Part shown: positions 1 through 64,000 of the stretch, piece after piece | How positions within the stretch are numbered: the stretch's first letter is position 1 | How the letters are laid out: every line of letters starts with the position of its first letter | Assembly: GCA_002499585.1 (NCBI GenBank) | Contig: DAMH01000027.1 | Coordinates: forward strand, 63,789-127,788 | DNA from: Euryarchaeota archaeon UBA552 | Lineage (GTDB): Archaea; Thermoplasmatota; Poseidoniia; Poseidoniales; Thalassarchaeaceae | DNA length: 64,000 nucleotides | Direction of reading: 5' to 3' | Position numbers and translations under genes: made by a program | The notes under the pieces: model-generated | Seen by the model: the letters and a program-made list of their open reading frames with translations, nothing else | What the model was told of the DNA's origin: nothing | Databases searched by the model: none

Positions 1-16
1 ACCATGTGGGAAGACC

Positions 17-718
17 GTGGATGTTCGCGTAATTGCGCTGGGAGGATCTCTTCTGAGTGATGATTCTATCGTGTTTGAAAAATGGATGGAAGGTCTTGCC
101 GAGATATTGAAGAAGCGTTCTGATCAAGAATCGAAGACGGTCCTCGTTGTAGGTGGCGGGGCTGTCGCGAGGAATGCCATAAATGTGGTTTCCAAAACAA
201 CCAGAGACAGGGATTCGCTTGACAGGGTCGGTATTTCAGCCACCCGTTTGAATGCCACCATCATAAGGGAGAAGCTCCTTTCACTTGGAGTTCACGTCTC
301 CAGAGAGGAACCGACCTCTGTACAGGATGCGATACGAAACACAGGACATGAACTACTTGTGATGGGCGGGACTGAACCGGGCCATACGACCGATTGCGTG
401 GCGATTGAAATTGCAATCGGAATCAAGGCCCAGTCCTGTCTAATAGCAACAAATGTCTCTCATGTATACACAAGTGATCCGAGCACGGATCCGAATGCTA
501 CTCCAATATCGACTATGAGCCATGAAGATCTCAGAGTTCTTGTTGGTGAGCCAAAGGATCACAAAGCTGGGGGAAGGTCAGTTGTCGATCCTGTAGGCGC
601 CAAGATAGCAAGAGAATCTGACCTTGACCTAGACATTGTGGATGGTCGAGACCATTCAGCGATGAGTAATGCGCTTGCAGGATTGAAGTTCAATGGAACG
701 CAGATAAGCGTCAAGTGA
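17..718 (+). CDS. pyrH: UMP kinase (archaeal type)
   Basis: Amino-acid-kinase fold motifs: VIALGGS, VVVGGGAVAR, GGTEPGHTTD, ATNVSHVYTSDP, VVDPVGA. Confidence 0.93.
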   Translation: MDVRVIALGGSLLSDDSIVFEKWMEGLAEILKKRSDQESKTVLVVGGGAVARNAINVVSKTTRDRDSLDRVGISATRLNATIIREKLLSLGVHVSREEPTSVQDAIRNTGHELLVMGGTEPGHTTDCVAIEIAIGIKAQSCLIATNVSHVYTSDPSTDPNATPISTMSHEDLRVLVGEPKDHKAGGRSVVDPVGAKIARESDLDLDIVDGRDHSAMSNALAGLKFNGTQISVK

Positions 719-722
719 TTGG

Positions 723-950
723 GTGAATGTGATGAGTCAGGGGAATAGAGGTCGAAATACAATGACTCCTCACCGGCACTGCATAGTTTGTTGGACCCCG
801 ATACCACTTGACAGAGACCCGGCGATATGCAGGGCCGATGAATGTGCAAAGATAAACGTCAAGAGGGAAGCTTCCAGAAAGCGGTTTACCGTAATGCTAT
901 ACCTATTCCCTGCCATAGCTCTAGTTCTTGCCTTCCTATCAGCTGTGTAA
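723..950 (+). CDS. DUF2116-like Zn-ribbon small membrane protein
   Basis: PHRHCIVCWTPIP...C...C motif followed by a basic stretch and a C-terminal hydrophobic helix; directly follows pyrH. Confidence 0.75.
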   Translation: MNVMSQGNRGRNTMTPHRHCIVCWTPIPLDRDPAICRADECAKINVKREASRKRFTVMLYLFPAIALVLAFLSAV

Positions 951-988
951 GCGCAAGCGTCATTTTTGTATGCGTCTAGCGAACTGCC

Positions 989-1573
989 ATGCGGGTAGTC
1001 CGTATCCTCTCTGTTTTGCCCGGCGCAGTCGGAGTGTTCTGTCTTTTAATCGGCGGAATTAGCATGCTTGGGATCGGTCTGGATACGGAGCGCACCCAGA
1101 TACCAGTGGTTCCATGCACAGAGGTTTCTGATGAAGGGTGTTTGGTTGGCATGACCGGATCTGATCTCACCGTACCGGGAGGCTTTGTGATCCTTGATGT
1201 TAGGATGGACATAGCATGGAGTGAACCATCAAAAAGTTGGATTGGTGTTGTTGACGCAAGTTTTGCAGAAAAATGTCCCCCTGACGCTGATGGTTTAACT
1301 ACATGCAACAAAGATGATTTTGAATACGTTTCAGGGGGGCCTGAATCATCCGGGGACTTTGTGTTTGACCTACAACCAGGGGCATACAGGTTCGTCTCGG
1401 CCGGCAGAGAGGGTGCTGACCTTGACGAGCAGCTAGTGACGATAAGTTCAGAATTAGCGATTGCACCTCTATTCGAGTTGATTTTCGTCGCTGTAGGTGC
1501 CGTGCTTCTTTTGTGCGCGATCGAGATGATCTATCCCGTGGAAGTGCTGTGGAAACGATTCATAAAACAGTGA
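989..1573 (+). CDS. Hypothetical membrane protein (N- and C-terminal hydrophobic segments around an extracellular Cys-containing domain)
   Basis: 194-aa ORF, two hydrophobic termini, acidic central region with two Cys pairs. Confidence 0.7.
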   Translation: MRVVRILSVLPGAVGVFCLLIGGISMLGIGLDTERTQIPVVPCTEVSDEGCLVGMTGSDLTVPGGFVILDVRMDIAWSEPSKSWIGVVDASFAEKCPPDADGLTTCNKDDFEYVSGGPESSGDFVFDLQPGAYRFVSAGREGADLDEQLVTISSELAIAPLFELIFVAVGAVLLLCAIEMIYPVEVLWKRFIKQ

Positions 1574-1617
1574 TTATTTGCGCTTTGTTGAATAACTATG
1601 GGTCTTACGTGATTGCC

Positions 1618-1737
1618 ATGAGGTCTCAAAAGTGCGCCAACTGCAACACCCCGGTGGAGGTTGAAGGCCTTCCCAGGTCATTCGGTGGTTTCTACATTTA
1701 CTGCAAGGTTTGCGGCCATAACTGGTTAGTCGAATGA
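1618..1737 (+). CDS. Small zinc-finger protein (39 aa, CxxC...CxxC)
   Basis: ATG at 1618 in the frame of ORF 1513-1737 gives MRSQKCANCNTPVEVEGLPRSFGGFYIYCKVCGHNWLVE; AT-rich box about 25-30 nt upstream. Confidence 0.65.
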   Translation: MRSQKCANCNTPVEVEGLPRSFGGFYIYCKVCGHNWLVE

Positions 1738-2781
1738 TTCCTCTTCTACGCCAGTAAACTGTCGTGGCCAATCATCTGGTAACTCCAAAGGATCTCCCAC
1801 AGCGTCAGCGTCAATCATCTTGATTGTTCTAGCCCTGAGATCCTCTAGTCCGTCTGACTCGATTGAACTTACCTTTATGGCCCCTGGAATATCTCTTTTC
1901 GATGGCAAATCGGACTTGGAGTGCAGAACAATCATCTTCTTGGCACTCATTAGCGACTCAACTTCCTCAAGCAAGTTGAGTTGGTCTCTCAGGGGCGTTC
2001 CTCCGGATTCCGAGGGATCGACGAGAAACAATACCAAGTCTCCTATGTTTTCTAGGGCCGCTATGGCCTGCATCTCAATTTGGTTGCGTTTCGTATTTGG
2101 ACGGTCGAGTAGGCCCGGTGTGTCGACCATCTGATATTTTCTTCTCCTATGGTTGAAGTGCCCCAGATGTAGCCTCTTCGTTGTGAACGGGTACGCGGCC
2201 ACTTCTGGTTCTCCGGAGGAAAGTGCGGAAATCAATGCAGATTTACCAACATTTGGGGCACCGGCCACGACAATACATGGATCACCAGGATCAATGGATG
2301 GGAGCTCTCTCAACACATCTCTCGCATTGTTTAGCCATTCAAGCTCTTGAGATAGTTGTTCGAGGACTGAAGCGAATCTTCCGTATGCGGCTCTTCTACT
2401 TACATGGAAGCCGTCTATATCTCTGATCCTCAGCATTTCTGACTGGATTCTGCCTCCAATTTTTCTTATTTGCTGCGCGCCCCACTGGATGGCTCCCAAA
2501 TTTCTACGATATTCGTCCGCACCGACCGACGCATCTATCAATGCCTGATCAAATACAGACAGGGAATTCAAACTTGGCCACCTGTCGACCCAATCTAACA
2601 AGGTTGTCGCGATTGTGTCGGAGGCAGATTGGACCATTCTATTCATCTGTTTTCTCACCCTGTGATATTTGTCGGGGTCGTCCACCAAGCCCGATAATTT
2701 GCTTGCGCGGCGAAAGGCCTTGTCTATGATCTCTTGAGGAAGGAGGACTGTCGGAATTCTACGCCATTCCGCCGTTACCAT
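1726..2781 (-). CDS. NOG1-family (Obg-like) archaeal GTP-binding protein
   Basis: IPTV N-terminus, GAPNVGKS, YPFTTK, DTPGLLDRP, RNQIE, SKSD. Start placed at ATG 2781 (the ORF track starts at 2844). Confidence 0.9.
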   Translation of the reverse strand: MVTAEWRRIPTVLLPQEIIDKAFRRASKLSGLVDDPDKYHRVRKQMNRMVQSASDTIATTLLDWVDRWPSLNSLSVFDQALIDASVGADEYRRNLGAIQWGAQQIRKIGGRIQSEMLRIRDIDGFHVSRRAAYGRFASVLEQLSQELEWLNNARDVLRELPSIDPGDPCIVVAGAPNVGKSALISALSSGEPEVAAYPFTTKRLHLGHFNHRRRKYQMVDTPGLLDRPNTKRNQIEMQAIAALENIGDLVLFLVDPSESGGTPLRDQLNLLEEVESLMSAKKMIVLHSKSDLPSKRDIPGAIKVSSIESDGLEDLRARTIKMIDADAVGDPLELPDDWPRQFTGVEEESFD

Positions 2782-2886
2782 GTCATTACCCTTGGGAGGC
2801 CGCTTGTTAACATGGTCTTGAACTGCTTGGCTGTAAACCAACAAGATTACGTTTTACTTAATTAGGCAGGGTATTGAGCGAAGGGT

Positions 2887-3336
2887 ATGCCAACCACAGA
2901 CGGGACCCGATCTGCGAGTCTTCCCGACTGGGCAGAGGAGTTCTACACATCACATGGCCGCCCAGACATCACTTCATTCGGAGACGTCTACGTGGGTCCT
3001 CTGATGGGAAGGAAATCCGGCCTCAGGAAGGATGACTTGGTTGAAATGGTCATCGATGCAAGGTCGGTCAAGGCTGATCAGCCAAACATAATCAGAGGCA
3101 TGCTAATATCCACAGGCAGGAGTTCCATAGATATGCTAGATGAGGCTGGGTTGTTTCGATCCTTCTCGAGAGACGTGGTAGTTGAAATACGGCTAATTGC
3201 CCACATGAGGCCTCAGTATATCGACGACGAGGAGTTGTTATTTTTCGAGCGAGAGGATATGCGGAGAAGAACAAGTGTGAGTGAGCAGGCCGAACGACTT
3301 GCAGATGGGCATGATGACTCGCACGTCTGGGGGTGA
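2887..3336 (+). CDS. Hypothetical protein
   Basis: 149-aa ORF with AT-rich box about 25 nt upstream; first gene of a tightly packed three-gene run. Confidence 0.7.
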   Translation: MPTTDGTRSASLPDWAEEFYTSHGRPDITSFGDVYVGPLMGRKSGLRKDDLVEMVIDARSVKADQPNIIRGMLISTGRSSIDMLDEAGLFRSFSRDVVVEIRLIAHMRPQYIDDEELLFFEREDMRRRTSVSEQAERLADGHDDSHVWG

Positions 3337-3342
3337 ATTACA

Positions 3343-3669
3343 ATGACAGAACTGAACAAGAAGACATGCGTACCATGCCAAGGTGGCGTCCCGCCAATGA
3401 GTGGGGATGCGATATCAAAACTAATGCCTGAAATCGATGCTGCATGGAGCGTGGTGGACCAGCATCACCTCGTAAGAACATGGGGTTTTCCAGATTTCAT
3501 CACGGCGCTTGAATTTCTTAACTCAGCAGGAGCTATCTGCGAACTTGAGGGGCACCATGCAGATTTTGAGATTGGTTGGGGTAGGGTAGTGGCACAGATC
3601 TGGACACACAAGATCGATGGGCTCACAGAGTCAGATTTCATACTGGCTGCGAAGTTGGACCAGCTTTGA
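3343..3669 (+). CDS. phhB: Pterin-4-alpha-carbinolamine dehydratase
   Basis: CVPCQGG N-terminus, WGFPDF, EGHHADF, WTHKIDGLTESDFILAAK. Confidence 0.92.
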   Translation: MTELNKKTCVPCQGGVPPMSGDAISKLMPEIDAAWSVVDQHHLVRTWGFPDFITALEFLNSAGAICELEGHHADFEIGWGRVVAQIWTHKIDGLTESDFILAAKLDQL

Positions 3670-3680
3670 CAGGTGGCATC

Positions 3681-4253
3681 ATGAGTGATGTACAGAAAAA
3701 CATCATCTCAAGACGCACGGTTTACAAGTTCGATCAGCGGGAAGTACCGGCGACTGTCCTAGAGATTGCATTTGAAGCCGCGAGGCATGCTCCGAATCAC
3801 AAGCATACCCATCCGTGGAAGTTCTACGTACTAGGTCAAGAGGCGAGGTCCTCGATACTACCAGAGGTTAAGAGGTTGGCAGAATTGAAATCCTTGAGAT
3901 TAGGGAGATCATCCTCGGATGAAGGTATGAAAAAGGCAATCGCGAAGATAACCTCTCCACCGATTCTGATAGTGGTGACCTCCGCGAGGACTATTGGTGA
4001 TAAATTCAGAGAAATGGAAGATTATGCCGCAACTGTATGCGCAATACACAACCTGACTTTATCATTGTGGGACCAAGGGGTCGGGTTACAGTGGTCGACC
4101 GGAGGCATAACAAGATCAGATTATGTCTATGATAAACTTGGAATCTCGAAAGGGGAAGAGAACATAATTGGTTTCCTGAAAGTAGGGTACCCCGCCTCAG
4201 TGCCAAACATTCAGAAAAAACCATTGAAGGATATCAGGTTGTATTTGGAGTGA
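3681..4253 (+). CDS. Nitroreductase family protein
   Basis: SRRTVYKF, AARHAPNHKHTHPWKF, GVGLQWSTG motifs; AGGTGG RBS before ATG 3681. Confidence 0.9.
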   Translation: MSDVQKNIISRRTVYKFDQREVPATVLEIAFEAARHAPNHKHTHPWKFYVLGQEARSSILPEVKRLAELKSLRLGRSSSDEGMKKAIAKITSPPILIVVTSARTIGDKFREMEDYAATVCAIHNLTLSLWDQGVGLQWSTGGITRSDYVYDKLGISKGEENIIGFLKVGYPASVPNIQKKPLKDIRLYLE

Positions 4254-4256
4254 CAA

Positions 4257-5429
4257 TCATCCGATAAGGACGACTTGACCTGTCCAATGGAAGACCAGTA
4301 GATCATCTGAAAGGGATTTTCCAAAGCCAACTATCATTCCCCCACTGGTGCCGATGTATTCTTCGGACCAGACCCCAGATTGTTCACGGAGGACCCAAAT
4401 TGAACCTGTGCAGAAGTCTCCATAGAGGAAACCCTCTTGCAGTATTTCGGGACCCCAATCCATCCAGAACCCGCCTGTTATGGAGCAATTTCCATTCTCA
4501 TGAGGATATACTACGACAGGATCGGTGTAGTTAGGTCCAACTTCTGGTTGGCTGGGTCTGCATTTTCCATCATCGGCGAACTCATAGAAACCCTCCCTGT
4601 CGGACCATCCGAGGTTAGCCGGAACGGTAAGATTCACCAAATTGACCTCTTCCCAGCAGGCTTGTCCGACATCCGCTATCCACAGTCCTCCGTCTGGGTC
4701 TAAGTCGAATCTCCATGGGTTCCTCAGCCCATGATGAAGGACATATGGATCACCGGCTCCAGTATCAACAGCTGGCGACACCGTGTTGTCTTCGAATTTA
4801 ACGTAATACATGGTCCCCAGTGGATTTGACGAATTTTGCCCGTTCAACAAGGGGTCGTCAGAGCTGCCACCATCTCCGATGCCCCAAAGGAAATTGTTGT
4901 CACCTGCGTGTATTAGGTGCCCTCCATTGTGGTTCCTGTATGGTTGGTTAACCCTCAATAGTACCGTTAGTGTGTCAAGATCAAAGGTATCCATTTCGTC
5001 GATTTTAATTGAGGCGAGGATCAGGTCGGATTGGTTCGGCCCCTCGCAGGTACCGTCCTCGATGTACGAGATCAGTACAGTCCCCGTGTTCTCAAAATCT
5101 GCCTCTAAGGCCATTCCAAGCAGGCCCTGTTCCATGTGACATCTATTCACCACTTCACTGAGGTCAACGGCCCAGTCGAGAGTTTGCCCGTCCCAGGATT
5201 TAACATATCCATTCAGGTAGAGGATCCACTGGTTACCAGTGAGAGGGTTGATCAAAGACCGGTGGGGGGTCTCGGATCCCTCTATGATAGTTGTGCAACC
5301 AAGCTCGTCCAATTCCAATTCGCATTCTGAACTTGTAGGTTCCGGCCATTGAAAGCCGTCATCTTCCTCAAAACATCCTGAGAATGCTGCAGATATGATT
5401 AGTAACGCTACTGCTGCATTGACCCTCAT
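4257..5429 (-). CDS. PQQ-dependent sugar dehydrogenase (GSDH/HHIP-like beta-propeller) lipoprotein
   Basis: Lipobox-like FSGC, EQGLLGMAL, NHNGG, GLRNPWRF, DVGQ..WEEVN, SITGG, YGDFCTG. Start at ATG 5429 behind a GGGTGAGGGGG RBS. Confidence 0.85.
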   Translation of the reverse strand: MRVNAAVALLIISAAFSGCFEEDDGFQWPEPTSSECELELDELGCTTIIEGSETPHRSLINPLTGNQWILYLNGYVKSWDGQTLDWAVDLSEVVNRCHMEQGLLGMALEADFENTGTVLISYIEDGTCEGPNQSDLILASIKIDEMDTFDLDTLTVLLRVNQPYRNHNGGHLIHAGDNNFLWGIGDGGSSDDPLLNGQNSSNPLGTMYYVKFEDNTVSPAVDTGAGDPYVLHHGLRNPWRFDLDPDGGLWIADVGQACWEEVNLVNLTVPANLGWSDREGFYEFADDGKCRPSQPEVGPNYTDPVVVYPHENGNCSITGGFWMDWGPEILQEGFLYGDFCTGSIWVLREQSGVWSEEYIGTSGGMIVGFGKSLSDDLLVFHWTGQVVLIG

Positions 5430-5436
5430 ATCCCCC

Positions 5437-6513
5437 TCACCCAAAGTAAGCTTGGATGCCCGGGACATTTGATACTGCTGCTCCGTAGGTTCCCAAGTGG
5501 TCCTCAGCTGTGGTAGGTATCATGTCATCAGTGTAGAGAAGATCCCAGAGAATTTCCTTTCCTTCTGCGTCATCGCTCAATGACCCGAGGGCGGTCTGTA
5601 CAAGTGCAACAGCGTCAGCATCGAGGTAATTCGGGGCATTCACATCCGGGTTGTACAACGCGGGGTGACTTGGTGCTTGCCCAAATGGTTCCAACATCAC
5701 AACCTCGTCACGATCTAGGCACCAATCGTATGCATCGCTTCCCGTGCAGTATGAGTCATAGACAGTATCTTTGATGAGGGCTATATCGCCCGTTCCATCC
5801 ATCATACATCTCATGGCTCCCTTGTACGAAGAATAGGGGGTGCTGCCTCTGGGTATACTGGAATCAGGAGAGAAAAAGCCATGGACAGTAGCTTCCAAGG
5901 AATCTATTTCTGACGGGTCGCCCTTGACTTCAGCGTATCCGTTACCGATGAGGTATCCCATAGGTATCAGCATTCCTGCAGATTTGAGCCATCCTGTGTG
6001 GCATGATTTCTTGCCCCTCATCAGCTCAAACGGGTCGGTGTCGGGGTCGTCATCCAAGTAAGCGGCTGCCATATCAGAATCAGCTTTGACCCATGCTGCT
6101 GCATTGTAGTATGTTCTACCGTCTGATTTTGTCTCGGCAGCTAGGACGCCGAGGTCGTACACCTCCCAAGCCAGCCAGCCAGCTGCGCCGTCGACGAAGC
6201 CGATATCGGCATTGCCTTTGTCGATCGCCTCTATCAATGGTACGGAATCGGTCACAGGATATATCTCTACGTCCCAATCATCGCCCATTAGGGAACTCAT
6301 TTTATCGGCGAGTTGTTGTGGGTTGGTGTCCCAAACCTGGTAATCTTCTTGCACTTGGTATGCTATGGTCAAACAATTTTTGTCAGGATCGCATTCCTCG
6401 TAATCGGGTTCGTAGACCAAGAGGTAGAAACCACCACCTCCGAGGACGAGCATTACAGCGATTGATATGGCTTTGTTGGCGGCGGCCCACTGTGCCGCAT
6501 TCTTCAGAATCAT
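5437..6513 (-). CDS. Membrane-anchored single-lobe transferrin-like binding protein (PhnD/SsuA/transferrin superfamily)
   Basis: N-terminal TM anchor; motifs FVDG, TYYNAAAWVK, KKSCHTGWLKSAGMLIP, YSSYKGAMRC..DG.GDIALIK, PSH and DLLYTD match transferrin lobe motifs. Confidence 0.85.
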   Translation of the reverse strand: MILKNAAQWAAANKAISIAVMLVLGGGGFYLLVYEPDYEECDPDKNCLTIAYQVQEDYQVWDTNPQQLADKMSSLMGDDWDVEIYPVTDSVPLIEAIDKGNADIGFVDGAAGWLAWEVYDLGVLAAETKSDGRTYYNAAAWVKADSDMAAAYLDDDPDTDPFELMRGKKSCHTGWLKSAGMLIPMGYLIGNGYAEVKGDPSEIDSLEATVHGFFSPDSSIPRGSTPYSSYKGAMRCMMDGTGDIALIKDTVYDSYCTGSDAYDWCLDRDEVVMLEPFGQAPSHPALYNPDVNAPNYLDADAVALVQTALGSLSDDAEGKEILWDLLYTDDMIPTTAEDHLGTYGAAVSNVPGIQAYFG

Positions 6514-6534
6514 GCCTATCCCACATAGGGGGGT

Positions 6535-6542
6535 GAAATAAA
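6535..6542 (-). promoter_or_regulatory. Putative TATA box of the transferrin-like gene
   Basis: TTTATTTC on the minus strand, about 22-29 nt upstream of ATG 6513; spacing fits a leaderless or short-leader archaeal promoter. Confidence 0.55.
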
Positions 6543-6561
6543 TTTTAGGCTTCCCTAAAAT
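6542..6561. promoter_or_regulatory. DtxR/SirR/MntR-type operator (ATTTTAGG-cttc-CCTAAAAT)
   Basis: Perfect 8-bp inverted repeat with a 4-nt spacer containing the TTAGG-N4-CCTAA core; abuts the TATA box and covers the BRE position. Confidence 0.75.
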
Positions 6562-6587
6562 AACAAATGTGGTCTTGACAGATTACA

Positions 6588-8060
6588 CTAAGGATCGGTG
6601 AGAAGACTGGTTTCTGTGAAGAGGCTCGGCCCACTGGCCAAGTAGGCCATAACGCCCCTCCTGGATCTGGAGTCTTCGGGCGTGGAGTTATTTCCTGTGG
6701 CACACGATCCTGTGCAGCCGTCAGCAAAAGAGATGAAGATCCGTCCTTCCCTATCTATGTGTAGGTCGTTGAAATCTAGTAAATTACGATTCGACCCACC
6801 TATATCACGGCAATCACCACTGTTGAGGCAGATACTGCCGATCTGGACAGGGTCACTGGTTACCCTGTATGTGTGAAAAGTCGGTTTCTCATCAAGGGCA
6901 TTGAGACTGATTGTCACGTATAGGTGGTAACTGACATTTGCGTTTGCGAAGTGGGCATTGCCGTCCCATTCCTGGCCATCAATGTCTGGTTGACCTAGTT
7001 CGCCTGAGTCTTCGCTCCCTAGGTATGTGACTGCGATCCTCCCTGGGTCCCCGGCGTCAACCTGTGGGAAAACTGAGGAGATGATCTCCACCGGGCTGAT
7101 TCGGGTACTAGTTTGGTCCCATGTTAAACCCGAGTCTATGCTCCTAGACATGTACACCCCCTCGTCTGAGCCTGTCCATATGTGGTATGCATTGGACTGA
7201 GTGTCCGTTGCAACCTCCGAGTTTTTTCTGGGATAGGGTGTGCCGGCATCTTCACCCATTGTCTCTGCGAACCAAGAAAATCCGTTGTCCTTGGATACTA
7301 TTACTGTTGGAGTCTCGACTCTGGGGGTTACATAGACCGTACCGTCCGGGGCGGAAGTTATTGCCCCATGCAGGCCTCCGTCGGTCGTGGCCAGCCCGAT
7401 TATTTGTCCACCAGCCTCGAACGATGCACCGCCATCGAAGCTGGTGAAGCAGAATATTCCAGCCAATTTGTTGTAACAGTAGTAAACTGCTTGCTCGTAG
7501 ATTTGCTGGGAAAATTGGCCCGCTAAACCATACCCGATATCAGTCCACGGACCTGTTGCCAGCTTGATGTGGTCATTGATTGGCGTGGTTCCAGAGTCGT
7601 GTGGATTACCTAACCAGGTTTCACCGTCATCGTCGCTCCAGCAAATCCATGATGTCTCCAATCCCTGCATTTGGACGTTGAATATTCGGTCTGTAACGGG
7701 GTCGACCCAACCCCAAGGATCATTGGTCTGAAATGCGCACATTGGCCCTTTCACGTCTTCCCAAGATCCGCCGTAATCGCACGACCTCATGACCTTCTCG
7801 AAAGCAATGAAAAACACACAACCTGATGATGTAACCCCTATGCTGGGCTCCGCTCCATCCTGTCCTACGTCACTGAGGTTGAAGTTTAGCTGCAACGGGA
7901 GATTATCCGACGGCAGCCCGTCTGGACCAGTGACGAATATTCCTTCATTGCCTGTCTCTGGATCTGTTTGAATCGGGGTGTCTTCATTTTGAATACATCC
8001 CGAGACGGCCATTGTGGCCATCATCAAAGAGAAGGTCAAGGCGATCAAGGGGTGCTGCAT
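6588..8060 (-). CDS. Secreted BNR/Asp-box repeat beta-propeller lipoprotein (sialidase-like fold)
   Basis: Lipobox VSGC; five Asp boxes (SCDYGGSW, SDDDGETW, SFDGGASF, SKDNGFSW, SIDSGLTW). Confidence 0.85.
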   Translation of the reverse strand: MQHPLIALTFSLMMATMAVSGCIQNEDTPIQTDPETGNEGIFVTGPDGLPSDNLPLQLNFNLSDVGQDGAEPSIGVTSSGCVFFIAFEKVMRSCDYGGSWEDVKGPMCAFQTNDPWGWVDPVTDRIFNVQMQGLETSWICWSDDDGETWLGNPHDSGTTPINDHIKLATGPWTDIGYGLAGQFSQQIYEQAVYYCYNKLAGIFCFTSFDGGASFEAGGQIIGLATTDGGLHGAITSAPDGTVYVTPRVETPTVIVSKDNGFSWFAETMGEDAGTPYPRKNSEVATDTQSNAYHIWTGSDEGVYMSRSIDSGLTWDQTSTRISPVEIISSVFPQVDAGDPGRIAVTYLGSEDSGELGQPDIDGQEWDGNAHFANANVSYHLYVTISLNALDEKPTFHTYRVTSDPVQIGSICLNSGDCRDIGGSNRNLLDFNDLHIDREGRIFISFADGCTGSCATGNNSTPEDSRSRRGVMAYLASGPSLFTETSLLTDP

Positions 8061-8142
8061 AGTCCCCTCTAAAGATGGTCAAACTTGAAGCCTACGAAGA
8101 AATGTGGACGAAACTTTTCAATCAACGCCACCATAGCGATCT

Positions 8143-9084
8143 ATGGGCGACGATTTTGAAGTAGTCACCGGATCGCTCGGATATTCCGGGAGATGGATAA
8201 CGAAAAGATTGTTAGAAAAGGGGGTCAATGTAAAGACTCTGACTAACGCTGTTGGCCGTGAAAATCCTTTTGGAAACAGAATAGAAATCGCGCCCCTCGA
8301 TTTCAGAGATATTGATAATCTAGCCAAGTCAATGCAAGGTGCGAAGGTACTGTACAATACTTACTGGGTTAGGTACAAGAAAGAAAAACACGGTTACGAC
8401 CATGAAATCGCCACCAGAAATAGTTCTATTTTGTTTGAAGCAGCCGCTATGGCCAATGTTGAGAAAGTCGTTCACTTCAGCGTGTCCAAGGTGAATGATG
8501 CCCCTGATTGGCCTTACTTCAGTGGAAAGGCAAAAACAGAGCAGATCTTGATAAGCTCCGGTCTAAATTATTCAATCCTCAGGCCGACGTTATTTTTCGG
8601 GGGTCAGCGTAATGTTTTGGTGAATAACATAGCATGGATCCTCAGGAAGTCGCCTGTGTTCGGAATATTTGGGACCGGGGACTACAGTGTTCAGCCTATT
8701 CATATCGACGACGTAGCGAAAATATCGATTGATGCTGCTCAAGATGAACGAAACAGTATACTCGAGGTCGCAGGGCCTGAGACTTTCTCATACAGGGAGT
8801 TCGTCAGTTTGATATCCCGTGGAATAGGGGTTCGAAGAATATTCATATCAATCCCGCCTCGAATGGGTTGGCTAGTGGGTAGAGGGATTGGGGCATTCCT
8901 CAGGGACGATGTGATAACTATGGCAGAAATAAATGGTTTAATGCAGGGCCTCATGGCTTCAGACGGTCCTCCGATGGGCTCCACAAAGTTCTCTAATTGG
9001 CTTCTCGAAAATGGTAAGCACTTGGGCACCAGATACAAGAATGATATTTCGGAAAGAAGATATGACGCCCGGCAGCCTAGATGA
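8143..9084 (+). CDS. NAD-dependent epimerase/dehydratase (atypical SDR, NDUFA9-like)
   Basis: VTGSLGYSG Rossmann motif, YFSGKAKTE, LRPTLFFG, QPIHIDDVA, EVAGPE. Confidence 0.85.
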   Translation: MGDDFEVVTGSLGYSGRWITKRLLEKGVNVKTLTNAVGRENPFGNRIEIAPLDFRDIDNLAKSMQGAKVLYNTYWVRYKKEKHGYDHEIATRNSSILFEAAAMANVEKVVHFSVSKVNDAPDWPYFSGKAKTEQILISSGLNYSILRPTLFFGGQRNVLVNNIAWILRKSPVFGIFGTGDYSVQPIHIDDVAKISIDAAQDERNSILEVAGPETFSYREFVSLISRGIGVRRIFISIPPRMGWLVGRGIGAFLRDDVITMAEINGLMQGLMASDGPPMGSTKFSNWLLENGKHLGTRYKNDISERRYDARQPR

Positions 9085-9154
9085 AGGGGTGCCTTTGCAG
9101 CCGAGCGCCTCCTCCCGGGAAGTCCCCCTAGTACCCTTAGGTCGTTTTCTATTT

Positions 9155-9565
9155 TCAGAGTCGCACGGGACGTGTAGCCCCACAGGCCTGGCACTTAAGC
9201 AAGGTCGTTCTGTCTTCCTTGATGAATCTCGTGTCGGGTGCACGACACTGATCGCACAATATGAAGGTCTTCACGTAGGAAACAATCTTTTCTTTGATTC
9301 TCTTGGGAGGTACTCTGCCTTTCAGCAGGATCCTTGTGTTTTCTTGGGTGCCTGAGGTCCCAAGTTCGTTGATTAGAAATTGGTACACATGGTTTGCATC
9401 CCTGTCCATTGAATCGACTATCGATGAGAAGTTACGTAATATTGTCTGGTTGCCCTCCAACAGTATTTCGGGCTCAGGCATTGTCCACCTGGCCCTCTCA
9501 CTGATGTCTTTGGGAATTAGTTCCCTAGCCCTGTCGAGCAGGGACTCATAATCAAATGAGGTCAT
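9155..9565 (-). CDS. eif2b: Translation initiation factor aIF-2 beta subunit
   Basis: YESLLDRA, GNQTILRNF, C-terminal CDQCRAPDT...CQACGA zinc ribbon. Confidence 0.95.
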   Translation of the reverse strand: MTSFDYESLLDRARELIPKDISERARWTMPEPEILLEGNQTILRNFSSIVDSMDRDANHVYQFLINELGTSGTQENTRILLKGRVPPKRIKEKIVSYVKTFILCDQCRAPDTRFIKEDRTTLLKCQACGATRPVRL

Positions 9566-9635
9566 GGCCGGTCGTAGCGCCTTGCCTTTTTCACCTCACC
9601 GGAGAGGATATGGGCAGGATCCGGGTGCGCCGTAC

Positions 9636-10085
9636 ATGGATGTCGCCGTCGAGGTAAAGGTCGTTAGGACGCATGAGGATGCCGTTTTGCCAGAGAAAGG
9701 GTCGGAATATGCAGCGGGATGGGACATCAGAGCAGTAGAGCAAACAGAAGTCACATTTCGAAGTTCCACAATGGTGCCGACGGGGCTCAAAGTTGCAATC
9801 CCAGAAGGATATGAGGGCCAAATAAGGGCCAGATCGTCCCTTGGAAAAAGGGGGCTGATACTACCCCATAGCATTGGCACAATAGATGCTGATTACAGGG
9901 GGGAATTGTTCGTGCTCATGACTTGGATTGGAGAAGGTTCCTCTTACATAATTCAAAAAGGAGAGCGGATAGCGCAAATAGTCATCGCTCCGATTCCGAA
10001 TGTTGAGTTCACAGAGGTTAGTACTGATGGATTAGGAGATACCACTAGGGGTTCCGGCGGTTTTGGATCAACTGGTCGATTCTAG
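9636..10085 (+). CDS. dut: dUTP diphosphatase (trimeric type)
   Basis: Motifs AGWDI, RARSSLG, GTIDADYRGE, GERIAQ, RGSGGFGSTG; probable start ATG 9636. Confidence 0.95.
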   Translation: MDVAVEVKVVRTHEDAVLPEKGSEYAAGWDIRAVEQTEVTFRSSTMVPTGLKVAIPEGYEGQIRARSSLGKRGLILPHSIGTIDADYRGELFVLMTWIGEGSSYIIQKGERIAQIVIAPIPNVEFTEVSTDGLGDTTRGSGGFGSTGRF

Positions 10086-10142
10086 ACGCAAATACACCAT
10101 TATTGACGAAGCATTCTTGTCCCATGGTGTTGGGATAGTATC

Positions 10143-10727
10143 ATGCCCCCACAGTCAATCGATGAACTACGCTCCGCAGTGACTACAATGAAGGCGAAGG
10201 GGCTCAATTCCCAACAAATAGCAGATGAGCTATCATTATCCCAAACTACCATTCAGTGGCTGTCATCGAGTCAACAGCCAATGGAGGATCACCCCGCGGA
10301 CATCAGAGTCGGATGGAGATCAATTGCAGTAAAAGGAGAGAGGATAGAATCTGTTTCCGAAGTTCTTGCGGATATCATGGTAGAAGAAATCGGTACGGAG
10401 GTAGAAACAATAGTAGGGATATCAATCAATGGGATTCCGTTTGCAACCTGCATTGCCGCTGGCATGGACCTAGAACTGAGCGTTGCACGAAGCATCAGCG
10501 AAGAGGAAGGGGGCCACTTATCCGAGGTGTTTGCCGGAGTTGAAGGCAAAAGAGTGGTCGTCATAGATGATGTCGTTTCTTCTGGATTGACTATGAGGAA
10601 GACCATTCAGCGCCTCAGGAATGCTGGGGCAGAGGCCGTCTTGTGTTTGGCGCTCGTCAACAAGACATGGATGGATGACATCGATGGCATCCCCCTGAGA
10701 GCGTTAGTTAGGGCCGCAAGGATATGA
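10143..10727 (+). CDS. gfcR: Orotate-PRTase-like HTH transcriptional regulator (GfcR family)
   Basis: N-terminal HTH (GLNSQQIADELSLSQTTIQWL) plus a PRT domain (VVIDDVVSSG). Confidence 0.85.
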   Translation: MPPQSIDELRSAVTTMKAKGLNSQQIADELSLSQTTIQWLSSSQQPMEDHPADIRVGWRSIAVKGERIESVSEVLADIMVEEIGTEVETIVGISINGIPFATCIAAGMDLELSVARSISEEEGGHLSEVFAGVEGKRVVVIDDVVSSGLTMRKTIQRLRNAGAEAVLCLALVNKTWMDDIDGIPLRALVRAARI

Positions 10728-10739
10728 GAGTGTAGGCAT

Positions 10740-12308
10740 ATGCACTGGGCTGATCACGCGGCTAAATTACTAGCCTCGAGGGGAAATCAACAAACAATCG
10801 CCTCAGGTATAACACCATCAGGTAGCTTCCATATCGGCCACTTGCGCGAGATTCTGTCTGCTGAGATGATTCACAGAAGTTGTCTAGACCTCGGACTCGA
10901 ATCACGTTATATCTTCATAGTTGACAGCATGGATCCTTTGAGAAGAGTTTACTCGTTTCTTGACCAGTCATATGAGAGATACATCGGGCATCCACTCGCA
11001 TTCGTACCTGCACCAAACCAAAACGGCATGCCTGATCCGAAGTTAGGCAATTATTGTGATTTTTTCTTGGGCCCGTTTCTCAAGGCATTAGAGGAAATCG
11101 GGGTAAAACCCCAATTAATCATGAATCATGAGGTCTATTCATCTGGCGTTTTGGAGGATCTGATACACGAAGCGATGTCTCGTCGAGAGGACATAAAGGG
11201 CATAATAGAGTCTATTTCAGGCAGGGAATTAGGATCAGAGTGGTTCCCCTACAATCCACTAAACTCTGATGGCTCGTTTGACAATGTCACAATCATTGAT
11301 TACAATCGCCCATTTGTAAGATGGATAGATGGTAATGGAATTGAAGGTGTTTCAGACATAAGAAAGGCAGACGGGAAAATGCCGTGGAGAGTAGACTGGG
11401 CAGCGAGGTGGGGCCTTCACGGCATTACCTGTGAGCCGGCCGGCAAGGACCATGGTGCATCAGGCGGTTCATATGACACGGCCATTCCGATTTCCAAGAT
11501 TCTCGGTTACGAACCTCCACCCAAAATGGTCTATGAATGGATTCAAATCAAAGGCGGAGGCCCGATGTCAAGTTCTACAGGCAACACAATAGGGCCAATC
11601 GAAGCCCTCAATATAGTTCCACCAGAGATTTTGAGATACCTGATTGCAAGATCGAAGATGTCAAAACACATTGATTTCAACACAGGTAAAATGCTTTTTG
11701 ATATCGCCGACGAATATGAGAGGATCGCTTCATTTCCTCCAACAATAGAACCCGATATGCCCAGGAGGAAGAGAGTAGCGGCAGAAACTTCGTTAGGCGC
11801 ACTGAGGATGAGTCAGAAAAACAGGAATGGAGGAGTTTCTGGGAGCCAAGTTCCCCTACGTCATCTCGCTTTATTGGCTCAGATCAGGAAAGACGATGAT
11901 CAGATATGGGAATCCCTTAGAAACTCGGGCCATATACCTGAACATCCGACAGAGGATCTTGTTTTGAAATTAAAAAGGCTGAGAAATTGGATTGAAAGTG
12001 ATCACTTTCCAACTGATTTCAGGATAGAGGTGACTGATGTTGTTACAGAAAAAATAAGACACTCCCTGTCAAGTTCCCAACTATCTTTTCTAAAAGCGCT
12101 GGGTGATCGGCTCAATGGCGCAGATTGGAATGATGATGCAATCAACTCAGCAATCGCCGTCGCCATTCAGAACTGCGAAACTCGCGTCTCAGACTGCTAT
12201 GAAGCCCTATACACACTGCTGGTTGGCAAGTCAAAGGGGCCAAAAGTATCCACAATGATGGCAGAGTTGGATCAAAAATCAGTCCTATTACTCTTCGATT
12301 CGCTCTAG
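10740..12308 (+). CDS. lysS: Lysyl-tRNA synthetase, class I
   Basis: MHWAD, SGITPSGSFHIGHLRE, KMPWRVDWAARW, EPAGKDH, MSSSTG, GPK. Confidence 0.96.
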   Translation: MHWADHAAKLLASRGNQQTIASGITPSGSFHIGHLREILSAEMIHRSCLDLGLESRYIFIVDSMDPLRRVYSFLDQSYERYIGHPLAFVPAPNQNGMPDPKLGNYCDFFLGPFLKALEEIGVKPQLIMNHEVYSSGVLEDLIHEAMSRREDIKGIIESISGRELGSEWFPYNPLNSDGSFDNVTIIDYNRPFVRWIDGNGIEGVSDIRKADGKMPWRVDWAARWGLHGITCEPAGKDHGASGGSYDTAIPISKILGYEPPPKMVYEWIQIKGGGPMSSSTGNTIGPIEALNIVPPEILRYLIARSKMSKHIDFNTGKMLFDIADEYERIASFPPTIEPDMPRRKRVAAETSLGALRMSQKNRNGGVSGSQVPLRHLALLAQIRKDDDQIWESLRNSGHIPEHPTEDLVLKLKRLRNWIESDHFPTDFRIEVTDVVTEKIRHSLSSSQLSFLKALGDRLNGADWNDDAINSAIAVAIQNCETRVSDCYEALYTLLVGKSKGPKVSTMMAELDQKSVLLLFDSL

Positions 12309-15300
12309 ACGGTTCCTATTGTCAAACTTCGCGGTTCTGGCACACCTTTCCTGAGTTCAGATATAGCCAAAACCTCCATTTTCGCACCTGACAATGTTGT
12401 GACAAACGGAATATTTAGCTCAACCGCCAACCTCCTCATCATGTTTCCATCCAGAACTGCTCCACCTGAGCTCGTGGGCGTGTTGATAATGAGTTGAATT
12501 TTGCCTTGTCTCATCAAATCAAGTGCATCTGGCGACCCCTGTTCAGCGATTCTGTAAGCTGTGTTGACAGGCAATTTTCCAGCCTCTCTGAGGACGTCGG
12601 CAGTTCCTCGTGTTGCGTATAATACGAATCCCAATTTGTCGAGTGATTTTGCCATGTCCATGATTGAGTCTTTGTCCTCGTCTTTCACGGTGAGGTATAC
12701 ACCGCCATGCGTGGGAACCGGAATTTCAGTTGCCATTCTAGCCTTCAGATATGCTGCCGCCGCTGTCTTATGAGAGCCCATGACCTCTCCAGTAGATTTC
12801 ATTTCGGGCCCTGGTGCTGGATCTAGCCCCCTGAGTTTGATGAACGGGAAAACGGGGGCCTTCACAGCAACAGCGTCTACCTGCCTTGCCGGAATTGGAA
12901 GATCTGAAAGCTTGTCTCCCATGGTTATTCTTGCTGCAATTCGTGCAAGAGGTATACCTGTAGACTTGGCTACAAATGGGAATGTCCTAGAGCCACGCGG
13001 GTTTACCTCGAGCACGAAAAGTTCCTTACCTCTTATTGCGAACTGTATATTATAACAGCCGATGATTCCGAGTTCCAAACCGATTGTTTTTGTCCAATCT
13101 TCCACCATTTTCAGCATGTCTTGTGATACATTTTGAGTAGGTATGAAGCAGGTTGAATCCCCGGAATGAATTCCTGCCTCTTCAAGATGCTCCATGATAG
13201 CTCCAATTAGAACGTCGGTTCCATCACACACCGCATCAACGTCCAATTCAATCGCATTACCGAGGTACTCATCCACAAGCAGTGGTTTTTCTGGCGCAAT
13301 AAATGCCTCTTGCATGTATGCCTCAAGCTGTGATTTTCCTGTAAGGACCTCCATCCCACGGCCACCAAGAACATACGATGGCCTGATGAGGACTGGAAAT
13401 CCAATTTCTCCAACTGCCTCTCTGACTTCCGCAGGGCTAATGGCGGTTGCTCCCCTGGGCATCAAAAGATTGTTTTTCGCTGCGAATTTCTCGAATCGAT
13501 ACCTATCACTGGCCTCGTCAATTGAATCAGGAGAAGTCCCTGACATTTTTAGATTGACACCCATATCCTTCAAGTGATTTAGTTGATTTTCTAGTGGGAC
13601 AGCCAGATTGATGGCTGTCTGCCCGCCAAATTGGAGTAAAATCCCGTCTGCATTCTCTCTTAGGAGTATCTCGATAACGGATTCTAGTGTCAGTGGATCA
13701 AAATAAAGCCTATCACTTGTGTCAAAATCCGTAGATACCGTTTCGGGATTGTTGTTAATAATTACGGCCTCATGACCCATGTCCCTTATCGCGCCAACTG
13801 CATGAACGCACCCGTAATCGAATTCAATGCCTTGGCCGATTCTGATAGGTCCTGATCCGATCACGACCATCCTCTTGGATTTGCTATTGTTATTTTTTGC
13901 GACCCTATCAACCCCTTCGAAGGTATTACCGCCTTCATATGTTGAGTAATAGTAAGGGGTAACCGCAGCGAATTCTGCTGCACACGAGTCCACCATTCTG
14001 TAGACAGGATGAATGAGCATACTATGCCGTAATTTGGTTATTTCAATCTGTCCTTCATACAAATTATTTTGGGAAAAATTCGAAATTGCATCGTGGATAT
14101 GAGCGTCTGAAAATCCGAAACCCTTCCAGTTTCTGATTTGAATCGGAGACAGGTCATTAAGATTATTTTTTAACCCAAAATCAATTATTTCCCTCTCAAC
14201 CCGGGCCATTGATTGAAATCTGTGAAGGAACCACCTTGTCACGCCCCCGGTTACCTCTCTGACCCTGTCAATTTCCCAACCTCTCCTGAAGGCTTCAAAC
14301 AACGCCCCCATCCTACGATCTGAAGGGACTGCGAGCCAATCTTCCAGAGTCTTATCGTCGAGGGGTGTTGACGATCTCTGGTCCATTGTTTCCCCACCAG
14401 AAGCATCGGCCATTGTTAGCGGTCTTGGATGAGGATGGCCATACTCCAAACTGGACCATGCCTTCAAAAATGCCTCTTCGAACCTTCGCCCAATAGCCAT
14501 CACCTCCCCAGTGGATTTCATGGAAGTGCCGATGGTTCGGTCTGCTGTCCTAAACTTGTCAAAGGGCCATCTAGGGATTTTTACAACACAATAGTCTAGC
14601 GTCGGCTCGAACGCCGCAGTTGTCCCTTCACCTGTTATTGGATTTGGCAATTCATCCAGAGTATAGCCCACAGCGATCAACGCGGCCATCCTTGCTATTG
14701 GGTATCCTGTCGCTTTTGAGGCAAGAGCAGACGATCTGCTTACTCTTGGATTCACCTCGATAACTCTGTATTCTCCTGTAGATTGCTCTACCGCGAATTG
14801 AACGTTACAACCGCCCTTTATATTCAGCCTCCTGATCAGTTTAAGCGCAGCATCGCGGAGATTCTGGTGATCACGGTCAGACAGTGTTTGTTGAGGAGCG
14901 ACAACTACTGACTCACCTGTATGTACTCCCATTGGATCTAGATTCTCCATTGTACAAACGATGATCGCGTTGTCTGAGGCATCCCTCATCACTTCATATT
15001 CGTGTTCCTGCCAACCCAGTATACTCTCCTCAATCAAAACCTGTCCAATCGACGAGTGCAAAATTCCCTGTCGGGCAATTTCAACTAGTTCACCTGTGTT
15101 AAATGCAGTGCCTCCTCCAAGCCCGCCCAAAGTGAAAGCGGGACGAATCAACAGTGGAAATGAGCCCAACTTGTCTGCAGCTGTCAAAACCTCATCGATC
15201 GAACTACATGCGATAGCTTTGCATACCGGCAAGTCAATTTCCTCGCAGACTTTCTTGAATCGGTCCCTGTCTTCAGCGTCATCAATGGCATCCAGGTCAC

Positions 15301-15652
15301 ACCCTATCAACTCGACGCCCAAGCGGGCCAAGGTGCCGTCGTGAGCGAGTGCTGTGGCAATATTTAGAGCAGTTTGACCGCCCATCCCCGCAAGCAAAGC
15401 ATCAGGGGACTCTATCTCCAAAATTCTAGCAACGACCTCGGGCAATAGGGGTTCGATGTATATCTTGTCAGCCATTTCTGGGTCATTCTGAATCGTCGCA
15501 GGGTTGGAGTTGATTAAAATGACTTCAAATCCGTCATTTCGCAGAGCTCGACAAGCCTGTGAACCAGAGAAATCGAACTCGGCCGCTTGTCCAATCCTGA
15601 TAGGTCCAGACCCTAGGATTACGATCCTTTCGAGATCGTTCCTTCTTGGCAT
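12305..15652 (-). CDS. carB: Carbamoyl-phosphate synthase large subunit
   Basis: Duplicated GSGPIRIGQ halves, two ATP-grasp domains, C-terminal MGS domain. Confidence 0.98.
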   Translation of the reverse strand: MPRRNDLERIVILGSGPIRIGQAAEFDFSGSQACRALRNDGFEVILINSNPATIQNDPEMADKIYIEPLLPEVVARILEIESPDALLAGMGGQTALNIATALAHDGTLARLGVELIGCDLDAIDDAEDRDRFKKVCEEIDLPVCKAIACSSIDEVLTAADKLGSFPLLIRPAFTLGGLGGGTAFNTGELVEIARQGILHSSIGQVLIEESILGWQEHEYEVMRDASDNAIIVCTMENLDPMGVHTGESVVVAPQQTLSDRDHQNLRDAALKLIRRLNIKGGCNVQFAVEQSTGEYRVIEVNPRVSRSSALASKATGYPIARMAALIAVGYTLDELPNPITGEGTTAAFEPTLDYCVVKIPRWPFDKFRTADRTIGTSMKSTGEVMAIGRRFEEAFLKAWSSLEYGHPHPRPLTMADASGGETMDQRSSTPLDDKTLEDWLAVPSDRRMGALFEAFRRGWEIDRVREVTGGVTRWFLHRFQSMARVEREIIDFGLKNNLNDLSPIQIRNWKGFGFSDAHIHDAISNFSQNNLYEGQIEITKLRHSMLIHPVYRMVDSCAAEFAAVTPYYYSTYEGGNTFEGVDRVAKNNNSKSKRMVVIGSGPIRIGQGIEFDYGCVHAVGAIRDMGHEAVIINNNPETVSTDFDTSDRLYFDPLTLESVIEILLRENADGILLQFGGQTAINLAVPLENQLNHLKDMGVNLKMSGTSPDSIDEASDRYRFEKFAAKNNLLMPRGATAISPAEVREAVGEIGFPVLIRPSYVLGGRGMEVLTGKSQLEAYMQEAFIAPEKPLLVDEYLGNAIELDVDAVCDGTDVLIGAIMEHLEEAGIHSGDSTCFIPTQNVSQDMLKMVEDWTKTIGLELGIIGCYNIQFAIRGKELFVLEVNPRGSRTFPFVAKSTGIPLARIAARITMGDKLSDLPIPARQVDAVAVKAPVFPFIKLRGLDPAPGPEMKSTGEVMGSHKTAAAAYLKARMATEIPVPTHGGVYLTVKDEDKDSIMDMAKSLDKLGFVLYATRGTADVLREAGKLPVNTAYRIAEQGSPDALDLMRQGKIQLIINTPTSSGGAVLDGNMMRRLAVELNIPFVTTLSGAKMEVLAISELRKGVPEPRSLTIGTV

Positions 15653-16974
15653 CAGGCCCTACTCCTTAGCTCTTGGTGGGATTTGATGTTGTCATCGACC
15701 GTGGTCGAGAAACGATCAAACAACAATGAGGCGTCATGAGGGCCGGGGCAAGCCTCAGGATGGAATTGGATGGTGAAACATGGCCTGTTAATGAGATCCA
15801 AGCCTTCGACAGTGCCGTCATTCGCGTTGATGTATCTAACTGTAAATTCACTGTTCAATATGTTCTCTCCAGTGTCTGAAAGGGCTCCGGAGGGGTGAGG
15901 AGCCAACATGCCCCGAGATGGATCCTCAACCGCAAAACCATGGTTCTGACTCGTTATGTGAACTTTGTTTGACTGGAGGTCCAACACCGGCTGATTCGCC
16001 CCGCGATGGCCGTACCTGAGTTTGTAGGTTCTCAGACCGGCAGCCAAGCCCATTAGCTGATGTCCCAAGCATATCCCCATGACTGGTAATCCTTGGCGTA
16101 CAGCTCCTGCGAGTGTTTCTTTTGCTTTTCTTGCCGCTCCCGGATGTGCAGGGTCGCCCGGTCCGTTTGAGGCAAAAAGCGCATCTGGAGACCATAAAGT
16201 CATGATATCCTGTAATTCCATGTCTGCTGGACACCACATTACCTCAAACCTATTACATAGCTCTCTGAGAATATTAAATTTGATTCCACAATCCAGAACA
16301 GCTAACTTTCTGAGGGGGCTCCCGGAGGCGGAAAGTGCGCCAGGGTTGATTACGACGGGTTTTGTGATTGTAACCTCTGCCACGAGATCGTTTTTATCCG
16401 GAGGTTCCATCTGGTCCAATAAAACCGACATTTCCTCTTCTTGTTCCGAGGGTCCAAATATAGCCAGCATCGTACCATGTTCCCTCACTTTGCGAGTAAG
16501 TGATCGGGTATCTATATCGCAGATTCCCGGGACGTTATGTGCGGCTAGGAACTCATGTACGCTTCCTATTGAATCACGATGGTCGGGATTCAGCATAAGT
16601 TCCCGACATACAATGCCGCGTGGGTGCAATCCGGACGACTCGCTCATGCCTCTGTGGATGCCATAATTTCCGAGCAAAGGCCATGTGAAGGTCAAGATTT
16701 GTCCTCTGAAAGACGGGTCGGTCATACTTTCTTGATATCCACACATACCCGTAGTGAACACTATTTCTCCTTGGCCTATGCCACAGGATCCGAACAACCT
16801 TCCTTGCATCCTTGTTCCATCTGCCAATAACAGAACTCCAGTAGGCCCGGAGAATGGATCTAGCGACTTGGTATCCACTAACTTGTCGGCTGCATCGGGA
16901 AAGTGGGGAGGGTCTGATACCCCAGATTGGCCCCGGCCCGGACTGAACCCGGCATGGCCCGACTCCTCCGACAT
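15652..16974 (-). CDS. carA: Carbamoyl-phosphate synthase small subunit
   Basis: GEIVFTTGMCGYQE, SNGPGDP, GICLGHQ (catalytic Cys), QNHGF, QFHPEA; about 40-aa N-terminal extension. Confidence 0.97.
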   Translation of the reverse strand: MSEESGHAGFSPGRGQSGVSDPPHFPDAADKLVDTKSLDPFSGPTGVLLLADGTRMQGRLFGSCGIGQGEIVFTTGMCGYQESMTDPSFRGQILTFTWPLLGNYGIHRGMSESSGLHPRGIVCRELMLNPDHRDSIGSVHEFLAAHNVPGICDIDTRSLTRKVREHGTMLAIFGPSEQEEEMSVLLDQMEPPDKNDLVAEVTITKPVVINPGALSASGSPLRKLAVLDCGIKFNILRELCNRFEVMWCPADMELQDIMTLWSPDALFASNGPGDPAHPGAARKAKETLAGAVRQGLPVMGICLGHQLMGLAAGLRTYKLRYGHRGANQPVLDLQSNKVHITSQNHGFAVEDPSRGMLAPHPSGALSDTGENILNSEFTVRYINANDGTVEGLDLINRPCFTIQFHPEACPGPHDASLLFDRFSTTVDDNIKSHQELRSRA

Positions 16975-17019
16975 CGATTATGATGGCTGGATACGATTCT
17001 TATACATTGACAAACAGCC

Positions 17020-17580
17020 CTATTCTCTTTCGATGATTGACTTACCCCTTTCAGATGGTAAAATCTCGATTTGTGGATTGAAAAATTTCCCTTTTGTAGC
17101 CACAGATTTGTGCCACTCATTGAGCGCTATCGCGAGGGCGGCGACCTCGGAGTGTGGTTGATTTCCGACAGAAACGTTGTAATCTGCAATACTAAACAAC
17201 TCCCCTGGGACTTTAGTGCCTCCAACGACGAAGGCAATTGGCCTGTCCCGCCTGATTTTTGGAAATGTTTCCCTGTAGTCTTCTCCGTACATGGTGAGGT
17301 GAACGACAGTTCCGGGTTTGAATTTTCCAGAACCCGACTTAAACGATCTCAGATACTTGATTGGGCTTTTTCCAAAACTCGCGCTGAACGAGCCTCCGAA
17401 CCTTTCAACAACGTCATCAAGAGATTGGATAAGTCCAGGGTCCTCATCACCGAAAACAACTATACTATCGGCTCCGAGAGCTCTTGCAGTCAGCCCCAGA
17501 TGAGAGGTAATCCTCTTGTCTCGATCTATTCTATGTCCGAGTCTTATGACATCCAAGTGAGGCAGCCCTGTGTTATCCAC
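17020..17580 (-). CDS. trm56: tRNA (cytidine(56)-2'-O)-methyltransferase
   Basis: RLGHRIDRDKRITSHLGLTARALGA, VHLTMYG, VVGGTKVP, VGNQPHSEVAALA. Confidence 0.95.
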   Translation of the reverse strand: MDNTGLPHLDVIRLGHRIDRDKRITSHLGLTARALGADSIVVFGDEDPGLIQSLDDVVERFGGSFSASFGKSPIKYLRSFKSGSGKFKPGTVVHLTMYGEDYRETFPKIRRDRPIAFVVGGTKVPGELFSIADYNVSVGNQPHSEVAALAIALNEWHKSVATKGKFFNPQIEILPSERGKSIIERE

Positions 17581-17583
17581 GTG

Positions 17584-18216
17584 CTACGGGATAGGTGATG
17601 ACACATCATCCTCTCCCTCCTTGTACCCCTTGACAACCTCAAAAACATCGAATGGGAGATAGTGGTGCTGACCAAGGACCCATGAGAGCAGAATGGCACT
17701 TATACCGCTCATAACAGCCAGATATGTCAGGAGGGAAAGTACTGCCAGCCTCGCCGTTGCTGCCAAGGCGGTTGTCACCTCATCAATTGAACCGACAACC
17801 AGAAGGCCCATTGGCTCGATTGTGAGGTACGCCACAAGCAATGCTGTACCACCTCCAAACAGTAGGGCACCTGGAGTCCCTCTGTAACTGCCGAATACAA
17901 ATACGGCAGTTGAAAGGAGTACCAAAATTGGGACTACAATGCTTGCCGTGCTGAAATCCAAACCCAATAATGAGTCGGGTATGTCAGAATCCCCTAATTG
18001 TGAGCCGCCCTTGGCCACGGTAATCCACCACACCAATCCAGCCGCCATTGCGTATGCACCGGATAGCAAACCTGCATTTGTCATCAGGCTCCTCATGTGG
18101 TGAGAGTCTGATGGATTATGCCTCAAAACAATAGATTGCATAAGCTCAACGGTCTCTGGCGGAAGCGTACTTTCTCCGGGCTGACCGGCATTGCCCTCTT
18201 CCATCTTGGAGAGCAT
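17584..18216 (-). CDS. Hypothetical multi-pass membrane protein
   Basis: 210-aa ORF with about 4 hydrophobic segments, co-oriented with and 3 nt from trm56. Confidence 0.7.
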   Translation of the reverse strand: MLSKMEEGNAGQPGESTLPPETVELMQSIVLRHNPSDSHHMRSLMTNAGLLSGAYAMAAGLVWWITVAKGGSQLGDSDIPDSLLGLDFSTASIVVPILVLLSTAVFVFGSYRGTPGALLFGGGTALLVAYLTIEPMGLLVVGSIDEVTTALAATARLAVLSLLTYLAVMSGISAILLSWVLGQHHYLPFDVFEVVKGYKEGEDDVSSPIP

Positions 18217-18263
18217 CGCATTCCATCACATCATAAAGCCAACGTCGTTTCCGGGGCCAATGG

Positions 18264-19115
18264 GTGCGTACTTTGGGGGATGAGGCGTTCGCCGGAGGAG
18301 GGGCGTTACCAGCCTTGATGGGCGTAGTAAATGTCACGCCAGACTCATTTTTTCCCAAATCCAGGTCATCCACAATCGATGAGGCGGTAACGAATGGGCT
18401 GAGGATGTTAGACGAGGGTGCGTCCATAATTGACATCGGTGGCGAATCGACGCGACCGGGGGCTGAGCCTGTTGATTCGGAATCTGAGGCTCAGAGAGTA
18501 TTGCCAGTTATCGAAGGCATCCTGAAGGCTCGGCCGGACGCTTTCATTTCGATAGATACCATGAAACCTGATGTGGCTAGGAAAGCTGTCGCTATCGGTT
18601 GTAAAATGATAAATGACGTGTCGGGCGCAGAAAACCCCCAAATGATGAGTTTGGTCGCTTCGACAAACGTCTGGTTGTGTGTGATGCACAAAAAGGGGGA
18701 CCCGGGGACCATGCAAAATTATCCGGTATACGGCAACGTAGTAACCGAGGTCGGAGATTATCTCGCGTCTAGGGTTGCAGACCTGGAATCCAATGGTGTC
18801 GAACCATCCAAAATACTGATCGATCCGGGCATAGGTTTCGGTAAGACGCTTGATCATAATCTTCAGTTGTTGAGGATTGGTAAGGATCTGATCCCTAGGG
18901 ATGATGTAAGAATCCTATGGGGAGTCAGCAGAAAGAGAATGTTTGCCGACCTACTGGGGCGGGAGATGCCCTCAGAAAGATTGGAAGGTACCCTAGGAGT
19001 GGCAGCAACCGCGTTTATGATGGGTATCGATGTTCTCAGGGTCCATGACGTCAAAGAACACAATGATCTCCTAACTTCGATGTTGCATTGTTCAAAGGAT
19101 GTGGTTATCAAATGA
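18264..19115 (+). CDS. folP: Dihydropteroate synthase (bacterial type)
   Basis: MGVVNVTPDSF, IDIGGESTRPGA, INDVSG, IDPGIGFGK, GVSRKR, RVHDV. Confidence 0.96.
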   Translation: MRTLGDEAFAGGGALPALMGVVNVTPDSFFPKSRSSTIDEAVTNGLRMLDEGASIIDIGGESTRPGAEPVDSESEAQRVLPVIEGILKARPDAFISIDTMKPDVARKAVAIGCKMINDVSGAENPQMMSLVASTNVWLCVMHKKGDPGTMQNYPVYGNVVTEVGDYLASRVADLESNGVEPSKILIDPGIGFGKTLDHNLQLLRIGKDLIPRDDVRILWGVSRKRMFADLLGREMPSERLEGTLGVAATAFMMGIDVLRVHDVKEHNDLLTSMLHCSKDVVIK

Positions 19116-20275
19116 GTATTCCAATTATTGATTTGACTAAGAAAATAAGAGTCGTTGGTACCGCACATATCAGCAGATCTTCAATAGATCTTGTTCAAGA
19201 ACAAATAGAGGATTTCGATCCAGATGTAATTGCAGTGGAACTTTGTGAGTCACGATTGAACTCTCTCCAAAACCCCTCAGCTTTAGATGATGAAGATCTG
19301 TTGTCAATCATAAAGGACGGTAGATCCGGGATGATACTTCTGCAATCCGCCTTGGCAAGTCAGCAAAGACGCATGGGCATTGAGCACGGAGAAAGCCCCG
19401 GGGCTGAATTACTCCGGGCTATCGATCTAGCCATCGAGAATGAAATTCCTGTTGAATTGATTGACCGGGATATCGTGACCACCTTGAAGAGAGCGTGGAA
19501 GAATATGGGTTTCTTTGAGAAATTTAGAGTATTGAACGCATTACTATGGGATGATGAGGCAGAAGAGCCTGAGGACATTGAAGCACTTCTGGAGGATTCT
19601 GATATGTTAACGAAGGTACTGGAGGAAGCTAGGGACGTTGCTCCAAAGGCAGGTTCAGTACTCATAGATGAAAGAGATCAGTACATGGCGAATAAAATTA
19701 GATTGTTATCTGAAAGAGGCCGGGTTTTGGCCGTTGTCGGGGCCGGTCATCTCGCTGGCATCGAACGAGCGTGGAACATTTCGTCCTCAATCGACTCAGA
19801 AGCCCTCATAACCGATTTGGATACCTTGCCAAAAGCCCCCCGCTGGCCGAAAATCACAGTCGGACTGATACCCTTGGTCCTTGTAGGAATAGTAGCTTGG
19901 ATGTGGTATGAAGGAGATCTAGAGGGCATCGGAGACACCATTGGATACTGGATGATAGCAAATGCAGGTCTTGCTGGCTTGGGCGTTGCCTTAGCAGGTG
20001 GGCATCCTCTATCTGTGTTTGTTGGTGCAATTGCTTCCCCTTTCACGTCATTGAATCCCGCACTCGCCGCAGGCTGGTTTGCGGGCTACACGCAATACAA
20101 GATGCAAAGGCCGACAGGTCTTGATGCGTCTGAGTTCCTCGTGGTTGATGACATCAGGGGGCTCTGGAAAAACAGAGTGGGCAGGATTTTGCTCGTAACT
20201 GCTTTTGGGAACCTAGGATCTTCTCTTGGTGCATGGCTGGCAGGTGCTGCCATTGTAGGATCAATCATTGGCTAG
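19112..20275 (+). CDS. TraB-domain (TraB/GumN, pheromone-shutdown-like) membrane protein
   Basis: VGTAHIS, VELCESR, PGAE, LIDERDQYMA, AVVGAGH; C-terminal TMs with SLNPALAAGWFAG. ATGA overlap with the folP stop. Confidence 0.9.
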   Translation: MSIPIIDLTKKIRVVGTAHISRSSIDLVQEQIEDFDPDVIAVELCESRLNSLQNPSALDDEDLLSIIKDGRSGMILLQSALASQQRRMGIEHGESPGAELLRAIDLAIENEIPVELIDRDIVTTLKRAWKNMGFFEKFRVLNALLWDDEAEEPEDIEALLEDSDMLTKVLEEARDVAPKAGSVLIDERDQYMANKIRLLSERGRVLAVVGAGHLAGIERAWNISSSIDSEALITDLDTLPKAPRWPKITVGLIPLVLVGIVAWMWYEGDLEGIGDTIGYWMIANAGLAGLGVALAGGHPLSVFVGAIASPFTSLNPALAAGWFAGYTQYKMQRPTGLDASEFLVVDDIRGLWKNRVGRILLVTAFGNLGSSLGAWLAGAAIVGSIIG

Positions 20276-20532
20276 GATGATTTTGGGTCTGCTTCTAGCC
20301 CCCAGTCCAATTTAGCCCAACCACGCTCATGGAAATAATAGAGTACGATCTTTGTAACCACTTCTAGACTAGCAACCGTTGCAGCCAAACTCGTTGCATC
20401 TGAAAAGGTCATCCCTAGGTCTTCACCGAAATAATTCGCAGCGAAAAAGGTGAGAAGGAATGTATCAGTGGTCGCGATCAATCGCCAGGTGATGGTTTTA
20501 GCGAAACTGCGGAAGGGGGATGCATGATCCAT
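20272..20532 (-). CDS. DUF2061 family small membrane protein
   Basis: RSFAKTITWRLIAT...KIVLYYFHERGW. Confidence 0.85.
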   Translation of the reverse strand: MDHASPFRSFAKTITWRLIATTDTFLLTFFAANYFGEDLGMTFSDATSLAATVASLEVVTKIVLYYFHERGWAKLDWGLEADPKSS

Positions 20533-20570
20533 AGACTACTGTAGTGACGAGGATGATATTTGTGTTTTGG

Positions 20571-21815
20571 CTACATTGACTCGATCACAACGGCTATTCC
20601 TTGCCCGCCTCCGATGCAGGCTGTCGCAACCCCGTAGCCTCCCCCAGACCGTTTTAGTTCAAGACCCAGAGTGAGGAGAAGCCTCGTTCCAGTAGCGGCA
20701 AGTGGATGGCCTAGGCCTACTGCCCCGCCATTGACATTGACTATATCCTCGTTGATCCCGAGGTCCTTGATACAAGCCACTGATTGGCCAGCAAAGGCCT
20801 CGTTGATCTCCCACCTAGAAATGTCATCGATAGTTAGCCCTGCCTTGTTTAATGCCTTTCTGGACGAGGGTACAGGACCATAAGCCATTATCGCCGGCTC
20901 AAGCCCTACAATGCCCCATGATACTATCCTAGCCAATGGCTCATCTCCGTCATCACGGGCTCTGTCAGCAGACTTGACTACAACCGCAGCCGCCCCATCA
21001 ACGATTCCCGAGGCGTTTCCAGCGGTTACTAGTGAGTCAGGTCCGAAGTGAGTTCTCAACTCCGAGAGGGATTGTATGGTTGTTCCTGGCACCACGTGAT
21101 CCTCGTCTTCATGCCCTACCATGCCTTGGGGGGCCTCGATTGGTACAATTTCCTCTTTCCACAATCCCGAGGATATGCTTCTTTCTGTTCTTTGATGGCT
21201 TAGTGCCGCAAACGCATCCGCATTGGCCCTGGAGACCTCCATCCTTCTACAAAGCTCATCGCTAGTTTGTGCCATGAAACTATTCGATACACTATCAAGA
21301 AGGTTGGTAAACAAGTAATCTTCCATATCCCTGTCGAGGTTTTCACCTTGCTTTGGAGGTCTTCCGAGTCTATGTTTCGCACGCGTTCCCCGCAGAACCA
21401 TCGGCGCCTGGCTCAGGTTTTCCATTCCACCTGCGACAACAACTTCGGCCTCTCCCAACAATATCATTTGCGCTGCCGTTACCACACTCTGGGCCCCACT
21501 GCCGCAGAGGCGATTCAAAGTGAGCATGGGTGTTTCTTGTGGTATTCCTGCTCTGAGCCCTGCGTGTCTTGCCCCAAAGATGGCCTGTCCTGATGTTTGA
21601 AGTGCATGTCCCATGACAACATGGTCTACCGTCTTGGGATCAGTGGATGTGTGTTTCAGTGCCCCTTCAATGACCGATGTTCCCAATTCCTCGGCTGACA
21701 CGGATGACAGCAGACCACCTGGTTTGCCATCGCCCCTCTTACCACCAGACCACTCACAAAAAGGCGTCCTCTTCCCGCCTACGATCACAACTTCATCAGC
21801 CATGTCAGTCCGCAT
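20571..21815 (-). CDS. Thiolase (acetyl-CoA C-acyltransferase)
   Basis: NRLCGSG, VTAGNASGIVDGAAA, EINEAF, GHPLAATG, CIGGGQG; the start may be 21803. Confidence 0.95.
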   Translation of the reverse strand: MRTDMADEVVIVGGKRTPFCEWSGGKRGDGKPGGLLSSVSAEELGTSVIEGALKHTSTDPKTVDHVVMGHALQTSGQAIFGARHAGLRAGIPQETPMLTLNRLCGSGAQSVVTAAQMILLGEAEVVVAGGMENLSQAPMVLRGTRAKHRLGRPPKQGENLDRDMEDYLFTNLLDSVSNSFMAQTSDELCRRMEVSRANADAFAALSHQRTERSISSGLWKEEIVPIEAPQGMVGHEDEDHVVPGTTIQSLSELRTHFGPDSLVTAGNASGIVDGAAAVVVKSADRARDDGDEPLARIVSWGIVGLEPAIMAYGPVPSSRKALNKAGLTIDDISRWEINEAFAGQSVACIKDLGINEDIVNVNGGAVGLGHPLAATGTRLLLTLGLELKRSGGGYGVATACIGGGQGIAVVIESM

Positions 21816-21824
21816 GTGTATCGG

Positions 21825-22811
21825 CTACATGAGGATAGCGAGGGCTGTGTATGTGGATACCATGACGAATAGTGTCGAAAAAAGCCCTGCTAATAGAACA
21901 CTGCGGGACAAATTAATGAGTTCATTGGGTCTTATGCCTACTCCGATCAAGACTAAGACGGGCACCATGATTATGCCGCCAATCATCTCAAGGTTGTTTG
22001 ATAGTTCGGACGGAAGTATGAACGTTGCAACCATTGATGCAAGCATAAAACCGGGGAGGAAAAGCGGTATGTTTGGGACACCTAAACCTAATTTCCCGGG
22101 TTTGGTTGATGTTCCCTTCGAGAACAAAGTAGCTGCAGGTACCACAATCAAAAGACCAATTACTCTGGTAAGTTTGGTTCCAGATGCCAGACTCATGGCC
22201 TCACTCCCCAATGCCTCGCCTGCCGCCACAGCCTGGGGAACTGCATGAACAGTTGCCCCAGCCCATATTCCTGCAGCATCGATGTCCATACTCAGCCCGC
22301 GAGAAAGAAGCGGGATTGAAAGGAAAGTCAAGAGACCAAGGAAATTAACAACGGCGACTATAGCACCTGTTTGTTTGTTGGAAAGGTTCAGTGTGGGCGC
22401 GACGGCGAGCACTGCACTCGTACCGCAAATCGCGCCACCCGCCCCAAGTGCAAAGGCTTGGGGTTTTTCGATGCCCAAGATTTTTGAAATCATGAACGTA
22501 GACGCAAATGCCGTGAAAATCGAGGTCAATATCGCAATTAACCCGACAAGACCGACCTCGTCATTGGAAATCCGCTCTATATCTAGGCCAAATCCCAATA
22601 ATACGATGGCTATTGGAAGAAGAATGTTGATACAACTTTTCGTGATCTGCTCTTGATCCCTTTTGATCTTCGAGGAGTAGGATATTCCGAGCAAAAGACC
22701 GATGGTTCCTGCTCCCAACGAGAAGGGTCCAGCCCTGTCTAGTACAAAATCTAAGATTAGAGCCAAGGAGGTTAGCAGTGCAATTGGGAGAAACAGGGAT
22801 AGTCGAGTCAA
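21825..22811 (-). CDS. YeiH-like putative sulfate exporter family transporter
   Basis: AIVLLGF, GGAICGTSAVLA, GATVHAVPQAVAAG, KLTRV; about 10 TMs. Confidence 0.88.
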   Translation of the reverse strand: MTRLSLFLPIALLTSLALILDFVLDRAGPFSLGAGTIGLLLGISYSSKIKRDQEQITKSCINILLPIAIVLLGFGLDIERISNDEVGLVGLIAILTSIFTAFASTFMISKILGIEKPQAFALGAGGAICGTSAVLAVAPTLNLSNKQTGAIVAVVNFLGLLTFLSIPLLSRGLSMDIDAAGIWAGATVHAVPQAVAAGEALGSEAMSLASGTKLTRVIGLLIVVPAATLFSKGTSTKPGKLGLGVPNIPLFLPGFMLASMVATFILPSELSNNLEMIGGIIMVPVLVLIGVGIRPNELINLSRSVLLAGLFSTLFVMVSTYTALAILM

Positions 22812-22827
22812 CGACTCACCATTTCTC

Positions 22828-24306
22828 TCACTGGTCTTCTTCTGCAGTCATCGTGCCGAGGTACTGCGGAAGGTCCACACCTGCGTTCTTGGCAACGTCA
22901 TGCAATGGCGGCAGGCTCTTGACGAGGCTGCTGATGAAGTCCGAGGTGGCAGAGCCATCTTGGCTTCCACCGCCATCCCAGACAGTAATGCTGTCGATCT
23001 TCAAGTTCTTTATTGCCTCTACCTGGGCAGAAACCATTGCTTCTATTTTCTCCACCATTAACAGTGTTGCTGCGGCTTTTGCGTCGCCGCCTGCGCTCTT
23101 AACGAGATTTGCATACCCGGTCGCCTTTGCCTCTAGGACCTTCTGGACACCGGCTGCTTCCGCCTCATACTGCATTAGGACGGCGTCAGCTTGACCAGAA
23201 GCGATTCTACGTTGCCTCTCGGCTTCAGCCTCTGCTGCTATCTCTATCTGCTGCTTCTGGATATTCTCTCTTACAATATCGCTTGCACGGAGCCTTTCCT
23301 CCTCTTCGACGTACCTTGACTTCTGGATTTCAGCCTCTGCCTGTGCCTTTGCGATTTCTGCCCTTTGTTTGGCGATGGCCTCTGCTTCGGCGAGATCAGC
23401 ATTGACCTTTGCTATTTGGGCTTGGGATGAGTTTTCACCTTCAACGGCTATGGCTTCCTGCTCATTTACGTATACACGTTGGTCTGCTTCTGCCGCCTTC
23501 TTTCCCTTTTCGGCCTGAGCTTGGTTCTCTGCAACCTGAATCTCTCTCGCCCTGTCAGCCTCTGCAGAACCTACGGCCCCATCCCTCTCAGCATTCGCTA
23601 CGTCTACGCGGGCTCTCTCTACCGCCTCAGATGCAGCTTTCTTACCAATGCTCTCGATGTAGTTTGACTCATCAGTGATATCAACAATGTTGACGTTGAT
23701 GAGGTAAAGACCGACTTTGTTCAGCTCGGCATCGACATTAGTCCGGATTAGGTCAAGGAATGCATCACGGTCTTGGTTGATCTGTTCGATCGTGAGCGTG
23801 GCGACAGTTAGCCTTAGTTGGCCAAAAATGATTTCTTTTGCCATTTCCTCAACCTGGTCCAGGTTCAGTTCAAGCAACCTTTCTGCTGCTGAGCTCATGA
23901 TCCTTGGGTCAGTGGATACACCTATTGTGAACGTGCTTGGGACGTTGATCCTGATGTTCTGTTGTGAAAGAGCGTTTCGCATGTCGATGTTGATCGTCAT
24001 AGGCGTCAAGGAGATGTAACTGTAGTCCTGTATTAACGGCCAGACAAGGGTCGCACCCCCATGGATAACCTTCGATGCCTCGGACCCGGCGGTCCTACCG
24101 TAGATCACCATGATTTTATCGGGAGGGCACCGCTTGTACCTCTGAGCGAAGAAGATAACGACCGCAACTAGGAGAAGGATGCTTACGAACATCAGGACTC
24201 CGACTGCAGCGGCTGGACTAGAATCATCATCTTGGGCAGAAGCGATTGGAACCAGCATGAGGGCGTTCAGTATCGTGAACAGGGCTACGCGGCCACGAAG
24301 GGACAT
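22828..24306 (-). CDS. Flotillin-like SPFH-domain protein
   Basis: RYKRCPPDKIMVIYG, SPFH core (GQLRLTVATLTIEQIN.DR), AE-rich coiled coil. Start 24306 chosen for its signal peptide and upstream TTCATAT box; the ORF track starts at 24375. Confidence 0.92.
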   Translation of the reverse strand: MSLRGRVALFTILNALMLVPIASAQDDDSSPAAAVGVLMFVSILLLVAVVIFFAQRYKRCPPDKIMVIYGRTAGSEASKVIHGGATLVWPLIQDYSYISLTPMTINIDMRNALSQQNIRINVPSTFTIGVSTDPRIMSSAAERLLELNLDQVEEMAKEIIFGQLRLTVATLTIEQINQDRDAFLDLIRTNVDAELNKVGLYLINVNIVDITDESNYIESIGKKAASEAVERARVDVANAERDGAVGSAEADRAREIQVAENQAQAEKGKKAAEADQRVYVNEQEAIAVEGENSSQAQIAKVNADLAEAEAIAKQRAEIAKAQAEAEIQKSRYVEEEERLRASDIVRENIQKQQIEIAAEAEAERQRRIASGQADAVLMQYEAEAAGVQKVLEAKATGYANLVKSAGGDAKAAATLLMVEKIEAMVSAQVEAIKNLKIDSITVWDGGGSQDGSATSDFISSLVKSLPPLHDVAKNAGVDLPQYLGTMTAEEDQ

Positions 24307-24371
24307 GATGTACCCTAGGCGGGGATGGATATGAAGCCTCTGCCGGCATTGCGTGGTTTGATGGTGGAACT

Positions 24372-24980
24372 TCATTCTTCCTCGGGGGCATAAACTACGG
24401 GTTCGACCATCAACAGAGTCCCCACAACTGCCCTTACCCTCACTGTTTCCTCATTGGGAATCATTGTACCATCAACCGACTTAGCGTCATATTGCCTGAG
24501 TGATCCCTTGATACTGACTGATACCTGGCCCGTCCCTCCTTCAGGTATCCTGAGGTAGACCGTTCCACTTTGTCCGACCGCGTCATCGATCTCAATGGTG
24601 CCCTCTGCTTGAAGTGCGATGAAAAATTGGAATACTTTTCCCGTGGCAACCATGGACGCGCCCCCCGAGAGTCCGCCGACGATTATGGCCAATACCTCCG
24701 GCCCCCCGGACTGCATCACTATTATCCCAGTCAAACCGAAGAACATCATGAACGCCATAACTCCTTGGAACGTCAAGGCCTTGAATGAAGCATCGGCGCC
24801 CATGGCATCTATGTCGACACCGAATACTCCTTCGGCAATGTCGCCTATACCCCCAAGGACCACGACTAACACGAGCCACAACAGGAATAGCACTCCTCCG
24901 ATTATCGCAGATGCACCGAACATCAATTCTATGCCCGTGGCATCCAACAGCCCGAATATGAAGTCTATAATTCCAACCAT
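24372..24980 (-). CDS. NfeD-like partner of flotillin
   Basis: Hydrophobic N-terminal half plus C-terminal OB fold (GTVYLRIP...GQVSV...YDAKS); typical neighbour of flotillin genes. Confidence 0.88.
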   Translation of the reverse strand: MVGIIDFIFGLLDATGIELMFGASAIIGGVLFLLWLVLVVVLGGIGDIAEGVFGVDIDAMGADASFKALTFQGVMAFMMFFGLTGIIVMQSGGPEVLAIIVGGLSGGASMVATGKVFQFFIALQAEGTIEIDDAVGQSGTVYLRIPEGGTGQVSVSIKGSLRQYDAKSVDGTMIPNEETVRVRAVVGTLLMVEPVVYAPEEE

Positions 24981-25022
24981 GTTACCTCCAGCAAGGATCG
25001 ACAGATAGTGCTGTCGATTGTT

Positions 25023-25280
25023 TCACTGGCGTTTTATCCACAATCCATACATCTTCTCTAACGTGAGTATTGGACCAACGCTTAGACCCGTAAGGAGGGC
25101 TGAGGCCACAATCGAAATTCCGTGTTCGAACCAAGTAGTCATGAGGGAATATGATGAAAGGCAAATACCCATCAAGAGTAATGGTATCATCACCCTGCGG
25201 AAAAAAATGTAATACCCGCCCAATCCATCAAACGCGGGATTCTCAGTCACCTGATCAATGATTTCCGATGCCCTCGACAA
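25023..25280 (-). CDS. Hypothetical small membrane protein
   Basis: 85-aa ORF with two hydrophobic helices, in a co-oriented run. Confidence 0.6.
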   Translation of the reverse strand: MSRASEIIDQVTENPAFDGLGGYYIFFRRVMIPLLLMGICLSSYSLMTTWFEHGISIVASALLTGLSVGPILTLEKMYGLWIKRQ

Positions 25281-25292
25281 GGAGTGATCACC

Positions 25293-25640
25293 TCAAAAAA
25301 TAATTTTCCTGATTACTTCTACTCCGCCGATCGCGAGGAGCATTATGGGTACAGACCACCAGCCCGCCTTCCTGACAGTTGTTCGGTCATCAACTCTTGT
25401 GAGCTTGCCCTGACTATCATTTTCGAGTCTAGTCTTCTCCAGCTTGGAGTAGGAGCTGTCGAATTCCTTCTGGTACTTGCCAACGGAAGTTAGGAAGTAG
25501 ATAGCAAGAACTGCAGTGGCCCCCCCGGTCACTCCGAATATGTTGCCAGCCACATCTATGGCCTGGTCCTCCAAGTATTGCCACAACATCAACTGGGCAA
25601 TGGCCATGAGGCCGATCATGATGGAGTCCGTGCGGGCCAT
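25293..25640 (-). CDS. Hypothetical membrane protein
   Basis: 115-aa ORF with three hydrophobic segments. Confidence 0.6.
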   Translation of the reverse strand: MARTDSIMIGLMAIAQLMLWQYLEDQAIDVAGNIFGVTGGATAVLAIYFLTSVGKYQKEFDSSYSKLEKTRLENDSQGKLTRVDDRTTVRKAGWWSVPIMLLAIGGVEVIRKIIF

Positions 25641-25681
25641 GTTGCTTTACAGAAGGCACTACTCATGAATTCTTGCCCTAA

Positions 25682-26128
25682 TTATCTCATCTTTAGATGG
25701 TCGGGCCTACCAGGCCATATGGCCCAAGTCCCCCTGGCCATAGCGACGATATCCAAGTTCTGATCAAGAATTTCACCCTTGACATGGGCTATTGTTCGCC
25801 CTCTTCTCATTACCTCAGCTTGACATGTCAACTCACTCCCCAGATGAGCTGCATTCAGGTAGGACAAGTCCAATTGCACTGTCGCGCACCATTCTTCCTC
25901 GTCGAGGCATGAAACCACGGCACCGCCCATAGCAGTGTCAAGAAGTGTTGCGTGTAAGCCGCCATGGGCTACTCCCCCCTTATTCAAGTGAAAAACTTCT
26001 ATTGTGGCCTTTACCACACACCGTCCATCCCGCATGTAGTCGAGAGTGATGCCCAACCTTTCTTGCAATGGTCCAATGTGTGGTTTCGAGGATGATCCCG
26101 ATCCCATATTTTCTAACCTCCGAGACAT
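25682..26128 (-). CDS. PaaI family thioesterase
   Basis: HLNKGGVAHGGLHATLLDTAMG hot-dog motif. Confidence 0.92.
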   Translation of the reverse strand: MSRRLENMGSGSSSKPHIGPLQERLGITLDYMRDGRCVVKATIEVFHLNKGGVAHGGLHATLLDTAMGGAVVSCLDEEEWCATVQLDLSYLNAAHLGSELTCQAEVMRRGRTIAHVKGEILDQNLDIVAMARGTWAIWPGRPDHLKMR

Positions 26129-26140
26129 CTAACAAGGCCT

Positions 26141-27922
26141 TCAAGCCGCCCCTGTTTGGACTTTCCACAGGCGGCTGTACAAACCTGAGGATTTTACCAA
26201 TTCTGAATGTGAGCCCATCTCTGAGATTTCTCCTGCATCCAAGACTGCGATTCGAGTCGCGTTTCTGACGGTTGACAAACGGTGCGCTATGATTATCGTT
26301 GTTCGATTGAGTGATAGTTTCTCAATGGACCTCTGTAGTGCAGCCTCAGTTTCGTTATCCACATTGCTCGTCGCCTCGTCCAATACCAATATGGGAGCGT
26401 CTTTTAGGACCGCCCTAGCTATGGCTAGTCTCTGTCTCTGTCCACCTGACAACCTATGACCATCCTCTCCTACCTCTGTGTCCCACCCATCAGGGAGATT
26501 ATGAATAAAATCCATTGCCTCGGCAACTTCAGCCGAGTTCATAACCTCCTCATCCGTCGCGTCCGGCCTACCGTACAAGATGTTGTCTTTCACTGATCCC
26601 GGAAACAGTGTTGTATTCTGAGAGACCAAAGCAATGGATCCTCTGAGACAGTCCAGCTTGAGTTCACTGACGTCGATTCCGTCAAGCATAACCTTCCCTG
26701 AGAGCGGATCATTGAGCCTCATTAAGAGGTTCATCAATGTGGTTTTTCCAGCGCCTGTGGAGCCGACTATTCCCAGCGTCTCACCCGACTTGATTTTCAG
26801 AGTAAGGCCGGTGTAGACCGGTTCACGCGAGGGGTAGGCGAAAGCCACGTCACGAAATTCAATATCTCCTTTAACCGAATCAATTGTTCGGTCACCTTCT
26901 ACGATTCCTATATCCGTATCCAGCAAATCCAGAACCCGGGTGGTGGACGCCATAGCTCGCTGATACAGGTCGAAAGTTTGGCCAAGACGAGTGAGGGGCC
27001 ACAGGAGTCTTTGGGTGATGAAGACGATCACGCTGTATGCCCCGATAGACAGTTTTCCGTCCAGAGCCATCCAACCCCCGACTAGCATATTTGCAGTGAA
27101 TGCGAACAATATCGCCATCCGGATCAATGGGACAAAGGATGCAGATAGCCTAATCGCGGACTTATTGGCTTCAAGATACGTTACAGAAGCCTCCTTCACT
27201 CTGGCTACCTCCCGTTCCTCTGCCGTGAAGGATTTTATTGTTGTAATTCCGCTAAGGTTATTGTTAAGCAGCGAATTTAGATCCGCGACTTCCTCTCTGA
27301 CCCGGGTATATTTCTCACCTATCCTCCTCTGGAATATGAATGACCCTATGACAATTATCGGAACTGGAATAACAGCCAAGATAGCAACTTCTGGTGCTAT
27401 CATAAACATTATTGCGCCCACTACTATCACAGTGGTCGCTACTTGGAGGAGATCAGTTGCACCCTGGTCCAGGAACCTTTCAAGTTGATTAACATCATCA
27501 TTCATGATAGCCATTAGGCCGCCGGTGGTTTGTTGGGAGAACCATCGCATCTCCAAATCCTGTATGTGTGTGTAAGCCGACATTCTCAGTTCATGTTGAG
27601 CCGCTTGGGCTAGGTTACGCCAAAGAACTGCGTAGAAGTATTCGAAAAGCGACTCTAATATCCAAACTACAACAGTAAGGCTGACTAGGATGTAGAACTG
27701 TTCGCGAGGATTGGCCCAACCTAAGTCTCCGAGGAACGATTCCTCTCTGAGAGCGACGACATCGACAGCCATTCCAATTAGAACAGGGGGCGCAAGATCC
27801 CAAAATTTGTTCATCACTGAGCAGACTGATGCCAGAATAATTCTTCCCCGATGGGACCTCAGTTGCGACATGAGTCTGAACAATGGATGGCGAGGTTGCT
27901 GCACACTTGGTCCGTACAGCAA
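26141..27922 (-). CDS. ABC exporter, fused permease/ATPase (MdlB-like)
   Basis: Six-TM domain, GSTGAGKT, LSGGQRQR, ILVLDEATS, IAHRLST. Confidence 0.95.
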   Translation of the reverse strand: MLYGPSVQQPRHPLFRLMSQLRSHRGRIILASVCSVMNKFWDLAPPVLIGMAVDVVALREESFLGDLGWANPREQFYILVSLTVVVWILESLFEYFYAVLWRNLAQAAQHELRMSAYTHIQDLEMRWFSQQTTGGLMAIMNDDVNQLERFLDQGATDLLQVATTVIVVGAIMFMIAPEVAILAVIPVPIIVIGSFIFQRRIGEKYTRVREEVADLNSLLNNNLSGITTIKSFTAEEREVARVKEASVTYLEANKSAIRLSASFVPLIRMAILFAFTANMLVGGWMALDGKLSIGAYSVIVFITQRLLWPLTRLGQTFDLYQRAMASTTRVLDLLDTDIGIVEGDRTIDSVKGDIEFRDVAFAYPSREPVYTGLTLKIKSGETLGIVGSTGAGKTTLMNLLMRLNDPLSGKVMLDGIDVSELKLDCLRGSIALVSQNTTLFPGSVKDNILYGRPDATDEEVMNSAEVAEAMDFIHNLPDGWDTEVGEDGHRLSGGQRQRLAIARAVLKDAPILVLDEATSNVDNETEAALQRSIEKLSLNRTTIIIAHRLSTVRNATRIAVLDAGEISEMGSHSELVKSSGLYSRLWKVQTGAA

Positions 27923-27962
27923 GTGTTACATTGCTATTTTGGCTAAACAAGCCTTAGATCTT

Positions 27963-29024
27963 TCACTGGAAGACAGTTCCAGCCCATGCCTCTGCCCACA
28001 AGTCCCAAATCCCTGCACCGATGGTGCCTTCAGCATCCGTCCTGAGTGTGACACGGTCCCCTGATGATAGGAGGCCATCCCCATTGGAGTCGTACCACTC
28101 CATGTCCCACCATGAGCCTCGGTCATCTGTTATGTTCATCGGACCCTCGCTCAGAAGGAAGGAAACTCCCGGGACTAGCGTCTCGTTATTGGTGATAAGT
28201 CCGATAATTTCTATCTCATCTGGTCGAACTTCCAGAATAAATCCTGGCGGCACTACAGTCGTCCATTCCGTCACATTTCCAATCAAATAGGGCTGGGGTG
28301 GAAAGACAATCGATGTTGGAATCCTAGGAATGTCATCTCTCACTTCAATGGCGACACCCTCTCCCAATTCTATGTCCAGTCGGAACGAACTGCTAACTTC
28401 CAAGTCATACATTTGGACTCCTATGATTGCTGGTGGATCACCTGATAGCTCCAAGATAACTGAAATTTCCTCATTTTCAGATGTTGCGATTTGTTGAGTA
28501 GAGGTCGGATCAGCCGTGATTGTCCAGTCCATCCCCGAGAAAACCGATGGATCGAAACCAAACGGAGGATAGGTGCCGAGCGGGTCTGCATTCGACTGCA
28601 GGGCGAGCAGGACGAACGGGTCTACATATTCCGGGGATGCGTCTCTCCCCTGAAACCATGCAGACCCAACCCTGATGTTCGTTTTATTTCCAGCGACGAC
28701 CTCGCTGGTGTCCAGTTGCGTCCCCTGCATGCTGATTGCCATACTGATCTGAGATCTCTCGAGGACATCGTCTTTAGCTACGTTCCACCTAATGGAACCC
28801 TGCTGGCCATCTGTACTGGAGTACACCTCTGTGAGAGTTGTGATTCTCAATCGATCGTTGTCTTCTGAGAGAGTTAGGACGTCCAAAGCCCCGGGATTAG
28901 ATAGAATGTCATTCAAACCCTCAGAATCTAGTTTCCAACACTCAATCTCGCATTCTTGTTGATTAGTAAGACATCCGCAAACGAGTGAAGCGAGGACTAT
29001 TCCAGTCAACAACACCGCGCGCAT
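27963..29024 (-). CDS. Hypothetical secreted lipoprotein
   Basis: Signal peptide ending LVCGC; acidic body; DSNGDG calcium-loop-like motif near the C-terminus. Confidence 0.75.
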   Translation of the reverse strand: MRAVLLTGIVLASLVCGCLTNQQECEIECWKLDSEGLNDILSNPGALDVLTLSEDNDRLRITTLTEVYSSTDGQQGSIRWNVAKDDVLERSQISMAISMQGTQLDTSEVVAGNKTNIRVGSAWFQGRDASPEYVDPFVLLALQSNADPLGTYPPFGFDPSVFSGMDWTITADPTSTQQIATSENEEISVILELSGDPPAIIGVQMYDLEVSSSFRLDIELGEGVAIEVRDDIPRIPTSIVFPPQPYLIGNVTEWTTVVPPGFILEVRPDEIEIIGLITNNETLVPGVSFLLSEGPMNITDDRGSWWDMEWYDSNGDGLLSSGDRVTLRTDAEGTIGAGIWDLWAEAWAGTVFQ

Positions 29025-29112
29025 GTTACATCCAACAGGGATTCGATCAAGAGTGTTCTGAATGGGCGTTCGTTTGATATCATGCAGTCATTTCGCCAGA
29101 GTCGGGATTGGC

Positions 29113-29997
29113 ATGAACCGACTTCTGGTAGTATTCAAAAAAAACCACGAGAAGGTGCATGACGGCGCTCTAAATGTCGTTACGAACGCGCTGGAGTCTG
29201 CCAAGAAGGAATCTAAGTTTGTGTATACAACCGTCGCAAGAGAAGAAGTATGCAGAAACGACTTCCTCGGCCCGGATATAGTAATTGTACTCGGGGGCGA
29301 TGGTACCTTGACCTCCATAGCACATTCGGTAGACGACAAGGCATTGGTGATGGGAGTCAACAGTCATCCAATGAACGGCTCAGGAGAGGGATCATACGGA
29401 TTTTTCATGGGCAGTGACCCAACCAGGTTCCCATCCGACCTCAAGAAGGTTCTGAGCGGACGTTGTATTGTCAACACATTGCCTAGGCTACAAGCAGAAA
29501 TTTTGACCACTTCTGGTAATGTTATACGGTCAGACCCCGCATTAAATGATCTACTTGTTGCAAATACCCATCAGTATCAACCCTCAAAATACCGTCTGGA
29601 AAGACGCGGTAATGGTGTTGGGAATGGTATTGACATCCAGCAATCCTCATCAGGTATGCTATTTTCAACATTCCTCGGGCAGGGCGCCTGGTTCAGACAC
29701 GCTATCGACATAGAAGATAAGAAATTCTCCAAATCGGAGATTGACGATCACTACCTCGCCCTTTCTAGAGACCTGCCCCTAAACATGCGAGAGAACAACG
29801 GTTCCCACTGGGCCTGGACGAATCGACCAACCGTTTTGACGAGCGACATGCATAGGGGTTATGTTGTAGCAGACGGGTGGGATGAGATTCACTTCACAAG
29901 AGGTGCCAGAATAACGGTGGACAATAACGGACCAAAATTGAGATTGATTACGTTCGATGAAGAGATATACAAAAGGGTCTCAAATCTACGAGTTTGA
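29113..29997 (+). CDS. NAD(H) kinase family protein, divergent
   Basis: GGDGT, GVNSHP, ALND, SSG; probable start ATG 29113. Confidence 0.8.
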   Translation: MNRLLVVFKKNHEKVHDGALNVVTNALESAKKESKFVYTTVAREEVCRNDFLGPDIVIVLGGDGTLTSIAHSVDDKALVMGVNSHPMNGSGEGSYGFFMGSDPTRFPSDLKKVLSGRCIVNTLPRLQAEILTTSGNVIRSDPALNDLLVANTHQYQPSKYRLERRGNGVGNGIDIQQSSSGMLFSTFLGQGAWFRHAIDIEDKKFSKSEIDDHYLALSRDLPLNMRENNGSHWAWTNRPTVLTSDMHRGYVVADGWDEIHFTRGARITVDNNGPKLRLITFDEEIYKRVSNLRV

Positions 29998-30015
29998 ATT
30001 CAAATCAATTCACAT

Positions 30016-30759
30016 TCAAAGTATTTGATTCAAAAACAACTTCGTCCTCTCATGTTTTGGGTTTGTGAAAAATTCTGCAGGAGGGGCCTCTTCAATGAGG
30101 TGTCCCTCATCAAACAGGATACATCTGTCACCTACCTCTTTTGCAAAACCCATCTCATGGGTGACAACAATCATTGTGATGTCCCTGCCTGCCAGATCCT
30201 TCATCACATCTAGGACCTCTTTGATCATCTCTGGATCGAGTGCGCTAGTTGGTTCGTCAAATAGCATAATCTTGGGGTCCATAGCAAGTGCCCTGGCAAT
30301 AGCAACCCTCTGTTGTTGTCCACCGGAAAGGCCGCTCGGATATTTGTAAGCTTGCTCAGGTATGCCGACCCGCTCCAGAAGTTCCATAGCTTTACGCTCC
30401 GCATCTCTTTTACTCATACGATTGACTTTCATTGGCGCCAACGTAATGTTTTCCATGATGGTCAGATGTGGGAAAAGTTCGAATTGTTGGAACACGAAAC
30501 CAACCTCAGATCTTATGTGTTTCAAATCGGCGACGCTGGTTTCCTCATCGACTGTTATGCCATCTACGACAATCGTTCCTCCACTGTGAGGTTGAAGGCG
30601 ATTCAGGGTCCTAATAAAAGTCGATTTTCCGGACCCTGAAGGCCCAAGTATGACGATTATCTCTCCTTTCTTCACAGTTATGTCTATTCCCTTCAGGGCC
30701 CAGAAATCCCCGAAATTCACCTTTACACCCTTCGTATCAATTATCACTTCTTCACTCAT
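30016..30759 (-). CDS. aapP: Amino-acid ABC transporter ATP-binding protein
   Basis: [41 protein letters not shown]. Confidence 0.95.
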
Positions 30760-32273
30760 GTCATCTCTCCTCCAGTTGTTGATTTTAGACCTAGGTTTTT
30801 CTCTATGCCCAAGGATATTCGAGAAAGGTAAAACGCAATGATCCAGAATACAAACGCTGCCAAATAGAGGGGTTCCATGATATCAAGTGCAAACTCTAAG
30901 TCTGTGGTTGGAAGGTCTTTGGCTATTTTGAAGAAATCGAAGATCCCTATTATGAAAATCAACGTCGTATCCTTCCAGAGCCCGATGAGTAAGCTGACCA
31001 AGGAAGGGAGGGTGGTTCTCACAGCATTTGGTAGGATCACGGTTGTTTTTATTTGATTGGGGTTCATTCCCAAGGCTGTAGCAGCCTCTATTTGGCCGCT
31101 GTTGATGGACTGTATGCCGCCCCTAAGAATCTCCGCTGTGTAACATCCTCCAAAGAATGCGAACATGAAGAGAGTGCGCATAATCGAATCTGCGTCTGAG
31201 AAGGGAACTATGACATCTTCAAGTAGATATTTCGCAAAATACAGCCAAGCCACCATGGGACCTGCTCTGACGATCTCAATAAGCATGGTTGATGGCCATT
31301 TGAATATAGGTAGGTTGCTCTGTCTTCCGAAGGCCAATACGACTCCGATGCCCAGCCCCAGAACACCTCCGGCCGTCGCAAGTACCAAATTAACGAACAA
31401 ACCGCCCCAAAGGGCTGGTTCTATGCCCTCTTCCATCAGACCACGCTCCACAACACTGTCTGGCGGATTCATAACGAATAGGGAAAAGAAGAACGTGAAA
31501 ATACCGAGGATTGCAGTCAATTTCTTCAGTTTGTTTATCTGAAACTCTTCAGATCTCTCACAATACCACCTTGATACCATGAATGCAACAAGTCCCAACA
31601 CTGAACATCCACAGATTTTGACGATTGGCCAGAAAGGTTCGTAATTTTGATTCTCCGGGTACCATGCGAAAGATATCAAAATTAATGTCAGGGTGGTGTA
31701 ATACAACCCGAAGCGCCTAGCACTGATTCCCGATGTGCCATATGCAATGCATATGGTCGAGGTCAGCACGAACAACGAAGACCATAATCTCCACATCTGA
31801 TTAGTTTGTCCTTCGACTGCCATGAAGAAGTTCATCTCATGTCCAGCGAACAATTGAACTCGACTCGCCCAGACAACTCCCCACCTCGCCTCGATAAGGA
31901 TGAACTCCAGAAGCCAATGGCAAAGGAACATGATAGACGAAGCTGCGATTATTCCGAGTAAGGCATTGAAAGTTGATTTGAAAATTGTGCCTTTGAGTAC
32001 TGAAATCAAGATGCACCAGGATAACAAAAACATGGCAAATCCTGCTGCGATAGAGAACAACAAGCCAGTGGGCGCTATCCCACCGTAAATGACAATCTCA
32101 TCATTCACTGCAACTATTCCTGCAAGGATAGAAAGTGACAGGCATGCGATCGAGGTTGTTTTATTCAGAACCTCGTGTTTTGAGATTCTCTTCAGGGGTT
32201 TGCCTGAGACAAATTGTTCCCATTGGTTGACCCTTTGAATGAAGCTCGGAGTATTTCGTTCTGAGCTCATCAT
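30756..32273 (-). CDS. aapM: Amino-acid ABC transporter permease (AapM/BztC-like) with N-terminal extension
   Basis: WGGLFVNL...[27 protein letters not shown] loop. Confidence 0.85.
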
Positions 32274-34117
32274 ATTTTCACCTTCGTGACTCTCGCGTTG
32301 TAGATATTCATGATGACGGAAATCGTCAAACTGCCGATCTGATAAATCACAAGCAATAATATGAACAGAGGGATTAATTTGCCGACATTGTTCATCATGA
32401 CAAGAGTGATGTAGAATATATCGCTATAGGCCACTATGATGGCCAGACTGGAATTCTTCCATACATTCATGTATTGACTGTTCAATAAGGGCACCATACT
32501 CCTAAGAGCTTGTGGAAGGATTACGAGTCTCAGACGTTGGAATGGGCTAAGGCCAAGGGAGATCGCTGCCTCAACTTGCCCCCTTGGCAGGGATTGGATG
32601 CTCCCTCGGACGATCTCGGCAACTATCGAGGCTGTGAATAGGGTTAATGACAAAACGAGGGCGACGAATGGGCTGGTAATTTTGAAACCTGTTCCACCCT
32701 CAATATACCACATTCCTGTGCTCGTCTCATTTGGTTTAACCAACTCTGGGACGCTGAAATCACCTGTAAAGAAGACGGCAGCACTTACTAGTATCGCGAG
32801 CCCCCAGAAGGATATACGGCGTATTACCCCCTCATTGGAATCGTCAACACCGTCTCTATCGGCGTACCAAGTATAGATCCTCGCACTCATCAGTATACAC
32901 AATGATATGACTGTGTTCACTGTATCGATGCCGGGTATCCAGTGTCCTTGTTTGCTAATGTAAAACAAATCGAGTACGAAGAACTCATCCCCAAAAGCAG
33001 GTAGTGCCTCTCTAAGTTGTACAGCGACGAAGAAGAGTAGTATTGCTAGGGGGATGTTTCTGAAAAATTCCACATAGCCCGTGGCTAGGCCGGATGCAAG
33101 CTTGTTGTTGGATAGCCTTGTGACTCCGACAAATATTCCCAACAGAGTGCAGAGGACTATTGCAACGAGCGTTGCCCTTACTGAGTTGATTATACCCGCC
33201 CTGTAAAATGTCCAACGACTATCTTCTGTTGGATTGATTTGCCAAGGCCAATTATTGAGCGGGAAGCCTCCTATATCCTCCATAAAATCATATGACAGGG
33301 CCCAATTTTGATCAGTTTTGATCAGGTACATTACCCTGAGCACCAGGAATAGTATGAACGGAGCGGCAAACATGAAAATCGTGGCTGAGAATTTTTTATC
33401 CTGGGTTGATGGCTTGGACCTCTCCAGTGATAGGTCCCATGATGAGTAAAGTCCCATGAATAATGTGAGCAAACAAGCGAATAGAATAGTTCTCGATATT
33501 AGCTCATAGAATGAGTAGGAAAATGCAGGTAGGAAAATAGGAATCAGCAGCGTGGTCAGGTAAATCGAGACAACGACGAGAGTAGCGATGTATCCTTTCC
33601 AATTCTGCCTGATTATGCTGATGCAGTCTAACGGTGATTTTGAAATGGCTACGATGGTCTCGATGATCTCTTGGCAATCGTCAAAAATCAGTATCGTACA
33701 CGAAGTTATGACTCCAAACAAAAACAGCCATTTCTGGATACTAGGTGTGATTTCAACTGCCTCTACAATCAATAACAAGAAGAGGAAACCGATAAGGCCG
33801 ACTATAATCGTGGGATAGCCTCTCCAGTCAGAGGGGGAAGAAAGCAGGTTTCTGTGTTCGTTAGTCGCGAGAATGAACAACAACAAGAAGATGCCGCCGA
33901 CCACTTTGAAAGTGAAATCAAGTGGGTAATATGAGTTGTTTATTTGAATTCCCAGCGGAGTTACGACGCTGACCCCTATTTCCCCGATTATGTCAGCAGA
34001 CAGAGTGAAGAATTTGTCTAGGTATAAGTAAAATAAATAGGACCCGATTATTATTAGTGCATATTTTGGAAGGTCCTCTTTCGTGAAGAGGATTCTTTTT
34101 GGATTGTTAGTTACCAC
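32270..34117 (-). CDS. aapQ: Amino-acid ABC transporter permease (AapQ/BztB-like) with long N-terminal membrane extension
   Basis: RLSNN..GYVEFFRNIPL, AEIVRGSIQSLPRGQVEAA, KNSSLA. Confidence 0.85.
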   Translation of the reverse strand: MVTNNPKRILFTKEDLPKYALIIIGSYLFYLYLDKFFTLSADIIGEIGVSVVTPLGIQINNSYYPLDFTFKVVGGIFLLLFILATNEHRNLLSSPSDWRGYPTIIVGLIGFLFLLLIVEAVEITPSIQKWLFLFGVITSCTILIFDDCQEIIETIVAISKSPLDCISIIRQNWKGYIATLVVVSIYLTTLLIPIFLPAFSYSFYELISRTILFACLLTLFMGLYSSWDLSLERSKPSTQDKKFSATIFMFAAPFILFLVLRVMYLIKTDQNWALSYDFMEDIGGFPLNNWPWQINPTEDSRWTFYRAGIINSVRATLVAIVLCTLLGIFVGVTRLSNNKLASGLATGYVEFFRNIPLAILLFFVAVQLREALPAFGDEFFVLDLFYISKQGHWIPGIDTVNTVISLCILMSARIYTWYADRDGVDDSNEGVIRRISFWGLAILVSAAVFFTGDFSVPELVKPNETSTGMWYIEGGTGFKITSPFVALVLSLTLFTASIVAEIVRGSIQSLPRGQVEAAISLGLSPFQRLRLVILPQALRSMVPLLNSQYMNVWKNSSLAIIVAYSDIFYITLVMMNNVGKLIPLFILLLVIYQIGSLTISVIMNIYNARVTKVKI

Positions 34118-34145
34118 TTACATGCCTCTCGATAATTTATTAGGG

Positions 34146-34171
34146 CCCGGGGAGGCAAACGCCCCCCCGGG
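34146..34171 (-). terminator. Intercistronic GC-rich hairpin between aapJ and aapQ
   Basis: Minus-strand CCCGGGGGGGC-GUUU-GCCUCCCCGGG: 11-bp stem, fully paired only on the minus strand through one G-U pair. Confidence 0.6.
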
Positions 34172-34205
34172 ATTTTGCGTTTTGTCTAATCCTGGGTGCT
34201 AGTTC

Positions 34206-35396
34206 TCAGCGCATTGCTGGAGCATACTGCAGGCCGCCCTCGGATACAAGGGCGTTCTGCGTGCCCTCACGAGGCAGGACACAATTTGTCATGGCGCTCG
34301 AACCGCTGTGGCCGTCATAGTCGCCATCACAGAATGAGTTATCATATGCTTCACCATAGTTTCCTACTGCTGAAAGAACATTTTGGAACCAAGTGTCGAC
34401 GAGTGGGTTGTCGTCGGTTCCCAGACCGAGACGACTGTTCAGCAGTCTGTTGACAGCTGGGTCGCTCATGTCAGCGGAGTCATAGTTCCCTGAGTGGATG
34501 CCCATTTCTTCAGCGGTTACCATTGCGAACCATACCCACTGTACGACTTCTTTCCATTGGGTGTCCATGTCTCTGACAGCGGCCGCCAGAGGCTCTTTCG
34601 AAAGGAGTTCTGGAGCAATCCACAGATCCCATGAAGAGGCGTCTACGTTTTCGATTCCACCGTTCTCCAACTGCCACTTGTACGCTGCCATGGCGGAACC
34701 GTCGCCTGTGTAGGCATCGCATTCATCGCCTGTGAAGGCTGCTCGGGCAGCCGTTGCATCGTCAGCAACGTAGGTAGTCGGAGCAGGTCCCGTGCCACTC
34801 CATGTAGTGATGTAATCCTGTACGTTGCCCTCGGTAGTTGTTCCGGTTGCTACACAGATTACTGCCCCTGATAGGCCGTTGATTGAGTTGCCTGCGTCAG
34901 CCTTCGAAATGGATTCGCCCTTGACCAGGATCGACTGGCCGTCGAAGAAGTTGACTCCGGCGAAGTCTGCATTCAAGTCTGCGTCCCTGGAGGTCGTCCA
35001 AGTTGTCGTCCTGATTAGAACGTCTATCTCGCCGTCTCTGAGTAGGTTGAATCTCTCAGAGCCGCTTGCGTAGACATAGTTTATGTCTTCGCTTGGGTCC
35101 AAGCCGATAGCGGCAGCCACTGCTTTGCAGTATTCTATGTCAAGGCCTTGGTATTCGGAGTTGTCATCGGCCCTGTAGCCCATGCCCCATTGCTCGGTTT
35201 TTACACCGCAGTTCATGGAGCCGCGCGCGATAATCTCATCCAAGGTGCTCACTGGAGTCCCAGCCTCTAGTCCTCGGGCGTATCCGTCCGCATCGGCCTG
35301 ATCTACATCGTCTTGTGTGACGTCAGATCCGGTACAACCCGCAAGGGCCGCAGTCATCATTAACAGCATCATTGTTACAGCGATATGTCGTTGCAT
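34206..35396 (-). CDS. aapJ: Amino-acid ABC transporter substrate-binding lipoprotein (AapJ/BztA-like)
   Basis: Lipobox LAGC, GLDIEYCKAVAAA, RTTTWTTSRD, LSKEPLA, GNYGE, GGLQYAP. Start ATG 35396 behind a CTATATAT box. Confidence 0.93.
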   Translation of the reverse strand: MQRHIAVTMMLLMMTAALAGCTGSDVTQDDVDQADADGYARGLEAGTPVSTLDEIIARGSMNCGVKTEQWGMGYRADDNSEYQGLDIEYCKAVAAAIGLDPSEDINYVYASGSERFNLLRDGEIDVLIRTTTWTTSRDADLNADFAGVNFFDGQSILVKGESISKADAGNSINGLSGAVICVATGTTTEGNVQDYITTWSGTGPAPTTYVADDATAARAAFTGDECDAYTGDGSAMAAYKWQLENGGIENVDASSWDLWIAPELLSKEPLAAAVRDMDTQWKEVVQWVWFAMVTAEEMGIHSGNYDSADMSDPAVNRLLNSRLGLGTDDNPLVDTWFQNVLSAVGNYGEAYDNSFCDGDYDGHSGSSAMTNCVLPREGTQNALVSEGGLQYAPAMR

Positions 35397-35418
35397 CGGT
35401 CTTTTTAGAACTGGTACC

Positions 35419-35426
35419 ATATATAG
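35419..35426 (-). promoter_or_regulatory. Putative TATA box of the aapJQMP operon
   Basis: CTATATAT on the minus strand, 23-30 nt upstream of ATG 35396. Confidence 0.6.
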
Positions 35427-35500
35427 AGATTCGTCCAGATGTTAGAATTTATCCGATTTAGTGGACGAGAATGGGTATGTTTTTCCAGTTTGGGTTGGGC

Positions 35501-35525
35501 GGCGGGGCGGACAAGCCGCCCCGCC
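35501..35525 (-). terminator. Stable hairpin 3' of the 16S rRNA gene (terminator or processing structure)
   Basis: GGCGGGGCGG / CCGCCCCGCC 10-bp perfect stem with a 5-nt loop, about 25 nt past the 16S 3' end; extendable through GGG..TTGG/CCAA.CCC. Confidence 0.6.
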
Positions 35526-35548
35526 AATCCCGGTTTCCAGAGTTACGT

Positions 35549-37020
<1,472 letters not shown>

Positions 37021-37102
37021 TCGCGTGAGCTCAATCACGATCCTTGCTGGAGTTTTGAGTTGTCGTTTGACTATTGAATCTTAAAGTGCTTAGCGGTGAG
37101 AA

Positions 37103-37110
37103 TATTATAT
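37103..37110 (-). promoter_or_regulatory. Putative proximal 16S promoter TATA box
   Basis: ATATAATA on the minus strand, about 85 nt upstream of the mature 16S 5' end. Confidence 0.5.
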
Positions 37111-37186
37111 CTGCACCCTTGCACACCTCCTGAAATCAGGAGGATTTTCGTCGTGGATCACCAATCTAAGTCCCGAACTCGGTTCG

Positions 37187-37292
37187 GGACCGCACTTCCT
37201 CGGCAACATCTGACGTGAATGATGACTTCACGACCCCGAGGGGTTCCGTCTCCAACGCCCGTCAGACGCAGCGCGCCTCCGACTTGCGGTCC
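37187..37292 (-). ncRNA. Candidate structured RNA (pre-16S leader domain or independent ncRNA)
   Basis: Closing stem GGACCGCA/TGCGGTCC; long inner helix with G-U pairs only on the minus strand; a TCTATATC box at 37313-37320 predicts a start at its 5' end. Confidence 0.4.
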
Positions 37293-37351
37293 ATATATCA
37301 ACATGACGCGTCGATATAGACTTTCTATGAGCCCCCACGCAGGGTCTAGCT

Positions 37352-39271
37352 TCATGATGCTCCAAAGAACTCACGTAATACAGGATGCATCTCCATGGCT
37401 TGCTCTTTCTGAATCTGCTCGTATGTACGCAAGATGATTCCCACAGCGAGCAGCAGGCCCGTACCAGTGGCGTTGCCCACCGTTCCCAGTAGATCAGCAC
37501 CGGCTGCTAAGAGTCCGACGAAGGCTCCTGAGAAGAGGGTAACAGGTGGAATGTACCTTTCAAGTATCCTCTCGACGACTTGAGGGTTGTTCCTGAATCC
37601 CGGTATCTGCATTCCTGTCCTTTCGATTTGTTTGGCTACATCTTTGGGGCCCATGTTGGTGGTTTCGATCCAGAATTTGGCAAACACCATACTCCCGAGT
37701 GTCATGAATGTGACATAGGTCAATACGTGAACCATAACTTGTCCAAGGCTGTGGCCGTATGCGTCTCCTGTTTGATTCAATAGGGGAATAAGCCAATCAC
37801 CAACGCCATTCACCATTGAACTGTACCAGGCAAAGCCGTCTGAGGGGGTTGTTGCACCTGGTTCATAGCTTCCAAACCAGTGGGCCTTGGAGCCCCATCC
37901 GTTCCTGCCAAGTATCGGGACGGTCGACAAAACAGGGTGACTCCAAAATAATAAGGTGAACATGTTGACGTTTGCCAATAGTGCAGCCATCAATATCACA
38001 GGAATGTTGCTGGCGTAGACCAGCCTGATAGGGTACTGACCACGATGTCCTCGGACTTTACCGTGAGCAAGTGGTAACTCCAACTTTGATGACTCTGCGT
38101 ATGCCACGACAAGGAAGACTATGATGGAAGATACCAGAGCAGCAATGGGATTCGAGTGATTCAGTAGAATCTGTTCGAAGCCATTCTGGGATACCAGTTG
38201 CGAGTTTGTTGCACTCCGTAATGTGTAAAATATCATTGGGAGAGTGCCTGCGGGTGGATTCTCGAAGGACAGGGGGGCACCGCTCACCGTTGGCAATGGG
38301 GAGAGTGTTCCGACGAACGTGGATTGGGCCACTCCTGCTGCGATGAAGAGGGAAATCCCGCTGCCAATTCCCCATTTTGAAACCAATTCGTCCAGCAGAA
38401 ACACCAGGTAAGAGCCAATAAATAGCTGAACTACAATAATGGTGTTGGCCCAACCAACACCGAAATCGAGTATTAAACTCTCATGTGGGTCCAAGAATCC
38501 GTAGACTTGTGGAATGGATTCTATTGGAATCATCAGCAAAACAAGGATTTTCTGTATTCCTTGATAGAGCTGTTTATCTGCTGAGTCTTGAAGGTCCAGC
38601 TGTATTATTTTGGCACCTGAGAACAGCTGCATTATGATTGACGCCGTAACGATTGGCCCTATGCCGAGGTGCATTATGGAACCTGATGCTCCGGCCATGA
38701 TTGCCCTGAACGAGGAGAACACATCCAATGTCGAGTCTGATAGTCCCCAAATCATGACGTTTGTCATCATGAAGTATATTATCAGGACTAGAACGGTGGT
38801 CCAGAGTTTCTGGTTAAATCTGACATGACCTTCTGGTTTCACGATTGAAGGGTAGACATCGACCATTCTCTTCAGTGCGTAAAGCCTGCTTGACTCGGGT
38901 CCAGTGTACATCAGGCAGGAGAGCGCAAGCCCGGCTGCAAGTCCTAGAAGAGCTACCCCCACAAGCAAAAAACCGACTGCTTGTTGATCCAACCATCCCC
39001 AGACGACCATGCTAGTGACGGATATCAGCCATACAGATGGTTTGAGCCACCTCCCTAATGCTGAATCGGATAGTGCCTCAGGCAAGTCGTTTGTGACTCC
39101 CCAGATGACAAAACCGACATACGGGAAAGAAACAGCGAGAAGGGTAAGGGCCCATGTTTGATCTGCGGCGTCATCTCCAAACAAACGATCTCTCTGCCAC
39201 CACACCAGAGACCCCCAGTAAATTGACGCTACGATGAGCAGGGCTATCAGATTCGGTTTCCTACCCTCCAT
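37352..39271 (-). CDS. secY: Preprotein translocase subunit SecY with N-terminal 4-TM extension
   Basis: KPEGHV...KLWT, LGIGPIVTASII, LDELVSKWGIGSGISLFI, YASNIPVIL, GTGLLLAVGI. Start ATG 39271 behind a GGGTGA RBS. Confidence 0.96.
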   Translation of the reverse strand: MEGRKPNLIALLIVASIYWGSLVWWQRDRLFGDDAADQTWALTLLAVSFPYVGFVIWGVTNDLPEALSDSALGRWLKPSVWLISVTSMVVWGWLDQQAVGFLLVGVALLGLAAGLALSCLMYTGPESSRLYALKRMVDVYPSIVKPEGHVRFNQKLWTTVLVLIIYFMMTNVMIWGLSDSTLDVFSSFRAIMAGASGSIMHLGIGPIVTASIIMQLFSGAKIIQLDLQDSADKQLYQGIQKILVLLMIPIESIPQVYGFLDPHESLILDFGVGWANTIIVVQLFIGSYLVFLLDELVSKWGIGSGISLFIAAGVAQSTFVGTLSPLPTVSGAPLSFENPPAGTLPMIFYTLRSATNSQLVSQNGFEQILLNHSNPIAALVSSIIVFLVVAYAESSKLELPLAHGKVRGHRGQYPIRLVYASNIPVILMAALLANVNMFTLLFWSHPVLSTVPILGRNGWGSKAHWFGSYEPGATTPSDGFAWYSSMVNGVGDWLIPLLNQTGDAYGHSLGQVMVHVLTYVTFMTLGSMVFAKFWIETTNMGPKDVAKQIERTGMQIPGFRNNPQVVERILERYIPPVTLFSGAFVGLLAAGADLLGTVGNATGTGLLLAVGIILRTYEQIQKEQAMEMHPVLREFFGAS

Positions 39272-39288
39272 TTTAGTCACCCATTCCC

Positions 39289-39708
39289 TTATTCTTCTTC
39301 CCATTCGTCTTGGTCGGATCCAAGGCTCAGAGAACCGCCAGCTGATTCAATCTTCTCAACAGCTTTCGCAGATGCGAAATCAACGACCACATGGACCGGT
39401 TTGGTAATTCTACCCGAACCAAGCAGCTTATCGTATCCCATCGAAGTTAGGTTGATTTTATCATTGTCTTTAGCTATCTGATCCAATTGGGAGACGTTGA
39501 TGCTGTTGTGGACGGTTCTGAGGCTAGGATCCCGATTAAAGCCGTGCATGCCCCAGTGTTTTGGCATGTACTTCAGACGTGTCATGAGGCGATGCTTGTT
39601 CAACCCAGCATTTCCTCTGCCTCCTCTTTTTCCAGCTCCTCTTCCTGCCTTTTTACCTCGTCCGTGATATCGTGATCTGCCTCTGAATTTATTCGTTCGC
39701 GATACCAT
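39289..39708 (-). CDS. rpl15: 50S ribosomal protein uL15
   Basis: RGSRYHGRG..GRGAG.RGGRGNAG, KLLGSG, SAKAVEKIESAGG. Confidence 0.96.
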   Translation of the reverse strand: MVSRTNKFRGRSRYHGRGKKAGRGAGKRGGRGNAGLNKHRLMTRLKYMPKHWGMHGFNRDPSLRTVHNSINVSQLDQIAKDNDKINLTSMGYDKLLGSGRITKPVHVVVDFASAKAVEKIESAGGSLSLGSDQDEWEEE

Positions 39709-39717
39709 AGAAACACC

Positions 39718-40188
39718 TCATACCATCCTTGAAACTAGTTCACCAATTTCCGAGCCTCTGAATCCGAGAGCGCCGCCAGTTGTGTAGGGCCTTTTGATTC
39801 CACCCCAGCCTTTAGACCCGCGTGGGGGGTGCAGCCTGAGAACCGGTTTGAGTCCCTCGACGGACTTCATGGTAGCTTCCCCTGCGGCGAGAGCCTTTGC
39901 GAATGAGTCGACTGAGTCGTACTCACTGCATGCTGATATTACATCGTCATCGACGGACTTGTCGCCTGACATTCGACCCCTGTTCCGAATCAGATCTGCT
40001 ATGGCTGGAGCATCGATTTGCCCCCATGTAATGAAGTCTTTTGCCTTGTGCAACATCCCCTTGTATGTGTCCCTCTCGGGTATGATTGTGGCATGATTGA
40101 CCTTTGTCAGATTCAGCATCGACATAGTCTCGCGGATAGATCGCTCGACGCCACGGTCGCTGCGGACTCGAATAACTAGGTATGTCAA
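39718..40188 (-). CDS. rpl30: 50S ribosomal protein uL30 (archaeal long form)
   Basis: VIRVRS, LNLTKVNH, KDFITWG, LRLHPPRG, GGALG.RG. Confidence 0.95.
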   Translation of the reverse strand: MTYLVIRVRSDRGVERSIRETMSMLNLTKVNHATIIPERDTYKGMLHKAKDFITWGQIDAPAIADLIRNRGRMSGDKSVDDDVISACSEYDSVDSFAKALAAGEATMKSVEGLKPVLRLHPPRGSKGWGGIKRPYTTGGALGFRGSEIGELVSRMV

Positions 40189-40973
40189 ACCGATTCCTCC
40201 CCTTGGGTGATGTGAAGTCTTTGTCTATCCTGTTGGCCGATTCTGGTCATATTGAGTTGTTTGAGTGCATTGAATGTCGCTTGTGCGAAATTAATTGTCG
40301 TTCTAGTCTGGCCCGCAGTTGTGGACCAGACATCTTCAATTCCTGCTTTGCTTAGGACACGTCTTCCTGTGTCTCCGATGACGAGGCCTTTTCCGGCAGG
40401 TGCAGGCATCAGTGTTACTCGGGTTGAGCCCGATCTACCTGTTACTTTTATTGGCACGCTGCGGCCAGGGCCCTGTCCTGATTCCCAAGATCCGTTGCCT
40501 CGCATAACTGGAATCAAGCTCATCTTCGCTTTTGTGATCGCCTTTTGGATGGTGCTCGCCACTTCTTTTCCTTTGCATATTGATAGCCCTACATAGCCAT
40601 CTTGGTTACCTACGACGCAAAGTACATTGAATCTTACTCTCCTGCCGGAGTCGGTCATCCTTTGGATCATATTTACGGCAAGAACGTCCTCTTCCAAGTT
40701 GGGTATGAGTGCATCGATTATCTCAACCTCTCTTATGGGCAGTCCAGAAGAAACAGCCTGATTGTATGAGAGTATCTCACCATTCATGACCATCCTTCCT
40801 AACCTTGTCTTGGGTTCCCATTGCCTGAGTTCTGCGAATCGATCTGGCCCCCCTCGCCGCCTTGTTCCAGATTCAGTTTCTGGGGCATCTGCATATCCAA
40901 AAGCAATTGCAAGGCCAGATGCCAATGTTGGGATTTCCTCCTGATGTTCAGGGGTTTCTGTGTCGTCAGTCAT
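40185..40973 (-). CDS. rps5: 30S ribosomal protein uS5
   Basis: WEPKTRLGRMV, QRMTDSGRR, PAPAGKGLV, GQTRTTINFA. Confidence 0.96.
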   Translation of the reverse strand: MTDDTETPEHQEEIPTLASGLAIAFGYADAPETESGTRRRGGPDRFAELRQWEPKTRLGRMVMNGEILSYNQAVSSGLPIREVEIIDALIPNLEEDVLAVNMIQRMTDSGRRVRFNVLCVVGNQDGYVGLSICKGKEVASTIQKAITKAKMSLIPVMRGNGSWESGQGPGRSVPIKVTGRSGSTRVTLMPAPAGKGLVIGDTGRRVLSKAGIEDVWSTTAGQTRTTINFAQATFNALKQLNMTRIGQQDRQRLHITQGEESV

Positions 40974-41485
40974 GCGTGTTCCTCCTGAATATTCGCCTTT
41001 GTGGCCTCTACAAAAGATTTCATTTCCTCGTTTATATGTTGGCCTGTTATCCTTTCCTCTGTCGGTATTACATCTATTCCATGTGGGATGTCAAGGCCAG
41101 CATCGACCATCCCTTTCAATGCAGAGTAGACCCTATTGCCGGTTGTCGAGGCAGCAAGACCGAGGTCTAGCACTGCATTTTGGATGCCGGCTGCGAGTGC
41201 TTTCTTCCCAACTGCATACCCGGTAAGGTAGCTGGCTGGGACTGATTTGTTGGAAGCCTCAATTGGCCATCCGTATTTCTTTGTTAGAGCGGAGGATTTC
41301 ATCTCGACTATTACTTTGTCTCCGTATGTGGAGTATTCCACGAGTTGACAGGTCGTTTGTGTGTTGCTGACACGGACAACGGCACGAGGTTTACCGCCCT
41401 TCAGCATCCTGAGTCTCCTGCGGTAGTCAGTCAGCCCTTTTTCACGCCTTTTGTACCGGAGTCTCTGGTTCTTCCCTGATGGCAT
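40970..41485 (-). CDS. rpl18: 50S ribosomal protein uL18
   Basis: RRREKGLTDYRRRL, VVRVSN, YLTGY, LKGMVDAGLDIPH. Confidence 0.96.
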   Translation of the reverse strand: MPSGKNQRLRYKRREKGLTDYRRRLRMLKGGKPRAVVRVSNTQTTCQLVEYSTYGDKVIVEMKSSALTKKYGWPIEASNKSVPASYLTGYAVGKKALAAGIQNAVLDLGLAASTTGNRVYSALKGMVDAGLDIPHGIDVIPTEERITGQHINEEMKSFVEATKANIQEEHA

Positions 41486-41961
41486 TATGCTTCACCCCCG
41501 ATTTCGATACCTTCGAGTTGTATGTTGCTCTTGAGGTGGGCCACAGAACGATATGAGCCGCCTTTTGCTTTCCTGTAGAAATGACGATATTGTGAGGCCG
41601 TGATTATATCGTCAGACCTCATTTCCTTCAGAGTTCTTCGCTGAGCGCGGATTGTTTTCATCCACCTGTGTTTCTTAGGATTCCTGGCATTGGAGGTGCC
41701 CTTTCTGGATCCATGTCCCTTCCTTCTGCCCTTTGCCTTCTGAGATTCGGCCTTTCTTGCTCTGCTCCTGCTGTTGCCGACTAGAGGCTTCGCTTTGATG
41801 ATCCCATCATCAATCAATTGTCTGACGTCGTCTTTCTGGACGGCATTTGTGACATCGTCCAGATAGTCTGGATTTACCCAAATTCTGTGTATGCCTACAG
41901 TTCTACCCTCTCTGCGGGATAGTATGTCGGCAGCGAGGCGCTTTTGATTCGAGATGATCAT
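41485..41961 (-). CDS. rpl19e: 50S ribosomal protein eL19
   Basis: QKRLAADIL, RIWVNP, GRRKGHGSRKG, YRKAKGG. Confidence 0.96.
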   Translation of the reverse strand: MIISNQKRLAADILSRREGRTVGIHRIWVNPDYLDDVTNAVQKDDVRQLIDDGIIKAKPLVGNSRSRARKAESQKAKGRRKGHGSRKGTSNARNPKKHRWMKTIRAQRRTLKEMRSDDIITASQYRHFYRKAKGGSYRSVAHLKSNIQLEGIEIGGEA

Positions 41962-42641
41962 CTTAGGTCACCTTTCCTCTGTATTCTTCGCCTGTTGAGA
42001 ACCCTAAGACCGAGTTGGTCTGCTCTGTTGTGGATAACGGTCCTTTTCCGATTACCAACCCCTGCGCCGATTCTTACCGCCTGCTTTTCTGGATCTAAAT
42101 TATCTAGTTGATCAGGAGTGTTGACCAAGATCTCTTCAAACCCTGATGGGTGAAGTCCTCTGACAGAGGCTACTTTCCTGTGGCCGACTCTTACCATGGG
42201 TGTTCTGTATTTCATGTTGAGCCTCTGTTTAGATTGGTATCCCTTGGGCTTTCTCCAACCAGTCCTTGCTAGTCGGTAGTATCGATACCATTCCTGGCGT
42301 CTGAATTTCGGCATGGAGGACCTTTGTGATTTTCTGAGGGCCAGATCTTGTTTCGTTAGATCATCGAGGATGGGTTTTTGTCTGGATTTGTGTTCTTCTT
42401 CGTCGTCCCAGTCATCCTCGAAGAAATCTTCATCAAACTCGTCTGAGTCTTGCATGTCGAACTCCTCGGTAACAAGATCGTCCTGTTTGTCGAGTTCTTC
42501 CATTTCTCCTTCCTTCACAGGGGCATCACCATCACTTTGAGAGAGCCTTTCGATCAACTCAGCTTTCTTACCACCGAGCTTCAAACCTCTGTCGCGAAGT
42601 AGGTCTTTCAATTCAGAAACCGTCATTGATTTGTAGTCCAT
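41958..42641 (-). CDS. rpl32e: 50S ribosomal protein eL32 with N-terminal SAP domain and acidic linker
   Basis: C-terminal FRRQEWYRY..WRKPKG..SKQR, RGLHPSG, AVRIGAGVG; N-terminal MTVSELKDLLRDRGLKLGGKKAELIERL. Confidence 0.95.
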   Translation of the reverse strand: MDYKSMTVSELKDLLRDRGLKLGGKKAELIERLSQSDGDAPVKEGEMEELDKQDDLVTEEFDMQDSDEFDEDFFEDDWDDEEEHKSRQKPILDDLTKQDLALRKSQRSSMPKFRRQEWYRYYRLARTGWRKPKGYQSKQRLNMKYRTPMVRVGHRKVASVRGLHPSGFEEILVNTPDQLDNLDPEKQAVRIGAGVGNRKRTVIHNRADQLGLRVLNRRRIQRKGDLR

Positions 42642-42646
42642 ATTAT

Positions 42647-43201
42647 TCACTCTCCGCCTTTAGAAACAATGTATATGCCGTCTTGAAAGACTCTCCTGTC
42701 TCTCTTTTTTATTTTGCATGCCCTCTCGATGTTAGCGGCTGTCTGGCCTACTTTCTCCCTGTCTGAACCCGATACGATTACGTCTGTTTTGTTCTCCACA
42801 GTTACTTTCACATCTGATGGGCTCCAAGGCAGTGGTGCCTTTCTGGGGACCTTTTCTCCAAACAGATTTGTAATTGTCATGGTGTTGCCGTCGACCTTTA
42901 GTGTCATAGGAAAGTGTGAATAAACTGCCTTGAGTTTGTAGGTGAATCCTGAATCTATGCCCCTTATCATGTTCTTAATGTGTGCTGCCCAGGTACCAGC
43001 GACAGCCTTGTGCTTTCTTCTAGGAAGGTCGCAGAAGACCTTTACCTCGATATCGGAAGTGCTTACAGAAATTCTCGAATGCCTAAACTCCCTCGTGATT
43101 TTCGAATCTCCTTTGCTCACAACCAGGATGTCCCCGTCTTTGGAGGCGCTGACGCCCTCGGGAAGGGGTATGTTGTGTGTGATACTATCTAGTAATGGCA
43201 T
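42647..43201 (-). CDS. rpl6: 50S ribosomal protein uL6
   Basis: IPLPEGV, VYSHFPM, NLFGEK, VGQTAANIE, RDRRVFQDGIY. Confidence 0.96.
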   Translation of the reverse strand: MPLLDSITHNIPLPEGVSASKDGDILVVSKGDSKITREFRHSRISVSTSDIEVKVFCDLPRRKHKAVAGTWAAHIKNMIRGIDSGFTYKLKAVYSHFPMTLKVDGNTMTITNLFGEKVPRKAPLPWSPSDVKVTVENKTDVIVSGSDREKVGQTAANIERACKIKKRDRRVFQDGIYIVSKGGE

Positions 43202-43218
43202 GATTAATCCTCCTTCAT

Positions 43219-43611
43219 TCAGAAAATATACGCGAGCAGTCGGCCGCCGACACGCTCTTTCTTCGCATCGTGGTGATTCATAACTCCTTGATTAGTCGAA
43301 ACGATTAGCAAGCCGAAGTCCCTTGCTGGCAAGTATCTTGATTCCCACTTGTCGAAATCAGCCCTCTTTACTGAGTGTCTTGGTTTGATAACACCGCATC
43401 GGTTTATGGCTCCTACGAGCTCGACTCGGAAAGAGTCCCCTCTACCGTCAGCCACTCTTTCAAATTCCCCAACATATCCTGAAGACTGCATGATTGAAAG
43501 CATGCTTTCCAAAAGTTTGCTGGCTGGATGGATCGATACCTCGTAGTGGCCCGCTTGTTCCGCATTGAATATTCGCACAAAGGCATCAGATAATGGGTCA
43601 AATTGCATCAT
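43219..43611 (-). CDS. rps8: 30S ribosomal protein uS8
   Basis: DPLSDA, INRCGVIKPR, LPARDFGLLIVSTNQGVM. Confidence 0.96.
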   Translation of the reverse strand: MMQFDPLSDAFVRIFNAEQAGHYEVSIHPASKLLESMLSIMQSSGYVGEFERVADGRGDSFRVELVGAINRCGVIKPRHSVKRADFDKWESRYLPARDFGLLIVSTNQGVMNHHDAKKERVGGRLLAYIF

Positions 43612-43617
43612 ATCACC

Positions 43618-43770
43618 TCAATTAAATTTCTTGAATCCTATTTCTGGGGCCATGTCGCGAAAGCATTGTCGGCAAAGACGAAGACCATGTCTCCGAATCA
43701 TGCCTCTTTTCCTTCCACAGCGCCTACATCCGATGGTTCGCCCTATTTCTTCCCCATGTTCACGTGCCAT
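43618..43770 (-). CDS. rps14: 30S ribosomal protein uS14 (type Z); missing from the ORF track
   Basis: Hand translation [50 protein letters not shown] (50 aa, CxxC/CxxC), in the canonical position between rpl5 and rps8. Confidence 0.95.
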
Positions 43771-43773
43771 TTT

Positions 43774-44301
43774 TCACTCCTCCAGTATTGTTATGCCAAA
43801 CGTGTCCTTGACCCATGATTTGCATTCTTCCCTTGAGACTCTGTGTTGCACAGGGAGCCTGCTGGAAGCTTTTCTTCTTCGCTGGACTCTGTGTCCTGGC
43901 CTCTCAAGCACCACATTGACATCGAGACCAAAGATACCAATGTCAGGGTCGTACTTCATCTCCGGGAAGTCAGTGTAATCTGCTATGCCAAAGGATAAGT
44001 TCCCTGAATCATCGAATGACCATTCTTGGATGGTATTCTCTCTGACCCACAGGGCATTCTTCAGGAATTCATGTACTTTCTCTGAGTCTCTGATAGTCAC
44101 CTTACACCCGATGGGGGCACCTATTCTTGTTCCCAAGTCTCTGTTGGTTTTCCTTGATAAGGTCCGAACAGGTTTTTGTTTTGTCAGGGATTCTAGGACC
44201 TTTTCAGCCAGAAGGAGTCTGTTGCCACCCTCTCCGACGCCGATGTTCACCGTGACCTTTGTGATCCTTGGCTTTAGCATTGGGTTTGATTCTGCACTCA
44301 T
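43774..44301 (-). CDS. rpl5: 50S ribosomal protein uL5
   Basis: NPMLKPRITKVTVNIGVGEGG, GNLSFGI, YDPDIGIFGLD. Confidence 0.97.
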   Translation of the reverse strand: MSAESNPMLKPRITKVTVNIGVGEGGNRLLLAEKVLESLTKQKPVRTLSRKTNRDLGTRIGAPIGCKVTIRDSEKVHEFLKNALWVRENTIQEWSFDDSGNLSFGIADYTDFPEMKYDPDIGIFGLDVNVVLERPGHRVQRRRKASSRLPVQHRVSREECKSWVKDTFGITILEE

Positions 44302-44996
44302 GAAGACACCTCCAGTGGCAGGCTCTTTTTGTCGGGTATCACAAATGCGTATGCTGCTATAGTCCCAAAGCCGTCCAGCAAAACCTCGTTTGGCTTAGAC
44401 GATCTCTTGATGTCTATGTTCTTTATCTCGGATGTCTCACCCACGTGTGATCCGCCGGTTAGATAGGCCGTAGAGCCTACTTCGAAACTGAGATGTTCTT
44501 TGACCTGCTGGTCGGGTATGGAAATTACCAGCGTGTCGCCGGTCGAGTAAACATTTGCTTCTTCCATCTTCACGGTACGACCGTCATGGAGGGTGTACTG
44601 TGTCAAACCGCCCTTGATCGTGGTTTTCTTGATTATCCTGCACAATTTAGTCGTAGCTGCCTTTTTTGTGATCGATCTGTATCTCAATTTCCCATTGGTG
44701 TCCAGTACACATCTGTAGTGTTCATCACCGACAGTTAAGACATCCATGAGTCCAACCGCACGGGAATGTTTCACCACAACTCTTCCGTCCACCATAACGC
44801 TTCTCGTTGAAAGTATCCTCTTGGATTCCCTTTGACTTCTGGAGAGCGACAATACGTCCCGGAGTATTATCCCGATCGGCATACACATTTCAAGAGGGTG
44901 TCCAGAGGGGTCTGGCTTCTGCACCCAAACATCCGTTTTCCTCGGTAACGGCCATGTTCTGGGCATTGTGAGTCTCTTCATGTGGCTGCTGCTCAT
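44298..44996 (-). CDS. rps4e: 30S ribosomal protein eS4
   Basis: HMKRLTMPRTW, VMVDGRV, VGLMDV, KLCRI, LTGGSHVG. Confidence 0.96.
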   Translation of the reverse strand: MSSSHMKRLTMPRTWPLPRKTDVWVQKPDPSGHPLEMCMPIGIILRDVLSLSRSQRESKRILSTRSVMVDGRVVVKHSRAVGLMDVLTVGDEHYRCVLDTNGKLRYRSITKKAATTKLCRIIKKTTIKGGLTQYTLHDGRTVKMEEANVYSTGDTLVISIPDQQVKEHLSFEVGSTAYLTGGSHVGETSEIKNIDIKRSSKPNEVLLDGFGTIAAYAFVIPDKKSLPLEVSS

Positions 44997-45430
44997 TCTG
45001 AAATCCCTCCTTTTGCTCGCTCAAGAATCCTGCTGATTCGTAGGGGATCGGTGTCATCAAGTGAAACTACGACTATGTTGGAGGCATGAATTGGAAGTGG
45101 CTCTTCTTTCCCGTCTGCTGTTGTGATTGAGACCCCGTCTACGTGTACTGTGCCCGACCCAGTGTTGACCTGAACTATTTTTGCCCTGATTCCACTTTTT
45201 CCTCTTGCCTGTCCGAGTCTTTTGCCGCGGGAGTCAGGCTTTGCGGAGTTCGGGCTGCCGAAATCCCCTCTGAGAACCTCGACTTCATCTCCGACTCGAA
45301 CTGTTACTGTCCTCACACCGGCAAGATCAGGATCCTCTGTCCTGAGTCTTGATCTTATCCTCTTTCTCTTAATGTGAAGAGGTGCGTTGTGTTGTGCCTT
45401 TCTCTGTTTGCCTGGTTGTTTGCTTGACAT
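44993..45430 (-). CDS. rpl24: 50S ribosomal protein uL24
   Basis: SKQPGKQRKAQHNAPLH, VRVGDEVEVLRGD, PIHASN. Confidence 0.95.
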   Translation of the reverse strand: MSSKQPGKQRKAQHNAPLHIKRKRIRSRLRTEDPDLAGVRTVTVRVGDEVEVLRGDFGSPNSAKPDSRGKRLGQARGKSGIRAKIVQVNTGSGTVHVDGVSITTADGKEEPLPIHASNIVVVSLDDTDPLRISRILERAKGGISE

Positions 45431-45442
45431 ATCTCCACCTCC

Positions 45443-45841
45443 TCATACTATCTGTTTGGCCGTTGCTGCTATCCTTGGCCACCTTTCTGCAGCTTCCCTG
45501 CTGACCGGCCCTTTGATATCGGAACCACGTAACTCCCCTTTTTCGTTGGTTATCACGCATGCGTTGTCCTCAAAGGAAACCCATGTGCCGTCGACCCTCC
45601 TGAAGGGTCTCTTTTGCCTTATGATTACTGCTGTGAATATCTGCCGCCGGGTTTCTGGTGTGCCACGGCGGACGGTGACTCTGATTAGGTCCCCTACCCC
45701 GGCAGCAGGAAGTCTCCTTGCAACGCCTCCTTTCCTGAGAACGTTCATCAGTTGTACGATTTTGGCCCCGGTGTTGTCCGCACAGTCCATTCTGGCCTGT
45801 GTTGGAAGCGCGTCGGTGACTGAACTAGATATTCCTTTCAT
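45443..45841 (-). CDS. rpl14: 50S ribosomal protein uL14
   Basis: CADNTGAK, AGVGD, FEDNACV, GPVSREAAERWPRIA. Confidence 0.97.
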   Translation of the reverse strand: MKGISSSVTDALPTQARMDCADNTGAKIVQLMNVLRKGGVARRLPAAGVGDLIRVTVRRGTPETRRQIFTAVIIRQKRPFRRVDGTWVSFEDNACVITNEKGELRGSDIKGPVSREAAERWPRIAATAKQIV

Positions 45842-46182
45842 TCAGATACCCCCTTTTCTATCACGCAGAATTTGATTGTCTTGGACAGCGGTTTGCATTC
45901 CATGATGCGGACTTTGTCTCCGACTGCAACCCCGCCGATGCACGAGGGAAGATGAGCAGAGTATCTGTGGGTCCTCTTTTGATATCGCTCATACTTTGGC
46001 ATGTAACGTGTGGTTTCTCGTTCGAGAACCACTGACCCTGTCATACCCTCGGCAGAAACTATTTTTCCTTCTATTATCTGTCCTCTGACCCTCAGGGTCC
46101 CATAGAAAGGGCAGTTCTCATTTCCATCCCATTCCCCCGCAGGAGTGCTAACGTCGATTCCGATATCTCTAATATTTCCCAT
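45838..46182 (-). CDS. rps17: 30S ribosomal protein uS17
   Basis: CPFYGTLRVRG, KYERY, ECKPLSKT. Confidence 0.96.
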   Translation of the reverse strand: MGNIRDIGIDVSTPAGEWDGNENCPFYGTLRVRGQIIEGKIVSAEGMTGSVVLERETTRYMPKYERYQKRTHRYSAHLPSCIGGVAVGDKVRIMECKPLSKTIKFCVIEKGVSE

Positions 46183-46442
46183 CAGCGTTTCCTCCTGTTT
46201 CTTCGAGCCACCCTATCTTCTGGTCTTTGGGTGACTTTGGATCCTTCGATTATGAAATCGTCTCCATCGAGTTTGAAGGAAATGATGTTTTTGGCGATTA
46301 CGTGAACTCCTTTGGGGGATCTGACTCTCAAGGTACGTTTAGTTTCATCAACTATCATTCCTTCTAGCCCAATCAGGCCGCGGTCTGTGGAGCCCACTAC
46401 GGTGATTGTCCGTGCGAGCCACGGTTGATTTAATGGGCTCAT
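46182..46442 (-). CDS. rnp1: Ribonuclease P protein subunit Rpp29 (Pop4 homolog)
   Basis: GLEGMIVDETKRTL, G..V..RPEDR; canonical position; ATG 46442 overlaps the SUI1 stop. Confidence 0.88.
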   Translation of the reverse strand: MSPLNQPWLARTITVVGSTDRGLIGLEGMIVDETKRTLRVRSPKGVHVIAKNIISFKLDGDDFIIEGSKVTQRPEDRVARRNRRKR

Positions 46443-46741
46443 CAGCGCACCTCCACTCTGTAGCCATTCTGTTCCAAAACTTTGGCAGCTCTTTTTTTGT
46501 GCTCTCCTTGGAGCTCGATGGTTCGGCCCTTGACCGTTCCGCCGCTTGCGCACGCAGATTTCAGGGTCTTAGCAAGGTGGTTTATGTCGATGGCCGCGTC
46601 ATCTATTCCGTCTACTATTGTGACCATCTTACCGTACCTCCTTCTTGCTGTTGATATGACTGCTGTTTGTTGCTCTTTTGCTATCTCCTGACATATGCAT
46701 AATTCCTCTGGTAGACCACATAAATTGCAAATCCCTGCCAT
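46442..46741 (-). CDS. sui1: Translation factor SUI1/aIF1
   Basis: CNLCGLPEELC, RRRYGKMVTIV, ACASGGTVK..IELQGEH. Confidence 0.95.
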   Translation of the reverse strand: MAGICNLCGLPEELCICQEIAKEQQTAVISTARRRYGKMVTIVDGIDDAAIDINHLAKTLKSACASGGTVKGRTIELQGEHKKRAAKVLEQNGYRVEVR

Positions 46742-46748
46742 CTGGGCT

Positions 46749-46952
46749 CTACTCCTTCCTCTCTTTGTTGATGCTTGTCAACAACCTTGCTATGCTTCTT
46801 CGAGTTTGCTTAAATTCGCCAGGGTTGGATGAGGAGCCTCCCAAGGCTTGTTGGGCACGTAGTTGGAGTAACTCCTCTCTGAGCTCTTCGAGTCTGCGCA
46901 GCATTTGCTCGAGTGACATCTTGTCTATTTCGTGCATGGATAGGTGGCTCAT
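46749..46952 (-). CDS. rpl29: 50S ribosomal protein uL29
   Basis: MSHLSMHEIDKMS...NPGEFKQTRRSIARLLT; ATG 46952 behind GGAGGAGTGA. Confidence 0.93.
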   Translation of the reverse strand: MSHLSMHEIDKMSLEQMLRRLEELREELLQLRAQQALGGSSSNPGEFKQTRRSIARLLTSINKERKE

Positions 46953-46953
46953 A

Positions 46954-47649
46954 TCACTCCTCCTCCCCTTGTTTTTTGTCCACATCCGACGAATCTTCTG
47001 TGTTCCATGCCACATCCTCGACAACTGGTGGCAACCCTGCCTCTGCTCTTTCTCTGATGATGATTTCATGCGGAAGCCGAGTTCCGGGGCGCATAATCCT
47101 CACTGTGCATCCAACCGTTCCCAGTTTCTTTACAGCAGTGGCAAATCCACTTTCCATGACATCTAGTGCTGTCTGCCCACAATACTTGATGTGGCCTTTC
47201 TGGAATTTCTGAACTCGGTGTCTCGCTCCCGTAATTTTACCACTCAATATCACGAGGCACCCTCTTGCACCGGCATCCATTATGTTTTGAACTGTGCCAT
47301 GGCCTGCCCTTCTGAAGAACCACCCACGCTCAAGAGAGCTTGCAAGCCTGCTCGCCATAATTTGAGGGTTGAGTCTTGGTTCCTCTATTTCTTCAACCTG
47401 CAACTGTGGTTGGAACAAATCGAAATCGTTCCTCAAACGCTCATTCAACTCACGAATTGTTTTGCCCCTTCTTCCGTAGACTCTTCCGACCATCTCAGCC
47501 TGTATAGTTACCTCAGTTCCCTCCGGCGTCCTGTTGAACTTGAGTCCTCCGTAGCCTGCTCTCTCTGTTTCCCTGAGTAAGTATTCCCGCACTAGTTCCC
47601 TCTCGACATTGCGATGGATTGTTTTACGGATTGTGTTCTGTTTGGCCAT
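46954..47649 (-). CDS. rps3: 30S ribosomal protein uS3
   Basis: RAGYGG, RVYGRRGKTI, LERGWFFRRAG, IMDAGARG, GKITGAR. Confidence 0.96.
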   Translation of the reverse strand: MAKQNTIRKTIHRNVERELVREYLLRETERAGYGGLKFNRTPEGTEVTIQAEMVGRVYGRRGKTIRELNERLRNDFDLFQPQLQVEEIEEPRLNPQIMASRLASSLERGWFFRRAGHGTVQNIMDAGARGCLVILSGKITGARHRVQKFQKGHIKYCGQTALDVMESGFATAVKKLGTVGCTVRIMRPGTRLPHEIIIRERAEAGLPPVVEDVAWNTEDSSDVDKKQGEEE

Positions 47650-47658
47650 AATAATCCC

Positions 47659-48183
47659 TCAGAATTCATCTTCCTCTTCGGTCTCTCCGAAATGCTCGAG
47701 AAATATCTCGAGGTTTACTTGATAGTGGTTTTTTGGAGTCGCACGGCCACGTGCTCTTGGTCTAAAGCCGCGTGATATTTGACCACGATGTGCAGCGATA
47801 TGGGTGATTACCATCTCTTCAGGGTCAATGGTATCATAGCGTTGTCTGGCATTGTCCATTGCGCTGTTTATGAGGCGTATGAATTCCTTTGATGCCTTGT
47901 ATGGGTATGCTCCTGGCCCCATTTTCCCTTTCCTGTGTCCGGCCATTGTGTTGCCGCCCTTTCCCTTCCTAGACCTTCTCGTGTAGGGGATTGCTGCTTG
48001 TTTCTTTGTCACTTTTTCTAGGTGTTCAATGGCCTGAACAGTCGTTTTACCTCGTATGAATTTGGCGATTTGATAACAGTGTTTGTGATGGACGTCTACA
48101 TTCACCGATCTCGCGGTGGTTAGGTATGAGCCCTCGAGCAGTTGGGTGTAACCGCTTTGTGGTTGTCCTTGTTTTCTGCTCAT
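47659..48183 (-). CDS. rpl22: 50S ribosomal protein uL22
   Basis: GAYPYKA, NARQ, HIAAHRG, PRARGRATP; ATG 48183. Confidence 0.94.
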   Translation of the reverse strand: MSRKQGQPQSGYTQLLEGSYLTTARSVNVDVHHKHCYQIAKFIRGKTTVQAIEHLEKVTKKQAAIPYTRRSRKGKGGNTMAGHRKGKMGPGAYPYKASKEFIRLINSAMDNARQRYDTIDPEEMVITHIAAHRGQISRGFRPRARGRATPKNHYQVNLEIFLEHFGETEEEDEF

Positions 48184-48193
48184 ATATCTCACC

Positions 48194-48685
48194 TCACTTC
48201 AACGCTACGTGCTTGGATGAACGGGTAGCTCCCACACCCGGGCCTGTGTGTTTCACAGATTTTCTTGTCGGGGCATATTCCCCCATTGCATGACCTATCA
48301 TTTCTGGCTGTATGTCAACCTTTACGAATTGCCTTCCGTCGTGTACTCCGACTGTCCTGCCGACCATTGATGGGACTATGTACATTCCACGACAGTGAGT
48401 ACGGATAAAGCCGGTTGTCTTGTCAAACTTGTCCAACAGCTTCTCACAATCCTCGGAGAGGCCGCGGGCGTAAGAGCGTCTGGCCCTTGAGGGTAACAAG
48501 GCCACTATACTCAGTGAGTCTGGGTCGTCATCCGGGGGATAAAGGGGCATTTCTCTCAGTTGGTCCATGGAATAGCCCCTCCACAGAAATTCTTTTTTGC
48601 GTCTTTCGGCGACGGTTGATCTTCTCTTCCTAGCTTGGCGCCTAGCAAGTTTGGGGGACCGGAAAACTTTCTTTGATCGTGCCAT
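48194..48685 (-). CDS. rps19: 30S ribosomal protein uS19
   Basis: FLWRGYSMDQL, RTHCRGM, PEMIGHAMGEYAPTR, PGVGATRSSKHVALK. Confidence 0.96.
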   Translation of the reverse strand: MARSKKVFRSPKLARRQARKRRSTVAERRKKEFLWRGYSMDQLREMPLYPPDDDPDSLSIVALLPSRARRSYARGLSEDCEKLLDKFDKTTGFIRTHCRGMYIVPSMVGRTVGVHDGRQFVKVDIQPEMIGHAMGEYAPTRKSVKHTGPGVGATRSSKHVALK

Positions 48686-48694
48686 GATAATACC

Positions 48695-49411
48695 TCACTC
48701 CTTCCTTACCCTTCCTCGCCCGGTTCGGCTGGGTGCGATGTGTCCTACCTTCTGGCCTGGAGGTGCTGTACGAGGAACAGAGTTGGGTCCGTGAACGGCC
48801 TGATGGTTGCCGCCGCCATGGGGGTGATCAACAGGATTCATCGCCACTCCGCTGACAGTTGGGTACAATTTACCTCGTGCTTTGGCCCTTTTATGCGCCG
48901 CCCCAGCTTTCATGATTGGTTTCTCGGTGCGGCCATGTCCGGCCAGAACGCCAATTGTTGCTCTGCAAGATGCTGGCAAGTCTTTCAATCTGCCACTTGG
49001 GAGTCTTACCCGAACCTTGTTGCCCATTCTAGTGTCAACGAAGGCTGAGTTTCCTCCGGATCGCGCGAATTTACCCCCGTCCCCGGGTCTTGCTTCAACA
49101 TTGCATACTGGAGTGCCCTCTGGAATTTTATCCAGCATGGTAACATTGCCGGGTCTGAGTGTGACTTTTGAGGAAAAGGCAATCTTTTGGCCAATGCTGA
49201 TACCGTCGGGTGCGCCCATGTGGCCCAGTGTTCCATCTTCGAATCGTACCTTAGCGAGAGGAGCAGTGTGTGCTGGGCTGTGAACAAGGTCGATTACCTC
49301 GGCCATTTGCTCTGATACCCTGGGAAGGGAGTTCGCTGCTGGGAATCTGTGGCTGGCTACTCTGTTCTTGGGGCTTGATCCACGACGTTGCGAGCGAGTC
49401 CTCTTACCCAT
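48695..49411 (-). CDS. rpl2: 50S ribosomal protein uL2
   Basis: MGKR..SQRRG, RSGGNSA, GVAMNPVDHPHGGG, PPGQKVGHIA. Confidence 0.97.
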   Translation of the reverse strand: MGKRTRSQRRGSSPKNRVASHRFPAANSLPRVSEQMAEVIDLVHSPAHTAPLAKVRFEDGTLGHMGAPDGISIGQKIAFSSKVTLRPGNVTMLDKIPEGTPVCNVEARPGDGGKFARSGGNSAFVDTRMGNKVRVRLPSGRLKDLPASCRATIGVLAGHGRTEKPIMKAGAAHKRAKARGKLYPTVSGVAMNPVDHPHGGGNHQAVHGPNSVPRTAPPGQKVGHIAPSRTGRGRVRKE

Positions 49412-49425
49412 GTCAATCACCCAGA

Positions 49426-49716
49426 TCAGAACGCTCCCAACTTCAACGCAGCTTCTTCTGCATCGTATCCTTCTGCTAGCCTCACACTCGCGTGTTTGCC
49501 AGTTCTTGTGATTTTCGTGTTTACTTTTGCCACTTTAACATCCAATAATGACTCTACTGCAGCCTTGATTTGTGGTTTCGTGGATTCTCTTCTGACGATG
49601 AACTCCAACCTGTTGCTGTTTTGTTGCCTTCTATCATCTCCGTCAGATACTCTACGTGCGTCGAGTGTCTTCTCTGTGATCCATGGCATCTGGATTATGG
49701 AATAGGGGTCTTTCAT
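49426..49716 (-). CDS. rpl23: 50S ribosomal protein uL23
   Basis: PWITEK, LEFIV, KPQIKAAVE, VNTKIT..GK.A.V.L. Confidence 0.95.
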   Translation of the reverse strand: MKDPYSIIQMPWITEKTLDARRVSDGDDRRQQNSNRLEFIVRRESTKPQIKAAVESLLDVKVAKVNTKITRTGKHASVRLAEGYDAEEAALKLGAF

Positions 49717-49721
49717 TTCTT

Positions 49722-50600
49722 TCACCTAATCTCCTCGATAGCCTTGGTTGTCCACACAGTGAGCCTTCCCAAATCACCGCCCGGTGCTAAGTGCTCAGCA
49801 GAAAGATCCTTTGCAGACACAACATCTACTCCTGGTACATTCCTAGCAGCCTTTGCAAGTGATCCCATATCTGAAACCACGAGGAGTACGGATTTGGGCG
49901 TCCTTCTCTTCCTGCCCCTCATTTTTCCCTTCCCTGCTCGTATGGATCTTCCGTTCTTGGCCCGGTAAAGATCCGCGCCGATACCAATTCCGTCCATTAT
50001 GGCTACGAATTTTCTCGTGGCGTGTGAGATTGGGATCGACTCGAGGTCATGTGTCTCGCTGGCCCCATCTTTTTCTTCGACATAAGAATCCAGAACCACT
50101 GGGAATCGTAGAGCGCTGTCGAACTTGTGCCCTCTCAGTGCGACAAATTCCGGGTTAGAGCTTGCTGCAATCGCAGAATCTCTTGCGATCCTTTTCTGCT
50201 TAGAGTTCATTTTCATTGCCCAATCTTTCTCTACCATTGGACCATGCGCCCTTCGTCCGCCTCTCGTGTGTGGGTTTTGAGCAGCCGTTCTTTGACCGGT
50301 CTTTCTCATAATCCGTGATACGCCGCGGCCTTTGCCCCACCATTCGACTGAATGTTTCATCCCGGCTTGAGGAGCCCTCTTGCCCCCGTGATTTCTGTGA
50401 CCGTATGGTTGTCTCCGATTAGCTCGTGAGGAATGAACTGCATCTCTGACGATGTCTTCTCTTATTTCGGAGGAAAACGCTGAAGGAAGTTCCATTTTGG
50501 ACCCTTTTCCTACTGATACGGCATAAGATTCGGACTGAAGTCCCGCGTCGACCTCTGTCTGCGAGATTGTGTTTTTCAGAGAATATGTTACCGCTTCCAT
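49722..50600 (-). CDS. rpl4: 50S ribosomal protein uL4
   Basis: WWGKGRGVSRI, GGRRAHGP, RAGKGKMRGR, NVPGVD, HLAPGG..GRLTVWT. Confidence 0.96.
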   Translation of the reverse strand: MEAVTYSLKNTISQTEVDAGLQSESYAVSVGKGSKMELPSAFSSEIREDIVRDAVHSSRANRRQPYGHRNHGGKRAPQAGMKHSVEWWGKGRGVSRIMRKTGQRTAAQNPHTRGGRRAHGPMVEKDWAMKMNSKQKRIARDSAIAASSNPEFVALRGHKFDSALRFPVVLDSYVEEKDGASETHDLESIPISHATRKFVAIMDGIGIGADLYRAKNGRSIRAGKGKMRGRKRRTPKSVLLVVSDMGSLAKAARNVPGVDVVSAKDLSAEHLAPGGDLGRLTVWTTKAIEEIR

Positions 50601-50604
50601 GTTA

Positions 50605-51681
50605 TCACACTCCCTGCTTTGATGCGGTGCTGACGTAAGTCAGATCTATTGGATGGCTGTTCTTTCGAGGCCTGATAGGATCTCTTAGCCTGAGTAACCT
50701 CTTGGCCGGACCGGGTAGACTGCCTTGAACAAGAACGTAGGCATTCTTCACCTCTCCGTAGTTGAGGAATCCTCCAGCAGGAGTTATTTCGTTGGTTAGC
50801 GGGGTTGATATTCGTAGTAGTCTTTTATTCAATTCGGTCCTCTGATGGTAACCCATCTGCCCGGCCTGGGGTACGGTCGACCTGACATAGCCCGTACCGA
50901 AGTCACCAAGGTTTCCGGCTTGCCGTCTTTTCTTACTATTCTTGTGACTTAGGAGTTTAACACCCCATCTCTTAACTGAACCTTGGAAACCCTTGCCTTT
51001 TGTGATTCCGATCACGTCAATTTCCTGCCCATCTTCCCAAACGTCTTCAATTGTAATCTCTGCCCCGAGCCGTTCCTTCGCCCACTCAAGTTTCTCGACA
51101 GGCGTCCCACCGACAAGATTCAATTCCATTATCTCGGAAGTTTTGCTGGGGGATCCAGATACCAAATTAGGTTGAGTGGCCGCAATGATTCTTACCTCGA
51201 TCAAATCTGCGGAGGTTAGGGCGTCGTAGGCTGTTTGGTTGAATCCCGTAGATCGTGATGGTATTCTACCTCCCCTCTTTGCAGGCTTCCTTCCTTCTGA
51301 GGCGTCTCTTTCTCCGCGAGTTGCGTTGGCGAGTCTAGGTACGATTCCTGGGGGCAAATCGTCTGGCTCGCACCAAACCTCTCCAGCAGTCCTGAGCCCA
51401 TAGGGATCCATCGAGTAACCTCTGACTCCCAGAATTCTCATAGGGGGTGTCTCGACAACTGTTACTGCTTTTCGAACCTCCTGACCTGCGCTGGTGGACG
51501 TTGGGTTCGTGTTTTTTACCAGAACGTGAGTCATTCCTGCTTTCCAACCGGCGAAACCCTGGACTCGTATTCCTTGGGCATTGGTGTCTGGCCAAGCAGT
51601 GACAGTACCATAGGGGCGGTTAGCACGCTTGCGCGGGCTAAAGCCCATGCTTCCCCTTCGAGGTCGGTGTTTGTCTGCCAT
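50605..51681 (-). CDS. rpl3: 50S ribosomal protein uL3
   Basis: HRPRRGSMGFSPRKRA, GWKAGMTH, TKGKGFQGSVKRWG, PQAGQMGYHQRTELNKR, GSLPGP.KR. Confidence 0.97.
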   Translation of the reverse strand: MADKHRPRRGSMGFSPRKRANRPYGTVTAWPDTNAQGIRVQGFAGWKAGMTHVLVKNTNPTSTSAGQEVRKAVTVVETPPMRILGVRGYSMDPYGLRTAGEVWCEPDDLPPGIVPRLANATRGERDASEGRKPAKRGGRIPSRSTGFNQTAYDALTSADLIEVRIIAATQPNLVSGSPSKTSEIMELNLVGGTPVEKLEWAKERLGAEITIEDVWEDGQEIDVIGITKGKGFQGSVKRWGVKLLSHKNSKKRRQAGNLGDFGTGYVRSTVPQAGQMGYHQRTELNKRLLRISTPLTNEITPAGGFLNYGEVKNAYVLVQGSLPGPAKRLLRLRDPIRPRKNSHPIDLTYVSTASKQGV

Positions 51682-51710
51682 GTTATGGTCTCCGTGTTTT
51701 TTACCGGTTT

Positions 51711-51862
51711 AGGTCGCTGATGCGACGGTCGCCGGGCGCGTAGCGAAAGGAGAGGACCGTGACATCGGACCTCGTCGCCAGATTGGGCGACGCGGACCTC
51801 GGGGTGCATTTGCAGAGCCCTGTTATGTCTGGTACTCCTCGTTACGAGCGGCCCTGCGACCT
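51711..51862 (-). promoter_or_regulatory. Candidate structured 5' leader of the rpl3 super-operon (putative r-leader)
   Basis: GC-rich non-coding region with nested inverted repeats (51711-17/51856-62, 51725-30/51755-60, 51773-79/51786-92, 51838-41/51845-48). Confidence 0.4.
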
Positions 51863-51962
51863 GCCATTCATTTATGAAAGAATCGGATGCAGTGACTCAT
51901 TCCAAACAGCTCTTCGTTCCATTGTAATGCTTTAGAACCGCGCGCGAAAGGAACTCCCTGCG

Positions 51963-53702
51963 ATGATCCCCCACGTGATCCACCCCTTACTTCGCAAAGA
52001 TGTCATCGAGGCACGTGCGTATCAGCTGGAAGGAGTAGCGGAGACCCTTGAAGCATCGACTCTATTGATTTATCCGACGGCAGCAGGCAAAACAGTCGTC
52101 TCTGCCATGGTTGTGGCTGAAAAGATTCACCAGGAAAGCGGATTTGCAGTGCTATTGGCACCTACAGTGGGGTTGGTTGATCAACACTACAAGACGTTCA
52201 AAAATTGGTTTTCAGAAGACATCAGGGTCAATACTCTGACTGGATCCCAACCCGCTAAACGAAGGAAAGGCGTATGGCAATCTTCGGATCTTGTGGTTGC
52301 AACCCCTCAGGTCTTTCGGAACGACGTTCAAAACGGCCTGTTGGATCCTAGTGACCTCTCCATGCTTGTATTGGATGAGGCCCATCACTCAGTCGGCAAT
52401 CATGCCATGGGGCAGTCAGCTGACCTTTACGTCGATTGTAGTGACTCCCGCATCTTGGCTATGACAGCCAGTCCCGGTTACTCAAAACGGCATGTCCAAG
52501 ACCTTTGCAAAAGGTTGGCCATCAATAGAATTCACATGAGGTCTTCCTCGGACTCCAGCGTGAAGAAATACCTCTCTGAATTAGATATCCTTGAAATCAG
52601 AGTTGACGTCCCCGTTGACTTGAAGAAATTAGCTCATCCTTTCAATGAATGGCAAGAGAGCCTCGTGGACGTGGAAAGAAGGCTTGGAAGATATGTACAT
52701 GAAGGCAGGATAGGCTATGCTGGCCTTTCTGGTGCGATGGACAGAGCAAAAGGAGCTATCAGAAGGGGGGATGGTTCTGCATATGCATCAGTCTCCAGAT
52801 TAGCACTAGCAATGACGCTCAACCACCTCATTAATCATCTACTATCCCAAGGAGTGGGTGCAGCGCGGGAATTCTTATCCAGAAAGGCCATGGGCGAATC
52901 CAGAACAAAGAAATCAGGCCGGGATTTTCTCAAAGATCACAGAGTTTCTACCCTAATGAGCCAGCTGGACGGATTGACCGAGATTCATAGCAAGATAGGT
53001 ACGGTAAGAAGGCTTGTGGTAGAGAGGTTAAGGAGGAATCCAAAATCAAAAATCATCATTTTTGCCACATTCAGAGACACAGTATCGTCTATTCACAAAG
53101 CGATCGAGAACATTGATGATGTGAAGGCGCTAAAATTTGTGGGTCAGGCCAAAAAGAACGGCGTGGGCCTTACCTCCTCCCAGCAAATCGAAACGATAGA
53201 CCTCTTTAGGAAAGGGGATGCGAACGTTCTGGTTGCCACCTCTGTCGGCGAAGAAGGACTAGACATACCATCTGCCGACCTCGTGGTCTTCTATGAGCCC
53301 GTGGGAAGTGAGATAAGGACCATTCAAAGAAGGGGTCGAACTGGCAGGAGGAGGCAGGGAGACGTAATTGTTCTCATAGCTGAAGGAACTCGGGACGAGG
53401 GTGCTGCGAACTCTTCCCAGAGAAGGGAAGAGGCGATGTTAAGATCAATCCATTCGGTGCGCAGAAGCTTGTTAGTTGGTCCAATTGACTATAGCGTTCT
53501 AGATTCGTTCTCGGTTTCAAGTGAACAGGGTTTGATCGATGCGTCTTCATTTATTCAGGAAGAAAGGGAGAGGTACAAACATAAATTTTCCATTTCAGAC
53601 ACCTCAAATGAGGGGGCATCTCCCCGAGTTCCTGAATCAGCTGGAGGGCTTGATGCCAAGACTTTCAGACCCTGGGGCCAGTCTGGGTTGGATGACTTTT
53701 GA
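51963..53702 (+). CDS. hef: Hef/FANCM-like SF2 helicase without an ERCC4 nuclease domain
   Basis: PTAAGKT, DEAHH, TASPG, VATSVGEEGLDIP, QRRGRTGR; ends in QSGLDDF. Confidence 0.9.
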   Translation: MIPHVIHPLLRKDVIEARAYQLEGVAETLEASTLLIYPTAAGKTVVSAMVVAEKIHQESGFAVLLAPTVGLVDQHYKTFKNWFSEDIRVNTLTGSQPAKRRKGVWQSSDLVVATPQVFRNDVQNGLLDPSDLSMLVLDEAHHSVGNHAMGQSADLYVDCSDSRILAMTASPGYSKRHVQDLCKRLAINRIHMRSSSDSSVKKYLSELDILEIRVDVPVDLKKLAHPFNEWQESLVDVERRLGRYVHEGRIGYAGLSGAMDRAKGAIRRGDGSAYASVSRLALAMTLNHLINHLLSQGVGAAREFLSRKAMGESRTKKSGRDFLKDHRVSTLMSQLDGLTEIHSKIGTVRRLVVERLRRNPKSKIIIFATFRDTVSSIHKAIENIDDVKALKFVGQAKKNGVGLTSSQQIETIDLFRKGDANVLVATSVGEEGLDIPSADLVVFYEPVGSEIRTIQRRGRTGRRRQGDVIVLIAEGTRDEGAANSSQRREEAMLRSIHSVRRSLLVGPIDYSVLDSFSVSSEQGLIDASSFIQEERERYKHKFSISDTSNEGASPRVPESAGGLDAKTFRPWGQSGLDDF

Positions 53703-53714
53703 GCCTCAGGTACT

Positions 53715-54575
53715 TCAGTCGCCGATTACTGCTACTCGTGTCTTGAGCATCGCAAGCCTCGTTGGGAAGTTGCCTGTCAAGAAGGCTATGTATTCGCAAA
53801 AGTGGATTACAGGAATGTTGGTGTTTAGACCTGTTGACCTGGACGCCTTTCCTTGATAGATGTCCAGAACCCCGTGGGACAGCGTGCAAGCGCTTATTAT
53901 CATCTGAGCACCCATTGATTTGGCATCGGAGAGTATCGTTGCGGATTGCCTCAGAACGGTATTTTCCTCTGAGAATATCCCCGGTGTTCCTGCTGATGAT
54001 GTCCTGGAGGTATATCTGATCGGCGTACCTCCTGAAGACTCTATTATCGATTCCATGTACCATGGATCAAAAATATCATCGCCGCCTACAAGCCCTTCCT
54101 GCTGGAGGTTCGGGCCATAATAAGGTCCTAGTCTGGATGATATTGGGTTCTTCACCTTCTTCAGGAAATTATCCAGCCCTAGATCTTCGACTATGACATG
54201 CAAGAAATGTCTAATTTTTATTGACCCTTCGAGGGATCTTCCAGTAGTTTTTTGCAGTGTCTTGTTGACTTCCCCCATTAGGCTCGGGTCAGATTTCATC
54301 ATTTCCAAGTCCTCATGCAAGGTGGCTGCAGTCGTGGCACACGGGGTGATGATATCCAGCCCCAGATCCTCTGCCATGGACATGGTCCTTGCATTGAGTG
54401 TTATCTGCAAACGCCTGTTCGCCTGGCCCAATATACCTGCACCGCAGCTGGTTGCACCAGGCATGTCTATCAAGTCTACATCTAGGGATCTGCAGGCTGC
54501 ACGCATCGTCTCATCCACCTCTGGAGCGCTGCTGTGGGCAACATTTCCGGGGTGGTATGCGTACCGAACCGGCAT
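53715..54575 (-). CDS. HdrB/SdhE-like double CCG-domain protein with degenerate cysteine motifs
   Basis: YHPGN (cf. YYPGC), SCGAG (CCGAG), LNART, TPCATT, YYGP (YYGC), SAG (CCG), SACTLSH (TACPxCH), IPVIH. Confidence 0.85.
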   Translation of the reverse strand: MPVRYAYHPGNVAHSSAPEVDETMRAACRSLDVDLIDMPGATSCGAGILGQANRRLQITLNARTMSMAEDLGLDIITPCATTAATLHEDLEMMKSDPSLMGEVNKTLQKTTGRSLEGSIKIRHFLHVIVEDLGLDNFLKKVKNPISSRLGPYYGPNLQQEGLVGGDDIFDPWYMESIIESSGGTPIRYTSRTSSAGTPGIFSEENTVLRQSATILSDAKSMGAQMIISACTLSHGVLDIYQGKASRSTGLNTNIPVIHFCEYIAFLTGNFPTRLAMLKTRVAVIGD

Positions 54576-54587
54576 TCCAATTTCTCC

Positions 54588-56798
54588 TCAGAATCTGCGA
54601 TCAAGGGTGTTAAAGATAGATACTACTTCATAGTGCTTGTCCACTCTCTTGTTGAATTGTTTGGGCATCTTACCAATTCCAGCTGGAGGTACTACCAGTC
54701 CGAGGATGTCGTTGACCATCTTACCACCGGTTCTTGTGAAACCGGTCAGCATTCTTGCTGTGACGCCGGAGGTCAGGTTCGAGAGTAGTCCAAGGGGACC
54801 TAGAACTTGCCTGTAGAGTACCGTATCATTTACTCTTCCGCTGCTTTTGAGAGTCCATGCATACCACCACACATGTTTCCCATGACGACCGTTGTACCCA
54901 TTTGATTCCAATGCACTGGTTCTGGCTTCCGAAAGGGCATTTTGAACGCCTCTGCCGGCAAGGGGTTGTCTGGCCATCGGAGCTAAGTCGGTTTCAGCCA
55001 GTATCGCATCTGGTCCGCTCAGGATTTTGTCGATTTGTTTGATCTTCTTGTCAGAGGTTCTGGAATCGGACTTCTTGATCCAAAGGTCTAGACATACCGA
55101 CGGACCGAGGTAGGAGTTAGCATAGGCTACAGAGTCTGAGCAGGAATGCAATATCTGGGATCCGAATCTGTTTGACATGGCATGTAGCTTCGTGGCTTCG
55201 ACAGCACTCATTGGCCCGATAAGGGTCCCCTGATCAGTCCTCAGGGCCTCCCTTGTCTTAGACACATGCCAGACTGATGCTTCTTGTCTTTTCTTTGTAA
55301 GCGCACTGAAATCCACGCATAAGTCCCTTACAACGTCGTAACCGGGAAGTGGCTCAATTTTCATAACAATCGAACCGGGGCGCCCGTTGGAGAGTTGCTC
55401 TATCCGGGTGATGCCGGGGAGAGTTATGCGTCCATTGACGGATATGGCGGTGTTGGGGTCATGTGGAGCTCCGTCTGTGAAACACAAACTGCCGTCATGT
55501 GTCCTTTGGATGGACCTGAGGGCCTCGAGCAAGGTCATGTGGCCTGGGAGCGAGCATAACCAAGTGTCGAGTCCACTCGTTTTCTCATGAGGGTCGTACC
55601 TGAACACTCCCAGTTGAATTTCGACTTCTTCGCCGTGCAAGTCTGGGATGCTGAAGCCGTCTTCACCATCGGCTACCACTGCACCGCCATCAGCCATGTC
55701 GCGTATGGAATCAATGAGCTCTTCGTGCAAGTTTCCTGAGTCATCGACTGCCGAGAGCATGGTTAGGGCTTCAGAGGCCCATTCCGATGCTACGGCCTCA
55801 TAGTCCACATCGCAGTCTACGCGGGCTGCCACGCGCCTTGCACCTAACTCTTCCAACTTGTTGTCCCAATCTTTTCCTGATTGGCAAAACAACTCGTATG
55901 AGGTGTCTCCGAGAGCGAGTACCGAGAAGGAAACGCCGTCCATTTTTGGGGCGCTTCCCGAGGAGGCGGCCAACCAAAGGGCCTCTGCATTGTCTGGCAT
56001 CTCTCCTTCGCCCCATGTCGAGCAGATGATGGCGACTCTTTTCATCGACGCCATGGCATTGATGTCAAAGCCGTCCATGTCATGAACGATTCCTTTCAAT
56101 CCATAATTTTCAGCTCTCTTTGCGAAATTGGATGCTAGTTGTTCGGAATTCCCCGATTGAGAACCAAAGAATATGTTCAGTGTTCTGTCTCCGGTTCCGA
56201 GTAAATCCTCAAGGCCGCCTCCAACGGCAATTTTATCCTTATTTTGATCCGTTTCGATCGCTTTTTCATCAGGGGTCTCTGGGACAGATCGGACTTCTCC
56301 TATTTTGCTTGGGTCGTAGGCTCCCGACGAGTCTACTACGGATAGGTGGGAAAGTGCTTCTGAAGTAAATAGTGCTGCAGGCTTATCATAATCTACGTCA
56401 CAATCAACCCTAGTGACCAGCCTATTTGCTCCTTGTTTTTCGAACCATTGGTCCCAGTCTTTTCCAGATTGACAGAAAAGATCGTATGACGAATCCCCTA
56501 GGGAACATACTGCAAAATGGCAGGTGGTCAAGGAGGGGAGGGAATCGCCTTGGGCTTGCTGCCAAAGATCCTCTGCATTGTCAGGCATCTCCCCCTCACC
56601 CCATGTGCTGCAGTAAATTAGGACCCTGTTGTAACTAGATAGGTCGGAAATTTTTATTTCGTCCATCCCTTTTACGATCGGTTCAAGGCCGTGTGATTTG
56701 GCTTCTTTGGCGGCTTTGGTGCAGAGGTCCTCAGCGTTGCCGGACTGGGATCCGTAAAGTATCAGCAAGGGAAGTTCGGAGGACATTGTAATCACCAT
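54588..56798 (-). CDS. Tandem flavodoxin-flavodoxin fused to a cysteine-less SdhB/FrdB-like domain
   Basis: Two FMN-binding domains (GSQSGN, STWGEGEMPDNA, LGD.SY.LFCQSG). These are followed by the SdhB landmarks VFRYDP, TLLEAL..I...DGSL.F, VNG, IEPLPGYDVVRDLCVD, YLGP and DSR. Confidence 0.88.
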   Translation of the reverse strand: MVITMSSELPLLILYGSQSGNAEDLCTKAAKEAKSHGLEPIVKGMDEIKISDLSSYNRVLIYCSTWGEGEMPDNAEDLWQQAQGDSLPSLTTCHFAVCSLGDSSYDLFCQSGKDWDQWFEKQGANRLVTRVDCDVDYDKPAALFTSEALSHLSVVDSSGAYDPSKIGEVRSVPETPDEKAIETDQNKDKIAVGGGLEDLLGTGDRTLNIFFGSQSGNSEQLASNFAKRAENYGLKGIVHDMDGFDINAMASMKRVAIICSTWGEGEMPDNAEALWLAASSGSAPKMDGVSFSVLALGDTSYELFCQSGKDWDNKLEELGARRVAARVDCDVDYEAVASEWASEALTMLSAVDDSGNLHEELIDSIRDMADGGAVVADGEDGFSIPDLHGEEVEIQLGVFRYDPHEKTSGLDTWLCSLPGHMTLLEALRSIQRTHDGSLCFTDGAPHDPNTAISVNGRITLPGITRIEQLSNGRPGSIVMKIEPLPGYDVVRDLCVDFSALTKKRQEASVWHVSKTREALRTDQGTLIGPMSAVEATKLHAMSNRFGSQILHSCSDSVAYANSYLGPSVCLDLWIKKSDSRTSDKKIKQIDKILSGPDAILAETDLAPMARQPLAGRGVQNALSEARTSALESNGYNGRHGKHVWWYAWTLKSSGRVNDTVLYRQVLGPLGLLSNLTSGVTARMLTGFTRTGGKMVNDILGLVVPPAGIGKMPKQFNKRVDKHYEVVSIFNTLDRRF

Positions 56799-57008
56799 AC
56801 CTTGCGGTTGTAATATGAGGGAACATATGGCGATTATTGAACATGTGGATCCTAGGGTAATCGAAAAGCGTCTGTTGCGGTGATTCTACGGTCTCGAGGG
56901 AACATTCCAAATCATGCTCTACATTGGATTTTGAGAAGTTTCACGGTTTCAGGAATTTGGGCTTCAGGATTTTTCCACTGTGTTTGGTAGTCGATCATGG
57001 AGGGGGAG

Positions 57009-58619
57009 TTACATGTCCATTCCATCAAACTCGCCGCCCATTTCTGGGGCTCCTCCCTTGCTGGAAATGACGTCATCAATCCTGAGTATCATAACAGCGG
57101 TCTCGCTGGCAGACTGTATTGCCTGTTCTACTACCCTGGTGGGTTCGTAAACGTCCCCAGCCCCCATGTCTACCACTCCTCCATCATAGACATTGACACC
57201 ATACCTCGATTTCCCCTCGGAGTGGGCCTTTCTCAGGGCTATGATTGTATTTACCGGGTCCAGTCCAGCATTCTCTGCCAGTGTCCGTGGGATCACCTCC
57301 ATAGCTCCAGCAAAGGCCTCTATGGCCATTTGTTCACGTCCACCGACGCCCTCTGCGAAAGATCGCAGGTCCCTGCTTAGCGCAGCGAGTACGGATCCGC
57401 CTCCGGTCAGGACTGTTCCATCCTCATGGGCTACGGAAACCACCCCTATGGCATCGTCGAACGCCCGCCGTATTTCATCAACTACATGTTCTGTGCCTCC
57501 TCGGAGGAGTACGGATACGGCTTTTGCCTGATTGCAGCCAGTTATGAAAACCATGTCTGAATCCCCTATCTTCCTTTCATCTACCTTGGCCGCTTCTCCT
57601 AGGTCGTCCTTGGATAGATCTTCTAGGGTGGTGACTATTCTTCCACCTGTGGCTTTTGAGAGGCCCTCCATGTCACTCTTTTTGGCTCTCCTTATTGCGA
57701 ATATGCCGGCTTTTGCCATGTGGTGTTGTGCGAGGTCGTCTATCCCTTTCTGGCAGACCACTACATTTGCGCCTGACGATGAGATGGTTTCTACCAAACC
57801 TTTGATGTATGACTCCTCTTCATCTAGAAACTGGGAGAGCATACTAGGATCCGTGATCTGTATTTTAGCATCGACCTCGGTCTTTTTGACCTCGATGGCA
57901 GAGTTGACGAGTGCTATTTTAGCTCCTTCGACGGACCTAGGCATGCCTGAGTGAACTCTTTCCTTGTCGAGAATTATGCCGTTGACGAGAGAGCTGTCTT
58001 TGATCGATCCGCCTTGCTTTTTCTCCACCTTAACATCATCCAGGTCGACGAGTATGCCATCACTATCTTCCTGTGCGACGGCCAATACCGCCTTGACGCA
58101 AATATCTGATAGGAACTCCTTGACAGCACCTGCACTTTTGCCAGTAAGGGCTGTTTTGGCGACCTCAGTCAGAGTTTTTTTGTCTACTTCGATGGAGTGG
58201 TCCTCTATTAGCTCTATTGCCTTGTCAGATGCAAGGCGGAACCCCTCGCATATTACCGTAGGGTGAACGTTTTGCTCGATAAGATCCTCTGACCGCTTCA
58301 ACAGCTCTCCAGCCAGAACAACAGCGGTGGTCGTTCCATCGAAGCAATGTTGTTCTTGTGTCTTTGCGATTTCAATTATCATTTTAGCAGCGGGGTGCTC
58401 AATGTCCATCTCTTTGAGTATTGTAGCACCGTCATTTGTGATTACGACGTCACCCATGCTGTCAACAAGCATTTTGTCCATACCCTTGGGGCCAAGCGTG
58501 GAGCGGACTGCTTCAGCAACAGCTTTGGCAGCGGCGATGTTGTTACTTTGCGCTGTTCTACCGCTTGTTCTCGTCGTACCCTCTTTGAGAATGAATATTG
58601 GTTGCTGTCCATTTGTCAT
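57009..58619 (-). CDS. ths: Thermosome (group II chaperonin) subunit
   Basis: [40 protein letters not shown]. Confidence 0.98.
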
Positions 58620-58685
58620 GGCAATGCCTCGTATGTGCTACCGACACGACTTGACGTCATAAGGGCTGCCACTCGTTGGTGAGGT

Positions 58686-61600
58686 TCATTCCTGGTCCTC
58701 GGGTTCAGATGGAAGGTTTGTTGGCTGGCTGAATATTTCTTGTGCCCCGCCTAGCGCTGAGTTAGCTATGTGATCATGGATGGGCAAATCTGGAGGGAGG
58801 CCAAGTGGTTCAAAATTTGTGTACTCCTCCATAGGGCCGCCAGCTCCGCGCACGATCCTTACAGCCGTGAATAGAATGGCCAGTGCCCCTATCACACCAA
58901 CAGCGATGAGAAGATAGTTCCCCAGAGTAAGGCCAATCTCCTCTACGTTGGGACCTTCATCCACGGGATTGGATTTTAGCATTGTTAGAGGGGTGCTGCT
59001 ACTGGTTTTGTCAATGTCAGTGTCAACAAGCAGCGTCAGCGCAAATAGCATGGAGTTATCCTCAAGATTTCGAAGGTTGTCTTCGTCGATTACGAGGGTG
59101 ACTTTGACTAGTCGAGTCTCATCTGAGCCCAGAACGAAGTCTCTGTCACTGGTATCAACTCGGGCGTCGAAGACGTTGAAGAATAGGTCAGACTGCCTGT
59201 CGATGTCGGCACGTACCAACTGTTCGTACGAGGGGTGAAGGTTCCGTATCGAGAAGAATAAGTCGTAAGATCCCTCTTCGGATATGGTGGTCATAGCTTG
59301 TTCTGGGAATATTTGGAGCCATCCTACGGAGCCAACATCAAAAACAGCTGAACCGGAATCCTCCACAACTACATTCCTCTGTGCCGCAAGGTCCGATTTG
59401 GCCACCATCGAGACTACTCTCTCGCCAAAGGTGTCCGAATCAAAGCTGTATGAGACAGTGACGTTGTATGAAGAGCCAGCAGGTATCCAAGGAGTCAGGT
59501 CGCCATCTTCCCCGCTCTCCACAGTGACATCGGTAAGATGATCAAATGATAGTCTGTAACGGTCCATCTGATTTCCTCGGTTCCAGACCTCCCACCTCAG
59601 AGTTCTCGGTTCATCGCCCCCCCTGTAGACCTCGTCCGACATATCCAGTTCGGCTACTTCCACAAGCTGTGTTGAGGGCACTGTCAGGGTCATGGTTGTC
59701 TGCACTTCATACAAGGGGTTTGACTGACTTCGTGCAGTAACCCTCAGCAAGTATGTTTCATTATCCACGCCATAGGGCATGGGTAACAAAAGGAGTACGG
59801 ACGTATCCCCTCCGAAGGGGTCGATCCCAAGTGTCGAGGGCGTGCTGAGTCTGGCCCTTAAGGATGGGTCGGCGGTCACAAAGAGATCGTATGCCTCCTC
59901 TGAGTTGCCATTGTTGATTATTACTAGTTCCACTATGCGGGACGCGTTGTCCGCCGGAATCGTCCGCTCTCTGAACTCGGGGATTATCTCTAACTCGAAC
60001 TTATTGAGCACCTCAATCCGCAGAACTCTGTCAGCAGGGAAATTATTGGGTGCCTTTCCGTTGACATCAAGCCTGAGGTCATATATTCCGGGGATGGCAT
60101 CCTCGGGAACTGAGACATGAGGTATTAGATCGATTTCGTCTCCGATAGAGGTGAATATCGTTTCGATTGTGGCTCCTGTTTCATTGGACCATCTGATAAG
60201 AGTTGATGGGTCCCAGTTGGGTTCGTCAAGGTAGACGCCTCCGAGGTTCCAACTCCCAATTTGATTGCCGGTGTTGCTGAATGTGAGAGGAACACTGCCT
60301 GAATCCCCTGGATACAATTGAAGATGCGGATTGCCGCCAGAGGGATTGAAATCTAGGTCTATGAAACCGGAATATGATGGTTGAACATCGACGTATTGCA
60401 CTATTGGCTCCCCGAGTTCAAGCTTTGAAGCGTTAGTCAAGCCGTCATTGATGTGTATGTGCCATTCTAGTGACTCGACAGTTACAGATGCGGGAATGGA
60501 CAGATTAAACCACGCGGGCATTGTTGTTTGAGCTTTTATGATTTTAGTGACAATGAAAGAGTCTTTGTCGTTTGTACCTGGAGTATCGATTCTGATTAAA
60601 TCAGGCCAAGAGGAGTTGGTGACTTCGCTGTAGATCCTTAGAGTTATGTCGACGTATCCGTTGTTTGTTATGCCGCAAGCTAATTCGATAGGGTCCCCAA
60701 CTGGGATGACGGGATGAGCTTCTATCCCCTCTTTGTAATCTCCAGCGCAGTCCACGGAAATGGTGTATTCGGGGATCTTTTGGATAGCGAAGAGGAGGAA
60801 ACCGTCAATCTCTATCCCCGGGGTGGCACTCGTGCCATCGCTTCTAAAGAGGTATGAAAGTCGGTATTCTTGCTGAGCATGCACATCTGACATGTCCCAA
60901 ATTACCTGTTCCCACGAGTCATTGGAAGGCAATGTCATGTTTGTGAAATTTAATTCTTTGACATCAAGGCCTGAGACTGCTTGGAGTGTGACTGAGTCTC
61001 CCTGCCCCATCGCGCCTCTCGCGTTGGTGACTAACTGCATGGAATAAAATTGGTAACCGCGCACAACAGCGCCGCACATGAAAGCATCATGCACCGTACT
61101 GATTTGTGTATCCAAACTGCCGGCACCAAGTCCGTGTCCTGTATCACTGCATGCGGTATCGGCGGCCCTGAAACCTAGATGCAGCCTGTCAATCCTGCCA
61201 CTGGCGTAATCTAGCTGGCTATTTCCCGATATCCTCCAATGTGAGTCCCCGACGGCTGATGTGGTATTTGAGTAGTCTAGCCTCCAATGGCCTGCGTCAT
61301 CCGGGTCAGTGGAAAGTGTTCCGTCAGAATCGTAACCAGCAGTTAGCCATATCAAACCCAAATTGGGGGGATTGGGGCAGTTGATAACACCGTCTCCATC
61401 GACATCTGAGCACCACCCTTCATCCAGAGGGTCGTCAATCACGGCCACGGGAATTTCTCGCGATAGTACGTCATTGGATGGATCTTCATCAATACCGACT
61501 CCAGAATCTATTTCTACAGATACCAACAAGCCCCCACTCAAGGCCCCTTCCGGGGAAAGGACACTGTGAGAATAATTCGGGACATAGGTGAACGACTCTT

Positions 61601-61973
61601 GTTTGGCCTCTCCTCCTGTGAGGGTAACATTGGCTGAGAATTCTGCTAATGATATGCCAACTGGGTGGGTTACATTGACGTAGTAATCCGCATATTGCCC
61701 CTGCGCTCCTATTCCGAGTTGAGTGATTCTCACAGTTATGGTGAGGGTTTCGTCTCTTACGATGTATTCAGCGAGTTCCCCATCAGGTTGTTGCCAGATT
61801 GGTAAAGAGCTAGATGCAGAGGAAAATTCTATTGTCGTGACTTCGAAATCAGTCACAGCCCTAGCTGAAACGTGTGATTTTACATCTCCGCCTGAATCAC
61901 TCAATGCAACTCCTTGAACGGGCAATATCAACGCTGCGAGGAGCAGGGGCAACACGGCCGAGCGACCAGACAT
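58686..61973 (-). CDS. Large cell-surface protein (signal peptide, Ig-like/NEW3-type repeats, C-terminal TM anchor)
   Basis: 1095 aa, acidic and beta-rich; repeated N.GN..D/E.Y.L motifs; C-terminal hydrophobic helix with a short tail. Confidence 0.8.
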   Translation of the reverse strand: MSGRSAVLPLLLAALILPVQGVALSDSGGDVKSHVSARAVTDFEVTTIEFSSASSSLPIWQQPDGELAEYIVRDETLTITVRITQLGIGAQGQYADYYVNVTHPVGISLAEFSANVTLTGGEAKQESFTYVPNYSHSVLSPEGALSGGLLVSVEIDSGVGIDEDPSNDVLSREIPVAVIDDPLDEGWCSDVDGDGVINCPNPPNLGLIWLTAGYDSDGTLSTDPDDAGHWRLDYSNTTSAVGDSHWRISGNSQLDYASGRIDRLHLGFRAADTACSDTGHGLGAGSLDTQISTVHDAFMCGAVVRGYQFYSMQLVTNARGAMGQGDSVTLQAVSGLDVKELNFTNMTLPSNDSWEQVIWDMSDVHAQQEYRLSYLFRSDGTSATPGIEIDGFLLFAIQKIPEYTISVDCAGDYKEGIEAHPVIPVGDPIELACGITNNGYVDITLRIYSEVTNSSWPDLIRIDTPGTNDKDSFIVTKIIKAQTTMPAWFNLSIPASVTVESLEWHIHINDGLTNASKLELGEPIVQYVDVQPSYSGFIDLDFNPSGGNPHLQLYPGDSGSVPLTFSNTGNQIGSWNLGGVYLDEPNWDPSTLIRWSNETGATIETIFTSIGDEIDLIPHVSVPEDAIPGIYDLRLDVNGKAPNNFPADRVLRIEVLNKFELEIIPEFRERTIPADNASRIVELVIINNGNSEEAYDLFVTADPSLRARLSTPSTLGIDPFGGDTSVLLLLPMPYGVDNETYLLRVTARSQSNPLYEVQTTMTLTVPSTQLVEVAELDMSDEVYRGGDEPRTLRWEVWNRGNQMDRYRLSFDHLTDVTVESGEDGDLTPWIPAGSSYNVTVSYSFDSDTFGERVVSMVAKSDLAAQRNVVVEDSGSAVFDVGSVGWLQIFPEQAMTTISEEGSYDLFFSIRNLHPSYEQLVRADIDRQSDLFFNVFDARVDTSDRDFVLGSDETRLVKVTLVIDEDNLRNLEDNSMLFALTLLVDTDIDKTSSSTPLTMLKSNPVDEGPNVEEIGLTLGNYLLIAVGVIGALAILFTAVRIVRGAGGPMEEYTNFEPLGLPPDLPIHDHIANSALGGAQEIFSQPTNLPSEPEDQE

Positions 61974-62076
61974 GGCCCAACCCGCTGATCATGCCACAAA
62001 TAGAGGTTCTCACATTATGACTGGACGTGGTGGGAGAGATAATCCCCCCTAAGCAGGCCCCTGAGCGGCTAAAGAG

Positions 62077-63102
62077 ATGAAGACCTTATCCGTCTTGAAC
62101 AATCCAGCCGGCTCTATGCTGACGCAGAACAGCCGCCACAGGGTGTTCTTGATGTTAGTCGTCCTGGGGCAAATTTCATTTGTTCCAATTGTCATATTCG
62201 GGCTTACGAGGTTTGTTGAAACCGGCTGGACTGACGGGAGCCCCTACTTACTGTTCAGATGGGATCTCATCCCCTGGATTTGCTCAACCGGCATTTTCTA
62301 TGGAATGATATCGTTGATTTTGGCAATCGTGATGAGCGGTTGGATGCCCTCCGCCATTGCCATGAGGGGCGGATGGCTGGCATTCCTGGGGTTGTGGGGC
62401 CGCAGCAGGGACCCAAGAAAGATAGACAGGGCTTCGACAAGCCTATCCTCCAGCCCCTATGGACTACTCGCAACAGTTACTTCCAGACAAAGGGACCGAT
62501 TTGACCTTATATTCGTCCACGGGGGCCTTCAGACTCTCGCTATACCGATACAGGCCGTCTTAATCGCTCTCCCGATTATGGCCATCGAATATCTCCCCGA
62601 AGGAATCGTCAGGGGCGATGCCACACTTGAGCTTGTCAGCTTGGTCTATCTTGTGTCCCTGTGGATTGGTATGAGAATCCAGGTTGCGTATTCTCAGAAA
62701 CTTGTTGTTCCAGCTACTTACATGCGGCGATTCCTCGGAAGAACAGCGCAACTATCATGGGTGCTGCCCGTGATTGTGTATTGGTTTGTAGCGAGGACGA
62801 TCCTCGGATTCTTGCTAGGTGCAATGGGGATCGACTTGGGAGATCAGACCATAGAATTCGATATCTTGATCCTGGAGGAAATACTACCGGTGGAGCAGGA
62901 TGAAGCTGGAACTCCGTTAATTGATTTGATAGTCGCAATGGGTGTGCTTCCAGTTGCGACATTTACCACAATTTCCGTGTTGGCTGGAGGATATGAGATA
63001 CCAGAGTGGATGGATCCAAATAAGTTGGTTGGGAATATGAGGGATGGTATGTTGACTGAGGGTGAACAAGCGCCCCTCACGTTTGAAGATCAGAATTCCT
63101 GA
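62077..63102 (+). CDS. Hypothetical multi-pass membrane protein
   Basis: 341-aa ORF with about 6-7 hydrophobic segments. Confidence 0.75.
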   Translation: MKTLSVLNNPAGSMLTQNSRHRVFLMLVVLGQISFVPIVIFGLTRFVETGWTDGSPYLLFRWDLIPWICSTGIFYGMISLILAIVMSGWMPSAIAMRGGWLAFLGLWGRSRDPRKIDRASTSLSSSPYGLLATVTSRQRDRFDLIFVHGGLQTLAIPIQAVLIALPIMAIEYLPEGIVRGDATLELVSLVYLVSLWIGMRIQVAYSQKLVVPATYMRRFLGRTAQLSWVLPVIVYWFVARTILGFLLGAMGIDLGDQTIEFDILILEEILPVEQDEAGTPLIDLIVAMGVLPVATFTTISVLAGGYEIPEWMDPNKLVGNMRDGMLTEGEQAPLTFEDQNS

Positions 63103-64000
63103 GTCTGGTGATCACTTTCTCCACGCGGTCCATACCCCTCTCTATCTCTGACGTAGGGATGGTGTAAGCGAATCTGAGATGCCCCTCCCCTGATTTGCCG
63201 AATGCCGAACCGGGGCTGCACAGTACACCCTCAGACAACATTTCTATTGCTAACTCTTCGCTTGTTAATCCCTTCACTTCTATCTTGGGGAAGACATAGA
63301 AAGCGCCTTTCGGAACGTGACAAGAAACGCCATCCATGTTGTTTAGTCTACGTGAAATTATATCTCTGCGGGATTGGAACTCGTCCCTCATTGTGTTTGG
63401 ATAGTCTGATGCGTTGTTCATCGCCTCGAGAACCGCATATTGCATTGCATCGTTCGAACAAGCAGTGACGTAATATTGCATTTTGGTTACCTGCTCCATG
63501 GCATGTTTGTTCGGAGAGAGCACATAGCCGATTCGCCAACCAGTCATGGCGAATGTCTTTGAAAATGAATTCAGCATAATGACTTGGTCATACCCTGCTC
63601 CGAGGAAAGAAACATGGTCATCGCCGTACACTATCTTATCATAAACTTCGTCTGTGACGATCCAAAGGTCATGACGTTTGGCGAATGATATCAGGTCATC
63701 CCTTTGTTTTTTATCGACTGTCGCACCGGTCGGGTTGCTTGGGAAATTGTACAATATTGCAACTGTCTTTTCGTTGACTAGGTTTTCTAGATCATTGACC
63801 TGCGGGACAAACTCGTTCTCGAACTTACATGGATATGTCACCGGCGTTCCTCCGCATATTGTTACGTCTGGGGGGTACAGGGGGAAGTAGGGTTCCGGGA
63901 TTAGGACCTCATCACCCGGATTCACGATTGCCAAAAATATGTCCAATAGCGCGTTGGTTCCGCTCATGGTCATGCAGACACTGGTTTCGTCCAACTCTGG
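63077..64000 (-). CDS. Class I/II PLP-dependent aminotransferase (5' end outside the window)
   Basis: NFPSNPTG, VTDEVY, NSFSKTFAMTGWRIG, PKGAFY, LRFAY; the frame is open to the window edge. Confidence 0.92.
   Translation of the reverse strand, partial: PELDETSVCMTMSGTNALLDIFLAIVNPGDEVLIPEPYFPLYPPDVTICGGTPVTYPCKFENEFVPQVNDLENLVNEKTVAILYNFPSNPTGATVDKKQRDDLISFAKRHDLWIVTDEVYDKIVYGDDHVSFLGAGYDQVIMLNSFSKTFAMTGWRIGYVLSPNKHAMEQVTKMQYYVTACSNDAMQYAVLEAMNNASDYPNTMRDEFQSRRDIISRRLNNMDGVSCHVPKGAFYVFPKIEVKGLTSEELAIEMLSEGVLCSPGSAFGKSGEGHLRFAYTIPTSEIERGMDRVEKVITRLRNSDLQT

Follow-up and report, generated by a model that had tools for sequence, protein, structure and literature searches.

A Marine Group II ocean archaeon (Euryarchaeota archaeon UBA552, Poseidoniales) encodes a single-lobe homologue of blood transferrin that carries an N-terminal membrane anchor supported by structure modelling and counterparts of the full set of iron- and carbonate-binding residues, with Lys replacing Arg at one anion-site position. 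Most likely, this protein is a carbonate-assisted Fe(III)-capturing binding protein of an ABC importer now annotated as a phosphonate transporter, although the metal, the anion and the hand-over to the importer are inferred from homology and genomic context. The gene lies in the window, a 64,000-nucleotide stretch of contig DAMH01000027.1 (assembly GCA_002499585.1), and shares a candidate metal-repressor operator with genes that point to low-metal conditions. No description of archaeal transferrins was found in the literature, in a search that did not cover every published transferrin tree. The features of the locus, in window coordinates, are as follows.

5437..6513 (-): CDS of the 358-aa single-lobe transferrin-type substrate-binding protein
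6415..6474 (-): N-terminal membrane anchor, residues 14-33 (KAISIAVMLVLGGGGFYLLV), without lipobox
6190..6192 (-): codon of D108, equivalent to transferrin Asp63 (metal ligand)
6106..6108 (-): codon of Y136, equivalent to Tyr95 (metal ligand)
5974..6006 (-): anion-site loop and helix start, S170-G180 (SCHTGWLKSAG), in which T173 corresponds to Thr120, K177 to Arg124 and A179/G180 to Ala126/Gly127, and C171 is the inferred partner of C236
5824..5826 (-): codon of Y230, equivalent to Tyr188 (metal ligand)
5719..5808 (-): cysteines C236 (5806-5808, equivalent to Cys194 and inferred partner of C171), C256 (5746-5748) and C265 (5719-5721)
5665..5667 (-): codon of H283, equivalent to His249 (metal ligand)
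6542..6561 (no strand assigned): perfect palindrome ATTTTAGG-gaag-CCTAAAAT, with core TTTAGG-N4-CCTAAA, a candidate DtxR-family operator at the BRE position
6535..6542 (-): TATA-like box TTTATTTC, about 26 nt before the ATG (a leaderless-type promoter of inferred function), overlapping the last base of the operator
4257..5429 (-): downstream co-oriented gene for a GSDH-type (soluble quinoprotein dehydrogenase-like) beta-propeller lipoprotein, probably starting at 5429 (MRVNAAVALLIISAAFSGC), 7 nt after the transferrin-like stop

Sequence comparisons placed the protein in the transferrin family. It matched Pfam PF00405 Transferrin with 60.9 bits against a cut-off of 20.3 (1.6e-16), and a phmmer search of PDB chains returned only transferrin-family chains (transferrins, lactoferrins and ovotransferrins) among the best 60 hits, with E-values down to 1.5e-22, obtained with lactoferrin. 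To verify the residue correspondences proposed by eye in the initial annotation, we compared three independent alignments: the HMMER alignment against PDB chains, a MAFFT L-INS-i alignment of 113 lobes, and a BLASTP alignment to the human transferrin N-lobe (E 9e-18, 29% identity over 255 columns, ending exactly on PSH/PSH). All three agreed on the four metal ligands, the anion site, the C171/C236 pair (Cys118/Cys194) and K248, the equivalent of Lys206. This was checked against PDB 4h0w, with a match at 678 of 679 residues. Only one of the proposed correspondences is confirmed solely at motif level: DLLYTD (324-329) against DLLFKD, which places T328 at Lys296, lies outside the BLASTP alignment and in a gappy region that MAFFT shifts by two columns. 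T328 is nevertheless invariant in 86 of 86 relatives.

The match to transferrin is far beyond chance. Among monolobal cluster representatives that are 50-100% identical, Asp, Tyr, Tyr and His plus Thr are complete in 85 of 86. Taken individually, D108, Y230, H283 and T173 are kept in 86 of 86 relatives, Y136 and K177 in 85 of 86, and all four cysteines in 86 of 86, which is consistent with, but does not demonstrate, disulfide formation. The C256/C265 pair is shared with ichthyosporean transferrins. Lys at the Arg124 position is also found in ichthyosporean and amphioxus lobes. As noted in the initial annotation, the STSG motif of PhnD is absent: S153-T154-S155-G156 of E. coli PhnD lies in the very columns of K177-S178-A179-G180, and the His157 and Asp205 of PhnD (mature numbering) are replaced by Tyr230 and His283.

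The AF2 model (pLDDT 88.5, pTM 0.79) predicts a two-domain type-II binding-protein lobe, and Foldseek returned transferrin lobes as top hits (E about 1e-14, probability 1.00, TM 0.53-0.64), with open (apo) lobes such as 1bp5 and 1nft matching best. However, the PhnD-family protein AioX scored about as well (8.5e-14), so that fold alone does not discriminate between transferrin and PhnD. The hydrophobic stretch K14-V33 was modelled as a helix, and 81 of 86 monolobal relatives have an N-terminal hydrophobic run of at least 15 residues. In a rooted tree, the protein falls in a clade with eukaryotic transferrins (100/99) that excludes PhnD, so that the placement deep inside PhnD that would have contradicted the initial annotation was not observed. 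The inference made there of a membrane-tethered Fe(III)-capture protein close to the eukaryotic transferrin lobe is supported by computation, with Fe(III) binding itself inferred, but the protein is probably the binding subunit of an importer, not a free-standing capture protein.

In other Poseidoniales contigs, the gene abuts ABC_tran and BPD_transp_1 genes, and deeper archaeal homologues with the Asp/Tyr/Tyr/His set sit in SBP-ATPase-permease operons. The UBA552 genome has one such pair, whose permease scores 221.6 on TIGR01097 PhnE (cut-off 216.7) and whose ATPase has PhnC as best hit, and our gene encodes the only PF12974-type binding protein of the genome. In this genome, however, the ABC genes lie about 200 kb away on the same contig and their promoter lacks the operator. 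In addition, no PhnE-type permease is known to carry a metal, and how iron held with transferrin-like affinity would be released at the permease is unknown. The immediate downstream neighbor is the GSDH-type lipoprotein gene (Pfam GSDH 2.5e-18), a pair also found at the compared loci L003-L007.

Genomic context supports a role in iron acquisition. The core of the palindrome abutting the TATA box occurs exactly 5 times in the genome against 1.26 expected. Four of the five sites lie just upstream of metal-uptake genes (one at this gene, two at the FEA1-type lipoprotein gene and one at the M28-ZIP transporter gene), and the fifth in an acyl-CoA dehydrogenase/DUF1295 intergenic region. The same element precedes orthologues at 12 other loci (L003, L007 and 10 further loci), often in 2-3 copies, and at L007 it also precedes the PhnC-like gene. 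The operon of the FEA1-type lipoprotein (PF07692 1.3e-18; NF038033, 364 bits) includes FecCD-ABC, flavodoxin and HugZ-like genes, and neighbors of the transferrin-like gene in relatives include FEA1, flavodoxin, and FecCD with Peripla_BP_2. A DtxR-family repressor gene is present in the genome, but its best NCBIfam hits are MntR-type and far below their cut-offs. A sigma-70 promoter and terminator scan was uninformative for an archaeon.

Based on these observations, we propose that the lobe closes on Fe(III) with a synergistic (bi)carbonate, the metal being held by Asp108, Tyr136, Tyr230 and His283, and the anion by Thr173, Lys177 and the backbone of Ala179/Gly180 at a helix N-terminus, as in a transferrin lobe. 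As there is no endocytosis in an archaeon, the loaded protein would dock on the PhnE-like permease and PhnC-like ATPase and hand the metal over for ATP-driven import, as FbpA does with FbpBC. When metal is plentiful, a DtxR-family repressor would bind the palindrome and shut transcription off.

Compared with human serotransferrin, lactoferrin and ovotransferrin, the protein shares the metal ligands, the CHTG..[RK]SAG anion loop, the Cys118-Cys194 pair and Lys206, but it has one lobe, a membrane anchor, apparently no dilysine trigger (Thr at the Lys296 position, by a motif-level match) and lacks most of transferrin's other disulfides. Bilobal paralogues of about 700 aa exist in related archaea, some with both sites intact, for example the protein P0122. 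The closest named eukaryotic relatives are the transferrins of Ichthyosporea and Corallochytrium (Chromosphaera, Creolimax, Amoebidium, Ichthyophonus, Abeoforma), 34-37% identical, which share both cysteine pairs and the Lys at the Arg124 position but are secreted proteins with 2-5 tandem lobes and belong to the eukaryote clade of the tree (100/99). FbpA/FutA/HitA, which hold Fe(III) through two Tyr, a His and a carboxylate plus a synergistic anion, offer the same proposed working principle, but no such family appeared in the Pfam scan at E up to 1, which listed only PF12974, PF00405 and a chance hit. FbpA is convergent, whereas this protein is a true homologue of transferrin. Phytotransferrin ISIP2a/FEA1 (PF07692) follows the same ecological logic of a membrane-tethered, carbonate-dependent Fe(III) capture protein of marine microbes, but our protein has no Fea1 match, and phytotransferrin is internalized by endocytosis in diatoms (PMC7676907).

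Among the alternatives, the least unlikely is a transferrin-type site devoted to another hard cation (Mn, Zn, Al, Ti, V, Ga-like), or to Fe(III) with another synergistic anion such as phosphate or oxalate, serving general metal uptake or detoxification. The resemblance of the repressor to MntR as much as DtxR and the ZIP (ZupT-like) transporter in the regulon suggest that the signal could be Mn or Zn, Lys replaces the anion-site Arg, and PDB entries among the Foldseek hits show transferrin lobes accommodating Cr, Ti, Yb, Bi and Ru, and anions such as malonate, oxalate and citrate. Nevertheless, the flavodoxin, FEA1-type, FecCD/Peripla_BP_2 and HugZ-like proteins of the regulon all point to iron, an Asp, two Tyr and His set with a Thr/basic-residue anion pocket is the Fe(III)-carbonate solution in every characterized transferrin, and seawater supplies millimolar bicarbonate. 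It is also unlikely that the protein binds iron without feeding a transporter, as a surface store or buffer, a competitor withholding iron from neighbors, or a sensor. In this genome the gene is paired only with the GSDH-type lipoprotein gene, and bilobal paralogues with degenerate ligands suggest functional drift, but the linkage to ABC genes in other Poseidoniales and in deeper homologues, the absence of another PF12974-type protein for the PhnCE-like pair and the operator before the PhnC-like gene at L007 argue against this view.

The annotation given by JGI and NCBI to relatives, a PhnD-type phosphonate, phosphite or phosphate binding protein of a PhnCDE importer, appears improbable. It draws on the PF12974 Phosphonate-bd match (1.1e-16 over residues 59-338; 61.4 against a cut-off of 27), on the permease passing the PhnE equivalog cut-off and on the listing of phosphonate transport as a core Marine Group II trait (PMC6336850). 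However, the protein scores 18.6 against 261.1 on TIGR03431 PhnD and 35.9 against 112.05 on TIGR01098, the phosphonate-contacting residues are replaced, the tree separates it from PhnD (100/99), and the operator is shared with FEA1, flavodoxin and ZIP genes rather than with any phosphorus-related gene. Moreover, PhnJ and PhnX were each found in 0 of 101 genomes of the order, in a search that did not include other routes such as PhnA and PhnY/Z. Recent capture from a eukaryote, or contamination, is the least likely. The similarity to ichthyosporean transferrins is high and the AU test does not firmly reject a tree with archaea plus Ichthyosporea as one clade (p 0.064), but the gene lies on a 282-kb contig of even GC content with an archaeal-type promoter and, in the window, an archaeal 16S gene. 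Its relatives are named Poseidoniales/Poseidoniaceae, and it is present in 27 of 37 genomes of its own family, 52 of 58 of the sister family and in other classes. In relatives, it also keeps the PhnCE linkage seen in the archaeal Asp/Tyr/Tyr/His proteins that are the next outgroups in the best tree.

A more far-reaching hypothesis, possible but tentative, is that eukaryotic transferrin did not arise in eukaryotes but descends from an archaeal single-lobe binding protein of a PhnCE-type importer passed to an early holozoan or other eukaryote. A living series would lead from bacterial PhnD, with its S-T-S-G, His and Asp oxyanion site, through archaeal Asp/Tyr/Tyr/His proteins without cysteines (Heimdallarchaeia and others) in SBP-ATPase-permease operons, to Cys-bearing Poseidoniales and other Thermoplasmatota proteins with the full CHTG..KSAG site, including ours, and then to ichthyosporean multi-lobe and animal transferrins. 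In the best tree, eukaryotes form one clade (100/99) joined at 94/82 to a Thermoplasmatota subclade, inside the archaeal grade. However, a simple sister relation is not rejected (p 0.35) and rooting on the animal branch is only marginally disfavored (p 0.064), so that the nesting of eukaryotes inside archaea is not firm.

Marine Group II archaea are uncultured and among the most abundant heterotrophs of the sunlit ocean, and their iron acquisition is essentially undescribed. The family offers small, single-lobe transferrins for biophysics, and a distant homologue in the cultured haloarchaeon Natronococcus roseus could serve for genetics. If this protein captures Fe(III) with carbonate, the trait published as core phosphonate transport (PMC6336850) is really an iron-uptake system, which changes how these archaea are placed in the marine phosphorus and iron cycles. 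Their iron uptake would depend on carbonate, like diatom phytotransferrin, and would therefore be sensitive to ocean acidification. Transferrin would also gain a prokaryotic stage in which the complete site already works as an ABC-transporter binding protein, making the origin of a textbook animal protein directly testable.

The minus-strand ORF at 5437-6513 encodes 358 aa. The window is archaeal: it carries a complete archaeal 16S rRNA gene at 35549-37020 together with eIF2-beta and NOG1-type genes, has an even GC content near 0.49, and lies on a 282-kb contig of a 1.36-Mb genome that is 79% complete. Close relatives of the protein come from Tara and other marine metagenomes, and are named Euryarchaeota, Poseidoniales or Poseidoniaceae archaeon by NCBI.

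To test the proposal of the initial annotation that this ORF encodes a single-lobe transferrin with a conserved iron and anion site, the protein was compared with family profiles and with all PDB sequences. Pfam returned two nearly equal hits, PF12974 Phosphonate-bd (1.1e-16) and PF00405 Transferrin (1.6e-16, 60.9 bits against a cut-off of 20.3). The best 60 hits among PDB sequences were exclusively transferrins, lactoferrins, ovotransferrins, melanotransferrin and the inhibitor of carbonic anhydrase, down to E 1.5e-22, and the PhnD models of NCBIfam were missed by a wide margin (18.6 against 261 bits, and 35.9 against 112). Both a MAFFT alignment of 113 lobes and a BLASTP alignment (E 9e-18, ending exactly on PSH/PSH) confirmed the residue pairs first proposed by eye, namely D108=Asp63, Y136=Tyr95, Y230=Tyr188, H283=His249, T173=Thr120, K177=Arg124, A179/G180=Ala126/Gly127, C171/C236=Cys118/Cys194 and K248=Lys206. 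Only the match of T328 to Lys296 rests on the DLL[FY]xD motif alone, although T328 is invariant. Among 86 monolobal cluster representatives, D, Y, Y, H and T are complete in 85, K177 is present in 85, and the four cysteines and T328 are present in all 86. Notably, the known substrate-contacting residues of E. coli PhnD, taken from the annotated K-12 record, fall in the very same columns with different chemistry: S-T-S-G under K-S-A-G, His under Tyr230 and Asp under His283.

An AlphaFold2 model, obtained from a 39-sequence alignment with a pLDDT of 88.5 and a pTM of 0.79, shows an N-terminal helix (residues 14-33) followed by a two-domain alpha/beta lobe. Foldseek against the PDB returned transferrin lobes first (E about 1e-14, probability 1.00, TM 0.53-0.64), but the PhnD-family protein AioX scored alike (8.5e-14). 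The fold therefore confirms the superfamily, and sequence decides the side of it. The model resembles open lobes most.

An exhaustive search of 1.84 billion representatives found 298 relatives. Those for which source names were available included monolobal archaeal proteins, bilobal proteins of about 700 aa from Euryarchaeota MAGs, multi-lobe transferrins of Ichthyosporea and Corallochytrium, animal-type transferrins, and a Heimdallarchaeota protein whose family has Asp/Tyr/Tyr/His and Thr but no cysteines. The ichthyosporean and Corallochytrium proteins are the closest named eukaryotes, and share both Cys pairs and the Lys at the Arg124 position. In some of the bilobal archaeal proteins, such as P0122, both sites are intact, whereas in others the ligands are degenerate. 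Some of these paralogues (P0123, P0124, P0127, P0129 and P0135) have lost several metal ligands in one or both lobes (for example AHPE, DHED, DQYR), although they sit directly before the PhnC/PhnE-like genes (e.g. positions 8001-10136 of L007, another Poseidoniales locus).

To place the protein within the superfamily, we built an IQ-TREE phylogeny (LG+C20 PMSF, 98 lobes, 333 columns) rooted on bacterial PhnD. PhnD is followed by a grade of Cys-less D/Y/Y/H archaeal proteins, and then by a 100/99 clade of Cys-bearing proteins. The latter contains the Poseidoniales clade (99/94), which holds the query and all the bilobal archaeal lobes, and a second Thermoplasmatota clade (97/93). This second clade is joined at 94/82 to a monophyletic eukaryote clade (100/99), in which the Ichthyosporea and Corallochytrium lobes form one group (95/79) and the animal-type lobes the other (100/100). 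A position deep inside PhnD is thus excluded. The finer claim that eukaryotes are nested among archaea is favored but not secured, since holding all Cys-bearing archaeal lobes together costs 8.2 lnL (p-AU 0.35) and forcing archaea plus Ichthyosporea together costs 31.8 lnL (p-AU 0.064).

At E up to 1e-25, the family was found in 98 of 401 genomes sampled from the phylum: 27 of 37 in the own family, 52 of 58 in the sister family of the same order, 3 of 7 others in the class, and 16 genomes of other classes. PF00405 matched nothing in 14 well-known control genomes. A scan of species-representative genomes named the hosts of the second clade as 'Thermoplasmatota archaeon' from sands and sediments. 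MAGs labelled Halobacteriales or Methanobacteriota also appeared, as did a divergent copy in the cultured haloarchaeon Natronococcus roseus CGMCC 1.38198 (positions 6001-6984 of locus L048). All but the last keep the full site. The N. roseus homologue, 29% identical to the query alignment, has Ser for the Asp ligand but keeps Tyr/Tyr/His, lacks the C171/C236 pair and has a lipobox signal; it is a possible genetic handle on the family. The only 'bacterial' record with a Cys-bearing, full-site, apparently bilobal copy (666-aa open frame) comes from a MAG labelled Pseudobdellovibrionaceae bacterium NP951 (positions 2-865 of locus L045), and may be a mis-binned archaeal contig.

In other Poseidoniales contigs, the gene sits beside an ABC ATPase and a BPD_transp_1 permease, a FEA1-family lipoprotein, flavodoxin, and a FecCD/Peripla_BP_2 system. 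In this genome the same genes are all on one contig (C18, which includes the window) but dispersed. The features considered here are as follows.

Window 5437-6513, minus strand: the transferrin-like gene.
Window 4257-5429, minus strand: a GSDH-type (soluble quinoprotein dehydrogenase-like) beta-propeller lipoprotein gene.
Window 6542-6561: the palindrome ATTTTAGG-gaag-CCTAAAAT.
Window 6588-8060, minus strand: a 490-aa predicted lipoprotein (signal ending AVSGC) with no Pfam match.
C18 137589-145801 (137.6-145.8 kb; locus L016), outside the window: the operon of the FEA1-related lipoprotein, an 811-aa surface protein, Peripla_BP_2, FecCD, an ABC ATPase, flavodoxin and a CREG/DUF2470/PNPOx (HugZ-like) protein.
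C18 155074-157395 (positions 574-2877 of locus L017, minus strand): a 767-aa fusion of an M28 peptidase-like ectodomain with a ZIP (ZupT-like) metal transporter.
C18 271.8-273.4 kb: the ABC pair.
C18 273369-273484 (positions 2869-2984 of locus L018): the intergenic region between the PhnC-like gene and a 690-aa gene.

The GSDH-type gene always follows the monolobal transferrin-like gene in this genome and in loci L003-L007 of other Poseidoniales. Here it probably starts at 5429, 7 nt after the stop, rather than at 5468, and redox chemistry at the surface is one possibility for its role beside an iron binder. The 490-aa lipoprotein gene, directly upstream of the palindrome, is not a conserved neighbor in the other loci examined. 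The permease of the ABC pair passes NCBI's PhnE equivalog cut-off (221.6 against 216.7), the best hit of the ATPase is PhnC, and the transferrin-like gene is the only PF12974-type binding protein in the genome. The Cys-less archaeal homologues sit in plain SBP-ATPase-permease operons. Neither PhnJ nor PhnX occurs in 101 genomes of the order; the MGII literature nonetheless counts 'transport of phosphonates' as a core trait (PMC6336850).

The palindrome at 6542-6561 abuts a TTTATTTC box about 26 nt before the ATG. Its core, TTAGG-N4-CCTAA, occurs exactly five times in the 1.36-Mb genome against 1.26 expected, and every copy has the extended form TTTAGG-N4-CCTAAA. The sites are this promoter, two at the FEA1 promoter, one directly before the M28-peptidase/ZIP fusion, and one in an acyl-CoA dehydrogenase/DUF1295 intergenic region. 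The FEA1 operon, whose lipoprotein scores 364 bits on NF038033 (the algal FEA1/ISIP2a phytotransferrin family), looks like a second low-iron uptake system in the same regulon. M28 is the family of the transferrin receptor's protease-like domain, but no PA or TFR_dimer domain was seen in the fusion, and any link to the transferrin-like protein is pure speculation. The same element lies before the orthologue and the FEA1 gene in L003, before the monolobal gene, the FEA1 gene and the PhnC-like gene in L007, and before the transferrin-like gene in ten further loci, within about 10-190 nt and often in two or three copies. In this genome, however, the intergenic region beside the PhnC-like gene lacks the TTTAGG-N4-CCTAAA operator and holds another palindrome instead, TTATGTCT-N6-AGACATAA; compared with L003, the transferrin-like/GSDH pair and its operator appear to have been moved out of this spot.

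Interestingly, a related palindrome, AATTTGTTCGG-N4-CCTAACAAATT, with the same TTAGG/CCTAA half-site type, precedes the gene of Heimdallarchaeia (positions 5967-5990 and 6001-8831 of locus L012, MAG GCA_029882335.1). These archaea carry a Cys-less PhnD-like binding protein with Asp/Tyr/Tyr/His and the anion Thr in an SBP-ATPase-permease operon, and in the tree this family lies between PhnD and the transferrin-type clade. As for the regulator, the genome encodes a DtxR-family repressor with Fe_dep_repress and Fe_dep_repr_C domains, whose best NCBIfam hits are MntR and DtxR, both far below their cut-offs. The half-sites of the palindrome appear to resemble those of the DtxR box TTAGGTTAGCCTAACCTAA.

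Taken together, homology, site conservation, fold class, linkage in relatives and operator recurrence suggest, with reasonable though not full confidence, that the protein is a membrane-anchored, single-lobe transferrin-type protein that captures Fe(III) with (bi)carbonate and delivers it to the PhnCE-like ABC importer, and that it is repressed by a DtxR-family regulator when metal is sufficient. The ligand bound, the hand-over to the importer, the repressor and its metal, and the disulfides are inferred, without expression or biochemical evidence. Some features speak against this explanation: the ABC genes are unlinked in this genome and lack the operator, the permease looks like a bona fide PhnE, Lys replaces Arg124, and the metal specificity of the repressor is not established. 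Binding of a different hard metal, or the use of a different synergistic anion, is possible but unlikely. It is more doubtful still that the protein binds iron without a transport role or is a genuine phosphonate or oxyanion binder, and recent eukaryotic capture appears the least probable origin.

No description of archaeal transferrins was found in the literature searched, which did not include McQuaid et al. 2018. The superfamily link itself is recorded in databases, as NCBI already names relatives 'PhnD/SsuA/transferrin family substrate-binding protein', and a PhnD-like ancestry was proposed by McQuaid et al. 2018. By sequence, site and tree, the protein belongs with the transferrins and not with PhnD, although it is not bilobal. 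Homologous to transferrin, it would work like FbpA, and would differ from every characterised transferrin in being a prokaryotic ABC-transporter subunit.

Follow-up and report, generated by a model that had tools for sequence, protein, structure and literature searches.

The inverted repeat at positions 6542-6561, upstream of a transferrin-like gene, is with high probability the operator of a single DtxR-family regulator, most likely an iron-responsive repressor, placed at the BRE position of a probably leaderless promoter. This operator very probably marks a small set of iron-acquisition genes and is conserved across a whole archaeal order, the Poseidoniales. Marine Group II (MGII) archaea are among the most abundant microbes of the surface ocean, and we know of none that has been cultured. 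Searches of a paper library found no paper linking Poseidoniales to DtxR, FEA1, iron regulation or the control of metal uptake.

An operator that is both sharp and order-wide, and that outlines the iron regulon of archaea which are uncultured and abundant worldwide, would permit the iron-responsive genes of MGII to be listed from sequence alone. Candidates are the genes for the transferrin-like binding protein, a lipoprotein related to FEA1/phytotransferrin, a ZIP transporter, FTR1 and ferrochelatase, and genes of this regulon could be used to track iron stress of MGII in metatranscriptomes. We see the value of the site in the regulon it reveals, together with the odd, ligand-poor regulator of the genus, the operator type itself being ordinary for archaea. 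All positions given below without a contig name refer to the window, a stretch of 64,000 nucleotides (C18:63789-127788) of a 1.36-Mb, 79%-complete assembly.

An inverted repeat abuts the TATA-like box of the transferrin-like gene

The gene downstream of the repeat (5437..6513, minus strand) encodes a transferrin/PhnD-like substrate-binding protein of 358 aa. Two Pfam families score equally on this protein (Phosphonate-bd, 1.1e-16; Transferrin, 1.6e-16), and NCBIfam returned only weak PhnD-type matches below the cut-off. The end of the gene is overlapped or abutted by a GSDH-like gene (4257..5468, minus strand; glucose/sorbosone dehydrogenase fold, Pfam GSDH 2.5e-18), a synteny that is retained in relatives, and the two genes are probably co-transcribed. 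The upstream neighbour (6588..8060, minus strand; 490 aa, no family match) probably lies outside the regulated unit. It is found in the same position only in the genomes G006, G008 and G011, while other members of the genus have a divergent M28-ZIP gene there. The window also encodes a class I lysyl-tRNA synthetase, which fits the placement of the genome in Marine Group II (Poseidoniales, Thalassarchaeaceae/MGIIb).

Within the 74-nt intergenic gap (6514-6587), and 27 nt past the TAG stop codon (6590-6588) of the upstream neighbour, the plus strand carries ATTTTAGG-CTTC-CCTAAAAT (6542-6561), in which two 8-bp arms form a perfect inverted repeat around a 4-nt spacer. An earlier, sequence-only reading of this DNA had singled out the palindrome, and both the sequence and all the coordinates and distances that it gave are correct. 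The 8-bp arms are indeed perfect in this copy, but only 6-bp arms turned out to be conserved. The core operator, TTTAGG-CTTC-CCTAAA (6543..6558), is a 16-bp palindrome whose size fits one repressor dimer, whereas the outer 2 bp per arm of the extended perfect palindrome (6542..6561) are not conserved; neither feature is assigned a strand.

On the minus strand, the palindrome is followed directly by a predicted TATA-like box, TTTATTTC (6535..6542, read from 6542 to 6535), with one T common to box and arm. The box lies 22-29 nt upstream of the ATG of the transferrin-like gene (6511..6513, minus strand), which begins at 6513, 21 bases past the box; this is the geometry that the earlier reading had described. 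The promoter-proximal arm, CCTAAA on the minus strand (6543..6548), fills the BRE position directly upstream of the TATA-like box and may itself function as the BRE. Judging by the TATA-to-ATG distance, the transferrin-like transcript is probably leaderless or carries a very short leader.

The site matches a single-dimer DtxR-family operator

The sequence-only reading had taken TTAGG-N4-CCTAA for the core site of DtxR-family repressors, and the published record agrees. A single IdeR dimer is able to occupy one half of the classical 19-bp iron box, and a general single-dimer consensus of 14 bp, TTAGGNNNNCCTAA, has been proposed for IdeR/DtxR (PMC8464063). This consensus is exactly TTAGG-N4-CCTAA, and positions 6545-6558 (TTAGGCTTCCCTAA) match it with 0 mismatches. 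For Archaea, ChIP-seq peaks of TroR in Haloferax volcanii yielded the motif TTTAGGC-NNN-CCTAAAANAN, which was found by promoter mutagenesis and reporter assays to mediate iron-dependent repression (PMC10783522). Plus-strand positions 6543-6562, which read TTTAGGC-TTC-CCTAAAATAA, agree with the TroR motif at every specified base.

A second, overlapping pair of half-sites is absent, as neither the spacer CTTC nor the flanks ATAAAT and ATAACA provide one, and the sequence offers one dimer site only. The manganese-linked SirR of haloarchaea uses TTTwGAnnnnTCwAAA (PMC10783522), whose arms TTTwGA and TCwAAA are not matched by the arms TTTAGG and CCTAAA found here. Of the earlier label, DtxR/SirR-type, the family assignment stands, but the type is that of iron (TroR/IdeR) and not that of the haloarchaeal SirR/Mn box. 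Within the DtxR family, the site belongs with the single-dimer operators of the TroR/IdeR type, a kind already known in Archaea.

Exact copies of the operator exceed chance genome-wide and lie before genes

A perfect 8+8 palindrome with a 4-nt spacer occurs in the window just once, 0.75 being expected per window, and with spacers of 0-10 nt the number of such palindromes rises to 20 against 11.9 expected. A repeat search of the window returned 205 short inverted pairs, and TTAGG-N4-CCTAA with at most one mismatch was present three times compared with an expectation of 1.3. We rejected any claim of significance from the window alone, where neither the palindrome nor the 14-bp word rises above chance.

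Across the 1.36-Mb genome, the exact word TTTAGG-N4-CCTAAA occurs five times compared with 0.025 expected; in the 40 second-order Markov genomes behind this expectation, the maximum was one copy. The genome-wide scan for TTAGG-N4-CCTAA that the earlier reading had proposed likewise yields five copies, all of which extend to TTTAGG-N4-CCTAAA and all of which precede genes, pointing to a small regulon. There are no copies with one mismatch anywhere in the genome (1.6 expected), and copies with two mismatches are at background (26 versus 32.5 expected). Because of this gap, the operator class is sharply defined rather than fuzzy. Each of the five exact copies falls between genes, 0-63 nt ahead of a gene start, in a genome of which 9.9% falls outside long ORFs, whereas the two-mismatch look-alikes are nearly all inside ORFs. 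Three intergenic two-mismatch candidates were seen at C18:192698, C18:223995 and C30:60592, and a copy with a 5-nt spacer is found 70 nt before an sdhA-like gene.

One of the five copies is that before the transferrin-like gene (ORF 5437..6513, minus strand). Two others, 45 bp apart, precede the gene for a 426-aa FEA1-related lipoprotein, which matches Pfam Fea1 ("low iron-inducible periplasmic protein") and the NCBIfam family FEA1_rel_lipo with 364 bits at a cut-off of 250. A further copy ends 3 nt before the ATG of a 767-aa fusion of an M28 peptidase and a ZupT-like ZIP transporter, and the last lies between the genes for an acyl-CoA dehydrogenase and a DUF1295 protein. The acyl-CoA dehydrogenase is a regulon member without an obvious metal link, the other neighbours being metal-related. 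A role in metal uptake, which the earlier reading had proposed, is made more likely by these fellow regulon genes, the FEA1-related lipoprotein and the ZIP transporter, and by FTR1, ferrochelatase and feoAB in relatives. The operator supports an iron role for the transferrin-like protein independently of the sequence of that protein.

The operator is conserved across the Poseidoniales

The exact word occurs 61 times in 31 relatives, compared with 14 occurrences of a reversed control, and the first match taken from almost every relative genome adjoins the transferrin-like ortholog. Three relatives without an exact copy have, in the corresponding position, a site that deviates by one or two bases; in a fourth (G015), the upstream sequence is too short. 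We took 80 orthologous loci, with protein identities of 45-86%, of which 76 had enough upstream DNA. An exact site is present within 200 nt upstream in 74 of the 76, one more has a site with one mismatch, and one has none, so that the site is conserved before orthologs down to 45% protein identity.

The arms of the operator are invariant among these loci. The 4-nt spacer varies, with a G/T-Y-R-C/A preference, and the flanks are unrelated between genera; flank positions are merely A/T-biased, position 0 almost never being C. The collection comprised 131 unique sites. Because the arms are invariant without covariation, the repeat appears to be a DNA site read by a protein and not an RNA stem.

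The same observations bear on the possibility, which we regard as extremely unlikely, that the repeat is an RNA hairpin, be it a terminator of the 490-aa gene or a 5′ regulatory structure, or just a chance palindrome. Its position 27 nt past a stop codon and the TTTATTT that follows would suit a terminator, and chance alone would supply roughly one bare 8+8 palindrome per window. However, the fold of the intergenic RNA is unremarkable (z = -0.72), the intergenic region has no Rfam match at E<=1 and no terminator-like site, and the operator persists beside a divergent upstream gene, hence with no transcript to terminate. Together with the invariant arms, these results led us to reject the RNA or terminator reading, and chance is ruled out by the genome-wide excess and the strictly promoter-bound placement of the copies.

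Promoter layout argues for repression

In all orthologous MGIIb promoters, the operator abuts a TATA-like box (TTTTATNT, TATTAT or TTTAAG) that starts 0-2 nt past it. The ATG follows 30-31 nt past the operator end in 42 of 74 orthologous loci, which is the MGIIb spacing. Orthologs of MGIIa (Poseidoniaceae) have two sites 33-34 bp apart with the TATA box between them, the second site covering the expected transcription start, and the FEA1-like promoter of the source genome has this same two-site layout. In three members of the genus, the transferrin-like and M28-ZIP genes are divergent across a gap of about 50 nt, with one operator and one TATA box common to both; in the source genome, they stand 87 kb from each other, each with its own copy of the operator.

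In Archaea, factors that bind upstream of BRE/TATA are often activators. The factor discussed here could then, from a position upstream of the TATA box, recruit TBP and TFB and turn the operon on when metal is plentiful, which we consider very unlikely. A precedent exists in that TroR activates dpsA in H. volcanii (PMC10783522). In the present promoter, however, the arm overlaps the BRE position instead of standing upstream of it; the second site at the FEA1-like and MGIIa promoters, between TATA box and start codon, has the geometry of a repressor site; and TroR and IdeR repress uptake-type genes such as those targeted here. We favour repression over activation because of the BRE overlap, the second site that orthologous and paralogous promoters have over the expected transcription start, and the uptake-type targets.

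The word is linked to a DtxR-family regulator

As the sequence-only reading had remarked, there is no DtxR gene in the window. The genome has one DtxR-family gene, on another contig (G000:C14:49862-50509), which answers the earlier proposal to look for it elsewhere in the genome. It encodes a protein of 216 aa with matches to Fe_dep_repress (1.9e-12) and Fe_dep_repr_C (6.8e-13), and the PDB matches of this protein are all DtxR, IdeR or MntR. The best NCBIfam and PDB matches of the own-genus regulator lean toward MntR or generic DtxR and fall below every equivalog cut-off. No Fur was found in the 79%-complete genome. Two outcomes that the sequence-only reading had named as refuting it, a genome devoid of any DtxR-family regulator and a site not conserved before orthologs, thus did not occur.

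An ortholog of the regulator is present in 15 of 15 near-complete relatives, and 120 of 121 Thermoplasmatota genomes have the DtxR family. Co-occurrence of DtxR and motif across the 121 genomes was discarded as uninformative, the family being near-universal, and cis-linkage was used instead. The exact word lies 8-19 nt before dtxR in three Thermoplasmatota genomes outside MGII (L182-L184), heads feoA-feoB-dtxR operons in six genomes (L186-L191) that belong to four families, and heads a sufC-sufBD-ZIP-dtxR operon in L192. Similarly, in MGIIa it precedes the FTR1 iron permease and ferrochelatase. Linkage of the word to dtxR within 2.6 kb was seen at least 10 times across the phylum, compared with about 0.2 by chance in all of these genomes according to our own estimate, which assumes approximately 1.3 sites and 1.5 dtxR genes per 2-Mb genome. 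Not all of the cases are phylogenetically independent, but they represent four or more different gene arrangements. It is because of this cis-linkage to dtxR, feoAB, FTR1 and ferrochelatase that we tie the word to the DtxR family and to iron.

The linkage also speaks to the idea, in our judgement very improbable, that a factor of another family recognizes the same word while the DtxR homolog regulates other genes. Such a division would be consistent with the lack of a direct link between protein and site in MGII and of an operator for autoregulation there: at 12 MGII dtxR loci, no site with two or fewer mismatches is positioned to regulate dtxR, the sole two-mismatch words both belonging to locus L037, where they lie about 0.9 kb upstream of the gene and inside it. 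The universal presence of the DtxR family is uninformative on this point. Against a second family stand the identity of the word with two experimentally defined DtxR-family sites, its repeated occurrence beside dtxR in several arrangements, and the failure to find a Fur.

Regulators of the genus have lost canonical metal ligands

The canonical metal ligands of the family, established by structural work on DtxR and IdeR and given in DtxR numbering, are M10, C102, E105 and H106, and H79, E83 and H98. We aligned 24 regulators, anchored on IdeR of M. tuberculosis. MGIIa regulators retain H79, E83, H98, C102, E105 and H106, and those of the other MGIIb genera retain M10, C102, E105 and H106. Regulators of the genus of the source genome have S, Q, H or A at position 10, Q at 79, no His at 98, and A, S or T at 102; three members are also without E105/H106. 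Two relatives have a separate MntR-like paralog with the pattern D8, H77, E99, E102, H103.

Compared with the protein of the window genome, regulators within the genus are 75-82% identical in the DNA-binding domain and 22-37% identical in the C-terminal FeoA/SH3-like domain, and exact operators persist in the genomes that have these ligand-poor regulators. Since the operators persist and the DNA-binding domain is conserved, the own-genus regulator has very probably retained DNA binding, while metal sensing in the source genome may be altered.

We therefore weighed whether a DtxR-type operator could here serve a signal other than iron, namely Mn, Zn, a metal-independent signal, or another signal acting through the divergent C-terminal FeoA/SH3-like domain, and consider this unlikely. 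The regulators of the genus, without M10, H79, H98 and C102 and in some cases without E105/H106, would fit such a signal, as would the contrast between their C-terminal and DNA-binding domains. The top NCBIfam match of the regulator is a Thermococcales-type MntR (96 bits), and the regulon includes a ZupT-like ZIP, a type of transporter that also carries Zn and Mn. On the other hand, the site is the TroR/IdeR word and not the haloarchaeal SirR/Mn word; elsewhere, the regulon takes in feoAB, FTR1, ferrochelatase, FEA1 and suf; in the remainder of the order, the orthologous regulators retain an iron site of the Cys102 type; and the MntR-like paralog in two relatives is a protein separate from the regulator.

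A more far-reaching version, to which we give little credence, is that the Thalassarchaeaceae genus has kept the DNA-reading head and the operators, discarded the canonical Fe/Mn ligands, and so placed its iron-acquisition regulon under a new mode of sensing. That mode might, as an equally tentative suggestion, involve a different ligand sphere, a different signal received through the fast-evolving FeoA/SH3-like domain, or a partner protein. If true, the genus would provide a natural case in which a metalloregulator was rewired and its regulon left unchanged.

Proposed mode of action

Returning to the iron-responsive repressor, which we prefer, we infer that the regulator binds the operator in a metal-dependent manner, with iron as the metal, and that it thereby represses transcription. 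One repressor dimer would recognize the TTTAGG/CCTAAA half-sites, 4 bp apart. With the metal-loaded dimer in place on the 16-bp palindrome, whose promoter-proximal arm fills the BRE position and touches the TATA box, the bound repressor would prevent TFB and TBP, and hence RNA polymerase, from assembling at the promoter. Scarcity of the co-repressor metal, most likely Fe(II), would release the repressor and permit transcription of the transferrin-like/GSDH operon, probably into a leaderless mRNA. Copies of this operator are likewise predicted to control the FEA1-related lipoprotein operon, the M28-peptidase/ZIP transporter gene and the promoter region at the acyl-CoA dehydrogenase gene.

Comparison with known systems

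The MGII site resembles the TroR operator in its 16-bp core, its archaeal host, a DtxR-family factor and iron-uptake targets. Tandem sites approximately 30-45 bp apart at some promoters are a further likeness, and for TroR, repression under iron-replete conditions has been shown in H. volcanii. The two differ in position, the TroR motif lying about 100 nt upstream of start codons whereas the MGII site abuts the TATA box 30 nt before the ATG; in the number of DtxR paralogs, three in H. volcanii versus one in the source genome; and in the regulon, which consists of siderophore and ABC genes for TroR and of transferrin-like, FEA1-like and ZIP genes in MGII.

With the IdeR/DtxR iron box of Actinobacteria, the MGII site has in common the half-site word and the 4-bp spacing for one dimer, and MGIIa regulators keep the IdeR ligand set H79, E83, H98, C102, E105 and H106. 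However, the classical 19-bp box, TTAGGTTAGSCTAACCTAA, consists of two overlapping 14-bp sites (TTAGG-TTAG-S-CTAA-CCTAA) and takes two dimers, whereas the MGII site takes one. The recognition helix reads N/S-P-A-S-V-T-E-M in MGII compared with S-G-P-T-V-S-Q-T in IdeR/DtxR, and the MGII promoter is archaeal (TATA/BRE) while that of the IdeR/DtxR box is bacterial. The manganese box of the SirR/MntR type likewise has 6-bp arms, a 4-bp spacer and a DtxR-family factor, but differs at the two inner positions of the arms, with GA/TC in place of the GG/CC of the MGII site.

MDR1 of Archaeoglobus fulgidus, likewise an archaeal member of the DtxR family, acts through operators in the core promoter to repress an operon for a metal transporter. 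These operators cover the transcription start and DNA downstream of it, and MDR1 is known to block the recruitment of polymerase but not the binding of TBP and TFB. The MGII promoter, in contrast to the MDR1 arrangement, has a single site on the BRE side of the TATA box.

Promoter architecture of the transferrin-like gene

The predicted DtxR-family operator, TTTAGG-N4-CCTAAA, appears to serve two genes at once in three members of the window's genus. Here, the transferrin-like gene and a gene for an M28 peptidase fused with a ZIP transporter (M28-ZIP) are divergent (L018 of G001, L019 of G010 and L023 of G007; about 1470-1525 in each locus), sharing one operator and one TATA-like box within a gap of ~50 nt, a layout suggestive of a bidirectional promoter under joint repression. 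The same pair of genes is separated by 87 kb in the window's genome, each with a separate copy of the operator. Between the window's operator and the site where the divergent M28-ZIP gene is found in other genus members lies a 490-aa ORF (6588-8060, minus strand). This ORF, which yielded no Pfam or NCBIfam match and has counterparts of 81-87% identity in three genus members, may be a lineage-specific insertion.

On the other side of the operator, between TATA box and ATG, the window carries a small inverted repeat, CCTAT-GTGGG-ATAGG (6517-6531, minus strand). Genus relatives have CCTAC-N6-GTAGG at the equivalent place, and most orthologs in the family Thalassarchaeaceae (MGIIb) conserve TTYCGG ~14 nt upstream of the ATG. 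Because its position corresponds to that of a second operator in Poseidoniaceae (MGIIa), the repeat may be either a half-site that has decayed or an element of the proximal promoter. Single open frames of 704-723 aa that hold two tandem transferrin-like matches (G020:C1:606170-607885 and frames on G023:C43, G027:C16, G014:C10 and G018:C9) suggest that two-lobe transferrin-like proteins may be encoded 3′ of the same operator in MGIIa and some MGIIb genomes.

Two MGII-type transferrin-like loci with the archaeal operator stand under bacterial record titles, namely, 'Pedosphaera sp.' (NYYT01000035.1, 83% identity) and 'Rhodobacteraceae bacterium' (PARX01000028.1, 65% identity); both are probably on contigs mis-binned into bacterial MAGs.

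Regulator and reach of the predicted operator

Outside the window, the word also occurs with its spacer lengthened to 5 nt, as TTTAGG-GTTAA-CCTAAA (G000:C18:133677-133693; about 5678-5694 of locus L002), 70 nt 5′ of a gene for a succinate dehydrogenase/fumarate reductase flavoprotein; this variant might tie the iron-rich respiratory enzyme to the regulon.

The sole DtxR-family regulator gene of the window's genome also lies outside the window (G000:C14:49862-50509; locus L001/L028). Most of the canonical metal ligands (M10, H79, H98 and C102) are lost in its product and in same-genus orthologs, with E105/H106 additionally missing in some; the DNA-binding helix is retained. Exact operators are still present in genus members with such ligand-poor regulators. 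The C-terminal FeoA/SH3-like domain shows 22-37% identity within the genus, indicating very rapid evolution.

Elsewhere in Thermoplasmatota, six genomes carry the identical 16-bp word at the head of feoA-feoB-dtxR operons (L186-L191); it also heads a sufC-sufBD-ZIP-dtxR operon (L192), and lies 8-19 nt upstream of dtxR in three genomes (L182-L184). The operator word therefore recurs across the phylum.

What the first reader, a model, noticed from the sequence alone, without database searches (positions are those of the whole stretch)
53715..56798. Candidate iron-free electron-transfer module: flavodoxins replacing the Fe-S wire of an SdhB-SdhE-type complex
Seen: two co-oriented genes 12 nt apart, homologous to SdhB (with an HdrC-like C-terminal extension) and to SdhE/HdrB. 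Both reading frames are intact and keep their structural landmarks, yet both have lost their Fe-S cysteines, and two intact FMN-binding flavodoxin domains are fused to the SdhB-like chain. Known: SdhB followed by a CCG-domain anchor (SdhE) defines type-E succinate:quinone oxidoreductases; SdhA carries FAD and no iron; flavodoxin replaces ferredoxin in iron-limited marine microbes. Inference: a paralogous subunit pair that keeps the docking surfaces for SdhA (or another flavoprotein) and the membrane, but relays electrons through FMN, sparing several Fe-S clusters per complex. An alternative is a non-catalytic scaffold or regulator of the canonical complex. I know of no description of such a system. 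No sdhA gene is in the window.
Basis: partly seen in the sequence, partly recalled or inferred. Interest (0 to 1): 0.9.

Follow-up and report, generated by a model that had tools for sequence, protein, structure and literature searches.

The report
Iron-free SdhB/SdhE relic with flavodoxins
A two-gene unit found in every Marine Group II archaeon examined descends from the iron-sulfur subunits of a succinate dehydrogenase but has lost those clusters, carries tethered flavodoxin or ferredoxin domains, and probably works with a separately encoded NADPH reductase rather than with succinate dehydrogenase; its substrate is unknown.

Summary
Window 54588-56798 (-) encodes Fld-Fld-SdhB-like, and 53715-54575 (-), 12 nt downstream, encodes an HdrB/SdhE-like protein. 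The SdhB-like part has 0 of 12 cluster cysteines. The HdrB-like protein has 3 of 10.

The pair is single-copy in 121 of 121 Poseidoniales genomes and under strong purifying selection. Its closest relatives lie in intact type-E sdhA-sdhB-sdhE operons of other Thermoplasmatota.

- No sdhA lies near the pair in 20 genera.
- A TfrA-like flavoprotein 13 kb away occurs in only 4 of 121 genomes.
- The resident sdhCAB has its own fully liganded SdhB.

A new lead concerns the electron partner. The flavodoxin domains are of the CysJ type. A CysJ-type FAD/NADPH reductase is present in 121 of 121 genomes, usually without its own FMN domain. In typical genomes the only flavodoxin domain is the one in this module.

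Across 105 genomes the reductase carries its own FMN domain only where the module lacks ferredoxin, and always where the module has a single flavodoxin. Flavodoxin domains were exchanged between the two proteins at least twice. No CysI exists.

Best reading: a split CysJ-like, here fully iron-free, NADPH-linked chain ending at or on the relic scaffold. The terminal chemistry is unresolved.

The parts
54588..56798 (-). Gene 1: Fld-Fld-SdhB-like fusion (736 aa from the first ATG; probable true start at 56786, giving 732 aa)
   Evidence: ORF; Pfam and NCBIfam; 100%-identical 732-aa database entry
56388..56762 (-). Outer flavodoxin domain (aa 13-137), CysJ/diflavin-reductase type. This position holds a ferredoxin in most MGII.
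   Evidence: PF00258; Foldseek best match 1ykg, TM 0.91; architecture survey
56199..56351 (-). Acidic, low-complexity linker between the two flavodoxin domains (about aa 150-200)
   Evidence: pLDDT below 50 at aa 169-194; no domain hit
55749..56183 (-). Inner flavodoxin domain (aa 206-350). In typical MGII genomes it is the only Flavodoxin_1 domain of the whole genome.
   Evidence: PF00258; genome-wide count
55629..55748 (-). Linker between the inner flavodoxin and the SdhB-like core (aa 351-390)
   Evidence: pLDDT below 50 at aa 371-391
55299..55613 (-). SdhB-like N-domain (2Fe-2S ferredoxin fold) with all 4 cluster cysteines replaced
   Evidence: PF13085, E 9e-10; alignments; fold match
54591..55298 (-). 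SdhB-like C-domain (8 cluster cysteines replaced) plus the long-form SdhB C-terminal extension, with an MGII-specific insert (RM..GFTRTGG)
   Evidence: Alignment with outgroup long-form SdhB; conservation
54576..54587 (-). 12-nt spacer with a GGAG motif. Gene 2 is in frame with gene 1. The two genes are naturally fused in genome G019 (987 aa).
   Evidence: Sequence; fusion
53715..54575 (-). Gene 2: HdrB/SdhE-like protein (286 aa) with two degenerate CCG domains. C79, C230, H123 and H234 are invariant across MGII.
56799..57008 (-). Upstream intergenic region between the thermosome gene and gene 1 (presumed promoter; not tested)
   Evidence: Sequence; gene order conserved in 20 genera

Best explanation
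The pair is a cluster-free heterodimeric relic of the SdhB and SdhE subunits of a type-E succinate dehydrogenase. It no longer belongs to a succinate dehydrogenase.

Proposed role: it serves as the platform and probable acceptor end of a split CysJ-like electron-transfer chain.

Proposed chain:
1. An unlinked, universally conserved CysJ-type FAD/NADPH reductase (in this genome G000:C7:53376-55238) exchanges electrons with the outermost tethered carrier. That carrier is a ferredoxin in most MGII and a flavodoxin here.
2. The outer carrier passes electrons to the inner flavodoxin (FMN).
3. The inner flavodoxin swings on its linker to the cleft between the two degenerate CCG domains of the HdrB-like subunit, or to a client docked on the scaffold.

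That cleft held two non-cubane [4Fe-4S] clusters in the ancestor. Early-branching MGII lineages still keep the distal one. In this genome the cleft keeps only C44, C79, C230 and H234, and the chain would be NADPH -> FAD -> FMN -> FMN with no iron.

Shown:
- Descent from type-E SdhB/SdhE.
- Loss of the cluster ligands.
- Conservation of the pair.
- The carrier swaps.
- The comparative-genomic link to the reductase.

Inferred:
- Physical interaction with the reductase.
- Direction of electron flow.
- The terminal substrate (a quinone or a disulfide/persulfide are the two natural candidates).
For: Descent:
- The closest non-MGII homologues of gene 2 (26-34% identity) lie in sdhA-sdhB(12 Cys)-sdhE(10 Cys) operons.
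- The folds are retained.
- Only 72 hits exist among 1.84 billion representative proteins, with no intermediates.

Constraint:
- The pair occurs in 121 of 121 genomes.
- pN is far below pS.
- A natural gene1-gene2 fusion in G019 argues for a heterodimer.

Stepwise loss of clusters:
- All SdhB clusters and the C-terminal CCG cluster are lost in every MGII sequence.
- The N-terminal CCG cysteines are intact in 7 genera and were lost separately in the MGIIa and MGIIb crown groups.
- In EtfD the C-terminal CCG cluster is the one next to the HdrC-like cubane clusters, and the N-terminal one is distal (PMC13083937).
- So the whole wire went, and only the distal, substrate-side cluster was kept ancestrally.

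Link to the reductase:
- The module's flavodoxin domains best match the E. coli CysJ FMN domain (1ykg).
- The reductase best matches the CysJ FAD/NADPH fragment (1ddg, E 2e-79) and has PF00667 + PF00175.
- The reductase is in 121 of 121 genomes but is FMN-less in about 103 of them.
- In 11 typical genomes, two of them complete, the module holds the only Flavodoxin_1 domain.
- The module's ferredoxin type occurs nowhere else in the genomes searched.
- No CysI was found in 10 genomes.

Complementarity across 105 genomes:
- Fd-Fld-core with a bare reductase: 74.
- Fld-Fld-core: 11 with an FMN-bearing reductase, 11 with a bare one.
- Fld-core: 7 with an FMN-bearing reductase, 0 with a bare one.
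- An FMN-bearing reductase is never found with a ferredoxin-bearing module.

Domain exchange: reductase-fused FMN domains and the module's outer flavodoxins are nested or sister in two independent clades.
Against: - No direct evidence of interaction exists. The two loci are never adjacent.
- The sister order MGIII has the bare reductase but neither the module nor any flavodoxin. The reductase therefore has, or had, another partner.
- FMN-less CysJ-type reductases are common elsewhere and may simply reduce free ferredoxins.
- The association could reflect a common cause, namely lineages that replace ferredoxin with flavodoxin everywhere. The Fisher tests are not corrected for phylogeny, and there are only 2-3 independent events.
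- G045 (Fd-core) and G001 (Fd-Fd-core) have no flavodoxin at all.
- A chain of two or three FMN carriers is unusual.
- No cofactor is left in the scaffold of this genome to define an active site.
- The fused AF2 model gave no confident SdhB*/HdrB* assembly (pTM 0.36).
Confidence: 0.5

Rival explanations
1. First reader's model. The pair docks on SdhA (or another SdhA-family flavoprotein) and on the membrane, and the tethered FMN domains replace the Fe-S wire of a succinate:quinone or quinol:fumarate oxidoreductase.
For: - The pair is homologous to SdhB/SdhE, and the whole SdhB fold is retained.
- This genome has a TfrA-like orphan flavoprotein 13 kb away.
- One canonical SdhA is present in nearly all MGII.
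Against: - The TfrA-like gene is in 4 of 121 genomes, against 121 of 121 for the module.
- No sdhA lies near the pair in 20 genera.
- The canonical SdhA has its own complete SdhB in an sdhCAB operon.
- The cluster sites in the core hold hydrophobic or small residues.
- In solved complex II structures the FAD is buried under the SdhB N-domain. An external tethered FMN could not reach it if the SdhB-like protein docks in the canonical way (inference).
Confidence: 0.07
2. A ferredoxin/flavodoxin hub independent of the NADPH reductase. The tethered carriers collect low-potential electrons from 2-oxoacid:ferredoxin oxidoreductases and pass them, through the SdhE-like subunit at the membrane surface, to the quinone pool. 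This would make it a ferredoxin:quinone oxidoreductase.
For: - SdhE is thought to be the monotopic anchor and quinone site of type-E enzymes (PMC2754724).
- The ancestral module kept one CCG cluster.
- The outer carrier is a low-potential single-cluster ferredoxin in 76 of 105 genomes.
- How aerobic archaea re-oxidise ferredoxin is an open question (own knowledge).
Against: - Neither protein shows a visibly hydrophobic or transmembrane stretch (read by eye from the translations).
- This model does not explain the complementarity and the domain exchange with the CysJ-type reductase.
- I did not inventory OFOR genes here.
Confidence: 0.18
3. A non-catalytic scaffold. The SdhB*/HdrB* dimer only holds carrier domains near the reductase, or oligomerises them, so that they can serve several client enzymes. 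Alternatively it regulates the canonical complex II.
For: - This genome's scaffold has no cofactor ligands left.
- The N-terminal carriers vary freely while the core stays constant.
- E. coli CysJ uses an N-terminal oligomerisation region (own knowledge).
Against: - Conservation is very high in the former active-site cleft: C79, C230, H123 and H234 are invariant, and many polar motifs are conserved.
- The SdhB C-extension is equally conserved.
- That pattern is more than a passive scaffold usually shows.
- An intact distal cluster is retained in 7 genera.
Confidence: 0.2
4. A decaying relic without function.
For: Loss of all cofactor ligands.
Against: - The pair is single-copy with intact frames in 121 of 121 genomes.
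- pN is 0.11-0.16 against pS 0.82-0.87.
- Amino-acid identity is 40-60% across the order, with 54 and 65 columns conserved in at least 95% of sequences.
Confidence: 0.01

Closest known systems
Type-E (non-classical) succinate:quinone oxidoreductase SdhB + SdhE (Sulfolobus/Acidianus SdhABEF; Campylobacter/Wolinella MFR SdhABE)
   Same: - Gene order is sdhB then sdhE.
- The SdhB is the long form with the C-terminal extension.
- SdhE has a two-CCG-domain fold.
- The closest outgroup homologues sit in sdhABE operons.
   Different: - There is no sdhA partner gene.
- 0 of 12 SdhB cysteines and 3 of 10 SdhE cysteines remain.
- Ferredoxin or flavodoxin domains are fused to the N-terminus.
- The family is isolated in sequence space.
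HdrB/HdrC, TfrB, HdrD and EtfD (CCG-domain proteins with non-cubane [4Fe-4S] clusters)
   Same: - The fold matches HdrB (TM 0.82-0.86, E 3.7e-32).
- The HdrC-like part comes before the HdrB-like part, and the two are fused in one genome as in TfrB/HdrD.
[quoted passage not shown] That is a precedent for a flavin carrier docking on this fold.
   Different: - The bridging catalytic cysteines (HdrB C81 and C234) are T82 and S233 here.
- The proximal cluster is lost in all MGII, and the distal one is lost in this lineage.
- There are no cubane clusters and no membrane haem subunit.
E. coli sulfite reductase flavoprotein CysJ and other diflavin reductases (CPR, NOS reductase, MSR, NDOR1)
   Same: - The module's flavodoxin domains match the CysJ FMN domain best.
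- The unlinked MGII reductase matches the CysJ FAD/NADPH fragment best.
- Flexible tethers fit the swinging-FMN-domain mechanism.
   Different: - The two halves are on different proteins in about 85% of MGII genomes.
- The FMN half is fused to an SdhB relic.
- An extra carrier (ferredoxin or a second flavodoxin) is present.
- There is no CysI hemoprotein.
- Published surveys label both as 'cysJ' and infer sulfite assimilation (PMC6336850).
Ferredoxin-to-flavodoxin substitution in iron-limited marine microbes (petF/isiB type)
   Same: An iron-containing and an iron-free carrier alternate at one functional position among close relatives, including within this genus.
   Different: - The swap is a domain replacement inside a fusion protein, fixed per genome. 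It is not two regulated genes.
- A link to iron availability was not tested.

Membership tests
Type-E succinate:quinone oxidoreductase (SdhABE/F) | SdhB binds [2Fe-2S] and two [4Fe-4S] clusters through 12 cysteines | tested here: not met
   0 of 12 in this protein and in 41 of 41 MGII sequences. Outgroup SdhB proteins have 12 of 12.
Type-E succinate:quinone oxidoreductase (SdhABE/F) | SdhE has two complete CCG motifs (10 cysteines) | tested here: not met
   3 of 10 here (C44, C79, C230). Some MGII genera have 6 of 10. Outgroups have 10 of 10.
Type-E succinate:quinone oxidoreductase (SdhABE/F) | An SdhA flavoprotein is encoded with the pair and partners it | tested here: not met
   No sdhA lies next to the pair in 20 genera. 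A second SdhA-like gene occurs in 4 of 121 genomes.
Type-E succinate:quinone oxidoreductase (SdhABE/F) | Sequence and fold homology of both subunits over their full length | tested here: met
   NCBIfam hits to the SdhB and SdhE models of methylmenaquinol:fumarate reductase (MFR); colinear alignment; Foldseek TM 0.77-0.86.
Type-E succinate:quinone oxidoreductase (SdhABE/F) | Succinate:quinone or quinol:fumarate activity | not testable with these tools
   Needs biochemistry.
Heterodisulfide reductase HdrBC / thiol:fumarate reductase TfrB | Two non-cubane [4Fe-4S] clusters, including the bridging cysteines (HdrB C81 and C234) | tested here: not met
   T82 and S233 occupy the bridging positions, and 7 of 10 ligands are lost.
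Heterodisulfide reductase HdrBC / thiol:fumarate reductase TfrB | An HdrC-like or SdhB-like subunit with cubane clusters feeds HdrB | tested here: not met
   No CxxCxxCxxxCP motif is left in gene 1.
Diflavin reductase (CysJ/CPR type) | A Flavodoxin_1-type FMN domain with an intact phosphate loop and aromatic flanks | tested here: met
   PF00258 twice, E 2.6e-62. Match to 1ykg with TM 0.91 and 40% identity.
Diflavin reductase (CysJ/CPR type) | FAD_binding_1 and NAD_binding_1 lie on the same polypeptide as the FMN domain | tested here: not met
   Absent from gene 1. They lie on a separate protein that is present in 121 of 121 genomes and FMN-less in most.
Diflavin reductase (CysJ/CPR type) | A CysI siroheme hemoprotein acceptor (for assimilatory sulfite reductase) | tested here: not met
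   PF01077 is absent from 10 MGII genomes, while the control genomes were positive.
Diflavin reductase (CysJ/CPR type) | Electron transfer from the FAD/NADPH half to the FMN domain | not testable with these tools
   Only comparative evidence is available.
Iron-sparing ferredoxin/flavodoxin substitution | Ferredoxin and flavodoxin alternate at the same functional position among close relatives | tested here: met
   Within this genus, G000, G059 and G097 are Fld-Fld, and G009 and G083 are Fd-Fld.
Iron-sparing ferredoxin/flavodoxin substitution | The choice of carrier follows iron availability | not tested
No environmental metadata were available.

The most novel reading that the evidence does not exclude
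Together with the unlinked CysJ-type reductase, the module is a previously unrecognised core oxidoreductase of Marine Group II archaea. In it the catalytic cleft of an HdrB/SdhE fold has been rebuilt without iron-sulfur clusters, around C79, C230, H234 and C/D44 as a thiol pair or a mononuclear metal site. NADPH feeds that cleft through swinging FMN (or Fd) domains. The result would be an NADPH-dependent reductase of a quinone or an organic di-/persulfide that is iron-free in lineages like this one. It would also explain why 'cysJ' is core in MGII although sulfite reductase is absent.
Probability: 0.25. Interest if true: 0.9.

Novelty: new variant of a known kind. Interest (0 to 1): 0.8.

Why it matters
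- **Abundance.** Marine Group II archaea are among the most abundant archaea of the surface ocean, and none is cultured.
- **Mislabelled core genes.** This pair is one of their universal genes, yet it has no assigned function. Together with the unlinked reductase it is labelled 'cysJ', 'sdhC' or 'hdrB'. A published core trait, assimilatory sulfite reduction, appears to rest on that label, although no CysI gene was found in 10 genomes.
- **Iron removal.** The family records a stepwise removal of iron from an electron-transfer module: first the wire, then the proximal cluster, then the distal cluster, then the ferredoxin. The protein scaffold stays under strong selection throughout. This is rare, directly relevant to iron limitation in the ocean, and informative about what Fe-S scaffolds can do without their clusters.
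- **A testable system.** The link to an FMN-less CysJ-type reductase gives a concrete three-protein system to express and assay.

Tried and rejected
1. **Orphan SdhA/TfrA-like flavoprotein as partner.** The gene lies 13 kb away (G000:C18:133764-135521). Rejected: it is in 4 of 121 genomes and absent from the other members of this genus.
2. **Informative neighbours.** Gene order is conserved in 20 genera: large secreted protein, thermosome, gene 1, gene 2, then Hef-like helicase and L3 on the opposite strand. None is a redox gene. The reductase locus is also conserved (Cdc6, MBL hydrolase | reductase, biotin-carboxylase-like, PfkB kinase) and has no acceptor gene.
3. **CysI as acceptor.** Absent.
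4. **ETF:quinone role.** Not needed, because the genome has two intact HdrD/EtfD-like CCG proteins.
5. **MGIII loci of the reductase.** No conserved or informative neighbours.
6. **Search for intermediates** (cysteine-bearing SdhB with fused carriers) among 1.84 billion representatives. None found.
7. **AF2 of the read-through gene1-gene2 fusion.** The SdhB core was poorly predicted and pTM was 0.36, so nothing can be said about the complex. The tool returns no coordinates, so C79-C230 and FMN distances could not be measured.
9. **Literature.** No description of the module was found.
10. **dS.** It is saturated within the genus, so only pN/pS could be given. Gene 2 was not scored separately.

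Full report
**1. What is in the sequence**

On the minus strand, 54588-56798 encodes a 736-aa protein. The 100%-identical database entry is 732 aa, which points to the second ATG at 56786 as the start. 53715-54575 encodes a 286-aa protein. The two genes are separated by TGA plus 12 nt (GGAGAAATTGGA) and are in the same frame.

Gene 1 has two Flavodoxin_1 domains (aa 13-137 and 206-350), then a Fer2_3/SdhB N-domain (aa 396-500), then an SdhB-like C-terminal half with an extension. Gene 2 matches HdrB (PDB 8rvv_B, E 3.7e-32) and the SdhE anchor of methylmenaquinol:fumarate reductase.

The window comes from a 1.36-Mb, 79%-complete genome of the order Poseidoniales (Marine Group II, MGII), family Thalassarchaeaceae-like.

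**2. Cysteine loss**

I aligned the SdhB-like core with long-form SdhB proteins taken from sdhABE operons of other Thermoplasmatota, and with the genome's own canonical SdhB. All 12 cluster cysteines are replaced, here and in 41 of 41 MGII sequences. The replacements are mostly hydrophobic or small residues.

The HdrB-like protein keeps 3 of its 10 CCG cysteines: C44, C79 and C230. The residues at the bridging-cysteine positions of HdrB (C81 and C234) are T82 and S233.

Both folds survive. An AF2 model of the core matches SdhB/FrdB chains (TM 0.77-0.83 over about 250 columns). The gene 2 part matches HdrB (TM 0.82-0.86). The C-terminal extension of the core was modelled with low confidence, and the fused model had pTM 0.36. 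Nothing can therefore be said from models about the assembly.

**3. Distribution and selection**

Gene 2 is single-copy in 121 of 121 Poseidoniales genomes from 21 genera. It is absent from 8 of 8 genomes of the sister order in the class (MGIII). Within the genus, the core has pN 0.11-0.16 against a saturated pS of 0.82-0.87.

Among 1.84 billion representative proteins the core finds only 72 hits. Fifteen have E <= 1e-30, and all of those I read are cysteine-less MGII-type proteins. Then comes a gap to canonical long-form SdhB at E 1e-6 to 1e-4. No intermediates turned up.

One genome (G019) has the two genes fused into a single 987-aa protein, in the HdrC-like then HdrB-like order of TfrB and HdrD. 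This argues that the two products form one complex.

**4. Origin**

The closest non-MGII homologues of gene 2 (26-34% identity, E down to 2e-47) lie directly after sdhA and a long-form sdhB with 12 cysteines. They carry all 10 CCG cysteines themselves. The pair therefore descends from the sdhB-sdhE part of a type-E operon, as defined in PMC2754724.

The genome's working succinate dehydrogenase is a different enzyme. It is an sdhC-sdhA-sdhB operon on contig 9. Its SdhB passes the PRK12386 model and keeps its cluster cysteines, and its 273-aa membrane subunit has no family match.

**5. Order of the losses**

MGII sequences fall into three states at the 10 CCG positions:

| State | Pattern | Where |
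|---|---|---|
| A | CCCCC/xSVCS (first CCG domain intact) | Seven genera, in both MGII families plus a third family |
| B | NSCCT/PSVCS | MGIIb crown, including this genome |
| C | NSDCS or NGDCA | MGIIa crown |

The C-terminal CCG domain is degenerate in all of them. In the EtfD structure the C-terminal CCG cluster is the one adjacent to the HdrC-like cubane clusters, and the N-terminal one is distal (PMC13083937).

By homology, MGII lost the entire wire: three SdhB clusters plus the proximal CCG cluster. Ancestrally it kept only the distal, substrate-side cluster, which was then lost twice. C79, C230, H123 and H234 are invariant.

In EtfD a residue between the two cysteines of the first domain's CxxC ligates the second domain's cluster. 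C79 and C230/H234 are therefore probably close in space. This is an inference, because the tools return no coordinates.

**6. The N-terminal carriers**

| Module architecture | Reductase without FMN domain | Reductase with FMN domain |
|---|---|---|
| Fd-Fld-core | 74 | 0 |
| Fld-Fld-core (as here) | 11 | 11 |
| Fld-core | 0 | 7 |
| Fd-core | 1 | 0 |
| Fd-Fd-core | 1 | 0 |

The table covers 105 genomes. The reductase columns are explained in section 8.

The ferredoxin is a single-cluster Fer4_13 type and occurs nowhere else in the genomes searched. The swap occurs within this genus: G000, G059 and G097 are Fld-Fld, and G009 and G083 are Fd-Fld. All ferredoxin-less modules belong to lineages whose HdrB-like protein has already lost its last cluster. 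In this genome the module is therefore entirely free of Fe-S sites.

**7. The SdhA hypothesis**

- No sdhA lies near the pair in 20 genera.
- This genome has a TfrA-like flavoprotein 13 kb away, outside the window (556 bits to the TfrA model). The same gene is present in only 4 of 121 genomes and is missing from the other four genomes of this genus.
- The canonical SdhA has its own SdhB.
- The former cluster positions in the core now hold hydrophobic or small residues.
- In solved complex II structures the FAD lies under the SdhB N-domain. A flavodoxin tethered on the outside could not take over a 40-A internal path.

**8. A different partner**

Looking for other flavodoxin-type genes in the genome, I found a CysJ-like protein (G000:C7:53376-55238, 620 aa) whose FMN domain is 51% identical to the module's.

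- **The reductase is universal but usually lacks FMN.** Its FAD/NADPH half (PF00667 + PF00175; best PDB match the E. coli CysJ fragment 1ddg, E 2e-79) is in 121 of 121 Poseidoniales genomes. In about 103 of them the open frame is only about 415-500 aa, and the protein starts exactly at the FAD domain (MSDWSAKNPY...), with no FMN domain.
- **The module holds the only flavodoxin.** In 11 typical genomes, including two complete ones, the only Flavodoxin_1 domain of the whole genome is the one inside this module.
- **The two proteins match the two halves of CysJ.** The module's flavodoxin domains match the E. coli CysJ FMN domain best of all solved structures.
- **No CysI.** It is absent from 10 genomes. 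Published surveys list 'cysJ' in 99-100% of MGII and infer sulfite assimilation from it (PMC6336850).

**9. Complementarity and domain exchange**

The reductase carries its own FMN domain in 18 genomes. All 18 have a ferredoxin-less module (18 of 29, against 0 of 76; Fisher 4e-13). All 7 single-flavodoxin modules, from three lineages, go with an FMN-bearing reductase, compared with 11 of 22 Fld-Fld modules (p = 0.026). These tests are not corrected for phylogeny.

A tree of 77 flavodoxin domains shows exchange in two clades:

- In MGIIb, the reductase-fused FMN domains and the module's outer flavodoxins of two genera form one clade (support 100/98). One genus's outer domains are nested inside the reductase clade (99/96).
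- In MGIIa, the outer flavodoxins and the reductase-fused domains of three genomes are sisters, nested among the MGIIa inner flavodoxins.

The same domain lineage has thus been placed on either protein at least twice. The simplest reading is that the outer carrier is the reductase's direct partner. It is a ferredoxin in most genomes, a flavodoxin on the module in some, and a flavodoxin on the reductase in others.

**10. Caveats**

- The two loci are never adjacent.
- MGIII has the bare reductase (50-57% identity) but no flavodoxin and no module. Earlier notes of this scan show that FMN-less CysJ-type reductases are common elsewhere, in one case next to a ferredoxin. The reductase can therefore work with other partners.
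- The association could come from a shared drive to replace ferredoxin.
- The direction of electron flow and the terminal acceptor are unknown. The HdrB-type cleft suggests a disulfide or persulfide. The SdhE ancestry suggests a quinone.

**11. Comparison with earlier notes and the literature**

At least nine earlier agents of this scan described the same module in other MGII genomes. They reached 'function unknown, carriers swappable'. I confirm those points independently.

- the negative test of the SdhA/TfrA partner;
- the three-state map of cluster loss and its polarity relative to the wire;
- the comparative evidence for coupling to the CysJ-type reductase.

No paper in the searchable library describes the module.

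**12. Verdict**

The module is a new variant of known kinds, with an undescribed architecture and an unknown reaction, in a globally abundant group.

Noticed in passing
G000:C18:133764-135521 (+), about 6 kb beyond the window's end: An orphan SdhA-family flavoprotein (585 aa) whose best model is TfrA, the thiol:fumarate reductase flavoprotein. It has no adjacent Fe-S subunit. It occurs at 75-100% identity in only 4 of 121 Poseidoniales genomes, so it looks like an accessory, probably transferred gene.
   Followed up: yes
G000:C7:53376-55238 (+), another contig: A CysJ-type reductase. Here it has its own FMN domain (620 aa). In most MGII it is FMN-less (about 420-450 aa). It is present in 121 of 121 Poseidoniales and 8 of 8 MGIII genomes, and absent from 229 other Thermoplasmatota. 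A biotin-carboxylase-like gene always follows it.
   Followed up: yes
G000:C18:141506-145801 (+), outside the window: An operon made of an ABC substrate-binding protein, a FecCD-type permease, an ATPase, a stand-alone 156-aa flavodoxin and a HugZ-like protein (PNPOx/CREG + DUF2470). It looks like a haem or iron uptake system with a flavodoxin-fed haem-degrading enzyme.
   Followed up: partly
G000:C14:72454-75249 (+) and G000:C18:209503-211569 (+), outside the window: Two membrane proteins with intact HdrD/EtfD-like modules (2 x CxxCxxCxxxCP plus two complete CCG domains). The 931-aa one has a cytochrome-b-like N-terminal part. The organism therefore still makes CCG-type clusters elsewhere.
   Followed up: partly
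G000:C9:36380-40143 (+), another contig: The canonical succinate dehydrogenase is an sdhC-sdhA-sdhB operon. Its SdhB passes the PRK12386 model, and its 273-aa membrane subunit matches no Pfam or NCBIfam family. From memory it resembles mycobacterial Sdh1. Part of sdhA is masked in the held genome.
   Followed up: partly
window 35549-37020 (-): A complete archaeal 16S rRNA gene lies 16.7 kb downstream of gene 2. In many other MGII assemblies the contig ends about 17 kb from the module. This fits assembly breaks at the rRNA gene and conserved gene order in between.
   Followed up: partly
L019 (G019:C27:4973-14830), ORF 3898-6861: Gene 1 and gene 2 are fused into one 987-aa reading frame in one genome (Fld-Fld-SdhB*-HdrB*). 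In the window the two genes are in frame, separated by TGA plus 12 nt.
   Followed up: partly
window 49722-53702 and 57009-61973: The flanks are ribosomal proteins L4 and L3 (-), a Hef-like helicase (+), a thermosome subunit (-) and a 1095-aa secreted or surface protein (-). This order is conserved in 20 genera of the order.
   Followed up: partly
L169 (G001:C5:13327-16127) and L017 (G045:C9:72726-82583): Rare flavodoxin-free variants of gene 1 exist: Fd-Fd-core (583 aa) and Fd-core (466 aa). G045 has no Flavodoxin_1 domain anywhere in its genome.
   Followed up: partly

Follow-up and report, generated by a model that had tools for sequence, protein, structure and literature searches.

CCG-domain proteins (HdrB, SdhE, GlpC, LutA, DsrK, EtfD) are defined by their cysteine motifs and by unusual noncubane clusters, and SdhE is the two-CCG-domain subunit that comes after SdhB in type-E succinate:quinone oxidoreductases and fumarate reductases. 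Each known CCG site needs either five cysteines (noncubane [4Fe-4S]) or four (linear [3Fe-4S], as in EtfD), and the catalytic bridging residues of Hdr are Cys81 and Cys234 (PMC13083937). Altered domains of this type have been described: domain 1 of EtfD carries Thr at the second Cys of its CC pair and binds a linear [3Fe-4S] cluster (PMC13083937), and N-terminal CCG domains that have degenerated were already on record in 2008 (PMC2754724).

The window considered here (a stretch of 64,000 nucleotides from Euryarchaeota archaeon UBA552, a member of the Thalassarchaeaceae within the order Poseidoniales, or Marine Group II) holds an open reading frame on the minus strand, surrounded by archaeal ribosomal protein, thermosome and hef genes, that encodes an SdhE/HdrB-like protein of 286 aa (referred to hereafter as the query). 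Its features are as follows.

53715-54575, minus strand: cluster-poor SdhE/HdrB-like gene with two degenerate CCG domains (ORF and HdrB alignment)
54141-54575, minus strand: CCG domain 1 remnant, approximately residues 1-145 (HdrB alignment and codon check)
54543-54545, 54447-54449 and 54444-54446, minus strand: domain 1 residues N11, S43 and C44, respectively (alignment and codon check)
54339-54341 and 54330-54332, minus strand: domain 1 residues C79 and T82 (alignment and codon check)
53718-54140, minus strand: CCG domain 2 remnant, approximately residues 146-286 (HdrB alignment and codon check)
54111-54113, 53994-53996 and 53991-53993, minus strand: domain 2 residues P155, S194 and A195 (alignment and codon check)
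53886-53888, 53877-53879 and 53874-53876, minus strand: domain 2 residues C230 and S233, then the invariant H234

Alignment to the solved HdrB chains 8rvv_B and 5odc_B (HMMER) places N11, S43, C44, C79 and T82 on the five cysteines of CCG domain 1, and P155, S194, A195, C230 and S233 on those of domain 2. The query keeps three of these ten cysteines and has lost seven, such that the expected CX31-39CCX35-36CXXC pattern is found in neither domain; the preliminary description of this DNA had arrived at the same count, and the alignment to solved chains bears it out position by position. Its companion claim, that the non-cysteine consensus survives, is equally sound, with YAYHPG, (S)CGAG, LNAR, YYG and IPVIH all present and matching the consensus of canonical relatives. 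Five cysteines occur in the query in total, the remaining two (C28 and C260) lying outside the motifs and varying among orthologues. The query pattern is exceptional, given that all ten cysteines are present in 102 of the 112 nearest full-length representatives (clustered at 50%) outside the query family.

The solved HdrB chains match query residues 4-281 (phmmer/HMMER), and a profile of the orthologues gives an E value of 5e-54. Pfam CCG (PF02754) recognizes domain 1 of the query only (31.9 bits, cut-off 20.6), the NCBIfam HdrB equivalog TIGR03288 matches over the full length (117 bits) and MFR_anch_SdhE (NF042965) matches residues 5-266 (88.3 bits), the latter two far under their respective cut-offs of 345 and 500. 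An AlphaFold2 model of the query is confident (mean pLDDT 92, pTM 0.91). The idea of a membrane anchor, put forward in the preliminary description, would be hypothetical and draws no support from the sequence: the query has no transmembrane segment (maximum 19-residue Kyte–Doolittle window of 1.15), and the hydrophobic moments of its helices (0.15-0.56) are ordinary for a soluble protein. Membrane anchoring is only a hypothesis even for canonical SdhE (PMC2754724).

Placed against these described systems, the query is closest to HdrB (PDB 5ODC, 8RVU) among solved structures, both in sequence (E about 1e-32, 26-30% identity) and in structure (Foldseek comparison of the query model, TM 0.87-0.88, rmsd 2.0 Å). 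Unlike HdrB, however, the query lacks a full set of cysteines at either noncubane [4Fe-4S] site, carries T82/S233 in place of the catalytic bridging pair Cys81/Cys234, and has no HdrC/HdrA context, the neighbours being an SdhB-like gene, a thermosome gene and hef; HdrB itself derives from methanogens, whereas the query comes from a lineage of aerobic heterotrophs. SdhE (formerly SdhC; found in the type-E SQR of Sulfolobus/Acidianus and in 8-methylmenaquinol:fumarate reductase) shares with the query its length, its two-domain architecture and its position directly downstream of an SdhB homologue. It differs in that three cysteines of ten would not allow the query to bind, in any known way, the [4Fe-4S] cluster reported for SdhE (PMC2754724), and in that the query operon lacks sdhA and has an SdhB partner that is cluster-free and carries flavodoxin domains. 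EtfD, HdrD and GlpC are likewise CCG proteins with an altered domain, and demonstrate that function can survive the loss of cysteines; these retain at least four cysteines in the altered domain and a complete second domain, whereas here the C-terminal domain is dead throughout the order and, in the query, the N-terminal domain is dead too. Finally, TfrB of thiol:fumarate reductase presents an SdhB-like region and two CCG domains in the order seen here (the partner protein matches the TfrB model NF004898 weakly, E 2e-5), but fused in one chain, with all clusters present and working with TfrA, in contrast to the separate, clusterless genes of the query pair.

The partner of the query gene lies immediately upstream, with only a short spacer intervening.

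54588-56798, minus strand: partner gene encoding a flavodoxin–flavodoxin–SdhB-like protein of 736 aa, with no cluster cysteines (Pfam)
54576-54587, minus strand: spacer of 12 nt between the two genes, with GGAG before the ATG (sequence read)

Pfam identifies two Flavodoxin_1 domains (E 2.6e-62) and one Fer2_3 domain (E 9e-10) in the partner, and both flavodoxin domains retain the FMN-loop motifs GSQSGN, STWGEGE and LGD(S/T)SY. In many orthologous loci the stop and start codons of the pair overlap (TGATG), and the query gene is translationally coupled to the upstream gene. The pair is adjacent in every locus inspected, with the synteny thermosome / (Fd or Fld)–SdhB-like / HdrB-like / hef. None of the 13 cysteine columns of the genome's canonical SdhB is occupied by Cys in the partner across 29 loci, and a search of its SdhB-like part for conserved cysteines that might act as inter-subunit ligands found none. 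The N-terminal portion of the partner differs between lineages (families f1, Thalassarchaeaceae; f2; and f3, Poseidoniaceae; genera g1–g21, of which g1 is that of the query).

Fd–Fd–SdhB-like: one f2 genome
Fd–Fld–SdhB-like: most genera
Fld–Fld–SdhB-like: g1 (query), g4, g11 and g13
Fld–SdhB-like: g12

As both N-terminal domains of the partner are flavodoxins in the query genus, and the clusters have been lost elsewhere, the module there is without any Fe-S motif, which leaves the partner's two FMN sites as the only redox cofactors that are evident.

Two further observations at these loci were set aside. An apparent fusion of the pair in one genome (locus L031; a 760-aa ORF, with 997 aa of open frame) is artefactual and arises where the frame happens to stay open upstream; the partner gene there terminates in DGRF and a stop codon, with the usual TGATG overlap. 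An orphan SdhA/TfrA-like flavoprotein gene, 15 kb away (C18:133764-135521; NF004900, 556 bits), was rejected as the missing partner on account of a distribution too patchy for a pair that is present in every genome, its orthologues (75-78% identity) occurring in 1 of 35 other Poseidoniales genomes sampled and in three genomes of the sister order.

The surroundings of canonical relatives inform on the origin of the query. Among the nearest relatives with all ten cysteines (from Aquificota, Micrarchaeia, Eremiobacterota and others), 73 of 80 loci have an SdhB gene as the immediate upstream neighbour, preceded in 51 of the 80 by SdhA, as gathered with a single protein (P0127) as the search query. 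This placement in sdhA-sdhB-sdhE operons argues for descent from the SdhE of a type-E complex II; the query is not a methanogen-type HdrB, despite HdrB being its best solved match. The canonical succinate dehydrogenase of the genome is encoded elsewhere (sdhC-sdhA-sdhB at C9:36380-40143) and comprises a predicted membrane protein of 273 aa (the presumed anchor), SdhA, and an SdhB that displays the expected cluster-cysteine motifs. The comparison with a canonical paralogue of the same genome that the preliminary description envisaged has no object, in that the genome encodes no canonical SdhE; apart from the query, its CCG proteins are HdrD-like and fused to membrane domains.

With seven of the ten defining cysteines gone and sdhA missing from the operon, the query gene could be taken for a decaying relic, or pseudogene, of a lost type-E succinate dehydrogenase. 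The distribution and conservation of the gene argue strongly otherwise. A six-frame search recovered exactly one copy of it, free of internal stops, in each of the 121 Poseidoniales genomes, spanning 21 of 21 genera; in the sister order, matches were confined to two genomes of one family (G136 and G145), at 23-27% identity and with all ten cysteines. Pairwise dN/dS, computed on unsaturated pairs only, is 0.02-0.09 in all three of the cysteine states defined below. In the 120 closest homologues, N11, S43, C44, C79, T82, P155, S194 and C230 are invariant, i.e., the residues that replace the cysteines are themselves fixed. Across 48 orthologues, 38 residues are invariant, many of which are specific to the family (E19, Q51, L56-Q57, N143, D166-D167, P171, Y173, E175, D238, Y240, R273 and R280), alongside the CCG glycines G45 and G196 and His234. 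Together with the confident fold prediction, these conservation data refute the relic reading, to which we would assign a negligible chance. The random substitutions among orthologues that would mark pseudogenization, a prospect raised in the preliminary description, were not seen, and its alternative of a cluster-poor yet functional protein is supported: the sequence data point to a functional HdrB/SdhE homologue under strong purifying selection.

Orthologues from across the order fall into three states, given here as the residues at the five domain 1 positions and the five domain 2 positions.

State A, CCCCC / (A,S,V)SVCS, domain 1 intact and domain 2 dead: f1 genera g2, g3, g7, g10 and part of g9; f2 genus g14; f3 genera g19 and g20
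State B, NSCCT / PS(V,A)C(S,A): the remaining f1 (Thalassarchaeaceae) genera, including the query genus g1
State C, N(S,G)DC(S,A) / (P,S)SVCS: f3 (Poseidoniaceae) genera g15-g18 and g21

Domain 2 is degenerate (xS[V/A]C[S/A]) in all 48 orthologues, drawn from all 21 genera, with S194 and C230 invariant, and its cluster was most likely lost in the ancestor of the order. Of the three residual cysteines of the query, whose conservation the preliminary description proposed to check, C79 and C230 hold order-wide and are the only invariant cysteines; C44 gives way to Asp in each of the nine state C sequences (the cluster-less Poseidoniaceae). The proposal of the preliminary description that the query degenerated in parallel with its SdhB-like neighbour, is correct insofar as both have decayed, but the decay was staged rather than strictly parallel. 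The neighbour is devoid of cluster cysteines in all genera sampled (29 loci), state A loci with their CCCCC complement in domain 1 included, which indicates that the neighbour and domain 2 decayed first and domain 1 later.

The number of times that domain 1 was lost depends on which of the two genes is followed. The tree of the partner gene follows taxonomy: f1 forms one clade (99/99) containing states A and B, and the data allow f3 to form a clade as well (AU p = 0.49), containing states A (g19, g20) and C. On this history, domain 1 was lost twice, on each occasion to N11 and S43. When the SdhE-like protein itself is used for the tree, with the motif columns masked, sequences cluster by state and not by family, as would be expected had there been a single loss of domain 1 followed by transfer between families. 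Such a transfer may have occurred; the partner-gene tree, which adheres to taxonomy, places the domain 1 losses separately. Constraining the families in the own-protein tree is barely acceptable (f1, AU p = 0.066; f3, AU p = 0.042), and rooting that tree on the canonical homologues of the sister order is uninformative, with branches of 5-7 substitutions per site. Two convergent losses (C11 to N, C43 to S), with accelerated change afterwards, provide the simpler reading.

We next consider what the residual positions might do. Known CCG clusters need at least four cysteines per domain, hence the query cannot bind a cluster in any described way, and its retention of two cysteines in domain 1 and one in domain 2 lies below the count of any described CCG cluster. 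An unusual Fe-S cluster ([2Fe-2S] or inter-domain) would have to be held by C44, C79 and C230 with additional His, Asp, Ser or Asn ligands. CCG sites do accept altered ligands (EtfD has both the linear [3Fe-4S] on four cysteines and a noncubane cluster completed by His; PMC13083937), and H234 is invariant, with Asp at position 44 in one family; however, the replacements (N, S, T, P, A/V) are poor cluster ligands and the partner has no conserved Cys to contribute, and we therefore regard such a cluster as very unlikely. Alternatively, the three residual cysteines and an N/O ligand such as H234 (with Asp standing in for C44 in Poseidoniaceae) could hold a single structural Zn or Fe ion between the two domains, which would leave the protein as a structural scaffold or anchor only. 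X-ray absorption spectroscopy of recombinant HdrB and SdhE was reported to show an isolated Zn with S3(N/O)1 coordination (PMC2754724), the query has exactly three motif cysteines, C79, C230 and H234 are invariant, and the exchange of Cys for Asp at position 44 is of a kind commonly seen where a metal ligand has been preserved. Set against this, the account of the solved Hdr and EtfD structures places two Fe-S clusters in their CCG domains and mentions no separate Zn site (PMC13083937), C44 and C79 stem from one former cluster site and C230 from the other, and the sequence bears no membrane-binding signal that would befit an anchor; overall, a purely structural metal site appears rather unlikely.

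The invariance of C79 and C230 could also be read in redox terms, with the two forming a redox-active dithiol/disulfide that replaces the two noncubane clusters in an FMN-driven, Fe-S-free thiol:disulfide (or quinone) oxidoreductase. The two residues occupy equivalent positions of the pseudo-symmetric domains and are the sole invariant cysteines, and the partner carries FMN domains. To our knowledge, though, flavodoxin-type FMN is not a direct reductant of protein disulfides. In structural terms, Hdr splits its disulfide substrate between the two cluster sites, and a residue of the domain 1 CxxC loop of EtfD reaches the domain 2 cluster, such that the loops are neighbours (PMC13083937). The catalytic cysteines of Hdr (81 and 234) are nevertheless those that have been lost, the retained ones being their CxxC partners, and we hold a dithiol mechanism to be quite improbable. 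In more general form, the suggestion of the preliminary description that the residual cysteines may provide a Zn site or a redox-active thiol is compatible with the sequence data.

The reading that we favour, and consider probable, is that the query is a functional, Fe-S-free descendant of SdhE that forms the docking and acceptor-site subunit in a module with tethered flavodoxins, its old cavity having been reused as a small site. Under this scheme, an ancestral sdhB-sdhE pair of Marine Group II would have lost its flavoprotein gene. SdhB would have shed its three clusters and acquired ferredoxin and/or flavodoxin domains at its N-terminus, and SdhE would have lost the domain 2 cluster while keeping the five-cysteine domain 1 site in several genera; domain 1 would then have been lost twice, once in Thalassarchaeaceae (giving NSCCT) and once in Poseidoniaceae (giving NSDC[S/A]). 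The present protein presumably associates with the SdhB-like domain in a complex, just as SdhE pairs with SdhB, having given up the role of electron wire for that of docking and acceptor site. The shape of the former cluster cavity would be kept (G45, G196 and H234 being invariant), and the site within it would combine C79 of one pseudo-symmetric domain with C230 of the other, along with Cys/Asp at position 44; a ligand or catalytic role fits the fixed Cys/Asp alternation better than drift. This site could bind a mononuclear metal or a substrate, or could act as a thiol pair. Iron saving and/or oxygen tolerance would be the likely selective driver.

A bolder form of this proposal, for which we would claim only a low probability, casts the module of the query genus as a complex II-derived oxidoreductase without Fe-S, in which tethered FMN would pass electrons to a Cys or mononuclear-metal site (C79/C230 with C44/D44), the iron-free state having been reached convergently in the two main surface-ocean families of Marine Group II as an adaptation to iron scarcity and oxygen.

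Racemase-like two-cysteine chemistry (PF01177) was also considered for this family and is not supported. The query itself has no match to PF01177; sub-threshold matches (region 205-280; the best scores 25 bits against a cut-off of 31) occur in 36 of 55 orthologues versus 4 of 55 canonical relatives, hhalign against E. coli MurI returns a probability of 0.3%, Foldseek comparison of the query model with Asp/Glu racemases gives TM 0.3-0.35, and pairwise alignments are inconsistent in register.

Marine Group II archaea are among the most abundant archaea of the ocean, and the cluster-less SdhE-like protein is one of their core genes. Among the papers searched, none links Marine Group II/Poseidoniales with the gene pair, and none ties these archaea to flavodoxin and succinate dehydrogenase together. 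What is new here is a family whose members all have a dead C-terminal CCG domain and in which the N-terminal domain has also been lost, twice, along with the three-state map, the invariance of C79 and C230 alone, the Cys/Asp exchange at position 44, the staged and repeated loss, and the ancestry in a type-E operon. A CCG member that keeps its fold and remains under strong selection after cluster loss implies that the scaffold has a function beyond holding Fe-S. Database entries label these genes as heterodisulfide reductase subunit B or as succinate dehydrogenase subunits, labels that mislead metabolic reconstructions of Marine Group II.

The family also constitutes a natural series, in which domain 1 is either intact or, in two cluster-less forms that arose independently, carries shared replacement residues; this makes the role of a cluster-less CCG domain directly testable. 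The same series allows iron limitation or oxygen to be tested as the driver of Fe-S removal from respiratory-type modules. With regard to iron, a ferredoxin domain is still present in the partner of most genera with a degenerate domain 1, an observation that speaks against an iron-sparing driver.

Within the Thalassarchaeaceae, loss of the cluster from the HdrB-like protein accompanies genome streamlining; genomes encoding an intact domain 1 (CCCCC at its five motif positions) measure 1.8-2.2 Mb, whereas those with the degenerate NSCCT version, the type encoded in the window, mostly fall at 1.2-1.6 Mb. No matching relation between domain-1 state and genome size is seen in the Poseidoniaceae.

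The SdhB-like partner encoded directly upstream (54588-56798, minus strand) also differs between genera, in that its N-terminal carrier domains, ferredoxin (Fd) or flavodoxin (Fld), vary across the window and loci L037-L064.

Carrier domains at the N-terminus of the SdhB-like partner
Fd-Fd: one genome of family f2, locus L041
Fd-Fld: most genera
Fld-Fld: g1 (the genus of the window), g4, g11 and g13
Single Fld: g12

These genus-by-genus differences lead us to conclude that, in some streamlined Thalassarchaeaceae, a second flavodoxin took the place of the partner's ferredoxin domain. This exchange of ferredoxin and flavodoxin may have occurred more than once, since genus g5, of the Fd-Fld type, branches within the Fld-Fld genera in the partner tree.

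On its other side, the HdrB-like gene lies only 13 nt from the end of the convergent hef gene (window 53702-53715), compared with a separation of ~0.9 kb in other genera (loci L037-L048). Matches to Hef end earlier at these loci than in the window, and the genera may differ either in the C-terminal region of Hef or in the presence of a small extra gene.

The genome additionally encodes an orphan flavoprotein of the SdhA/FrdA family, ~6 kb past the window's end.

C18:133764-135521: orphan SdhA/FrdA-family flavoprotein, 585 aa

Its best match is TfrA (NF004900, 556 bits), and no SdhB gene adjoins it. Orthologues (75-78% identity) were found in only one other sampled Poseidoniales genome and three genomes of the sister order, a distribution so sparse that it suggests an accessory, horizontally moving gene. 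Stretches of N or X occupy C9:37868-38258 and C18:132478-132900 of this genome; the canonical sdhA on contig C9 was thus read in part, such a stretch covering the remainder of the gene.

Outside the Hdr proteins, the AF2 model of the 286-aa HdrB-like protein (53715-54575, minus strand) best matches PDB 3kwl (TM 0.76, 16% identity), a solved 498-aa CCG-fold protein annotated as a "hypothetical protein from Helicobacter pylori", whose cofactor content could prove instructive. The search of protein representatives returned P0223, an unrelated member of the HdrB/SdhE family with the pattern CCCCC / PWCCA (domain 1 / domain 2). P0223 does not belong to Marine Group II and provides a second, independent example in which the C-terminal CCG domain is degenerate.
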